DNA of 64,000 nucleotides from contig NC_068994.1 of assembly GCF_001194135.2 (NCBI RefSeq), forward strand, positions 28,353-92,352. The letters are read 5' to 3'. Of the stretch, positions 1 to 64,000 are shown in pieces (position 1 is the stretch's first letter; each line of letters starts with the position of its first letter). The stretch is from Octopus bimaculoides (Eukaryota). The position numbers were made by a program, and so were the translations under genes. The notes below the pieces were generated by a model that saw only the letters and a list, made by a program, of their open reading frames with translations, was not told where the DNA came from and did not search any database.

Positions 1-854
1 TCATTTGGTGTTAGCACAGAATAGCCTGAAGCAAAGTAATATATTGTTTCACTAAATTGTGGCAGGATTATTTTGTGTAGAATGGCTTCATCATCTGCAC
101 CCATCTCCAAAATTATGAGTTGCTAGACGTTCCGACATGATCATATCCGTAAAGTTTATCCCAAACATACTTATCACACTACCAAGTGAGAACTTGTGGA
201 AATTACTTATAATCTTCCAATAGAGATTACTAGAATGTCGTTTTTAATGCTCTGAATTACTTCCTGGCCATTGTTGCTCAAATTCTCCACTAACCCTCTA
301 TAGCATGCAAGGGTTAACTTTCCATCAATCCCAGTGATTGATATCCAAGATGCTAAATGACCAATCCTGGTTTGTGCATGGTTGGTTTTAAGCTCCAGTT
401 TAGACTGGGCTTTGGTTTTTAGAAGTAAGTGTTATAACCATTTGATACTGTAAAGTTGGATGTCCACTACACTATTCCTTTAGCTATCAATCCTCTTATT
501 CTATACAACAGCTATCATGTAGTTTCTGTCAACCCAATTGTTTCCATAAAGTTTTCGTCATCTCATGGCTATGACAAAAAAGATACCTGATTGAACGTAG
601 TATTATATCGCTGTGAAATGAACTTCTTCATTACACAGTTAAGCCTGAAACATAATACATACCTACATGCATACATTCCCATCAAAACTTCTACCAAGTT
701 TAAATCTGCATCCAAGACTGTGTCATTCCATTTGCTATTGACCATATAAGAAGGTAGAATAAAATTTTGGCAAAGAATTGGGTGCCATTTCTAGCAGATC
801 ACATGAGTACATAGACTGTCCTTTGCTGATTAGTAGTAGTAGTAGTAAAATTAC

Positions 855-1054
855 CTCTTGAAATGTTTTTTTGATTAATTCTTCTCTTTCCTTTGTGACA
901 TCTTTGAAAGTACTTGACACATACAGCCGAACCTCTCTTTGTTTCTTCACCTCATGGAATTTCAACTTTTGTTTCTTTGCTTTCCATTTGATATTTCTAT
1001 TTTCTTCCTCTTCTGTTTCTGAAACACAGAGATTGGGAAATCTTCCTTTACTAG
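855..1054 (-). CDS. Exon 14, start of DUF4062 (EVRLYVSSTFKDVTKEREELIKKTFQE)
   Basis: Acceptor ttaactgtttgaccag|CT, donor GAG|gtaatt; SSTFxD...ER motif. Confidence 0.88.
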
Positions 1055-4000
1055 CTGGTCAAACAGTTAATAGATTAAAAATGCTCAATAGTCTTGTACT
1101 GTATCCTTGGCTACAGCGCCTGCCTTCCATGCACCCATTCCACATAGTTGTAAATAAGAATTCTGTAGAAATACACTTTACTGCTTTACGCAACATAATG
1201 ATTGCATGAGGTAAACCTTTACTTGTTAACTTGGAGCAGATATGTCATTCTGCTTACAGTAGACAACCTCAGAAATAAACCTTAAATAAGATGAGCAAAT
1301 GGGGAAACCTCTACCTAGTCACCCAAGTTGTTAGCAATAGCAGTCAGACTATCTTAAATCACAAAATGCCATCTTGGAGGGGAAGATCACATTGAACAAT
1401 GTAGTCTTAGATAGAGAAAAAGACAATGTGTGACGTTTTGAATTCCTTTTATCATGGAGCTTTTCATTCAGGGTTAGCCTGAAGGCTAAACAATGACAAC
1501 ATTACACAACACAGATCGCTCTATTTGTTACCTCAACATCACTTTACAGTTTAGACAGGGTGCACCACTTATACAAAATACACTGCTCTTCTTTTTACCT
1601 GAATCAACCTCAGATGATATTAACCTTAATCAAATCACTCACTGTTTTATTTACTATATTGACTTTAGCTCCAGACCTGAGACTAAACACACCGCTCTAA
1701 ATACCACATCAGTCTGCATCATCTGGGAGAGCATTAGACAACACACACCATTCTACTGATCTCATCAACAACAGCTCTATATCTCTTTTGTATTTGCAAT
1801 CAGTGGCTTAATACGTCTCATCACTATGACATTTAAAGAAGAAACAGAGCCTTACCTCTACATATATCCTTGACAAAGTTATCTACCATCAACTTATTAT
1901 TGTCCTTCAACAGTTTAGCCAGTATTTTGTCTAGTTCTGATATCTGAAACTGACCATCAGTCAACCAGGAGCTCTTAAAAATAAAATTTAAAAAAGAGGA
2001 AATTAAAGCAAAAAACAATCAGTTCTTTTCACTGTTAAAAAACATTGTAAGAAATAATTTTAAACAATAATGACTACCACAACATTGCTGAACCTGTCAG
2101 AAATAGCAGCCAATTCTCCTTCACATCACACCTAACTCTTTAGAAAACAAAGGATGTGTACATCAAAGAAATGGGTCTAGACATGCCATGCCCAGAAGTC
2201 AGGATGTCTGCTGCTAGAATACCTTCCATTCATAAGTCTACTTGAATGAAAATGATCTGAAGTGAATCAACAACAGCAATAGTAACAGACAAACAGTACA
2301 GAAATGACATTATCTCCAGACAGCCTCACAACATCACATATAATAAACACTATATGTCAGACAGTACAGAGTGGGCTAAATCTAGATAGAGATATATCTG
2401 TAGTTATTCATTATATATGTACTACAACCACAATCTCAAACCACCAAACAACAACACAAACCTCTTGTTCAAACATTGCCCTACTGTCTTAAAAGAATCA
2501 ATGAAAGAAGATAAATGAAATCCTGAATGTAATAGAAACAGAGATGAGATGGTCACAGCTTGAAAATATGAACAAAAACTAAGCAGGATCCAAATGCACA
2601 TTGATTTTAACCAGTTCTTTCCAAAAACTTCTAAAAAAAAAGCAACAGAAAAATGCAAAAGCCTCAGAGTCAAACAAAATGGCTAGCATATTCCCAAAAC
2701 ACATAGAACCTGAGAGAATCGGTGCAGCACACATGTACAACTATTGTACCAACACTGTAAAATTTTCAGAATTTGGGTGCTGAGCAACAATCATAACAAT
2801 ACTAAAGCCCAACAAACATACAAATAAAGTTGTACCTTTCAATTCTCACCATAAAATGTTATTAATTTAACGCCCCCCCCCCCCGGGGTTCTAAATTGCA
2901 ACATTGATTCAAGCTGCTATACTCAGTTACCACATTACTCACGTTCCTAACAAAGGAAATACATGATAGTTTCAACAACAACAACAAAAAAGCTTTCCCA
3001 TCTGGACCATTCTATCATCATCATCAGAAAAGTGTTTAGTTCTATTTCTCACTTCTCACCCATATAACATATATACAACATCATTATAAGAAACAACTCG
3101 CAACACATTGGCTAGCAAACTACTTGTCAGATTGCAAAAGGAATAAAATGCACAAGAACACTTCCAGACTTCAATACCGAAAGAGATAGCTACAGCGATC
3201 TGGCCACTCACCTATATTATTTCAACCTGTGTTGTATCCTCTGTCTCCAAATGTTGTACTGTCATGATATTGTGATGGATGGTTTAGATCCATTGTACCA
3301 GTGTTATAACAGTGAACAAGAGAACAATGCAGCTGTAATAACAACATAACGATCCAACAATCAATATTCCAAATGAACGAACCAGCCGATACCTTTTCAC
3401 TTCACTATGAACTCAACTTCAATTAACACACTTCATTCCGAGCACTACTTTTGCCATTTCAGTGGTAGCTTGTCTGGCCTGGAACTGTGAAAGCCTGGCA
3501 ATCTAGAGTCAATGAAATCTTGGAAGGCTTGTTTTACGGCATCGTCTAAACTAAATTTTTATCCTATCAAAAAGTTATCCAAATTCTGGAAGAAGAGGTA
3601 GTCAGTAAGGGCAAGATCAGATGAGTACGGTGGATGATGGAGAACTTCCAATTCCAACTCCTGTAGTTTCGCCAATGTCATTTTTGCATTGGATGATCTG
3701 GCGTTGTCTTGCAATGAAATAGGAGTGGATCTGTTGACTAATCTAGGCTTGTTTTTTGTAAGTTTCTGCATCATTTGGTCCAGTTGGCTGCAGTACACTT
3801 CAGCCTTGATTGATGAGCCAGGTTTAATGAAATCATAATGGATCACACCTGCACCAGACCACCAAACACTGACCATCAGATTCTTTTGATGAATTTTGCT
3901 TTTTGGACTGTATTTTGGTGGCTCGTCTTTGTGCAACAATTGTAATGAACGTTTACGGTTGTTGTATTGGATCCATTTCTCATCACGTTATAATTCGATT

Positions 4001-7000
4001 CAAAAATGATTCAGTTTTGTAACAAGAAAGTAGCTTAATGCAGGCTTCCAAACGTTGCTGTTTCTGATTTTCATTGAGTTCATGTCGAACCCACTTATCC
4101 AACTTTTTCACTTTACTGAGATGAAGTAGGTGAGTCAATATTGTTTGCTTGCTAACACTAAACAACAACGATAATTCACGGGCATTTTGAGATCTGACTG
4201 AACGGTGGCTTCCAGTTTGCCCACCTTTGTTTCTGGTTGACTGCATTGCTCATTTGTGAGGTCAAAGTTACCAGAACAGAATTTTGCAGATCAATTTGAT
4301 ACTGTCTGCTGTGTAATAACATTAGAATGAAATACTCTATTAATATTCCAAGCTGTCTGTGATGTTTTATTCCCCAAAAAAAACTCCTATTTCAAAACTG
4401 CACAAATTTCTGACTTATCCATCTCTAAACAAAAATAGTAAAAAACAATTTACAAATACTTTATAAAGTGCAAAATGAGTTAGAATAAAGAAATAGATGT
4501 ATCAGCTTTCTAACAAAAAATAAAGATTGTCAAAATATAATAATGGTGCAAAATGAGCAACTGTCAAAGTTTACCATATACCTTACAACAAATTTCATAC
4601 TTGATGACCTAATAATCAATATGTCCTCCAGGTATGGAATTGTGAATTGACAGTTTGCCAACATTGCATCCATAACTCGTTGAAATATTGCAGGTGTGAC
4701 CTTCAAACCAAAATATTTGTACAATCTTGTGTGTGTATTTACTGTTAGAAGCTTTGAGCATTCATCGTCATTCTTTATTTGCAGATATGCCTTAGACGAA
4801 TCCAATTTCGAGAATATTTTGCCACCATTTAATTTTGCAGAAATATCCTCTCGAGAAGGAAGTGGATAATGACTTGGCTTTAAACCATAATTTAGACCCA
4901 GAGAAAAGTAGTCAGCACACAGCCTAATTTCTTTCTTTCTTTTTTATACATGCAGTAGGTGTTGTCCATTTAGAGTAATTCACTTTTTTGATAATTTTAT
5001 ATTTTCTCAGTCTGTCTATCTCTTCATCTATGTTTTTTATTTGCAGCAAATGGTGCTTTTCTATTGGATTTGCATATTGGCACATTTTCCTTTAACTGAA
5101 AACATGCTTCAGTCTTTTTACATGGACCTAACTCATCCAACTGTATTTCAGGGAACTTTTTTTTTTTTTAAATTTTCTCTTCAATTTCTCAGACATTTAA
5201 TTTTCGAAGGGAAAACCAATTATGTTTTTGCCGTAAACAATTATGAGGAGATCGTATAAATCAAATAATTCCCGCCACTCGGTACCAAACTGATTGGTTG
5301 TATTCTTTATGGTGAAAACTTTCGCCTTGCAAGTTTTTCTTTGAAATGTGACATCATTCCTCATTTCACCTACAAAATGTAGTTTGTCGCCTGTCACGCC
5401 ACATATTTTTCACTGTTTTTCTTAACATAGGTTTCCCTATTTTCTTTTACGTGGCGGTGTTAATGATTGAAATGTCACTACCAGTGTCCAGTTATAATTT
5501 AATATTTATTCCATTTACTTTTATGTATACAAATTTCCTTATTTGGGAATTGGTTTTACTTTCTGCTGAGAGCACTTCAGAATTTTTTACATTTGACCTT
5601 TGTAATTTTGATCTGCAGTGTGAACACATACGTCCAAATTTTTGACAACTGTAACATTTTTGGTTTTTAAAAAGGACAATCTTTTCTGAAATGTAGGCCT
5701 CCACATCCGTAACATAGATTAGGACCTAGTAATCTTCTTTGGTGATATTTTCTCGGTTGACATATCTGTATTTTTACGAAATCCTTTTCTTGAATTTTTC
5801 TTACGTCATGTTTCAGGTTTGTCATCCTTTCACTCTTCTGCAACAGTCTGCAGGGTTGAATCTTGGATTGTTTATTCAAGTTTTGATTAAAAGAATTCTT
5901 GCCTGTATTTCTGTATCTTCATTTCCTGTTAGACCTTGTACAAAAATGAGGCATTTAAACATCTCAGTAGTAAGTTCTTTCAGTTTAAAACTTTCACATG
6001 TTCGGTTGACTATTCCTGCATCTATATATATATAAAAATGAGAATGTGTGTCTGTCTGTCTGTCTGNNNNNNNNNNNNNNNNNNNNNNNNNNNNNNNNNN
6101 NNNNNNNNNNNNNNNNNNNNNNNNNNNNNNNNNNNNNNNNNNNNNNNNNNNNNNNNNNNNNNNNNNTTTTTTTTTTTTTTAGTTAAATTCCAACATTGCA
6201 TTCAAGTGTTAAATACAGAAGTTTCATCACCAAACATGTTAGACAGCAATTTGATTGTATCCTTAAAATAAATTTCACAAAACTTTTTGAGCAATATGAA
6301 ATTACAGTATCTTTCATGCTCAGATAGAGCTAATCTACATAATAATAACCTTACATTTTCTTCATTCAACCATGCCTTGCAATCTTCCTTACAAATCTCT
6401 TTGTACCTTCTGTAGTATGCTGCAAAAGTTATACTTTACTCTGGGTTATAACTGAATTCTGTTATGGAGTTTGATATGCCATCAGGCGAAAACAAACTTA
6501 CAGCATTTTCAGACTTCTTTGCATATATCTCTAATAATTGTTGTTATTGTAATTGCTGCTGTACTAGTTGCTGTTCTTGTTGCTTTTGCAACTATATTTT
6601 AGAAGCTAATAGGTCTTCCATCATTTGACAAGTTGTATCATGAACAAATTGTTAAATAACCTACGGGAGATTTGAAACCCTCATCGCCAGATGTTATATC
6701 CTCTGTCTCCAAGGTCATAGTACCACCACTATATTGTGATGAATAGTTTAGATACACTGTACCAGAGTTATAACAGTAAACAAGATAACGGTGCACCCAT
6801 AATAACAATGTGACGATCCAACAATCTCTTCACAAACCAACAAGCAATATTCCAAATGAACCAACCAGCTGACCCTTCTGACCTCACTGCAAACTCAACT
6901 TGAACTAACACAACAAACTTCACCCTGACTGCTACTATTGATAATCACTTGGTCCAGTCTATTTCTCACAAGGGGGCGTTGTGACTCTCATCACAACAAC

Positions 7001-10000
7001 CTGTATCAACAATCTTCCACAAAACACACAGACATTGTAATATGCAGATTATAAAGCACTTGCATTTTCTGAATGTAATGGCACAATTGCATAATTATGG
7101 ATCTGAAGACAAGTTGAACAGGGATGAAGGACTACATTGTTGAGATTAATGAACGAATTTGACTAAGATGAGAGGATGTCTTTTGTTAGTTCTGGTGTAT
7201 TCAGCTTCAAACTGTTGTACACCATCATCAGTAACTCTTTGTTACATCTCCCGATTTGCAGTAAGTCCTTCAAGATCTTCAGCAGGAGTGCTATAGGCAA
7301 CTTGTCTTTCTAATACTTCCGAAGACTACTACATTTACAAAAGCCTTCTATTAGCTCACTAATACCACTTCATGATCATTGCTTCATCCTGATGAGATGA
7401 ACATGCCTGGAAACTTAAATTTGCTTTTCCAAAGGATCTCAAAGGCTTCCAATGAAATGATTTGCTCTCTGTAAAGTGTCTACTTACCACATTCGTATAA
7501 CGGAGTCATCAACTATTTGCCATCATCTCAAATAATACCTACTTTTATACAAATGATACACCTTTCACTCTTTCATAGTTTTCTGTCCCCAAGTATCATC
7601 TTCATGAAATGTAGACACTTCACACTAAATCTGTACTGCTTTCGTGAACAAAGATCTCAGAAAATTCTCTAATGGGGTCATGTCAATCTGGTTTTCTTCA
7701 GTATTACAGAAATATAATCACTAGATACATCAAGCACACAATCTCGTAGTCCATATTAACATTAAAAAGCATGCAACTAGAAGAGTCAATCATAAGAAAG
7801 GTCCGCACCAGGTTTATATCGTCGTAGACATCATTGTCAGCTGGACGAGACTCGCGTTTCACTCTGACCATAGCAGCAGACATAAGTGTGCCATAGTGAC
7901 CATCCCAGTATTTATCATCTTTGCCTGAAATAAAAAAGAGGAGAGAAAAGCAAAGAAATGTGTTCATCACCATCATCATCATGCTTTCCATGCTGACATG
8001 GGTTGGACGGTTTGACAGGAGTGGGCCAGTTGAAGAGATGTCCAGACTCCAATTGTCAGTTGTGGCATGATTTCCACAACTGGATGCCTTTCCTTATCCT
8101 AAACGGTTTACAGAATGTGTTGGGTGCTTTTTACATTCCACCAGCGTGGGTGCATTTATGCAACACCAGCATGAGTGCATTTTATGTGATATGGGCACCT
8201 GTAAAAGAGAAGCCTGTATGTATGGGTGACAACAATTTTACTTAGCTTGAAACACATTTTCTCATGTACAGCAAATCACCACAACTCCCAAACCCTTGTC
8301 ATTTTCTCAATGAGGCCCAGTGTTTGAAGATCCTTTCTCAACATTTTGTCCTACATTTTCATGGGTCTGCCCCTTCCACAGGTTCCCTCCACAATTAGAA
8401 CTTTGCACTTCTTTATGCAGCTGTCTTCATCCATATGCATCACATGACCAAACCAATGCAGTCTTCTCTCTTGCACTCAATATCTGATGCCTCTTATACC
8501 CAGTTTTCCTCTTAAATCATTTACACTGTTGTGTGCGCACACTGACATTACGCATCCAACAGATCATGCTAGTTTCTTTTATTTTAAGCCTTTGCAAGTC
8601 CTCTGTAGTCAAAGCCCATATTTTACTACCATATAGCATAGCTCTAGATAAGCAGGCATCATAAAATCTGCCTTTCACTCTGAGGGAGAGGCCCTGTGTT
8701 ACCAACAAAGGTAGGAGCTTTTTGAACTTCATCCAGTCCATTTTTATTCTAGCAGCTATGAGCAGGGCCATCTATCTGAGAAGAATTGTGACTTATCTGT
8801 TTTCATGCTTACTAGGACTTTGTTTTTTGATAAATTAACTCTAAAGTCCTTAGGTTCTAGGCCTTGGTTCCACACCTGAAATTTCTTCTCTAGGTCAGGT
8901 AATGATTCAGCTATAAGAACAAGGTCATCAGGATAGAGGAGCCCTCAGGGGCAGCCAGTCTTGAATTCCTCTGTTACGGTCTGGAGGACTAAGATAAGCA
9001 GGAGGGGGCTTGCTATACTCATTGCCAACCTTCACCTTACTGACAACATCCCTTTACATGGCTTGTACAGCTCTCACTAACCACTCATCTGTCCCTAGCT
9101 TCTGCATTGACCACCAGTTAAGGGAGTGGGCACCCTGTCAAAAGTTTTCTCCATTCCAGCAAAAACCAAGTACAGAGGCTTATTTTAGTTTAACTACTTC
9201 TCCTGCAGTTGCCTTACCAGGAATATAGCATCAGTCATGTTTCTGTCTAGCACAAATCCAAACTGCATCTCACCTACACTAACTCTCTTTCTTTCCAGTT
9301 GTACCATTGTCACATACAATATGGTTTCTAGAAGATTTGGCTTCTATTTCTGGCAGATTTAGCAATCACGTATAGGTTACCATATTAAATCATTGTAATA
9401 GTCATTGGGCTAATTATACTGTATTATTCCACACTGTATTATTCTTTCTAATTAGCTTTCAATAATCTCTGAAAGATATCTATTTTAACTATTGTTTTTC
9501 ATGCAGATAGCACCCCTGAGTAATTAATAGATAAGTATTTAATGCTTCCTTGGCTAACATATCTTAACACTAACTTAAATATCACATTGAGGTGTGTCAG
9601 AGAAAGAGAAATTTTAAATGTTTGTCTCTTACCATATGATTCAATTGCAACACCTCGAACCCCAGGGCCATAGTTTGAAAATGTGACGCTTACTTCCTGC
9701 CACTCATTGTTTTTGTAAATTTTTCCAATTTCTCCAGTTGTGAATTGTTTCATGATCTGAAAATATTGAAATATTTGACCTCAAAATTACAGGCACAGAA
9801 TAGTAAGCCTAAAGTTAGATTGCCCCAATAAGGAAGCCATTATGTAGTCACCCTCAAATAATATCTTAATAAAAAAGAAATGTTGTTAAATAATGATATT
9901 CTAAATTCACTCTGTCTGAATAATGCAAGAGATGGTCAAGGTTGAGCCTTTCATAAACGGTTTCTAAAGCAAGGTTGATCTGTATTTGAATAACAGCAGC

Positions 10001-13000
10001 AACAACTAGAAAGGAAATCCTAATGTGAGCCCAGAAGCATTGCATGAATAAAAGGTGTCGAGTTACAATTTAATTCTTAAAAAGGGAAAAGAAGAGAGAG
10101 AACAATTCGAAAAGGTTAACTTGTTGGTTATACCTAAGGATATTGACCAGTTTAGAAACACAGATATACAAAATTTCAATAAAGTTTTGTTTAATCAGTC
10201 AATTTAACATGCTTATGGGTTGCTCTTGAGTACATGTTGATAATAAACAAGAAGATTTTAAAAAAAGAACGAACCGTTCCATTTTCATCCATTAAAGAAG
10301 CCGTCATGGAATAGAATCCTCCACCACACACTCCCTCTCGGTACCACTCAGAGACCTGTTGTTAGGGATAATAACAGTGTAAATTATTTACAGAGACACA
10401 GGATCTTAAATTAAAATCTCATGTAAAAACATGGAATTCCATCCTATGAACTAAAAGATTGGGGCTTTTTTTTGTTGTCCAAGGGGTGGATTGTTAGGAT
10501 CATTAAGGAATTGGGCAATTCCTTAGTTAGTTAAGGTTTTATCATATTAGATATTCATATCAGGCTTTCTGTTCAAGTTGATGTTTCAAGGCAACAATTA
10601 TTACAACCTCCTTTCTCTCTCCAGTGATTGTATACAAAATAAAAATTTGAGCTTGTGATATTGTTTTTATTTTGTAGTTAATAATTGTTTCAATTCCAAG
10701 AGGATTGCATATTATTTGTAAACTTGTACCTTATTGACGATCTAGTCATATACACTGTACAGTCTATCTCCATGGAAATTTGTTTCCAATACATTGTTTT
10801 TAAGAAACATTCTAAAAAAATAATTTCATGGATGCTGTCAAGATAAACTGCACAACATATAAAACTTGATCATTAATTACATACACTAGTGTGTTGGCAC
10901 TCCATTGCTTACGACATCGAGGGTTCCAGTTGATCCGAGCAACAGAACAGCCTGCTCGTGAAATTAACGTGCAAGTGGCTGAGCACTCCACAGACACGTG
11001 TACCCTTAACGTAGTTCTCGGGAATATTCAGCGTGGCACAGTGTGACAAGGCTGACCCTTTGAATTACAGGCACAACAGAAACAGGAAGTAAGAGTGAGA
11101 GAAAGTTGTGGTGAAAGAGTACAGCAGGGTTCACCACCATCCCCTGCCGGAGCCTCGTGGAGCTTTAGGTGTTTTCGCTCAATAAACATTCACGACACCC
11201 AGTCTGGGAATCGAAACCGCGATCCTATGACCACGAGTCCGCTGCCCTAACCACTGGGCCATTGCGCCTCCACAATTACATACAAGACTATAAACATCAT
11301 GCAAGATTAATCACCACAGAATTGTTGAAACAATTGTAAACTATGAAATACGAAATAATACTGCAAACTTCAATCTCCAATTTTTGTTTCTTATACTCTG
11401 TAATATGTGGATTTTCTGTTTATTTGGAACTATGGTTTTATAAAGGGATTTCTCCTTTGCAATTTCCAGATAGCCACTTTCAGTAGAAATGCTTCCCAAG
11501 GGAAATGCCTGGATTATCTTATCACAGCTGACATAAAGTACCAGACAAACTGCTGGACTTGACAAGTGATCAAATTCTTTTTAAGATGGTACCCAATATG
11601 GCCATGACTGACAGCTAAAAGAATCCAAGATAAATAAAAGAGAGAAAAAAACAATGAGGAGACATGTTGAAACATTTACCTGGATGTCAGGTGATGTATC
11701 TAAATAGTCAACACAGAAGAATTCAGTGAGGTCTACTTCCTGTTGTTTGGTACATCTCATGTGGGACGTAATGAAAGCCTTTTTCATGCCATGACCACTT
11801 TCATCTATTGTCCAGTCACCATAGGCATTCCAGTGTACCATACTGTTTTGCTGGCAATATAACACTTACAGGATAACCAAAATTTTGCCACAGTGTAGAT
11901 CACATAATTAAGCACAGAATAATCAAAATTTTATTTCAGGCTAAATAAAATGGCAACCACTGGTTAAACCACATAGATTGTCCCCTATTGGTTCCCATCA
12001 GTTTTATAATAGAGCATTATTACCTTTAGTTAAGAAATAAAGGTTACTGTTTTGCATCCAGTCTAGTACTATGCACATATCCCAAAATAAGCATAAACCA
12101 CCACTTGATAACTACAGAGTTAGACAATGATTAAATACTGCTTTATCTCTAGATAACCAGCAGTTTTACTTAAAAAATGCAAATGGTGGAGAAAGGACTA
12201 CAAAACAAAAGAGGTCACATATTCAGCATAGTGTCAGGCAAGCACTCTGAACTTGTTTAACCCACGATATTCAGGATTGTTCTAAAAACTGAGGAAGCTG
12301 ATGATGTAAAAGAAAATGGAAAGAATAGGAGATAGAGTCTTTAACTTGTTTGCATATTAATGACTGTTAAAATTAGGTCTTATATAGCATATTTTTTATT
12401 AAAAAAATGGAGACAGCAGAGCTTGATGGTTCATCTTGTCTCACATACTACTCACCAAAACTGAAAAGAGGCACCACTGACAACTAACTGAGACATTTTT
12501 GCTCACTGTTACCTTTGCTATTTTTTTTTTTTTTTTCATATCTTTGTCATTTACTTTGTAAACTAGCCATGGAGAACTGCTTGATTTGTAATAACCAAAC
12601 TCAATTTTTCTTGTCTGCATAAATGTGATTTCCTATGGCAAGCTACTTGTATTTCTTTAATACACACACATAAACATTGATTTTGCAACTGAGTAGCAAA
12701 TGAACTTTTTTCTGTGATTCATAAACAGACAATTTGATATTAATTACATATTTTTTGTTAAAGTATGTAAATTTATCCTGCAGATATCATGTCCAAGTAT
12801 TACAAGTCAGTGAATGAACAAATTGCCAAATATATTTCATACCACTTTGACAGTCATTCATTGTAAAAATACATTTTATAATGTCAATAAGTGTGTATAC
12901 AATTACAAAAGAATTCGTCATCGGTTAGTCCACAAATGCCTTTGAGGGGCCTCATGCACTCTTCCCCTTTACACTTCCTGTTAGAATGGTTTTGGGTAGT

Positions 13001-15882
13001 GACTTGTGGCACATTGTCTGTAGACTTAATTCAAGTGTCTATCTTATAGCCACTTGGACATTTGAGGTGAGGATCTTTTCCATACTTATAACTGCCACTT
13101 TGACATTACACACTGTTGCAATCATCTTCAAACAGCTCTTAATTCATTTCCAATTGAAATGGAAACACTAATTGAAAAAGGCTTTGCAAGGGTGGAAAAC
13201 AAAAGAACTATTACAGCATTGTACTTAATTTTGTTCCCACGAACACTGCCCCAAACTGATAAAATTATTCTTAAAGAAATATATTTTTGGTTTATATATG
13301 GACACAGCTCAGCCTTTTAAACGAATTGATTCTGACCACAAAGAAAGACAATAGGCATATAGCATTTGCCAAATGGAAACTTAATTACAAATATAGAACA
13401 AGGAAAACATTGAATTATATCTCAAAATGTAAAGGCCTTACCAAGAAGACTTGGAGAAAATAGAGACAGCATCAAAAAGTGAAGAAAGATTTCAAAAGCT
13501 TTTGAGAAAGAGGACTTTCATATGTAGCCCTATGAAAATAGAACTTGGAACAAGTTTAATCGGATTAAATTCTGCCAACATATCTGGAGAGAAACTGGTA
13601 GTTGTTATCAAGTAAATGATTTGAAAGTAAGTAGTAAACATTGATAAATTATTTAATAGGGTTGTTGTGAAGAACTTTTTAGCTTCTGAGGCAGAAGTTT
13701 ATGCAGCACAAAATTTTAAGTATGAGGAAAAGTGATAAAATTTGTTTTGCTTGTTTCAAAGAAAGACACATATTAGTAAACAAAAAAGGTTTTGTTCTAT
13801 AGTAGAATCATTTTCTTTTCTAACATTTGTGCAATAGGTAATGATTTCTGTAATAGATAAAAAGAGGTCATTATTGGAGAAGTTACTATCAAGGACTTTC
13901 TGATTATTAACATCTTAATTGTTCATAAATTTTAGAGAAAATTGAAATTGACAAAGAATTTATTGTAATATTTTGAGATAGTCATTTTTTTTTTCTTGCA
14001 CTATTCATTGTTCCCTTCAGATTTATCATTGTTCTTATTTTAGGACATAAAATAAGAACAATAATAAATCTGAAGGGAAGAACTAATATATAGTGTGTGT
14101 TTATTTTGCAAGGCAGAAGAAAAAGTGACTATCCAGAAATATTACAATATCTGTTTCAATACATGATTTCACATCAGGAATCTTGCAAAGCAAATATACG
14201 TGACAATGAATATTTCTTAAGTGAAAAAGTACTGATAATTGAATAGAATATTACTTGACAATAATTTGATTTATTTTTGAATACTACAATTCTACTTGAT
14301 AATATTCTACATGCTTGTATTGTCCAATAAACAATAGTTGCTTTGTACATATTTTTCCTTTCTGCCAACTTGGAAGAGACTGCTTTCATATAAGAAGAAA
14401 ATATGTAATTATGTTAATATATTGGCAGAGTAACCCAAATCCACTTTAACACCCAACCCACACATTGTGGCTCATTACAGCATGCATGATATTTCTATTG
14501 GTCACACTTATATACACAAATATAATAGAGATTTGTACTCATCTAAGTACAAATACATAACTACACATCCTGAAATGCCTACACACATTTAAAACTTAAA
14601 CAGACATTCATATAAATAGTTATATCCACACTAGCAGAAATACCCAGGAAGGTGTGCCTATATGGTTGCTCAAACTATAAGAAATAGCAACCAAATCTAT
14701 CATATCACATCCTACTATCTTAACGAAAAAGGATACATGGGCTAAAAGAAATCCTACATATATTAACCTGGAAAAAATATGAAATGGTGATTACAGGAGC
14801 ATCTTTGGTCATGGGTCTAGTGAATCGGTCTGGTGACCTGAGTCGAGATAATGTCAAGTTTAATACTGACTACTATACTATATATATATTATATGAGGTC
14901 CTAACTATGCTATAGCGGAATCAAACTGTTCAAACTTAAGTCCCTTTGAACAGAACTAGAATGAATGACCAATCTCTTACCTCTCCACTTGCATTTTGAA
15001 GTAGATTCTGTGACCAGCCAACAATTTTGACTTCCTTTTTCAGTAAGGTATGTTGAATTGGTTTAAAAGATTCTACCAAGTACGAACTGTCTAGAAACAC
15101 CTGTTGTTTGGCTGGCAAGTGTTTCTTCAGAAGAGTGGGGTTAAAAAGGACAAAAGCACAGAGAGCTGTATCTTTGGAACATATTCTCAAGTGGTGGTCA
15201 GTTATTGTTACATATATGTCTGCTGTATGAGCATGACATCCAGGAGATATCTCATACTGTTGGTGAAACTGGGATTGAACCTGAAATAGCAAAACAAGAT
15301 CAGCATTTTAGTGGGTTCTGCTATTCTCTGTCAGATCTCAGTCCAAGGTGGAGCATTGTTGTTTTGAAGAGTTTAACTAAATATATCGATTCCAGTACTT
15401 TTTCTGGTACATTTTAAAATTTACATAAAGGAAATGTAATTATAAAGCAAGGGAACTTAACAATACAAAGATATGTTCAAAGCACTACCCTGTCACAGTC
15501 TGTTAAAGTCTGTCATACCGGCCATGATAAAATATCACAAGGTATAGAAAATACGTATTCGCCTTTATATATTTAATCCTTTATATTGAACACTCAATAT
15601 TTCATCTATTCAATAAGACATTCAATACTTTATTTCATTGTACCATCCATTTTTATATTATATATTGTATATTCCATATTCTATATCCCACATTAATTTT
15701 ACAAGAATATAAATAAAACATAAAAAACAGACAGAGTTGGAACTCTTTTAAACAAAATAATATATTCCTCTATACACAATCATACAAAACCCNNNNNNNN
15801 NNNNNNNNNNNNNNNNNNNNNNNNNNNNNNNNNNNNNNNNNNNNNNNNNNNNNNNNNNNNNNNNNNNNNNNNNNNNNNNNNN

Positions 15883-15917
<35 letters not shown>

Positions 15918-18900
15918 GTATATATTAATAATTATCGCCAAGCCAACATGGCAGTCCCAAATATAGGACGAATGCTGCCGTGGATTAGCTCCAAGAGGTC
16001 ATCGCCTCTAGCTAGCTATGTGACACACGAATTTGTGCCCTTTATAACCTTCGAACAGGGGAGGTCAGCAGCTGAGTTAGCATCCACCTCATCTATGGCT
16101 AGTTGTACATCTTCTTCACTTATGTCAATGTATTCCATCGTAATTGCCTCACTGGTTATAGGTGAGGCAGCAAAGAAGTCCACTGGTTCGCTCACTTGTC
16201 TGTGTTCCAACAGGATGGTAAAGACACTTTTGAACTGGTCATTCAGTACCTCATTGGAAGAGGGGTCTATCTTGCAGTGAACTGAGGCTGTTTCTTTCAC
16301 GTAATGAAAGAAGGCCTTTGGGTTTGACTTAATGTTTTTTATAACCCAGGCTTCTTTGTCTGCTCTCTCCCTCACATAGGATTGTTGCAGCCTTTTTTCA
16401 GTCTCCATCAGTGTTGTTTTTAGGCGGTACCTTTCACTACTTTTGGGATGTTGGTTGAGTCAATTTGCAACCTTCATTTGTCGTCTCATGAGGATCTTCC
16501 TCTCCCTTAGAATCTTGTTCATATTTGTTTTAGCCTTGTGCTCTGGGACATATTTCTGGCATATGGCTTGCATAACAGACATGAAACATTCTAGTTTCAT
16601 GCCAATGTCTGGTGTGGAGAAACACCCTAACCCTAACTCTTCTCACAAAACCCACATAACCCAAGAATGGATGTCAGGCTGTCTTTAAAGTCATGTAACA
16701 CCAAACTTGCAGCCTCCAAACTCACCAGATTTAAATTCCATAGACTACTATATTTGGATAATTGTTGGAATGCAGAGTAATCAAGATCCTCTCAATACTA
16801 TAGCTTCACTGAAAGCCACCATTGTCCAGGTGATGTCTGAAATGATTAAGGACATTTTTTATGACCCCCTTACACTCTGAGTTCAATTCCTGCCAAAGTC
16901 AACTTTGTCTTACATTCTTTCAGGGTTGATGAAATAAAACAGCAGTCAACAACAAGGGGTTGATGATGTAAACAGCTGTCCCCAGCTGCTAAATTCCAGA
17001 CCTTGTGAATATTTTTGATGATCTAAGAAATTAGGGAAACTAGCTTTTAGCTCATGAAGCATCTAGTGTTCTTAATAAATATATCATCCACATTTCAAAG
17101 ATATTGTGGGTTTTCTAATCATTTGTTAAAGTACATCATATGTTTCCATACATACACTAAATACCTTTAGTAGAGTAACAATTCTACTACCATCTATCTT
17201 GCAGAAATTGACCAATAGAATGTTTTAAGCTAAGTATTGGCTGCATTCAGTCTCAGCAGTGTGGGAGATCTTGCAAGATTTAAAGGTATACTCTCTCTGA
17301 CTATTTTATACTGAAAGAACATGACATGTGTAGGTAAACTGTGATGGTGATCATGAGATGAAGTTTATAAACATGATAGAAGGAGCATGACACTCATGAC
17401 CTTGCATCTTAAGTGGAAAGCAAATGACATTCATGATGTTGATGAGAAAAAGGCGGGTCACGATATCAGGGGTGATAATAATAATAATAATATTATAGCT
17501 GTTTCTTACCTTCTGTGAAATATTTTCTCCATTGACAGTTATCCGGCCACAATTGACTACTAGGCAGTGCAACCGAAGAATAAAGTTGCCATTAGAAACA
17601 TCATCAAACTGAAGAAGATGAAGGCCACAACATCAACGTTAATAATACTTGAGTGTCAAAATATAAGAGACTAGTTCACATCACACTTTGTTTTTTATTT
17701 AAAATACAATCATAATCATCATGTATGTCATATATGCATGTATTTGTATACTAAGAGAGTAAGACACAAAAGAAGATTATAAGAAAGAGAAAATGTACAA
17801 TTCCTTTTGTATTTGTAATCAATCAAATTATTACATATTCATTTCTAAAAAAAAGGATAAGCATCTTACTGTGCATATGTAATGACTGACTGCTAGCCTT
17901 CTATTAAAGTGTACCACATGTTCATTACAATGATTATCATATTTTAGAAGTGAATGTAGTAAAATCTGACTTCAAAACTCTGAACCTGATGGCAAAGAGG
18001 ACAAAGGACTGTGATCTCTGGTGATATCAGATTCTCTAAAAGAGCTGCCTTCACCAGTGAAGCTGAGTTCTGGAACTATTACTTATTACATTTTTTGACC
18101 TGTATTACTGTGACCCTCCCACTGGCTCTTGCAGACTACTAACCCTACTCTCTTGTCCTCCTGCAGACAACTGTATCATCTTTACTACTCCTGTTGCTCA
18201 TCCTTCTCTCTCTCTCTCTCTCCTGACTCATGGATCTTTGCTCATCGACCCTTCAACCCTATCTCTGTTCTGGCAGTCTGCTTCCCCATCCCCTCATTCT
18301 CCTTCCTGTGCAATCGTACAAACAGATTTTTCAACTCACCTCATGCCTTGTGGAACAGTCTAGAAATTTCATCGTCATTATCTATTTCTTGCAGCTTATA
18401 CTGTTCATTTTCTCTTTCTCTCTCTCCTTCCCTTAATACATATGAATAACAATGCAGATCCTTTACAAAAACTTGCACTGCTTCCCACTTTTCATAGTTC
18501 AATTTCCTTGTCTGTTATCATGAAACTGACTCGACCCCCCTCCAGGCTTTGTAGTCCTGTTAAACTGCATGGCAACCTCAAAATAGTACAGGTGGCACAT
18601 AAAAGGCACCCAATCTATGTTGTAAAGTGGTTGGCATTAGTAAGGGCATTCAGCCATAGAAACCATGCCCAAACAAAAAACACTGGTACATAATGCAGTC
18701 CTTGGACACATTAGATCCTATCAAATTGTCCAACTTGTGCCAACATGGACATTAATTTATGATATCCAAAGGAATTATGCAGTTACTTTTCCTGTATCTA
18801 AAAAGTGATATGGAATATTTTTAACTGCTTGTTATAGAGTTTGGCATCTAAATAACAATTATTTTCAAGATAAAAAAAACCTTTTATACTCAACATTATA

Positions 18901-19506
18901 CACATATGTGCATGTGTGTATTTAATTAAGGTTATTTTAAAGCATGTTAAAGAATAACAACAGGACATTTATTGACAGTGTATTCAATACTGAGAGTAAA
19001 GCCAAATTTACATCAAAATTTGTGTATTTGGGATTAAAAATGATGCCAGAAATTCAACATTCTGGTGAAACTTTAAGGCCCCCCACACTTTGTACAATAC
19101 TTTGTTCTAACCTGCCATCTTAATTGCAGTTATTTGAGAGATGTATCCCTGACTTTCTGTCCAACTTTTAAGGCCTTCTTTTTTGTTTGGCCTATCTCCT
19201 TGAATTCCCTTAATAATTGACAGCCCTCTCCTCATAAAATCAATCACTCAATAACATTTCCTTAATTTCAGACACAGGATAGGAACAATGAATGAGATCA
19301 ATGAACTGATTGCTTAAATTTTGGCTATATGTATCTTACATGTATGTTAATGTCACAAGAAAAAGCACCATTTACACTTGTGAAGCAGTTGGCAGAAGGA
19401 AGGACAGCCTGCTGTGGGTTGCATGGCTAAGAAGACACCACTGCAGCAGTTCTGCATTGCTCTGTATGAAAAGTATCAAGTAATCCTTCAGTTTACTGTC
19501 AAATCG

Positions 19507-19561
<55 letters not shown>

Positions 19562-22500
19562 GGTGGGCCAAAAGTAATGAAAAGTTATGAAATTTTGATT
19601 ATTTTTCTTGTGATTTAGATGTGAAAAATCACAGATAAATTAAATATATTGTAAATGATGCTAGGCTATTGGAAATTTAAAACAAAAAATTAGGAACTTA
19701 TTAAATATTGAAACATCTTTGTGACTTTTAGCCCATACTGTATAAACTGATATATATATATATCAAACTTAGAGACTATATATATATGTGGATATGCATT
19801 GGGTCCAAGAGGCATCCCAAATAAGAGAGATGTTTGCGCTGGTATGGTAATGTGATGCATATGGATGAGGACAAGCTACATAAAGAAGGGCTGATTTCTA
19901 ACTGTGGAGGGAACTTGTGGAAGAGGTAGGCCCAGGAAGACATGGAACGAGGTGGTGAAGCATGAATTTTGAATATGGGGTCTCACAGAAGTGATGAGAA
20001 GTGATCATGACCTTTGGCAATTTGCTTGAGAAGACTTGTCAAGCCAAATGAAATTGTAGTTGTGGTCAGAGCCAGTGACATATAACTGTATCCATGCTGG
20101 TGACACATAAAAGCACCCGGTAACACAGAGACACCCACTACACTCTCAGACTGATTGATATTAGGAAAAGCATCCAACCATAGAAACCAAGCCAAAATAA
20201 GACTGGAACCTGGTGCAGCTCTCTGGCTTACCAGTTCAGCCAAACAGTCTAACCCATGCTAGCATGGAAAGCAGACATTAAATTATGATTATGATTATGA
20301 TGATGATGATATATATATGTATATACACACACATACTGTATATATGACATCTTGTTCCTCAGCAGCCTCAACATCAGGGCTTCGAGATGTAAGATACAGA
20401 AAGTTATCTTCAGTTCCAGTGATTTGTTGTGTGACTGAAACATTTGCTTTGATACCTCCAAGACATTTCCATCGGCTTCCTGAAAATATCAAAGACATGA
20501 AAACATTTTTATGGATGATATTGAGCATTATTTGATAAGAATAAGAACAACAAAGTAGAAGAAAGGAACTGAGTACCATTGGAATGTTCTAATAAATAAG
20601 TAATTCTGTATGCACCAAGTTATTCTTTGCCTCCCTTGTATACACTCTCACAAGCAGACATAGATTTTAGGCAAAAAAAAAAGAAAAAAAAAAAGAAACA
20701 TTATACAGCTTGCAAGTAATATACATATTATAAATGATTTAGACACTGCAATAGAAGATACCTTATGTAATCTCCTGAAAGCAACAGAAGCTCAACAGTA
20801 TAATTGGTAACATTTAAATGTCTTAACAGCTAATTCACTTTTCAACGCAATAAACACTCAACTGTTATTAACTACCATACGTATATATTTCATTATCATC
20901 ATTTAATCTGTGTTTTCCATGATGCATGAGCTGGAGAGTTTGACAGGATCTGATGAGCCACAAGACAGTGTTGCATGCCAATGTCAGCTTTGGCATGATT
21001 TTTATGGCTAGATGCCTTTCCTAATGCCAGTCACTTGTATACTGGCTGCTTTTTTTGTCACACCAGCATTAGTGAGGTCACCAAGTAACTTACAAGATGA
21101 GTAGAAGGAAAAAAAATCCACTTGACTGAATGGAGGATGTATTTGAGAGAGGGGGAAGTAGCTTTATGCTAAATATGATAGAAAGACAAGCACTGGTGTC
21201 TTGATACAAAAGCGATACATGTCTACCCTATATCATATAAGAGTAAATAGCAACATCTGGAAAGGAGATAGAAATGGTGGTGATGAGTTGGTAGAGCATC
21301 TCACGATGCAAGAAGGTGAGGATATGAGAGAATACAATAGATCAGCAGCTGGGGATCAGTGGGTAATTTCATAAGAACATCAGAGGAGGATAACATACTT
21401 AGAAGTGAATGTATTGAGTGATTAACAAAGATGGAAATATGATTGATAAGAAATATCAGTATGGAGGGGGTAAGGTGGGGGTGAGAGAGATAGAAGTGGT
21501 TCAGGAAGTAAGATAGATGAGAAAGTTGGGGAATGATGGGCAAGGTGATGTATAGTGACAGAGATGTACAGGTCAGAGGTACATAAGGATGGCAATGGGG
21601 ATGGGGGTGGGGCATTGCTGGCAGACAGGAATGGTGATAAAGACAAGGTATGTTAGGTGTTAGATGTTGCTCAGAGAATAGGGAGAGATAACTAAAGGCA
21701 TGAAAAGTGGGTTTCTGGTGAAAAACCATGTGAAAAGGGATAAGAATGAGACAGAGTTGTTAATAGGTAGTAATTTCAGGTGTGGAGGGAGACAATTGGT
21801 TGCTCAAAAATGTGGGGGTGATGTACCAATTCTGCTCTCAAGTGATTACAGCTGCTAAGCAATGCTATACTTACAAGAGTGATGCAGACAATGTCAAGTG
21901 GACAATGCATGATAGAGCAGATAGAGTACAGTCCAGCATGTATAGATATTTTCTCTGTGATAGATGGGTCTTCTTCAGTACATGAAATCACCAAGCATCT
22001 TGGTTCTTTTTCACCTCCTCCTTGAAACTCAGCATCTTGAAATCAGTCTTGACTACTTTGTCCTGTGTCTTCTTGAGTCTATCTTTTGCACAAGTTCCAT
22101 CTGCTTTCACCAATCAGCACTTTCTAATCCTTACACATCTCATCGTCAAACCACTGCTTCATTCTTGTATGCTACATCTGATTCCACCTAAATTTTTTCT
22201 CAGCACATTTACTCTTTGTCATAAATACGCATAACATTACACATCTAACAGAGCATACTAGCTTCATTTCACTCTAATCAAGGCAAGTCTTGCCGCATCT
22301 CACTCCCATTTGGCATTTATGTTTGTACACAAGCATCATACAATCAGCCATTTCTTCTCTGGCAGAGATTTTTTTTGTTGTCAACAGAGGTGATAGCTCT
22401 CCCAATTTACTCCATCCTATTGTTAACCTTGCAACTCTACTTTCAGAACATCTTCATCCACTGCTAAATAAGTCAACCATCTACTACCATTGGAGAGCCT

Positions 22501-25500
22501 CCAGGACATTCAAGAAAATCTATTTCTCTGTTAACTTCCCTTTTATTCCACCACACCTATTGTTTGTCCATCACTTGCACTGGATATACTGTCTGGAGTT
22601 CCTGCCTACATATCTAGCATTTACCTGTTTGGAATAGTGTACTTTTTGTTTTGCTCTTTATTAGAACTTTAATCTTTGTAAGGTAATTTCAAGACTCTTT
22701 GATTCTAGGTTTCGCTTCCATGTCTGGAATTCCTTTTCTACAGATGCTATTATGTGTATGAGGTCATCAACATATAGTAGTTCGCAAAAGCATCTGACTT
22801 TGAATTCGTCTTCTATGACCTAGAGGGCTCTGATGAATAGGAAGGGACTAAGAACCAAGCTCTGATGGACTGCTTGTACTCTAAATTTGTCACTATTTAT
22901 TACTAATTCTTACTACAGTAAATAGCTCTCGCAAGCTATTCACCTACCCAGGATTCCTCAGAGACCACAAATCACAGAGTGGTGGACTCTGTCTAAAACT
23001 TTCTCCAGATCACCAATAACCAAGTACAGTGGTTTACATTTAGCTAAGTACTTTTGCTTGCATTTCTCTGACTACAAAAATGATATCAGTAGTGCTTCTC
23101 TTTAGCACGAAACCATGCTATATCTCATCTAGTTTAATTTTGTTCCTAATTTTTTGAGCTATAACTAATTCAGTATCTTCTATGTCCTTGTCCCATAATT
23201 TGATACTTTTGTAATTACTTTTATCTAATGCATCTCCTTTAATCTTGTAACAGCTAACTGTACCAGTCATCGGGTGTAGTACCTTCCTGTACAACTTGAT
23301 AAACTATTCAAGTGACTAGGCTATATTCTACTTCACCAGATACTTTAAGCATCTCAGCAGTGATTCTTGATTGACCACAGGTTTCCCTGCCCTCATAGGA
23401 TAGCTGGTCCCATGTTGGGAAATTCTTTTTTTCTCTTATGCTTTTTTTCTGATGAATAGCTTTCCACACTTGCACTTCCATGCTTCTTTCTTATCAGCAT
23501 TGCTAAATACAAGTACACCATTAACCACCTATACACACCTCTTTTCCACAAAATCTTTATTTTCTCTGATCAACTGTCTTGTCATCCAGAACATTTCATG
23601 TTGTAGAATAGTTTTTTGCTTCACCATTGCTATGTAAACGTTTTGCCTAGCTTCTCTTCTGACTACCTGATATAATTTTCAGTCTTTCCAAGACAATCTC
23701 TTTGCTTTTATATCTCCGTCTACCTCACTGATGACCCTTTGTTCTGGCCACATGACTCCTCTTTTGGCCAGGACTTTGCACCAGCCACAGATTTAGTCTG
23801 TAGTTTGTCCTGTAGGAACTCCCAGTTGTCCTCTATGCTATATACCCCTAACACCACCTTAAATTGCTTAAACAACAGTTAGAAATAATAGTTCACTGTC
23901 CTTCAGACTATATTATACTGCTCAAATAAAGAAAGTATACTTTAGATAATGTGGCCCAAGATATATCTGAATATAAGTGAGAATGGTCATAGATCTTAGT
24001 TTTGTTGGAGGAGAGCTAATTTGAGACTAAACAACATTGACTTACCGAATACATAGGAATAAGAGTAGTTGGCAAACTGAGAGTGTTCGCTTACATAAAC
24101 AACATTGTCAACCAGTGATTGGTAAGAAGGTCCTCCACAGTTAATGGCAACAACCACTCCAATTGGTTGTTTGATCAACTGACATGGTGAGCCCTGAAGT
24201 TCAATTTCTACAGAGAAAAGAAATAAATAAATTTTCCAGTAAACGTTCCTCAATATAATTTCAATAATGTCATTCTGTGTGTATTTTTAATAATGTCTAC
24301 CTTGCTAAAAATTTCTACGTCCCTTCCAGTAAATATCCAATAATGTTGCATCATATGCCAAGGGAATTCATTAATTATCCACTCTAAACTTTTATAAATC
24401 AAAACCAGAATGTGTCACCTTTGTAACCGAAGTGATTTAAATGTTGCCAACATTTCAAGACAACTTTATTTGTACAAATCTGTGATTTAATTTGGGACCC
24501 ATTTTTTCCAACCTTAACTAAAGATAAATCCATTTTGGATAACTTCATTGGCTGAACAGCAACTAAATTGAAGTTCAAACTTACACCATAGTGAATAGAA
24601 GTGGCTGATGATCCAACGGAACCTCACCTGACTATAAATGACTCATGGTGATCAACAAAGATTGATCCAACAAGACTTGAGCTCAGGCTGTAAAAATGGG
24701 ATCAATGTATCAAAATTGACATCTTCCAAAATAACTGTTTATAGCATAGGCACAAAGCTTACAGGTTAGAAGCAGTCAGTTACTTCAATCTCATACTTGA
24801 CTAGTATTTTGTTCTTGTTGACCCATTTCTAAGTCAATGAAAATAAAAGGATGAAATAGAGAAGGCAAAGGTGATAATGTGGTTTAAATTCAGAATGCAA
24901 AGAGCTGGAAGAAACAATGTAACATATTTTGTTCAATGCTCAAATGATTCTGCCAATCCAACATTCTTAGCGAGATTTGAATAATGGTAATCTCTAGTAC
25001 AAGAAGTAAGAATATTTATCAAGAATGTTTGCATACAGTTTGGAATGAATGAGTTGCTCAGTGAAAAGGATATAAGGTTATAGAAAGAGAAATTGTACAA
25101 GTGTAAGGTAAGGAAGATGCTTGAAACAAAGTTAAATGGAGGGAATGCTTCTTGCTAATTAACAAGCAATAACTTTTGAATAATAATAATAATAATAATA
25201 GTAATGATAATGATAATAATAATAATACTTGAAGGAAGCGGCCTTTAAACAAAAATAATCCTAAAAACGAACTTTTACTGCCATACAAAGCATAGTTTAT
25301 TCTATGCATGATGTCTCAGTGAAACGTGTGAAAGACAACATCAGAAAGTTTACAAATTCTAAAAAATAAGTGGAACAAAACGGTAAGTGTATAAATTGAC
25401 TAATTACACATACACTCAAATGTCTACACAATCATATATACATTTTAATACCCATTGGACTACACATACATCCCAATGTTTATACAACTATGTGAAATTT

Positions 25501-28500
25501 ACAGGACACATACTCGATATGAAAACACGTCACAAATGGAAGCAAAAAAAAAAACAAAGCAATTAAAAAAATTTTGAACTAACACAGACAGAGTGAACAA
25601 TTCATGAGTCTACAAATACCATGCCTGGAGAGTCTACAAATACCATGCCTGGAGATAAATCTATCAACAAAAAAATTACAGATTTGTTAGTCTTAAGTAG
25701 CTATGCTACAAGCAATGCTTTCATTCAGAGAACTTGGAGGCTGTATTGTCTCAAAAAATTAACCCTAAACAGACAGATCTATACTCTAATGTCAACATCC
25801 AAGCTCGTTATGCTTCAATGATGAAGCAAAATACAAACCAGATCAATGTCACCCAGATCACCAAGGGCTGCGTCTCTGAGTGAGGAACCAGATTAGGTAC
25901 GAAAACTCAGCTACTGGTTCAAATCTTCCTGAAACACAGGAGCTGGAAGTACCTCACAACCAGAATATTCCAACAGATGGCCATCTATGCTCGTCATCAA
26001 ATAACCAAAAGAAAAAGATTGAAAATGGTCTAAGGGAGATAATAAAGAAGTTCTTAAGGTCTTTTATCATGCCATGTATTTCCCCACAAATAAATCTAAT
26101 ACTGTACAAACCTACTTAAACCGGAGATAGAAACACTCCACATAGTAACAAACTTGCCAACGTCAGAAGAAACATTATGAAAAAGAAATTACTGACTGAA
26201 TTAGAGATTGACCAAATTAAACAATCAGTAAGGGATAAAAGGAATTCAGTTGCAGCTTAAGAAGATATGACTGAGGAAATAATCATAGACCAGCCAATTG
26301 ACCCAACTGAACTACATAATCTAAAAAAATTAAATCATGATTGAATGGCTGAAAATTAAAGAAATCAGTATGAATGAACGTAACACTCTCCTAAAAATGT
26401 GCAATTCTAACCAAAACCTGAAAGTAATTGGTAAAATCCACCTTGCACTTAAGGATATAATTTCAGCTAATGATGTTGATATTACAGATCTCAACCACCT
26501 GTATTATGCATCTGCGAAAATCTCAATGATTCTATGTGGTGAGAAGATTAGAAAATGACAACATTCCCCCAAAAAAGCCTACTTGGCAAGAGCGTATTCA
26601 GCACCAAATTCAGCCACTTAGGTCTGACATAGAATGTTTAAGAAACCTTAAGTTTGACAAGACTATCAAACCAACAAAAGTCCGAAAATTTGATACCATC
26701 ATAGAAACTATCAAGCAAAAAGTTATGTGCTAAAGCTGGCTGCATAGCAAGGTATGAAAAGTGCGTTAGATTCTTCAAGGACAACAACATGTTCAAAAGT
26801 AGCTCAAAAACTTTTTACAGGAAGATAAGGAAAATACGAGTTACAGTAAAGTCTGTCCCATCAAAAGAAGAAGTGCAGGAATTTTGGAATAAAATTTGGG
26901 CAGAAGAAAAAAAGGCACAACGAAAAGGCCCCTTGGATTGATGGAATATCTACACACTTAGACTCCTTTGAAGAGCAAAAGTGGGAGGGTATCAAGGCAG
27001 AGTATGTAAGATCTGCTCTCAGGAAGTCAAGCAAATGGAAGTCTCCAGGCAAGGATAAAATTCCTAACTTCTGGTTGAATGCCTTCCCAGAGAGCCATGA
27101 ACTGATAACAAAAATTTACAACAATGTTTTTGCAACAACTTAGTATGCTTCTCTCTTGGCTACTTAATAGTGTTACATTCCTACTTCCAAAAAATGAAGA
27201 AACAAATGAACCCAAAAATTATAGACCCATAACCTGCTTAACAACAATGTATAAAATACTAACATCTGTCTTGACTGAATATATCTATAGTTTTTTAATA
27301 GAAAGTGGCATATTCCCTAATGAGCAAAGAGGATGTAAATGTGGGTCCTATAGTTGTAAAGATCAGCTACCCATCAATAAGATAATCTTGGAAGATTGTC
27401 ACAAAATCTTGTCGATAGCCTGGATAGACTATAAAAAAGCTTTTGATAGTATACCACATAGCTGGATTAAGAAATGTCTGGAAATGTATAAAATAGCACC
27501 TACTCTGCGAAACTCCCTGTCTGTAAGTATGTGATCATAGAGAACCACAATGATTTTGAACAGTGACAATGGCTCTCTCAATGCTGGAGATGTAAGAATT
27601 TCCTGTGGCATTTTCCAGGGTGACTCTCTATTACCACTCCTCTTTTGTCTAGCCTTAATACCTCTCTCAAAATTGCTCAATGATGTACAATATGGCTATA
27701 AAATGTTCAATAAAAATATAAATTATCTCATTTACACAGATGAATTAAGGCTCTTTGCAAAAATGACCAACAACTACAGGGCTAGCTAGTGATTGCTAAA
27801 CAATTCAGTGATGACATCAGGATGCAATTTGGCCTCGATAAATGTGCAAAAGCTACCTTTATCGAAGTAAAAATGACAGAAACATCCAACGTTAATCTTG
27901 ACCAGCAGAATGTCATAAAGGAGTTTGAACCAGTGGAGAGCTACAAATACCTAGGGGTATTTGAAGGTGATGGAATCAAACATTTAATGTTGAGGGAAAG
28001 GATCAGAAGAGAATGATATAGCAGGGTAAGGGCAATACTCAAGACAGAACTGAATGCAAGAAACAGGATTGAAGTGATCAATACTTTAGCCAGACCAGTC
28101 GTGACTTACAGTTTCAATATCGTTAACTGGTCAATTACTGAAATATGTAATCTTGACAGAAAAATTATGAAAATTGTTGACAATGCATAGAATTCACCAC
28201 CCTAAGGCAGATATAGAATGACTTTACCTGCCAAGAAAAGAGGGTGGTTGTGGACTTTTACAACTGGCATTAACAACGAAGATTGCCACAATTGGCTTAG
28301 ACACCTACCTGAAGAACTCTGAGGATTGGATGTTAAAACCTGTCTCAAAGCATGAAAACAAGAAAGCATCTTACTCAGTAACAAAACAGGAAAAGAAATA
28401 TCTGAGTGAATTCCAAATACAACAAATCCCAGAATTGGATGTACTGGAAACAAGCACAGTAGGAGCTAAGTGTATGAAAACCTGTGCTAAAACTGCTGCC

Positions 28501-29492
28501 TTGGATATACTTACTGATAAAAGGCAAGAAAAACCTCTCAACGGTAAATACCCAAAGAGAGCTAATAATACCGATGTTGACAAAACCCTTACCCATCTAT
28601 AGTTAGTGTCTTCTGGCTTAAAATCAGAAACAGAAGGGTTTATCATAGCAGCCCAAGATCAATGCCTACCTACAAAGGACTATCAGGCCAATATATTAAA
28701 GAACGGCAGTAGCCCAACATGTCATGTATGTAAACAACAAAATGAAATCATTGATCATGTTGTCTCCATGTGTAGTTTTCTTGCGCCTACAGAGTATCTC
28801 AACAGGCATGATAGAGCAGCCAAATATATTCACCGGATAATTTTCAAAAATCTGGACCTGCCCCATAATAAAAACTGGTGGGAACACAAACCATCTCCAG
28901 TGCTTGAAAATGATCACATCTCACTCCTTTGGAACTTCACCATTCAAACTGATAGAAAGATAGATGCACATAGGCCAGACATTATATTGAAGGACTTCAG
29001 ACAAAAATCATGCCTCCTCATTGATATGACTGTCCCAATCAACATAAATGTATCTGTCAAGACCTACCAAAAACTGAGCAAGTATAAAGATCTTGAAACA
29101 GAAATTGGCAAAAGGTAGAACCTTAAGACTAAAACAATACCTGTTGTCATAGGTGCATTAGGAATGATAGCAAAAGAGGCTGATTGCTACCTAGCTCAGA
29201 TACCAGGAAACCCCAAAATGGCAGAAATTCAAGAGATAGTGCTCATGGGAACTGCCCATACCCTACATAAAATACTGTCTATGTAATCTCAAATTTTAAA
29301 CCAAACTTACAATTTTCTTATGTTTTCTTAAACATTCTCTAGAACAATACTGTGTAAGACCAAATATATGACACCCTAAGCATAACATCAGCATGAACTT
29401 CTAATTTGTTGTCTCTTGAAGTCTCTGGGTGAGACTTGGAGTCAACTTGTACAAATACAAAGCAAAATTCAAACATATAATAATAATAATGA

Positions 29493-29523
<31 letters not shown>

Positions 29524-32500
29524 AAGAAGAAGAAGAAAACAACATTTGAAGAAACTTACTTTGTGTTTGATCAGTGATGAGATAAGCAAAAACTTGCACA
29601 AGATTCAGACCAAGCAGGATTTCATTTTCTGCCCACTGTCTGTTAAAGATCCAATTGGAGCCAGTTGCTACCAGCTCTTCTGTTTGTATCTGTGCTACAA
29701 TCGAACTATTCACTGAAATATATATGACACATCTTCTGTTCAGAATGCCATTGATTCTCCCTTCTCCAATCTCCACACATCCCATAAATAAACCCTCATC
29801 ACTACCACCAGTAACAACACAAATATCTTTTGATTGGAGTTCAGTCAAATTTGATGTTTCTTCTTTGATATTTGTTATTAGAGCAAATCTGGCTGGACCT
29901 GGTGGACCACACACCTGAAGAAATTTAGTGACTTTATCCACTTCAAATTTCCATTCACTGCGATGAATGCAACCCTCTCCAAAACTCTCAGACAAAAGTA
30001 ACACCCGAGTGGTTCCTTTGGACAATGTGATTAAATATACAGATGCTGAAGTTGCATCTTGCTGGCCACAAGAATGAGAACAGAGTGCAATTAAGGATGC
30101 ATGAGGGAGACAGTACGAAAATTCAATCAATTTGGAATGCAAAGAGCCATCATGGTTTGATACAAAAATGGTTTTTGCCTTATTATTGTTGTTGTTAAGA
30201 TTTTCTTGGTTATGATATAAACTATAAACAGAGTGTGTACAGCCTTTCACCAACAGTTGACCACTTGAATTAACAGAAAACTCCCACTGATCTTCACCTT
30301 TAATGAATGACTTCTGAAATATATTTCCTTTGTGCCCACTGCGGATGAGATAACATGCACTGACAACTGTGTTTTCTTGAAGGGCACTGCAGATAATGAG
30401 GCTGCAGCCACCTCCATGAATCTTATCATAACAACCATTTACATTGAGTGGGCAATTAGTATATTCTTCACAATCATCGCTTCCTTTAAACACGAAGCCA
30501 TGTCCACAATGTCCATTGACTTTCCAGTTTGACAATAACATCACATGATTTGATCCAGAGAAGCAGTCAACAACGAGTTCTCCATTCTCATTAGTTATAA
30601 AACTATTAGCCGGGATTAAATGACCTGTATTAAAGGTAATTAAAAAAAAAAAGAAAAAAAAGAAAATTAGTATATGATTCAATAATTGGTAATAATGATT
30701 AATTATTAGCAGTGATGACAGCAACAACAATAATGAAGTAAAACTACATGATGATGCCGTCTTGGCCCTCAAGTTCTTTCACCATCTGTTTCACATAATT
30801 TTTTGAACCTAGCACATTTATACTTCTTTGCATTTCTGAAATCACCTTTATTGTAAACTACTTTCACTCTGATTCAAAAGTTGGGTCAAGTAATCAAAAA
30901 ACTCTACATTGACTACAATTGTGCCAAGTTGTTTAGAGGTCACACAAAAGCCCAAATTTATACCCAGTATGCTGAACTGAACAATCACTGAGCTAACTTT
31001 TTTGTTAATAGTTTTAACCCCCCCCCCCCNNNNNNNNNNATTTTGACCCTGTCAGCTCCATCCATTGCACTCAATCTCACTTTACTGTAAAACATCACAT
31101 TTCCTTCCATGTAATTTCCTCAGTCTTCTATTGAGCATAATGTACTACTGAACTCAGACCACTCAGTCAACTGCTTACCCATTCAACAATTCATCAATTT
31201 CTAACCCATAACCCAAACATCAGCATCTGTTTCTCTTACAAAATCTTGAACCATTATATTCTTTATGGCAATTAAACTCATTCAGTTCTTCTATGGATTA
31301 ATTTGTGCCAAAACTTCACTATATTCCATTAGTAACTATGTTGTTAATCATATTAAATAATATTATGTTTGTTAATTTATTAATTATTCAAACAATGTAA
31401 TGTTAATTGTGATAATTATATAAATAACTAGCTGATGTACCGAAAAAGCAGGGCTTATCCCTTGGTTCAGTTCTCTTGATTCGCTAATCCAATAACAACA
31501 ATACAAAGTATGTAGCCCTTAAAATGTTTTTTTATGTACTTACAGAGAATATCGAATTGTCTCACATAGGATCTTATTTTTAGGAATTTCTAATAAGTTA
31601 TGAATAGGCAAATTGTGAAGTCAGTTATGTAATAACATGAAATTAGTTACCCAATAGTAAGAATTCAAATGAAGTAGCCCTGTAAAGGTCTTTAATGTGT
31701 ATAGAACTTAGGTGTATATAGAACTTAGGTAGAAATACCAATAAGGCATATATACCAAAATCGTGAAGCATGTTATGTAATAACAGGCTAATCAGATATG
31801 AGATAATAACAATGCAAAGTAAGTAACTCTGAAAAGGGCTTTTGTGCATTCCCAGAGAATATAACCCTTAGGGGCGCTAGTGTTGAAATAAATTTACAAT
31901 GGATATAGAAACAGACTGACATTTAACTTTACAGTAGACATACAAATAAATTTGCATATAGATTTTAAAATAAAATAACATGTAGATTATCAATACATTT
32001 ACAACACTTACAAATATAACAGGTAAATAATAAATACCTGATGATTTGGTGAATCTTATTAAGTTTGCAGAGCTTCTTGATAAACAACATTTTTGGTCTT
32101 TCCTTGTGGGGCATTAATAAACAAATGATTAGGATTGCCAACTCTTGAGCATCTCACATAAAGTTGGACATCGGAGAAAACTGGTTTGACAAGGTTCAGA
32201 CCTACCACATCCAAGGACTGCCACTGGGCCTTGTTAATGCTCAGTTTCAATGGGAATTGCAGGTGCTTGTACTGAAAAGGCATATCCAAGGGAATAAGTG
32301 GAATTCTAGGAATCAATACAGGCTCACCGCTTGCTTTACCAGTCAAAAACTGTTGGCATTATCTTCTTTATGCCAACAGTCATGTGCCATGGCAAAACTT
32401 TGGTGGACTGAGGCCTAAAATTCACTATGCCATATGCCCATGGGCATATGGCGTAGTGGTTAAGAGCGCGTGCTACTAACCCCAAGATTCTGAGTTCGAT

Positions 32501-33251
32501 TCCAAGCAGTGACCTGAACAATAATAATAATAATAATAATGATAACATCGAAAAATACCTTAGGAATGAGAACCCAGGTTCGAAATTTCCCAAGACACCT
32601 GAAGAAGGCTGGAGGGTATATCAGCCAAAACGTTGTGTTAATAACAAACAAGATGAGGAGAAATATCCGTCGAATGTAAATAATGTACTTAATTATGTAG
32701 TTGATAATTATAGTGTTTGAAGTAAACTTACCTTGATAACTTTGAACTATTGAGACTACTGCAAAATGATTGCAATTGAAGCCAGAACGCAGCAGAAATA
32801 TCTGTGCTGTGGTGTTGGACCCTTCTGAGCCATAAGCATTTGATATGAAGACGAGAGAGCAACAGCCACCGTAATGGCTATTGATATTGAACTTCAATGG
32901 AGCATAGCAACGTATGGGCCATTTGCTTTGGGCTGATGACCACAGGCAGCTATATTGTACTAAAAAAGATGAAGAATAAATTACTAGGGGATGCCATCTG
33001 CAAGAAAAATGATAAAGTTATATGTATAAAACCTCATTAGTTATGCGTTAAAGAAAATATAATATTAATTAGTGTCTAGTGATTAGAGAATCACTAATTA
33101 GCTGTACAATAGTCTATAAGAGTAGGCATGAAAAATGGCACATTTTACTTGACTGAAATAAATTGCTCAGATCAAGCTGATCTGCAATCAAAGGTATCCA
33201 GTCTTATTTTCCAGACATGCTATATACATATACATATATATATACATATAC

Positions 33252-33310
<59 letters not shown>

Positions 33311-36300
33311 TTATCCAGTGTGTCCTGCTTTGTTTAAGATGGTAAAATATGATTTGTGAGAGATTGAGTTGGCTGCAATTTCTAGCAGATTAAGAATTGC
33401 ATTGTTAGGCACATGTTTTATAGGGGTCTTCTTTTCATGAAGTGCATGCATCTAACATTGAGGAGCACCCATTTCGGCATTACATAAAAATCACCAGTGC
33501 CAGTGCCACATACACATAGACACCAGTGTTGGTGCCATGTAGATAAGCACTCGTGCTGATGCCACATAAAAAGCACTTGTGTTGGTACGATGTAATTAAG
33601 CATTCATGCCAGTGTCACATAGCAAGTACCCATAGCAGTGCCATGTAAAAAGCACCCTGTAAAGTGCTTGACATTAGGAAGGGTATCCAGCCATAGAAAC
33701 CATACCAAAAACAGACAATTGGAGCCTGTGAAGCTCTCTAGCTAGCCAGTACCTGTCAAACCCTCCAATCCATATCAGCATGCAAAATAGACATTAAATG
33801 ATTACGATGATGATGATCTATTTTCGAAGGGATTCCTGTGGTGATCATCTAATATTTTATTCATTCATAGTGTATCTAGGACTACACTACCTAATATATC
33901 TAACATTATAATTATTGTTAAGCTTTAGGCCAATCTCAATCCAGTGGAGCTTATGAGAAAGTAGATGAAGTTCCATTGTTATTCCAATAGTATATCAAAG
34001 ACAACAGTATCTAATGTCTAGTATTGTAATTAGCATTGGGTGTTGTAATTGTTGTTGTTATTTAATCTTGCTTAACCCTGACACAGCCAAGCTGTGATCG
34101 AAGAGGTTCCAGCCATATCTCTTAAAATTATATTTTGATGAAAGATATTTTGTGAACATTCCACAACCTCTGTTAAAGTACAGAGCACATGCAACTTTCT
34201 GTCTCTGTCAGATACTCAGGTAATTACAGAACCTCAGCAGTTTATTTCATCTGGTTTTAGATGTAATGATGGCTAAATGTTATTCTGTAATACAAACAGG
34301 TAACATAGCAAGTAATAAATACTGGGTTCTTACCTTATCTGTGATACTGCTGTTCTTATCTCTGCCTCAAATAACTGTTTTATCTTTAATGTTAAAATAT
34401 TCTGAAGTTTTAAATTGTTTAGTGTATTGACTGTGGGAAGTACTTGTGATCATGGACAATAAGGAAGGAGGTCAGTTCACAAAATGCTAGGTCACACTAA
34501 TCAGATGTGTCATCTGGTGTTATTTAGCCCTGTGTCAGCTCTGACTGAGCAAATATTTGATCAGAGTAATTCCAGCCGTGAATGTGCATTTTTTTTTCTA
34601 AGTCAGTAGTAACCTTGAATTGCATTGTCCAAAACGTCTTTTCCTTTTTCTGTCTGTTTTAAGTTTTATCAGTCAAACTCTAAATTCATAATTTCATCTC
34701 TAATATCACATTAAAATCTTAGCCATTGATTCATTATTTTTGATTACCCAAGACATTTCTACTTACTGTCTTGCATTTGGTTAAATTCCATCTTAGAATT
34801 TTCTGTAAAAATGACCTTTGATGTTGACAAAATTTTCTTTTCTGGTTGATTAAAATTTTCTGCAATATTCAAAAGATCTGCAGAAAGGGATTCTGTAGAA
34901 TGTGGTGAATCGAAAGGTTTTCTTCTTACATCAACAGCCAATGGATCCTGTAGTAGTAGAAGTAAATGGAATGATAAATTTTTGTATGAAATGTTATGTT
35001 GTTAGACTATCAGACATTTCAATATTATTATAAACATCAGACTAGTAACTTCACCTTCAGAGACAAACCTTTATACCTATATCCATATCTGATATTTATA
35101 TAAATACCTGATGCAAAAAAGAAAGAAAAGGCCACAGCTGTGCAACTCTTTCAAACTACATGTATTTTGAATACAGCTTGATATGAAGAAGCTTACAAAA
35201 CAAATCCAAAGAAGAATATTTCATCACTTTAACATTTGCTTTTTTCTTGATGGCACAGATTGGAGATGTTGTGGTTTGAGTCACTTCTTATTTGAAGTTA
35301 CTTTTTGATGAGTCAAGCAATATCTCCCTTTTTAGTTGTTACACAGTTTCTATAAAGACAAAATATTGGAACATCTAACAGATTAAGACTACCATAAGGA
35401 AGAAACAAGAAACCCAGAGAAAGACAATAATGAATAGAATCAGAACATTAATTAACCAATTCCTATATTCCTTCATAAATAAAGAAATAGACTACTTATG
35501 TAACTCTGAAATGAAAGAGAGCAATTGCTACAGATTACCCAAGATCTACGAAAGCTCAGAAATATAGAGAGCCACGAGTGAACAAAAGAACCAATACATA
35601 AGAAACACTAAGACCTGCTCAAAAATATTAAGATTGCTGCTGTTGGTCTCAATTTGAGACCAGCAGCAGCCACAATCTCCAACACTACAACTAAGTCATC
35701 TTTTGGATATACTCCTTTAAACCCTTATGTCCATTAATACCCAGATATATATGAGACAGCATGGATTTTCTCAAATATATTCCACTCACTGTCCCATAAG
35801 GAACTATCCTTATGAGTTAGAGTTGCCAATTTAGCGTATTTTATGCTAGATCTAGCATTTTTTTTTCAGCATGTAGCAGAAAATTTTTGAATCTATCATT
35901 TAACAGAGAAAATAGCAGATTTAAAAGTTTATTTAGCATTTTTCTCTAAAAAATTATCCTTTTTTCTTTTTTCCTCCTTTTCTACTTTCTACTTATAGCC
36001 AAATTTTAGTACTATCGACTATTATTGAATTTGTCTTTGACTTCAAATGAAAGTTTATCAAGTTATGAATTTTTCCAGCCCACCCCCACGGCTTGGATAC
36101 AGAGTGGTGCTGGTGGGGGAGGGGAAGAAGATAACTCATGTCAGCACCTGAACTCACTACACAATAATTTAAATATGTTGCAAAGGACGAAAGCATGGAA
36201 ATTCGTCCTAACAATGCTTTATTCTGTAGTGATGAGTTTTTATCATGACAAGGTTGCCTGATTTACTTTCAGTTTGACTGTTTTAAAATAGCCCTGTGTT

Positions 36301-39300
36301 TTTTCATGCTTATTTTGGATTATATATCTTGTATAGAAGTAGGGGGGTGGCAGGGTCTCACCCTTTATATTTCTAGTTTATTTTTGCAAGTATTGTATTT
36401 ATATTTGTGGTTTTACCAATAGATATTAAATGTAAGATTGGAAGCGAAATATGATGTTCCCAGGTTTATATCAGAATACAGTTTAATGATTTCTGCAGAT
36501 TTTACTTTTCCATTTATAAGTTGGCCACCCTGCACCATGAATCAGTATTGTTCACCTCAAGAATTTGTAAAATTTGTGAGCAGCAAACATCAGAATTGTT
36601 AATGACGAATGTCAGCGGCAAACAGATTTGGTTGTGCTTCCAATTTTATATTTTTAGGTTGTGCTTCCAATTTTATATTTTTATTAATCATTCAATTAAT
36701 TTTTTTGCTTCCCACTGCATTATAATGAGCAAAGAAAAAACAAAAGTTGTACCAGCAAAAATTCCGAAAGGAATGGCTTAAGATGTCAGCATTTACTAAG
36801 CGGTTGTGTGAAGTACCCAGTGACCGATCTACAGCAAATTGCAGATATTGTAGATGTAATATGTTGTCAAAATATTCTCTGTTAGTAAGCCACTGTGAAG
36901 CAAAGAAACATAAGGCATCAACTCCACAGCAAATGATTCCTCTAACCAATTTTATTAAAACCAAAAATGATAAGACATCTATGCTTGAAGCAAATTTAGC
37001 AATGTTTCCTTGTTGTCACTCATCATTTAATAGCTGTGATCACTCAGTAGAGTTATGTAAGAATTATGTCTGATAAGTGATATTCTATCCAAAGTGAAGA
37101 TGCATCGTACAAAATGTGCAAATATTGTAAGAAATGTTCTAGCTCCATATTTTGATGGAGATTTGATTTTTGATATAGGAGTTAGAAACTTTAGCCTGTT
37201 ATTAAATGAATCCAAATGATATATCGATAAACAAGTTGTTAGGAATTGTTATCATATATCATAGTGACACTCACAAAAAAGTGGTAAAAACATATCTCAG
37301 TATGGTATCTTTAGAAACATGTGCTGCAGATGGCACTGTAGGTGCCTTAAAAATTGAATTAGTGAAAAAGAAATTAGATATAAAAAAATTTACTGGCTAT
37401 AGGCTCTGACAATGTTAGAGTAATGATAGAAGTTAACAATGGTGTTTTCCAGAAATTAGAAGAAGTTCTATCATTACTTCTATTTAGATGTGTTTGTCAT
37501 TCTTTACAGTTGGCAGTATCCCAAATTTAGAATTTTTAGTATCCGAAACCTATGAATGGTCCTCTCATTCTTCAACAAGACAAAATACCTACAAACAACT
37601 TTACCTTGCTATCAATGATAAAGAACCTTTGAAGATTGTGAATTCTTGTACAACTAGGTGGCTGTCAATGGAACCAGCTGTAAATGGAATTTTAAGCCAA
37701 TGGTTTGAATTGCAAACTCACTTCCAAACTACAACTACAAAAGAAAAATGCTTTACGGCACAAACGTTACATGAAATGTTTTGCGATTCTAGGAATGAAC
37801 TTTACCTTTTATTTTCACATCCAGTTTTAAAACATGTTCAGGAAGTGAATAAACTGTCTGAATCAAACAATGTCGACAAAACAAAATTACTTGAAGATCT
37901 TTCAAATTTGATCAAATCTGTTGCTAATACGATAGTGTTGCCAACATGTAGAATTGATCCTCTTGATCCGGATGCTTCTATTGAAAAATTTCCGGATCCT
38001 AAACCAAATTTAAGCTACAGATTCAAGAGAAAGATAGCAGAAATAATTATCAAGAAGACTGTAACAGCCACCGAAGAAAACAATATTCGAAAAGGAGCAC
38101 AACAATTTTTGACTGTGCCTTTAGAAAGAGCTCAAGCACCGTTTGCCAGAAAATATTAATATACTGAGGAAAATCAAATGATTCTCAGCATTTCAAAGAG
38201 CCAATTTTACCTGTCTTAGAAGCAATGCATTTAAATGAAGAAAAAAATTGCTTCAATTGAAATTCAGTTTAATAGCATTCGTTTAGTTAAATGGAAAAAT
38301 ACATCTAGTACTGAGGCATTCTGGCTAGAAGTCTTGGAATATAAAAGATGCTAGTGGGGGAAATCCTTTTAGAGATGTTGCATTTTAGAGATGTTGACAT
38401 TGCCAAACTCAAATGCAGGAATATAATTAAAGCAAGTAAATAAAAATGCAAATAAAATAAGTCTTTAGCATTTTTTTTTTTTTTTTTGTCATATTTAGTG
38501 TTTTTTGGCATCTTTCTGGTATTTTTTCTACTGAAATTTAGCATAAAATTCTGATTTTAAGTTGGCAACACTGTTACAAGTTTTTATGTTAGTAACCTTT
38601 ATACTGGTATAACTTACACTTTGGGCCTGGAAGTAATCAAACACAGGATAGAAAAACATAGAAAGAGGATAACTGAGTGTTTCAAAATGGACTTTAATAC
38701 CAAGGCTTTGATGGTAAATATGTCAACAAATAAAGGGCACAACCCTGGAGATGAAATTTACACCCTTGTGTGCTAACCTAATTATAGGCTTTTTTAGAAG
38801 AAAAGTAGAGAAAACTTTTGACCAAAAGTCAAAGAATTATGTCATTGAAAAGTGGAAACTCCTCCTCAAAAACAGCTTTATTTTGGGGGAGAAATCAAAT
38901 GATGATCTGCAAATGTTCAATTCTGAACACCCTTCACCAATTTATCAAATTCATGTTACAAACCAGTCGTAGTGACTTACCTTTCCTAGACATTCACGTC
39001 AAAAAAGATGTGACTCTACATTCACAATGATATATCTTACAAAACACAGACATGCACTAATACTCGAACCTCCACTATCACCATCCTTCACACATCAAAA
39101 GATGCATTCCATACAGCATGGCAAGATGTATCTGTGCTATAGTAGTTGATCCAAAAATATATAAAATTTGTGTCAATGAACTCAAAAGCTTCCCCTTAAA
39201 ATTACCCCTTGAAATTAATAAATGATAGAATTATGAAGGCAATGAAACTAGACATCATACAACTGAGGACATCTAAGAAAAAATGAAAGAAAATACTATT

Positions 39301-42155
39301 CCATTCATTAGTACATCTAATCTAGGAGTAAACAACATTTTCCACACTATCAGAACAAACCTACCAATACTCCTACAAAGCCCCAAAATGAAAAAATCTG
39401 CTTGGTGGAAACCTTGTATGAAACAGTAAATACTAATCAAAAACATTTTTTAAAACAGCTCACAAAGGCAAAATTCACATCAGATCATAATTCAGAATTT
39501 TCTGTGAAGGACTGAGGTGATAACAGAACAGCAACAACATTTTTCAAATATTTGGACAGTGGTTTCCATATAAAATTTCAAAGTGGATTTTCCTTCAAAA
39601 TAAATGTGGATGTGAACTGCAAGACACACAATCTCATATACTGCATAACTGCTCCAACTGCAAGGAAAATCATATTGTCAAAACCAACAATTCCCTTTGC
39701 TAATGTGCAAGAATCCCCAGACAGAAAGAATTATGCAAGATTTTGTTGTGTTTGGTGGGATCATAAAGACATTACTTATTATGGGCTTCTCCCACAAAAA
39801 CCTGATCATTAATTTTGATATGTGCTGTTATCAGCTGGTTAATTTGAACCAAAAAATCAAAGAATTGAGGCTGGAGATTGCCAACAGAAAAGAAGTAGTG
39901 TTTCAACAAGACAACACCCGACCACATGTGTCTTTGGCTAACCAAACAAAGTTACATGAACTTGGCTAGGATTTCTTACTTCATCCAACGTGTTCTCCTG
40001 ATATTGTGCCATCCAACTAACACTTGTTTTTGTCTTTACAGAACTCCTTGCAAGGAAAAACATTTAACAATGTTCTCTAGATGCATTTTGACTCCATCTA
40101 AGATGGAGTCAGAATGCATCCAGATAACGTTTTTTTCTTCAAAACCAGTCAAATTTTATGCTCACGAAATATTTAATCCTTTTGTTACCATATTTCTGTT
40201 GAAATGTTCTGTGTTTCTTTCAAATACTTTAAATATAACAAAGAATTTAGTAAAATAACTTAGTTATCATAAAGCTAGTGTTAGGAACATAAATTGTGAC
40301 TAAGGTTTGGTGGAAGATTTTAATTCAAAACTTAGAAAAACAAAACATTTGTACAACACAGACAGAGGCGGTTTCAGCCAGGTTGGTTACGAAAGGGTTA
40401 AATTGCCTGATAGATAGGCAAAAGTCATTAATAATAAAGGAAAATACTTCATTGAATAAAATTTATTGAAGGATCAATTATTTACATCCCTTTTTGCATA
40501 TTAAAAAATCCTCAGAACTTTCCAAACAACTTAATATGTATATATATATAAGATACAAGGTGTTTTTATCAGGGTGACTCCAAACAATAGGTATACACTC
40601 TGAGTGCACAAATAGGAGGTATGCCACTAAAATTCTGGTGTGAATGTCAGTTGAAGTTTTGTGACTGCTTATCCAAAGCAACTAAAAGTGGCTTTCACTT
40701 GAGCCAGTAGGGTTAGGGTTAGGGTAAAAAAAGGAGAAGCAAATAATTTGGCAAAACTTGACAAGGACATTGAATTTAATTTAGCTATATAATGAAAGGT
40801 TGAGATTGTCTCTGACAATTGTTTCTGGGATATCCCAGCTACTGGAACATCATATCAAGTGAAAACTCCATCATCAGAGAGAAATAGGTTAAACATATGT
40901 AACAGTGGAATAAAAGTTCATCAGTGATGGTTGTTGTGGTTCATTATGTCCAGAGAAGGAGGAGAGATCCAAAAACGTCCAGTTAGATCCATTGAGATTT
41001 CGTATTCATTAAGTATTCATGATCAGAGAGAATGGTTAGATATAATCTATACTGAGAGAAGATGAATCTTAGCAGTTTCAAAGCTGGATAAATTCTAAGA
41101 AGAGGAATAAATACAGTACACTCTGGTGGAAGAACGGTAGGATAGACAGGAGTTTGGATCAGGTATATACCAATCAGTACAGCAAAGGGTACTCCTGTCA
41201 AGAGATACACACACACACACACACACACATGCATATATATGGATCTCTCCAGATAGTGTATTGGATGTCTTGTATGTGTCACTGACACAGGTGTCTTTTA
41301 CATGTCACTGACGGCACTGGCTATGATCATGATTTCACTTAGTTTGAAGTGTCTTGTTAAGTTGAACAAATCACCAGAAGTATCAGTCACTTGTCATCAC
41401 CTGCATGAAACTCAACTACTGAAGATTATACTTCACCATCTCATCCCACATGTTCCTGAGTTTACGTCTTGCACAGGTTCCCTCCACAATTAGAGATTGT
41501 CATTTCTTTATGCAGCTGTCCTCGTCCATATCCATTACATAACCATACTAGTGCAGCTTTCTCTCATGCACACATCTGATGCCTCTTACACTTAGTTTTT
41601 CTCTAAAGGTACACTTTGTTGTATGTGCACACTGACATTGAACATCCAGCAGAGCATGCTAGTTTCATCTCTTTTAAGCCTTTGCTTGTTTATGATAGTT
41701 CTGTTGTCCTGTTGCATGGCTCTTTGCACACAGGCATCATACAGTCTGCCTTTCTCTCTGAGGGAAGGGTCTTTGTTATCAACAAAGGTAGCATCTCTCT
41801 GAATTTTTGCCAGGCCAGTCTTATTCTAGCTGTTATACTCTCAGAACATCCTTTACTACTGTTCTCTCTCTCACACACACACACATAGACATATACAAAC
41901 AAACTTTTCAACCATGTAGCCATACTGTTTCTCCACACATACAGTTTATATATATTGTGTGTATGCATATAAATAGCGTATAGCTGAATAAATGTTGCGA
42001 GCCAAAAATAATAACAAAATACAAGAGTAAGAAAAGGGATCAAATCTCACCATGTCCTCCAGTTGATTCGAGGCCTGTGATGTTGAGAGTTTCGATTTTG
42101 CCTTGTTTTGTGACTTCTCAGTCTGTGCTGGCATTGAACTTGGTGAACATCCCAT
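855..42155 (-). CDS. Multi-exon gene, 5' part (1031 aa in window): MGC lipidation motif, unassigned tandem repeats, malectin-like domain, FBA domain, DUF4062; NPHP3/TTC41-like STAND protein N-terminal half, 3'-incomplete
   Basis: Manual splicing of 42155-42051, 34947-34767, 32959-32732, 30624-29560, 24207-24046, 20479-20337, 17608-17510, 15280-14981, 11850-11680, 10355-10275, 9756-9633, 7924-7809, 1973-1856 and 1054-855. All introns are GT-AG, all phases match, total 3093 nt with no stop. Domains were recognised by motif, not by search. Confidence 0.85.
1856..1973 (-). CDS. Exon 13, helical linker (SSWLTDGQF...VKDICR)
   Basis: Acceptor ttttaag|AGC, donor G|gtaagg, phases 0/1. Confidence 0.8.
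2600..2830 (+). mobile_element. Small decayed non-LTR RT fragment
   Basis: Translation ...KFSEFGC*ATIITILKPNK resembles the W..A.II.ILKP.K motif of LINE RTs. Confidence 0.4.
3490..4422 (-). mobile_element. Mariner (DD34D) transposase pseudogene
   Basis: MDKSEI start at 4422, WVRHEL (for WVPHEL), MVSVWW, LQDNAR, HPPYSSDL (for YSPDL); frameshifts and stops. Confidence 0.92.
4520..6030 (-). mobile_element. Ty3/Gypsy LTR retrotransposon remnant (gag zinc knuckles and RT)
   Basis: KAYLQI...LLTVNTH..LYKY.FGLK.TPAIFQRVMD...YLEDI RT motifs; CYGCGG.HF..DC and CYSCQK.G.....C knuckles. Confidence 0.88.
7809..7924 (-). CDS. Exon 12, FBA C-terminus (GKDDKYWDGHYG)
   Basis: Acceptor tttcag|GC; GKD..YW.G.YG motif; donor CTG|gtgcgg is weak, so the exon end is less certain. 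Confidence 0.85.
8005..8775 (-). mobile_element. RTE-clade LINE 3' fragment with associated SINE-like tail
   Basis: ARIKMDWMKFKKLLPLL..GLSLRVKGRFYDAC...AMLYGSKIWAL. Confidence 0.8.
9633..9756 (-). CDS. Exon 11, FBA domain (WQEVSVTFSNYGPGVR)
   Basis: Acceptor tttcag|ATC, donor G|gtaaga; W..VS..F..YGPGVR motif. Confidence 0.92.
10275..10355 (-). CDS. Exon 10, FBA domain (VSEWYREGVCGGGFYSMTASLMDENGT)
   Basis: Acceptor aacag|GTC, donor ACG|gttcgt; too short for the ORF track; matches the V(S)xWY..R.DCG strand of FBA. Confidence 0.9.
10885..11271 (-). mobile_element. tRNA-derived SINE, near full length
   Basis: Head GGAGGCGCAATGGCCCAGTGGTTAGG...GGTTTCGATTCCC with Pol III A- and B-box-like motifs. 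Confidence 0.85.
11680..11850 (-). CDS. Exon 9, FBA domain (AFITSHMRCTKQQEVDL...YLDTSPDIQ)
   Basis: Acceptor gccag|CAA, donor CAG|gtaaat. Confidence 0.9.
14981..15280 (-). CDS. Exon 8, end of malectin-like domain and start of FBA domain (NLLQNASGE)
   Basis: Acceptor tttcag|GTT, donor GAG|gtaaga, 100 codons. Confidence 0.9.
15930..16570 (-). mobile_element. CR1/L2/Jockey-like LINE fragment
   Basis: IKNIKSNPKAFFHYVK...LNDQFKSVFT...EEDVQLAIDE. Confidence 0.75.
16660..16865 (+). mobile_element. Tc1/mariner transposase C-terminal fragment
   Basis: PPNSPDLNSIDYYIW...SLKATI. Confidence 0.7.
17510..17608 (-). CDS. Exon 7, malectin-like (VSNGNFILRLHC...ITVNG)
   Basis: Acceptor cttcag|TTT, donor AAG|gtaaga, phases 0/0. 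Confidence 0.85.
19559..19740. mobile_element. Tc1-like MITE
   Basis: Imperfect TIRs CAGGGTGGGCCAAAAGT / ACTTTTAGCCCATACTG, TA on the right, abutting a (TA)n array. Confidence 0.65.
19800..20300 (+). mobile_element. RTE LINE 3' tail / RTE-associated SINE
   Basis: Same family as 8005-8775, 33400-33820, 41290-41865 and 55120-56000; ends in (ATG)n/(ATT)n. Confidence 0.7.
20337..20479 (-). CDS. Exon 6, malectin-like (ITGTEDNFLYLTSR)
   Basis: Acceptor tttcag|GA, donor ACA|gtatgt; GT.D..LY.T.R motif. Confidence 0.85.
21000..23890 (-). mobile_element. RTE-clade LINE, long decayed RT region
   Basis: Minus-strand translation shows KKEAWK, the RT core ending in LLYVDDL, and ARVTIGWSKFGELSPLLT. Confidence 0.8.
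24046..24207 (-). CDS. Exon 5, start of malectin-like domain (VVVAINCGGPSYQSLVDNVVY)
   Basis: Acceptor ctgtag|AA, donor G|gtaagt; AINCGG motif. Confidence 0.85.
25229..29492 (+). mobile_element. R4/Dong-type non-LTR retrotransposon (RT, CCHC and restriction-like endonuclease), inactivated
   Basis: NYRPITCLTTMYKILT, AWIDYKKAFDSIPH, GIFQGDSL, SETEGFIIAAQDQ, C..C...HV...C, RHD, RPDI...LIDMTVP, K..KY; (TAA)n-like arrays at both ends. Confidence 0.9.
29493..29537. repeat. (AAG)n microsatellite
   Basis: Direct inspection. Confidence 0.95.
29560..30624 (-). CDS. Exon 4 (1065 nt), unassigned repeats 1-4
   Basis: Lies inside ORF 29339..30772; acceptor atacag|GT, donor A|gtaagt, phases 1/1. Confidence 0.9.
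32050..32340 (-). mobile_element. Helitron/PIF1 helicase C-terminal fragment
   Basis: QFPLKLSINKAQWQSL.VVGLNL..PVFS.VQLYVRCSRV...KTKNVVYQEAL (ORF 32059..32346). Confidence 0.8.
32442..32686 (+). mobile_element. tRNA-derived SINE with (AAT)n spacer and Penelope-like 3' tail
   Basis: GGGCATATGGCGTAGTGGTTAAG...GAGTTCGATTCC head; tail CCTGAAGAAGGCTGG...CCAAAACGTTG. Confidence 0.7.
32732..32959 (-). CDS. Exon 3, first unassigned repeat (NINSHYGGCCSLVFIS...FLLRSGF)
   Basis: Acceptor tttttag|TA, donor G|gtaagt, phases 1/1. Confidence 0.85.
33400..33820 (+). mobile_element. RTE-associated SINE/LINE tail
   Basis: GACATTAGGAAGGGTATCCAGCCATAGAAACC core with (GAT)n end. Confidence 0.7.
34767..34947 (-). 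CDS. Exon 2, linker DPLAVDVRRK...FNQMQD
   Basis: Acceptor ctacag|GAT, donor A|gtaagt, phases 0/1. Confidence 0.8.
35390..39690 (+). mobile_element. Penelope-like element (RT and GIY-YIG region), decayed, interrupted by hAT
   Basis: RLPKIY, TILMS|FYVSNLYTGI across the hAT insertion, LPFLDI, HHPSHIKRCIPYS, CKTHNLIYCIT. Confidence 0.75.
35818..38573 (+). mobile_element. hAT-family DNA transposon with decayed transposase
   Basis: TIRs TAGAGTTGCCAAT / GTTGGCAACACTG, 8-bp TSD TTATGAGT / TTACAAGT (6/8); BED/TTF-like zinc finger (CRYC...H.EAKKH), NESNDIS, RCVCHSLQL, TRWLS. Confidence 0.88.
39720..40460 (+). mobile_element. Mariner transposase fragment interrupted by a TTAA MITE
   Basis: VFQQDNTRPH, HPTCSPDIVPS; reads KFYAHEIF|KLPDR*QKVINNKGKYFIE* across the MITE. 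Confidence 0.85.
40177..40397. mobile_element. piggyBac-like MITE
   Basis: TTAA at 40173-40176 and 40398-40401; imperfect TIRs TCCTTTTGTTACCA / TGGTTACGAAAGGG. Confidence 0.8.
41290..41865 (-). mobile_element. RTE LINE 3' fragment
   Basis: SITARIRLAWQKFREMLPLLITK. Confidence 0.8.
42051..42155 (-). CDS. Exon 1 (start): MGCSPSSMPAQTEKSQNKAKSKLSTSQASNQLEDM
   Basis: ATG at 42155, donor ATG|gtgaga phase 0, MGCxxS N-terminus. Confidence 0.75.
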
Positions 42156-43473
42156 CTCTTATGACAAAAACTCATAAATCTCTTCTCTTTTTGATAATTT
42201 ACTTACTTGTCATTATTTTAATTTTCTCTGCTGATATTGCTTACTGTTGTTATTTACAATTATTAATATGTATGCAGGGTCTGTGTAAAGTTTATGCAGA
42301 AAATCCTGAGGATTTTAAATTAATTCTATACCATAATATTTGAACAGGAGGAAGAAAATGGAAATGTGTTTAGCAAGAGCATAATAAATGAATATTTAAT
42401 AAATATAAACTTAATGATCATCCTTATAATTATTGTATATCTTAGTTTCGAATAGAAGCAGTTTCTCTGATTTCTGTTTTTCCTGTAACTACTTTCAAGT
42501 TTTACGTAGACAGTATTGATGATGTTAAAATCATCATATTGTTAAAACTATAATAACAAAAAAAAAAAAAACAACTACTGCAATAATTTCTTTTGTTTTT
42601 GTTGTTTAGCCCAAGTCAAACCTTGATCCAGCGTACGTGCACACTATGACCACCACATTTCATACACCTATGACAGAAGGCACTTGACTGTTATTGTTAG
42701 CATGTTGAACAACCGCATAAAGATCCCATCATTACTTGTTGAAATTCAAATTATTATTTTGGATGTTACTTCTGTAATTAAAATATTTGTTGTTATTTTT
42801 TCACATCCACAAAAAACTCTCCAAGTAAACTGGCCAGAATCTGTATCCAAGAATTCATCAGCTGGAAACAGGTTTATTGGTGTCCAATAGCAACCACAAT
42901 ATTACTAATAATAAATTAGAAAGTTGAGGTACAGGCTCCCCGGATAACTGTTGCAGCAGTCAAATTGGTTGAAGTCCAGTGAAGCGAGACAAAACATCAG
43001 GAAGTGGGGGAGACAGGGAGGATCAACATTGGAATAAGATTTCTTGTTCTTCTGGTTTCTACCAGGCTAACATAGACTACCAGCACCACTACCACCATCA
43101 CAAACACCCATTTTATAATACTAACATCCTCCCACTACCACTGACTCATCTCCATCACCCTAATAATAACACTGCCCTAGCAACAACAACTTTCCCACTA
43201 CCATCTCCCTACAAAGAGTGAACTATAACGTAATACAATGTATAAATTATGCATGAATACCAAAGCATCTTAACAACTGAATTTGGACAGTTTATATATA
43301 CACACACAAAGAAATGAGAAAGAAAGTACTGCTCAACACACTCACTCCATCACTGCATCCTATTTGCTACTCTTCCGAAGTACTTTAATAGTACCTAACA
43401 ATGAATAAATATATTAATACCTTCTGAACTTCACAATGACATCTTCTTATTGAGCCATGAAAATGCAAGTATT

Positions 43474-43767
43474 GGCGGTCTTACGGTACGAGTCCTAAAT
43501 ATCAGCCTTTTCCGTAAAAAGTGTCTTCGGTGATCTTTACTGAAGACCGGCTTTTTCCGTAACACCCGCACGATCTTCACTACGGCGTTAGGGTTAGGGT
43601 TTTAGTGTCAAGGTTAGGGTTACGGACGGAATTCCGTAACCCAAACCCTAACCCCTTCAAAATAAATTGCGCTCTCTGTATGTTTTTCGCTTTTATGATG
43701 TCGTTTCCCTTTTTCTCTCCAACATTTTTTACGGAAAAGGCCGATACTTAGGACTCATACCGTCGCC
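43474..43767. mobile_element. MITE with about 38-bp TIRs and internal TTAGGG/CCCTAA repeats
   Basis: ACGGTACGAGTCCTAAATATCAGCCTTTTCCGTAAAAA versus reverse complement of 43726-43763 (3 mismatches). Confidence 0.85.
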
Positions 43768-43789
43768 ATGTTTCTTATTTCTTTATTGC

Positions 43790-43970
43790 CCACAAGGGGC
43801 TAAACATAGAGGGGACAAACAAGGACAGACAAAGGAATTAAGTCGATTACATCGACCCCAGTACGCAAATGGTACTTATTTAATCGACCCCTAAAGGATG
43901 AAAGGCAAAGTCGAACTTGGCTGAGTTTGAACTCAGAACGTAAAGGCAGATAAAATACCGCTAAGCAGAT
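43790..43970 (-). mobile_element. tRNA-derived SINE with Nin-like central domain
   Basis: Reverse complement of GTCGACTTTGCCTTTCATCCTTT.GGGGTCGAT.AA core. Confidence 0.75.
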
Positions 43971-44441
43971 AGTTTTTCATGCTGCACTGTAACATCAGGA
44001 TGAAGACCATTGTCAAAATGGGTGAAGCTAGCTTTTAATAGCCAAACTGGCTAGATAAATTGGTTAGACCTTAGCAAATCTTTATAAGGTGAGATTAAGG
44101 GAAACTCAGGTTTCTTTGCAAGTTATAATTGCTTAGCTTATGCAGTGTTAGGCATTTTTGGATTTATTTTATGTGCCAGGAATTCATCAGAACTTTTTGC
44201 TTGTCAGTTTTAAGATAATTTCTGTGCTACATCTTGGTGAGTACAAAAATCTTATAATATTTATGTGAATTTTGTACCCTGCATCTGTGACAGGTTGTGT
44301 AGTAATTTTCAAGGGAAGTAACTGAACGTCTTACCAGTATTATCCGTACTACTCTGTTTATAAATAAACCACACATGTGATTTGATTGAAGTTAACTGAG
44401 GAATTTCAACCATGTTTCGTGGTCTGCTACCACAACAGCTC

Positions 44442-44541
44442 NNNNNNNNNNNNNNNNNNNNNNNNNNNNNNNNNNNNNNNNNNNNNNNNNNNNNNNNNNN
44501 NNNNNNNNNNNNNNNNNNNNNNNNNNNNNNNNNNNNNNNNN
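44442..44541. other. Assembly gap (100 N) between the two oppositely oriented gene halves
   Basis: Run of exactly 100 N; the other gaps are 6067-6166, 15793-15882, 31030-31039 and 62320-62329. Confidence 0.99.
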
Positions 44542-44650
44542 GACAGACAGACAGACAGACAGACACACATTCTCATTTTTATGTATATAGAAGATATATG
44601 TATGTATGTATGTACTTCCATCTTTGAACGTGTTATCTTTAATGTTTAAG

Positions 44651-53936
<9,286 letters not shown>

Positions 53937-55119
53937 ATTTGAGATAAAGTCCAGAAGCTTTCAGAAAGCTGGATTTATTGAGTAAAAAATTATCAGAATG
54001 ATATCACTATATAAATGTAATAACATACTAGGATTGTTTATTTATTTTGTTTGGAGAATAGAATTCAACATAAATGTACACACACACACACACACACACA
54101 CAAACAAACATTTCAGAGTTGCAATTGTTTGAAAAATGACTGGCCCTGAAACTATATGTTGAAATCTTTACCTCACAAAACAGCCATTTTAACCTTTTAA
54201 AAACACACTGAAACTGTTCTATTTCCTTCACAATCATTTTTTAATAGGATAGTCGATTAGGAAATATCAGAAAAGTTTTGTTGACTTTCTGTCACTGAAT
54301 TAATTCCACTGCACCTGTTGAAACTCAGTAATTAATCAAATTTCTAAACTTTAATGGTTTCTTTCATTCACTTCTTCATTTTTCTTTCTTTAATTACAAC
54401 TGTTTTTGTCATTTGTCCTTTTGTATCTGAGTGGATTTATATATATTTGTTCTTTTGAACCTGCGAGTAAATTATTTCCTTCAGGATCAGTTTTTCACTT
54501 TTCCTTTCATTCTAATTTGCTGTTTGTAAAGTAGATATACATTTATGCATGTGTCTTTTATCTACCTAAGTAACTTCTCCTTACGTATAGAAAAGTGAAC
54601 AGATCCAACAAGATGAACAGAGCCATATGCCTGCCGTAAATTGGATGGCTGTGATTGCCACTACACCAAGTAGACCTGAAAATTTTTGATCATTAAATTA
54701 GAAGCTTTAATATCTGTATAAGCAATAAAGTAAAAACAAAATTGTTTTGATTCACTCGGGGTCCTAAGGAGAATTTGGGGAGGGGTAAGTAGATTACATT
54801 GACCCTGAAAGGATGAAAGGCAAAGTCAACCATGGCATAATTTGAAAGCAAAGATGAACAAAATGCCACTAAGCATTTCGCCTGGCATACTAACGAGTCT
54901 ACCAGCTCTCTGCCATATATCCAGGTATTAGTATTATATATCAATTACTTCAATATGGTGTTATTTCTCATTCAATCACATCAGTGTTGAAAGAGTTGTA
55001 TAAATAGTAGTCTTTTAAATACAATGTTGCGCTATTGAATGCTATTTCTGGTGAGATAGTAAAGCTAGTATTGTAGCAAAGGTTTCAGTCACTTGTCATT
55101 GCCTCCATGGGATTCAACA

Positions 55120-56000
55120 TTCAAAGATCATGATATCAGCAATGGCCTTGATTATGATTTCATGACACTGGCAATGGTGATGACTACAATTTCACTTGGC
55201 TTGATGAGTCTTCTCAACCACAACACATCAACAGAGGTCTCGGTCACAAGTCATCACCTCCATGAGGCCCAACATTCAAAGATCAGGCTTCACCATCTCG
55301 TCTACCTCTTCCTCAGATTCCCTCCACAGTTAGAGATCAACACTTCTTTACACACATGTTCTTGTTCATAAAGCAACACATGACCAAAAGTGCATTCATC
55401 CTTCTTGCACACCACATGTGATGCTTCTGATGCCCAGTTTCACTCTCAAGACACTTACTCTCTGTCACATATGTACACTGACATTGTACATCCAGTGAAG
55501 CATTCTGGTTTCCCTGCATTCAAATTTTCACATGTCCTCTGCAGTCACAGCCCACATTTCACTGCCATGGAGCATGGCTATTCACACACAGGCAGCATAC
55601 AGCCTGCCTTTCATTCTGAGGGAGAGGCCTATTGTTACCAACAGAGATAGAAGTACACTGAACTTTGCCCAGCCTATTCTTATTCTAGCAGCTATGCTCT
55701 TGGAAATTCCACCTCCACTGCTGACTTGCTCACCTAAATAATGGAAACTATCAACTATTTCTAGGTTTCCCCTCTGGCATTTGATGGAGTCCATTTTCTT
55801 TACATTTCTAGTGTTTATTGTATCTGTACTTCTGCCACACACACACGCACATACATTTGAGAATCGAGATATTGTTGGAGAGAAGTGTGTGCAGATGGAT
55901 AATGGTATGCTTGCACTTAGTGATGTGGACAAGAAAGAGGCATGGAAAAGCAGCTTCTAACCAGAAGCTTGTGGAGATTCTCGTCTCTTTTGAGGCGAGT
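55120..56000 (-). mobile_element. RTE LINE 3' fragment
   Basis: IVDSFHYLGEQVSSGGG...AARIRIGWAKF...GLSLRMKGRLYAACV. Confidence 0.85.
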
Positions 56001-57539
56001 TAATGTGATCAAGATTGAAATTCGTTAAGTGCTGCACATATATTTACATACACATTAAAGGTTATGATAGCGGACGCTTGTGCAATGCAATGTTTGCTGG
56101 GATCGAGCTGGAAACCATGTGGTTACGGAGCGAACTTCTAAACTAGAAATTCATACAAGTTGTTAACAGTAACTTCACTATTGTCCAATGACGCTGCTAA
56201 CTACTTGTGCTATGTAAATGTTAAAGTAACTGCCTAGGGACTGGAGTAGAGAGGGGGGGGGAGGAAGCAGTGATCTTTTGTAACTCACCTGTCTGACATA
56301 CTTCCTCTGTCATCAGCAAACAATAGAAGGATTGTCAAATATATTTCCACAAAAGTCAATTACACACTTAAGAGAAAGGAACAGAAACGATAAGAATGTG
56401 ATAGGGGTGGGGGAGGCGCCGCCCTACATTTTTGTTCAGCCATGTGTCTAACAGTCACCTTCAATGAAGCATTTTGTCATTTTTGACATTTCTACATGTG
56501 TCTGTCTGATCAATAATCTTGTCAAGTTTAATTAGTTCCGACAAATATTATTGCAAATTGCATACGTGGGTTGCTGTTGCTGTTTAGAGAGTCTTGAGTA
56601 TATTGGGATTGTTATTTGGTCTGGATTCAGACTAAAGCGAGCCGAGTTAATACAAGAATTATAGTTATTGTTTAATAATCTGGCAAATCTTATACAGATG
56701 ATCAGTTGATGCTTAATTCTAGGTTAATCATGAACACTTCGAACGCTCTATGAAAGATTGAATACCTGTTTTATTGATTTCATTGTGCCAGAAGAAAGTG
56801 TTTGCTACTTAATCATGTTGTTCTTTTTAAGAATGTATTGTATCGATATATTACAAATATATAGAAACACACATGCACACGTTCACAATCAGGCACATAC
56901 GTACATACATACATACACATATACGCATGCTTTAGTCTCTCTCCTTATGTGTATGCAGGAATGTCTATGTACAAATACACACGTGTATGTATGTATGTAT
57001 TAATAATATTCAAAATACGTACGTTAGTATATATACACAGATGCATTAGGGAGAACTCGATGCAAGAGTGCAGCAGAATTACCATAAGCCATTTTCATAA
57101 AAATATATATCTAGATATACTTATGTCCAAAATCACTATGGATATTTACCCTGGAATAGATCTGATTTCATCATTTAAAAAATAATTTATCAACGGAAAA
57201 GTTACAAGTAAAAAGACACTCTAATCACAGCACACTAAACTTATTAAATACAAATAACAGAGGACTTTTGTAATCACGGTCTTTTTAAAAATTCAATCCA
57301 TGGCTCAATCGTTAAGTGGAAAATTTTGCAATCGTAAGACCTCAGTTTTGATCCAACTGAATGGGAAGTTAGTTGTCTTTTACCATTGGCTCATGCCGAT
57401 ACTAAAGACAATAGAAAACATAATAGAAACTCACGAGAGTGAGGTTTACAAAGCTAAAAAGAGACCAAGAAAAACAAGGAATATAACAATAAAAATTCAA
57501 ACAAGGATGGAAAATCACCCAGGCTAATTCCTTGTTAGT

Positions 57540-58150
57540 CTTGCCGCTCACAGTCGCCTTTCGTTAAATACACTAGAAAATAACACTTCCTTCTCCAGTC
57601 TTATTTTCTTCATATGAAAAAAATTGTGGGAAGCTTAATCAGAGATAAAAAAAAAATGTTTATCTTCAAATCTTTCAGGTAAGTCCATGACACCACTTCT
57701 TTTGTGATGGCCACGGGGTGATAGAAGACTACGTGTTCTTCGTTGCCAAACAAAGATGACGGGTCGATAGCTGAATTCATCCCACACGTAACAGTAGCTT
57801 TTCAATGCAAGCCCAAAGTCGGTGATGCTTGGGTCCTGTACAAGATGATTTCGTTGCCCTGTGCGCATCTCGAACAAATTCAGCAGTTGGCACTTCTGTT
57901 CCTGTAGAGCTTTTGTCGAATAGAAGATGCCTTTCTACCAGAGCACTAGTATACCAAAGAATTTTGGAAGTTCTCCATTGTTACCGAATTGAGAGTCATC
58001 AGGAAAAGAAAATGCCCAGTTTCTCCTCATCGACGGCCAGGATAGCTTACAGGCAATTGTCTCCTCCACTAACCGTCTATAGAACACGAGTTCGCCTCCG
58101 TTTTCGTTGCCTCAATAGTGAAGGCGTTAACATTCAGTTACGTTCGCCTC
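57540..58150 (-). mobile_element. Tx1/L1-clade LINE C-terminal (zinc-finger) fragment
   Basis: Minus-strand CSRCAQGNE...LWACIEKLL.RVG and VAITKEVVSW. Confidence 0.6.
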
Positions 58151-59116
58151 CTTCACTGTCTGGTTGTTCTTATGTCGATATTATCAGCAAGCATTGCACA
58201 TATATCAAATAAAATACTTTTAACAAAACAGAATATACAGCAGGCAAAACAAGATACACAGAACTACGCTCGGCTGTGCTGTGGAAGAACGTAATAACAA
58301 TAGAAGAACGGGAAAATAACATTAATGTTTTTGAAAGAAGGGCGACGAACAGATTACAAAGACAGGGTGGAATCTAGTGAAGAAGAGGTCAGAGCGAATG
58401 GAAATCAACAAACGAAAGGGTGGGGACATGTATCGAAAAATATGAAATATAGAAATATAAAAAAAAATATGAAAATGTAAGTCCTAAAATGGGGAAAGCC
58501 ATCTGGGGCAAAACAGGGCATTTCACACAGCCCTAAACATCTTTCAAATACCTTCTACCTGCCAAGCAATTACAAACGCATATTGTTATTTGAAACATTC
58601 ACCTAAATCCGGTTGGTCAATTTTATTATATAAATGATAGTTTAAAGAAAAGAAACTGACGACAACTTGGCCGTCAGGCAGGGGAAAATAAAGATCAATG
58701 GTGGACACCAGAGTAAAATGATCGATAAGAAACGATACACGTTACTAAGACTTGCAAGCAGCGCCTGTTGCCGCTGCGACTGCTGCTACAAGCAGCAGCA
58801 CACTACAATCGTTGCTACTACAATTCCTATTGCCGCTGCTGTTGTTTCCGCTGTGAGTACTTAGCGACTGTTGTTAGGATAAGGATGTAAACACACACAC
58901 ACACACACACGTTATTGCAACTTATGACATATCAGGACACAGACGCAAAAGACTGTGCATAATACCAAACTTAATGTATGTGTGTGTGTGTGTGTGTCAT
59001 GATATTTGAATATCATGAGATTAAAATACATTTATCCTCATATGTTAAATTCAAATTACGACAAACGTAAATAAACAAACGAAGTTTGCTTTTAGAAGCG
59101 TTGAGATGTCTTTTAG

Positions 59117-59407
59117 AAAGTTAAAGAAGTGATTTTAAATTCTCAATCGCAGAATAATGCTAATAATATAGCCTGAACAGGATAAACTATCCCTATTTTG
59201 CAGAGATAAGTGTAGGTGGCTAGCTGTGGACACGAACTCACATCCCCGTGATTACATGTCACGATGCTTTGACCGATTAAGCTAAACTACCCACTACAAA
59301 TTCCTCTGCAAATTTAAGATGTTGCAAAATAGGGGTAGTTTATCCTGTTCAGGCTATATTATTAGCATTATTCTGCGATTGAGAATTTAAATCACTTCTT
59401 TAACTTT
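59117..59407. repeat. Foldback element with about 85-bp inverted arms around a tRNA-like core
   Basis: 59117-59202 is the near-perfect reverse complement of 59323-59407. Confidence 0.92.
59218..59291 (-). pseudogene. tRNA-Thr(TGT)-like pseudogene
   Basis: D stem GCTT/AAGC, anticodon stem CGTGA/TCACG with loop CATGTAA, GTTCG T-loop; T stem one base short and A at position 33. Confidence 0.55.
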
Positions 59408-59559
59408 ATCCTCGTTTATCACGGGAATTTGATTCTAAAAACACCGTGTTAAATAAATCGCTGATAAATGCGAAACAGAATATAAGAGGGAAATAGGTTT
59501 CATCCGGTGACCCCTTGTTGTTTCCCTAACCCTAACCCAAATAACACCTTGAAGGTACG

Positions 59560-59790
59560 GCAGCTCGGAAAACTCACTCTGATCGTTCTGATAAGAAAAG
59601 AACTCCTGAATTTGTTGGTGAGATCCAGGTGATGTTTGACAAGGATCCCTCCAAGTCAGTCAGGGACATGAGAGTGTCTGAGTTTCTTATTAGACAGGTA
59701 ATGCATGCACACATTTGGCATTCCTCATACAAGATGAGAAAGGGCCAATTTTTATCCCAAGCCATCAAGACAAGAGAAAAGTCCTTAATG
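59560..59790 (+). mobile_element. Tc1/mariner-superfamily transposase N-terminal fragment (DD37D/maT-like)
   Basis: RKTHSDRSDKKRTPEFVGEIQ...DPSKSVRDM.VSEFLIRQV...YKMRKGQFLS. Confidence 0.7.
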
Positions 59791-60900
59791 CTCACATGGG
59801 GATGTGGGGTATAATTATCCAGTCTGGGAAACGTACAAAGAACAATTTCATAACCACTAACAATGAAGTCCCACCCCTATATGACCTTCGTAAAGAAAAG
59901 AGCTACACAGATCATGTACTTGGGCCACCTACCCGACCTGTTTGTAGTGCTAACAACCACAAAATATATTTTCTCTCGCAATTCCTACGACCCTTAATAG
60001 AATTATCTGCAGATGTATGTGATAGTACAGAAGACCTCCTTAGCAGGATCCGCGAATGCAACAACACATGTGACCTCAGTGACCACATCGTTGGTAGCAT
60101 GGATGTGGTATCCCTGTATCCTTCTATTGATGTAGACTTTGCTATACAGTTAGTTTGTGAGAGTAATATGATATTTAAAAATGTGGATGTATATGAACTC
60201 GGCCTCTTCCTGACCCTGACTTGTACCGACGAATATCTGTCATGCAATAATCTTGTATATGCTTGTCCCACCCAGCGATGTCCAGTACTACCGAAATCAA
60301 CATCCTCGTGGCAGACTTAGAGTAATGAGGAACGTATCCCCACTATGCCAACCACAACAACGACAACAACACATCCAGCACCATATATTCCGAATGCAAC
60401 GTTCCGGATACACACAGCATGATAGAACCAGGGTGTACAATGGAACGAAAACAAAATTCGAACGCATCCTAAGAGATGCTGAAAACGGTATATGGCCCCT
60501 GTACCGCAACAAGTTCTGGAATAGGTTAGAGGGGGAGGCCAACAAAAGAAATAAGAACGATACTTGGTATGATAACAAGAAGTTTCACAGTGTAATGTTT
60601 GTTGATGCTACACCTATGAACGTATTAAGTAAGGCATTCAAGAAAATCCTGCACACAACTGGCCTTAAGATCAAAGTTGCAGAAAAGACAGGTAGGACTA
60701 TCAAATCTGTATTATGTAGATCATATCCGTTTGATAGAATCATCTGTCAAAATAATTGTGCAGTATGTCCTACCAGATCAAGTGCCAAGAAGGAGCTTGC
60801 GCGACTAACCCAGAGTCATACATTGGTGAGACTTCTAGGAGTATCAATGATAGGCTCAAAGAACACCTGGACAACTACATTGAAAAAAAACAAACAAACT
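59790..60900 (+). mobile_element. Penelope-like element (RT N-part and GIY-YIG endonuclease), internally deleted
   Basis: TRPVCS, STEDLL, VGSMDVVSLYPSID, VMFVDATP, YQIKC...YIGETSRSINDRLKEH. Confidence 0.88.
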
Positions 60901-62379
60901 CCATCTTCACACGTGTGCGTGTGAGCGCGTGTGTATACATGCATGTGTGTGTGTGTGTGTATACAACCTTCGACAAGGTAACAGTCATGTATACAACTTG
61001 AACAGAGACATATCAGTGCATAAACATACGTTCATATGTACATGTGTATGTATGTATGTGTGTGTGTGTGTGTGTTTCCGTGCTGCTTTGTTCATCTCTC
61101 TCTCTGTCTCTCACACACCACCTGCAGCATAATTGAGAAAGGAAGAGTTGCGGAAAGCTAAGACAGAGAGAATGACGGTAGGAGACGGAGAAGGAAAGAA
61201 CAGAAGGGAGAGGGGGAGAGTGTCTGGTGAGAAATGAAAGAGAGATAGAAATTTGAGGGAAGAAATAGACACAAAGAACAATGGAAGGAGAGAGGGGGGA
61301 CGGAAAAGGGGGAGGAGAGATCAAGTGTTGTTTCGTTGCCTAGCAATAGAAAAGTCACTCAATCAGCCAGGTATTTATCGATCTTTGATTAATTATGTAA
61401 CAAAAATATAGCTATGGACGTTGTTGGTGTTTACTCCAGATCAGTCGGGATCCTGGCACTATGATCAAAGAAGTTTCAGCCATAAACACCCCAGACACAG
61501 TGAATCTGGGACATCATTTAATGTATAGTGGTTAATCTCAGTAGCTTTAGTTTATGGCTGGTCGTGGTCTCCCGTGGTGAAACCATCTGATAACGACTCC
61601 GTTCAGAAAGCTGGAATAGAAGATGCCATTCGAAGAAAGACCACTGTACAATGAATAGTCACAAAACCAAGCTGTAGCTTTCAAATGCCTTTTACTCCAG
61701 ATCACAAATATATACAAGCTGAATAAACCGCGAAAGGGATTTAGAAGTGTTCAGCTTCTGTGTATCCTGTATCATATCCGTTCAATGTCTGTTAGCTGTT
61801 GCGTGTGTTATGCAAGAGCTAATGAGGTCAGGTCCTTGCACTCTGCTGTCGCGATGACAAAGAGAAAGGACTGAGTGCCGGAACCTCAGAGTTATACGCT
61901 GTGCCACCTAGTAGTGAGCTATTTAGACAGCTAGTCAGGGGAGGTAACTGCGCCTACAGCACCCCGACTCTTAAACCGCAAACGGTCAAACAAAACGAAG
62001 GCAGGCGAAACGTACGTGCGCAACAGAAGGGCACAGAATAATGAAACACGGCAAAACAGTTGTATAAACAATGCAAGAGTACAAACATGGAAGAAACATG
62101 CAGAAAAACGTGTCTGTTCTTGTAGAAAACAAAATGTATGATAGACAGAATCCGAACTATAGCAGAACAATTGAAAATATACATTGCAAATGTGTAAAAA
62201 GAAACATTCATCAAAGAAAGATGTCCAATCAAACAGAACGAAGTATGATACAAAAATCTTGTTGAAAGATGTGTGTGTATGCTGCGTATGTATGTATATA
62301 TATATATATATATATATATNNNNNNNNNNGTAAAAAAACCAAAAACAAAATCAAGAGATTTGGTGAATAAAATTTGAAA

Positions 62380-62750
62380 ATAAGCAACAAAAATTCAATA
62401 GGTTATAGCAGTACGAACGTTTCGTACAAGCTCCATTTATTCATGTAGTGAGAACACCACAGAATGTACAATGAAAATGTACTCTTCAGCTGCATAATGG
62501 AATTCCATTTTAGAAAGACATTTTGAAGATGGTTGCAACTGCTGAACAGCAGCATAGTCGAGATGATGTTTTCTTCTCTTACTCTTGTTTTTTGCAAACA
62601 TCTTCAAAATGTCTTTCTAAAATGAAATTCCATTATGCAGCTGAGGAGTACATTTTCATTGTACATTCTGTGGTGTTCTCACTACATGAATAAATGGAGC
62701 TTGTACGAAACGTACGTACTGCTATAACCTATTGAATTATTGTTGCTTAT
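62380..62750. repeat. Foldback/MITE with about 159-bp inverted arms and about 53-bp loop
   Basis: 62380-62538 is the near-perfect reverse complement of 62592-62750. Confidence 0.92.
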
Positions 62751-62751
62751 C

Positions 62752-62793
<42 letters not shown>

Positions 62794-62914
62794 TAGTGTT
62801 TCTTTGTAAGTAAACGTGTGAAAATGCACAATGATACAGAAAGAGATGAAATATGAGTGCGGTGTCTATAACATACATAAGTCTATTCTCCGGAACAGTC
62901 ACTGGTGAGACAAA

Positions 62915-63595
62915 GTTAAGAAGTGTAAATAGTCTGAGACAATTTCTTCGGCCAATGAACCGATCTGCCAGAACGTGTCCTGTAAGGGTGAAGAATGCAT
63001 TTGTGTAGTTGGTGTTTTGGTGAGTGGAGGTGGTGCTTGTGGGGGGAGGGGTGGCAGTGTTTGTGGAATGATGGGTGTGTCAGCAAGTGGCATAAATGTT
63101 TCAGAAAAGGCTTTTTTAAACTTTATCGATAGAGACCGTCTCTTTTTTTTCCCCCGTGAATGTCCACAGTAAACAGCTTCGGTGAGTTCCTAAGAACACG
63201 ATGGGGACCAGAGTAGGGAGGTGTGAGCGGTCCCTTGGCGGCATCATTTCTTACAAACACGTGAGTTCAATTAGAAATATCCGGAGGTCTGCAAAAGAAA
63301 CAGACTGGGCGCGGGGAAGCATTGGTGGCAGGTCAGCAAAGAATGACCTGACGTAAGATGCAAGATCCGCATTCGGTAAGTCGAGACGGGCGCCATCATT
63401 TGGCCAGGAAGTGCCAAAGTGGTGCCATATAAGAGTTCAGCAGAAGAGTAGTCTAAATTCTCCTTAACAGCTGAACAACCCTCCAATAGAACGATGGGAA
63501 GAAACTCGGACTAACGATGACGATCAGGAGTAGCACGGATAGCGGTTTTAAGTTGGCAATGGAACCGTTCCACCATCCCGTGAGGGTTCATGGCC
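62915..63595 (-). mobile_element. Ty3/Gypsy integrase C-terminal fragment
   Basis: GMVERFHCQLK, SSAELLYGTTLALPG, THVFVRNDA.KGPLTPPYSGP (GPY/F), TRSGRSVHWP. Confidence 0.88.
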
Positions 63596-63956
63596 TAGTG
63601 GCTAGTGTGTTGCACACACGCACACGCGCGCACGCACACGCACATAGAGCTTAGTGTACAAACTGAAGAGTAATCATTTCATGAAATAGAGTTTATACTT
63701 ATTGGAAAACAGCCCGTGACCATTTTTCATTGTTACCCAAAGGTTAGCGTGAGGTATGAGGCTGCGATCTGTCGGGTACAGCGGTTTCCCTAACCATTGA
63801 AGAATTCTTACGTAACCCTAACTTTTCACTCGTGCTTGATGAAATGATTAAATATTAATTATTAAACTTAAGTATTTCTTTGGCCGTATAATTGCTTCTA
63901 TTTTTGTAACTCACTGAATTTGACATATTAACGTTAACTGAACTGCGTTTTCAACC

Positions 63957-64000
<44 letters not shown>

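What the first reader, a model, noticed from the sequence alone, without database searches (positions are those of the whole stretch)
29560..32959. Unassigned tandem about 90-100 aa beta-rich, Cys/Gly-rich repeat (three clear copies, one divergent)
Seen: R1 NINSHYGGCCSLVFIS..TTAQIFLLRSGFNCNHF..FITNENGELVV..LLSN; R2 NVNGC..GGGCSLIICS..VSACYLIRSGHKGNIF..WEFSVNSSGQLLV..LYHN; R3 HASLIALCS..TSASVYLITLSKG..WKFEVDK..FLQV..LITN; plus a more diverged fourth unit. I cannot name the family. Its position next to two lectin domains suggests a further ligand-binding module (inference).
Basis: partly seen in the sequence, partly recalled or inferred. Interest (0 to 1): 0.7.

Follow-up and report, generated by a model that had tools for sequence, protein, structure and literature searches.

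The report
Phage tail-fibre tip, tripled, in octopus-like NLR
Two exons of an animal immune-type (NACHT-TPR) gene encode three tandem copies of a small beta-sandwich that otherwise occurs once, at the far tip of bacteriophage tail fibres; no domain database names it, and it sits beside two sugar-binding domains.

Summary
The repeat is real, but it has three copies, not four. It lies on the minus strand in two exons (32959-32732 and 30624-29560). The intron between them holds the N gap, so the gap does not touch the reading frame.

Family profiles show units 1-3 are homologous to each other (hhalign 87-98%). The "fourth unit" is an unrelated small beta-sandwich (<1%).

No Pfam, NCBIfam or PDB sequence match exists. 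An exhaustive HMMER search found about 90 relatives. The complete ones are roughly 1,900-aa proteins with this order: MGxxxS N-terminus, this module, Malectin, FBA, DUF4062, NACHT, NPHP3-type TPR.

The same search also found phage and bacterial tail-fibre and tailspike proteins. These carry exactly one unit, always at the extreme C-terminus (Roseobacter phage CRP-345 gp50, six IMG/VR contigs, one Elusimicrobia MAG). A profile of the phage units matches animal units 1, 2 and 3 at 99.3%, 98.9% and 97.9%.

The AlphaFold models are confident (pLDDT 86 and 90). Their best Foldseek matches are phage tailspike C-termini and T4 gp9.

My best reading is that three fused units replace the homotrimeric phage fibre tip and act as a recognition head in a membrane-anchored cytosolic STAND sensor. 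The homology is shown. The three-fold packing and any ligand binding are inferred.

The parts
42051..42155 (-). Candidate first coding exon: MGCSPSSMPAQTEKSQNKAKSKLSTSQASNQLEDM, followed by a GTGAGA donor. The MGxxxS start is an N-myristoylation-type motif, with Cys3 as a possible palmitoylation site.
   Evidence: Sequence read. Relatives start MGCSASQ, MGCGTSH, MGCGSSQ, MGSGGSR and MGTKVSK. Lipidation itself was not tested.
34767..34947 (-). Exon 2: low-complexity linker (DPLAVDVRRKPFDSPHSTESLS…MEFNQMQD), ending in phase 1.
   Evidence: tblastn with P0004 gives 87% identity. Splice sites were read, and the phase fits exon A.
32732..32959 (-). Exon A: a pre-strand plus the first two thirds of unit 1 (…KWPIRCYAPLKFNINSHYGGCCSLVFISNAYG…SIVQSYQ).
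   Evidence: The acceptor is TTTTTTAG and the donor is CAAG|GTAAGT. This exon is missing from the public model P0004 of a close relative.
30625..32731 (-). Intron that splits unit 1. It contains the N gap 31030-31039 (preceded by a poly-C run) and repeat and transposon debris.
   Evidence: No long ORF crosses the gap, and the spliced product is collinear with its homologues.
29560..30624 (-). Exon B: the end of unit 1, then unit 2, unit 3, a linker and unit 4. The donor is CAAA|GTAAGT.
   Evidence: It is 94% identical to P0004 over 359 aa.
30521..32909 (-). Unit 1 (residues 17-110 of the 430-aa product), interrupted by the intron. Seven beta-strands.
   Evidence: The phage-unit profile matches at 99.3%, E 2e-20. 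The phage-only HMM hits residues 23-108 at 3e-14.
30203..30469 (-). Unit 2 (residues 128-216).
   Evidence: The phage-unit profile matches at 98.9%, E 3.4e-17. The single-unit AF2 model has pLDDT 90.4.
29864..30145 (-). Unit 3 (residues 236-329). The window protein has GPARF where the family has GPCRY.
   Evidence: The phage-unit profile matches at 97.9%, E 4.9e-13. U2-U3 is 98.4%.
29576..29818 (-). Unit 4 (residues 345-425): a separate seven-stranded beta-sandwich (CLATG…G.V.I…V.GWV…GL.LVRVFA). It is not a copy of the repeat.
   Evidence: hhalign gives <=1% against U1-U3 and against the phage units. There is no Pfam or PDB match. It is joined by a low-confidence linker at 333-343.
14981..24208 (-). 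Four downstream exons (about 24208-24044, 20480-20334, 17605-17510 and 15283-14981) that encode the Malectin domain and a linker.
   Evidence: tblastn with P0005 and P0004. Pfam Malectin scores 26.9 bits against a cut-off of 23. Exon ends are approximate.
7809..11853 (-). Four exons (about 11853-11677, 10361-10272, 9756-9628 and 7925-7809) that encode the FBA (F-box-associated, glycan-binding type) domain.
   Evidence: Pfam FBA scores 102.5 bits, E 2.9e-29. Exon ends are approximate.
852..1973 (-). Two exons (1973-1857 and 1019-852): a linker and the start of DUF4062. The gene then runs off the window start towards its NACHT and TPR parts.
   Evidence: DUF4062 scores 18.1 bits on this exon alone, which is below the cut-off. 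Relatives P0004, P0005 and P0007 continue into DUF4062-NACHT-TPR.

Best explanation
WHAT IT IS (shown). The region is two minus-strand exons of a multi-exon animal gene for an NPHP3-like STAND (NLR-like) protein. The domain order is:
- an MGCxxS N-terminus and linker;
- this ~420-aa module;
- Malectin;
- FBA;
- DUF4062;
- NACHT;
- TPR.
The module consists of three tandem ~90-aa seven-stranded beta-sandwich units followed by an unrelated fourth beta-sandwich. Each of the three units is homologous over its full length to a domain that occurs once per chain. That domain sits at the extreme C-terminus of tail-fibre and tailspike proteins of phages, and of a few bacterial fibre-like proteins. No database names it.

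HOW IT MOST LIKELY WORKS (inferred). Phage fibres and spikes are homotrimers, so their tip is built from three copies of this domain. The animal protein supplies the three copies in one chain. I therefore expect a single-chain pseudo-trimeric 'fibre tip'. The N-terminal lipid anchor would hold it at the cytosolic face of a membrane. Together with the malectin and FBA lectin domains, I expect it to form a recognition head, most plausibly for glycans or microbial surface polymers exposed in the cytosol. Occupancy of that head would then control NACHT-driven oligomerisation and DUF4062 signalling.

ORIGIN (inferred). The unit was acquired from a phage or bacterium and was triplicated before the animal lineages sampled here diverged.
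For: Gene structure.
- All splice sites are canonical and all exon phases are compatible.
- The intron-containing structure and the fusion to eukaryotic exons exclude contamination.

Family and architecture.
- The exhaustive hmmsearch found 93 representatives with E<1e-3.
- Pfam on the long members gives FBA, DUF4062, NACHT and NPHP3-type TPR, and also Malectin.
- The window's own downstream exons encode Malectin and FBA.

Repeat. hhalign on the family sub-alignments shows three homologous units.

Phage link.
- Single-unit hits were significant against 1.84 billion proteins (E 2e-6 to 9e-4).
- Those hits are PHROG tail fibre or tail spike proteins with the unit as their last ~90 residues.
- Further examples are Roseobacter phage CRP-345 gp50 'putative tail fiber protein', six IMG/VR contigs and one Elusimicrobia MAG fibre-like ORF.
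- The phage-unit profile against animal units 1, 2 and 3 gives 99.3%, 98.9% and 97.9%.
- An HMM built only from phage units finds three hits in animal proteins, one in phage proteins and none in the Big_13 protein.

Fold.
- AF2 of the whole module gives pLDDT 86.2 and pTM 0.79. AF2 of the single unit gives pLDDT 90.4.
- The top PDB matches are all phage tail proteins: 6e1r, 6c72, 9f4a, 1qex and 7xy1, with TMq 0.47-0.58 for the first five PDB chains (6e1r A and B, 6c72, 9f4a, 1qex) and 0.37 for 7xy1.
- 18 BFVD hits have E<=1e-3, nearly all of them caudoviral tail or baseplate proteins.

Rigid body. A pTM of 0.79 for 430 residues cannot come from one 90-aa unit. It implies that several units are placed confidently relative to each other.

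Triplication. Phage units are nearer to U1 than U1 is to U2 or U3. In a rough midpoint-rooted NJ tree, U1 and U3 each form position-specific clades across species, but U2 does not.

Literature. Tailspikes are trimers, and their C-terminal domains act in host recognition or in folding and trimerisation (PMC9137491).
Against:
- The Foldseek E-values against solved structures are weak (>=3.9e-3), and TM 0.47-0.58 is only borderline for 'same fold'.
- No binding site, ligand or conserved surface patch was identified. The most conserved motifs (NVN..GG, Y.IR.G..N, G.L.V) are shared with phage units and look structural.
- In canonical NLR logic the N-terminus is the effector and the C-terminal repeats are the sensor, which argues against a sensor role for this module.
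- The function of such C-terminal domains in phage depolymerase spikes is itself poorly understood (PMC9137491).
- The direction of transfer is inferred only from distribution and copy number.
- The taxonomic spread in animals is known only from this cephalopod-like window, one named sea-urchin protein and unnamed assemblies.
- N-myristoylation is a motif match, not a test.
Confidence: 0.5

Rival explanations
1. Structural or scaffold role only. The three units keep the phage domain's folding and trimer-core role. They form a rigid, inert platform that spaces or orients the malectin and FBA domains relative to the membrane anchor, and they have no ligand of their own.
For: - The motifs conserved between phage and animal units are Gly/Asn turn and core-strand motifs, typical of structural conservation.
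- Some fibre C-terminal domains serve folding and trimerisation rather than binding (PMC9137491).
- The high pTM suggests a rigid body.
Against: - Each unit position shows strong position-specific conservation across distant animals, including loops: GHFG in U1, GEDxWxF in U2 and GPxGPCRY in U3. That is more than a spacer needs.
- 330 residues is a lot for a spacer.
Confidence: 0.25
2. Effector role. As in other STAND/NLR proteins, the N-terminal region is the output. On NACHT oligomerisation, the clustered, lipid-anchored beta-sandwich bodies act on the membrane or recruit downstream factors. The TPR array is the sensor.
For: - The general NLR/STAND layout has N-terminal effectors and C-terminal repeat sensors (established knowledge).
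- The MGCxxS membrane-anchor motif is directly upstream.
- The TPR array is at the C-terminus of relatives.
Against: - DUF4062 already occupies the position next to NACHT that effector or adaptor domains usually take.
- The neighbouring Malectin and FBA domains are binding modules, not effectors.
- No similarity to pore-forming or enzymatic folds was found by Foldseek.
Confidence: 0.15
3. A generic Ig-like or bacterial Big-type adhesion repeat, whose resemblance to phage fibre tips is coincidental.
For: A 3,123-aa bacterial Big_13/Big_6 protein (P0060) was hit 18-19 times by part of the animal profile.
Against: - Each P0060 match is individually insignificant (iE 3e-4 to 1), and they span the U2/U3 boundary rather than a unit.
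- The phage-unit HMM does not hit P0060 at all.
- No Big or Ig Pfam family matches any unit.
- The phage-unit profile matches cover full units at E 1e-13 to 1e-20.
Confidence: 0.03
4. An artefact: phage or bacterial contamination, a mis-join across the N gap, or a dead pseudogene.
For: - There is an assembly gap inside the finding.
- Transposon debris lies in the introns.
Against: - Unit 1 is split by a GT-AG intron, and all four 5' exons have compatible phases.
- The reading frame is open throughout.
- The sequence is 94% identical to the protein of a close relative and collinear with a transcript-derived relative.
- The units are fused in frame to Malectin and FBA exons.
Confidence: 0.02

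Closest known systems
C-terminal (distal) domain of phage tail-fibre and tailspike proteins. Sequence relatives: Roseobacter phage CRP-345 gp50, IMG/VR tail-fibre ORFs, P0089 and P0094. Nearest solved folds: Acinetobacter phage tailspikes 6E1R and 6C72, and the T4 gp9 C-terminal domain 1QEX.
   Same: - Full-length sequence homology of each unit (hhalign 98-99%).
- Shared motifs: NVN..GG, L.L.S, Y.IR.G..GN, FSV..sG.L and a terminal ..N.
- A seven-stranded beta-sandwich whose best structural matches are these phage proteins.
   Different: - In phages there is one unit per chain, at the very C-terminus of a trimeric fibre or spike.
- Here there are three units in tandem, near the N-terminus of a cytosolic animal STAND protein, split by an intron. 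Each position has its own conserved loops.
- The solved structures are only fold-level neighbours (TM about 0.5-0.6, no sequence match in the PDB).
NPHP3-like STAND NTPases (DUF4062-NACHT-TPR 'NLR-like' proteins of invertebrates; vertebrate nephrocystin-3).
   Same: - Relatives carry DUF4062, NACHT and NPHP3-type TPR (Pfam TPR_NPHP3, NPHP3_N and NPHP3_hel hits, all below their curated cut-offs) and an MGxxxS N-terminus.
- From memory, human NPHP3 is N-myristoylated.
   Different: - The roughly 900-aa N-terminal extension (three fibre-tip units, unit 4, Malectin, FBA) is not part of nephrocystin-3.
- The NACHT and TPR part lies outside this window.
Cytosolic glycan sensors built on FBA (FBXO2, FBXO6, FBXO27) and malectin-type carbohydrate-binding modules.
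   Same: The same gene encodes bona fide Pfam FBA and Malectin domains directly after the module, so the module sits in a run of binding domains.
   Different: - There is no F-box.
- The FBA and malectin domains are attached to a STAND ATPase instead of an SCF ligase or an ER membrane anchor.
- The fibre-tip units show no sequence or fold similarity to either lectin.
Single-chain pseudo-oligomers made by tandem duplication of a homo-oligomeric domain (a general evolutionary pattern, for example double jelly-roll capsid proteins replacing pairs of single jelly rolls).
   Same: The copy number (three) equals the oligomeric state of the phage parent assembly. The units have diverged from one another more than from the phage unit.
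   Different: The pseudo-three-fold packing is not verified here. It is an analogy, not a membership.

Membership tests
Phage tail-fibre/tailspike C-terminal tip domain (unnamed family) | Sequence homology across the whole ~90-aa unit | tested here: met
   Profile-profile scores are 99.3%, 98.9% and 97.9% for U1, U2 and U3. The phage-only HMM hits U1 at 3e-14 and U2 at 2e-9. In the reciprocal direction, the animal profile found the phage proteins at E<1e-3 in 1.84 billion sequences.
Phage tail-fibre/tailspike C-terminal tip domain (unnamed family) | Beta-sandwich fold like the C-terminal domains of solved tailspikes and T4 gp9 | tested here: inconclusive
   The top six PDB hits for the single unit are all phage tail proteins, with probability 0.99-1.0 for the first five and 0.63 for 7xy1. 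However, E is >=3.9e-3 and TMq is 0.47-0.58 for the first five (0.37 for 7xy1). BFVD gives 18 hits with E<=1e-3.
Phage tail-fibre/tailspike C-terminal tip domain (unnamed family) | One copy per chain, at the extreme C-terminus of a fibre or spike protein | tested here: not met
   All 16 phage or prokaryote examples have one terminal copy. The window protein has three internal copies near the N-terminus.
Phage tail-fibre/tailspike C-terminal tip domain (unnamed family) | Three copies packed round a three-fold axis | not testable with these tools
   The model coordinates are not returned. Only the pTM of 0.79 suggests a rigid multi-unit body.
NPHP3-like STAND NTPase (DUF4062-NACHT-TPR) | DUF4062, NACHT P-loop NTPase and TPR array in one protein | tested here: inconclusive
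   In the window only the first DUF4062 exon is present (18.1 bits, below the 24.7 cut-off). The 94%-identical P0004 and the full-length P0005, P0007 and P0030 carry all three. The rest of the gene lies outside the window.
Malectin (PF11721) | Pfam gathering score reached | tested here: met
   26.9 bits against 23, on the concatenated downstream exons of the window. P0018 scores 34.4 bits.
FBA, F-box associated region (PF04300) | Pfam gathering score reached | tested here: met
   102.5 bits against 32.4, E 2.9e-29.
Bacterial Ig-like repeats (Big_13 / Big_6) | Significant match of a unit to a Big Pfam model or to a Big-repeat protein | tested here: not met
   There are no Big hits on 40 units. 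The matches to P0060 are individually insignificant and absent with the phage-unit HMM.
N-myristoylated proteins | Met-Gly start with a small residue at position 6; lipid actually attached | not testable with these tools
   The motif is present in the window (MGCSPSS) and in 6 relatives. Attachment needs an experiment.

The most novel reading that the evidence does not exclude
An animal NLR-type innate immune sensor has domesticated a bacteriophage receptor-binding fibre tip. It fused three copies into one chain so that the trimeric tip forms without trimerising the whole protein. It uses this tip, next to malectin and FBA, to recognise bacterial surface polysaccharide or exposed glycans in the cytosol. 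The animal would then detect bacteria with the device phages use to find them.
Probability: 0.2. Interest if true: 0.9.

Novelty: new variant of a known kind. Interest (0 to 1): 0.68.

Why it matters
This work gives an origin and a fold to a roughly 330-aa region that no domain database names (Pfam, NCBIfam and PDB return nothing, and PHROGs returns nothing for the unit itself). The region belongs to a family of large animal NACHT-TPR proteins.

It also defines an unnamed C-terminal tip domain of uncultured-phage tail fibres.

If the pseudo-trimer and recognition-head readings hold, this would be a clear case of a phage host-recognition module transferred into animals and rebuilt as a single chain inside an immune-type STAND receptor. 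That would bear on how invertebrate NLR-like repertoires acquire new specificities.

It would also provide a compact, monomeric version of a trimeric phage tip for structural and binding studies.

On a practical level, the public gene model of a close relative omits exon A and so truncates unit 1.

Tried and rejected
Searches that returned nothing.
- Pfam, NCBIfam and PDB sequence searches on the 430-aa product, on 40 single units and on unit 4.
- The word-indexed protein search found only 2-5 relatives, and none with the unit profile. The exhaustive HMMER search was what opened the family.
- Whole-module Foldseek against the PDB gave no hit at E<=1e-3. The single-unit search improved the TM-scores but not the E-values.
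- Literature searches for this architecture, or for a phage-fibre domain in animal NACHT proteins, found nothing relevant.

Ideas tested and dropped.
- A fourth repeat copy: rejected by hhalign.
- A link to bacterial Ig-like Big_13 repeats through P0060: rejected.

Scans with limited yield.
- GTDB genome scans: the first alignment was too diverse, a narrow pattern found nothing, and a second pattern found one Elusimicrobia MAG.
- An IMG/VR scan with animal-type patterns found nothing.

Things I could not do.
- I could not identify the organism behind assembly GCA_022702875.1, or behind the Logan and JGI contigs.
I re-ran it without that row.
- I looked for the model coordinates to test three-fold symmetry, but they are not exposed.
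Full report
LOCATION AND THE ASSEMBLY GAP

The window is eukaryotic: 36% GC, with introns, microsatellites, and LINE and mariner debris. The finding lies on the minus strand and corresponds exactly to two exons.
- Exon A is 32959-32732. It has a TTTTTTAG acceptor and a CAAG|GTAAGT donor.
- Exon B is 30624-29560. It has a TTTAATACAG acceptor and a CAAA|GTAAGT donor.

The N run at 31030-31039 sits in the 2.1-kb intron between them. It follows a poly-C run, and the surrounding sequence is full of stop codons. Splicing A to B gives an open 430-aa product. Its junction (…VQSYQ-G-HLIPANSF…) aligns without any insertion or deletion to two relatives. One is a transcript-derived cephalopod protein, P0001. 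The other, P0002, encodes the whole region in a single ORF. What the gap hides is therefore intronic and does not affect the finding.

Upstream exons fit in phase.
- Exon 1 is 42155-42051 and reads MGCSPSS…LEDM.
- Exon 2 is 34947-34767.

IS THE REPEAT REAL?

In the single sequence, R1 against R2 is clearly above chance (z=5.1, 0 of 300 shuffles). R2 against R3 is marginal, and R4 matches nothing.

With a 19-sequence family alignment, profile-profile comparison gives:
- U1-U2 97.2% (3.5e-11);
- U2-U3 98.4% (5.5e-15);
- U1-U3 87.1% (4e-6);
- U4 against any unit <=1%.

So there are three copies, with a core of about 90 aa and a period of about 110 aa, followed by a different domain.

The window protein is unusually Cys-rich (5.1%). 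Only three of its cysteines are conserved in the family.

THE GENE IT BELONGS TO

Pfam, NCBIfam and PDB sequence searches return nothing for the module. The exhaustive HMMER search found 93 representatives at E<1e-3. The complete ones (1,884-1,964 aa) carry the module at about residues 100-525. Downstream they have Malectin, FBA, DUF4062, NACHT and NPHP3-type TPR repeats. Most of them start MG[CST]xxS.

tblastn maps the same downstream exons in the window. Their concatenation scores Malectin 26.9 bits and FBA 102.5 bits. The gene leaves the window at the first DUF4062 exon.

One relative is named: an uncharacterised sea-urchin protein. P0004 is 94% identical to the window, and its gene model skips exon A.

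THE LINK TO PHAGES

Among the weaker but library-wide significant hits are short or fibre-like proteins that contain exactly one unit as their last ~90 residues.
- P0089 matches PHROG tail fibre families and has GNVGIGT repeats.
- P0094 has a pectate-lyase region and matches a PHROG tail spike family.
- Several others are unit-only fragments.

The same placement is seen in other collections:
- GenBank: Roseobacter phage CRP-345 gp50, 'putative tail fiber protein';
- six IMG/VR contigs, some of which match PHROG tail fibre families;
- one Elusimicrobia MAG ORF of 881 aa.

A profile of these phage units matches animal units 1, 2 and 3 over their full length at 99.3% (2e-20), 98.9% (3e-17) and 97.9% (5e-13). 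It does not match unit 4.

An HMM built only from phage units finds three hits in the window product and in most complete animal members. It finds one hit in every phage or prokaryote protein, and none in the Big_13 protein P0060. That last result removes the Ig-repeat lead.

Phage units are closer to U1 than U1 is to U2 or U3. In a rough midpoint-rooted NJ tree, U1 and U3 form position-specific clades across species, but U2 does not. This fits one acquisition and an old triplication.

STRUCTURE

AlphaFold2 with the family alignment gives an all-beta model with pLDDT 86.2 and pTM 0.79. Each unit has seven strands, and confidence is low only in the linker before unit 4. A single unit modelled with 40 animal and phage units gives pLDDT 90.4.

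Foldseek finds no solved structure at E<=1e-3. Even so, the top hits for both models are phage tail proteins:
- Acinetobacter phage tailspikes 6E1R and 6C72;
- Klebsiella phage KP1 and Kp9 tail proteins;
- T4 gp9, with TMq up to 0.58.

In the BFVD library, 18 hits reach E<=1e-3, and almost all are caudoviral tail-fibre, baseplate-wedge or virion proteins.

Unit 4 has no sequence relatives in Pfam or the PDB.

MECHANISM

Shown:
- three fibre-tip-type units in one chain;
- an MGCxxS start;
- Malectin and FBA directly downstream;
- a STAND ATPase beyond them.

Inferred:
- Phage fibres and spikes are trimers whose C-terminal domains serve host recognition or folding and trimerisation (PMC9137491). 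I therefore expect the three fused units to rebuild the trimeric tip as a single-chain pseudo-trimer. The pTM of 0.79 requires several units to be placed rigidly, which is consistent with this. I could not inspect the coordinates.
- With a lipid anchor on one side and two carbohydrate-binding domains on the other, the most economical role is a recognition head of a membrane-associated cytosolic sensor.

The rivals are a purely structural platform and an N-terminal effector in the usual NLR sense. Neither is excluded.

NOVELTY

The unit has no name in Pfam, NCBIfam or the PDB. PHROGs matched only the fibre bodies, not the unit. I found no paper describing it or this architecture.

It is a new variant of known kinds, namely the phage fibre tip domain and the NLR-like STAND protein. 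What makes it unusual is the single-chain triplication in animals.

Noticed in passing
window 44658-53930 (+), with the 100-N gap at 44442-44541: The plus strand carries the C-terminal helical and TPR exons of a paralogous NPHP3-like gene (41-65% identical to P0005 residues 1502-1952). They start right after a 100-N scaffold gap and point towards the 5' end of the minus-strand gene. This is either a truncated paralogue or a scaffold join that may be inverted.
   Followed up: partly
protein P0004 (public model of a close relative) against window 32732-32959: The 94%-identical public protein model joins the exon 2 equivalent directly to exon B and omits exon A. It therefore lacks the first two thirds of unit 1. 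This is probably a gene-model error.
   Followed up: partly
window 26700-29115 (+): A LINE-type retroelement remnant (Pfam RVT_1 3.8e-10, zf-RVT 3e-4) lies in the intron between exon B and the first malectin exon.
   Followed up: partly
window 3562-3987 (-) and 4533-4943 (-): A mariner-type transposase fragment (Transposase_1, 1.3e-24) and a second reverse-transcriptase fragment (RVT_1, 1.2e-7) lie in the intron between the FBA and DUF4062 exons.
   Followed up: partly
window 32062-32358 (-) and about 32430-32500: Inside the intron that holds the gap there is an ORF fragment (…QWQSLDVVGLNL…VQLYVRCSRVGNPNHLFI…) that looks, from memory, like the C-terminus of a Helitron/PIF1-type helicase; Pfam gave no hit. 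Next to it is a tRNA-like stretch (…GTGGTTAAGAGCGCG…GGTTCGATTCC-like) that ARAGORN does not call. It is probably a SINE.
   Followed up: partly
window 29497-29537 and 31020-31029: A (GAA)n microsatellite starts about 20 bases 3' of the exon B donor. A C10 homopolymer directly abuts the 10-N gap and is the likely cause of the read drop-out.
   Followed up: no
window about 29891-29893 (residue 320 of the product): The window protein has Ala (GPARF) where nearly all relatives have the conserved Cys of the unit 3 motif GPCRY. Its closest relative, P0004, shares the Ala.
   Followed up: no
BFVD hits (A0A1X9VNQ1 Mimivirus AB-566-O17; A0A481YT56 Marseillevirus LCMAC102): Two giant-virus proteins appear among the structural neighbours of the unit. 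The Mimivirus hit covers 110 columns at rmsd 2.8 Å with E 6.7e-4; the Marseillevirus hit is weaker (E 2.4e-3, rmsd 27 Å over 325 columns). Giant viruses could be a route between phage-like and eukaryotic genes.
   Followed up: no
L007 3911-4264 and L008 3929-4285 (IMG/VR contigs): In two viral contigs the unit stands alone in a stop-to-stop ORF of about 117 aa rather than at the end of a long fibre gene. This suggests a separately encoded tip protein or an unrecognised upstream join.
   Followed up: no
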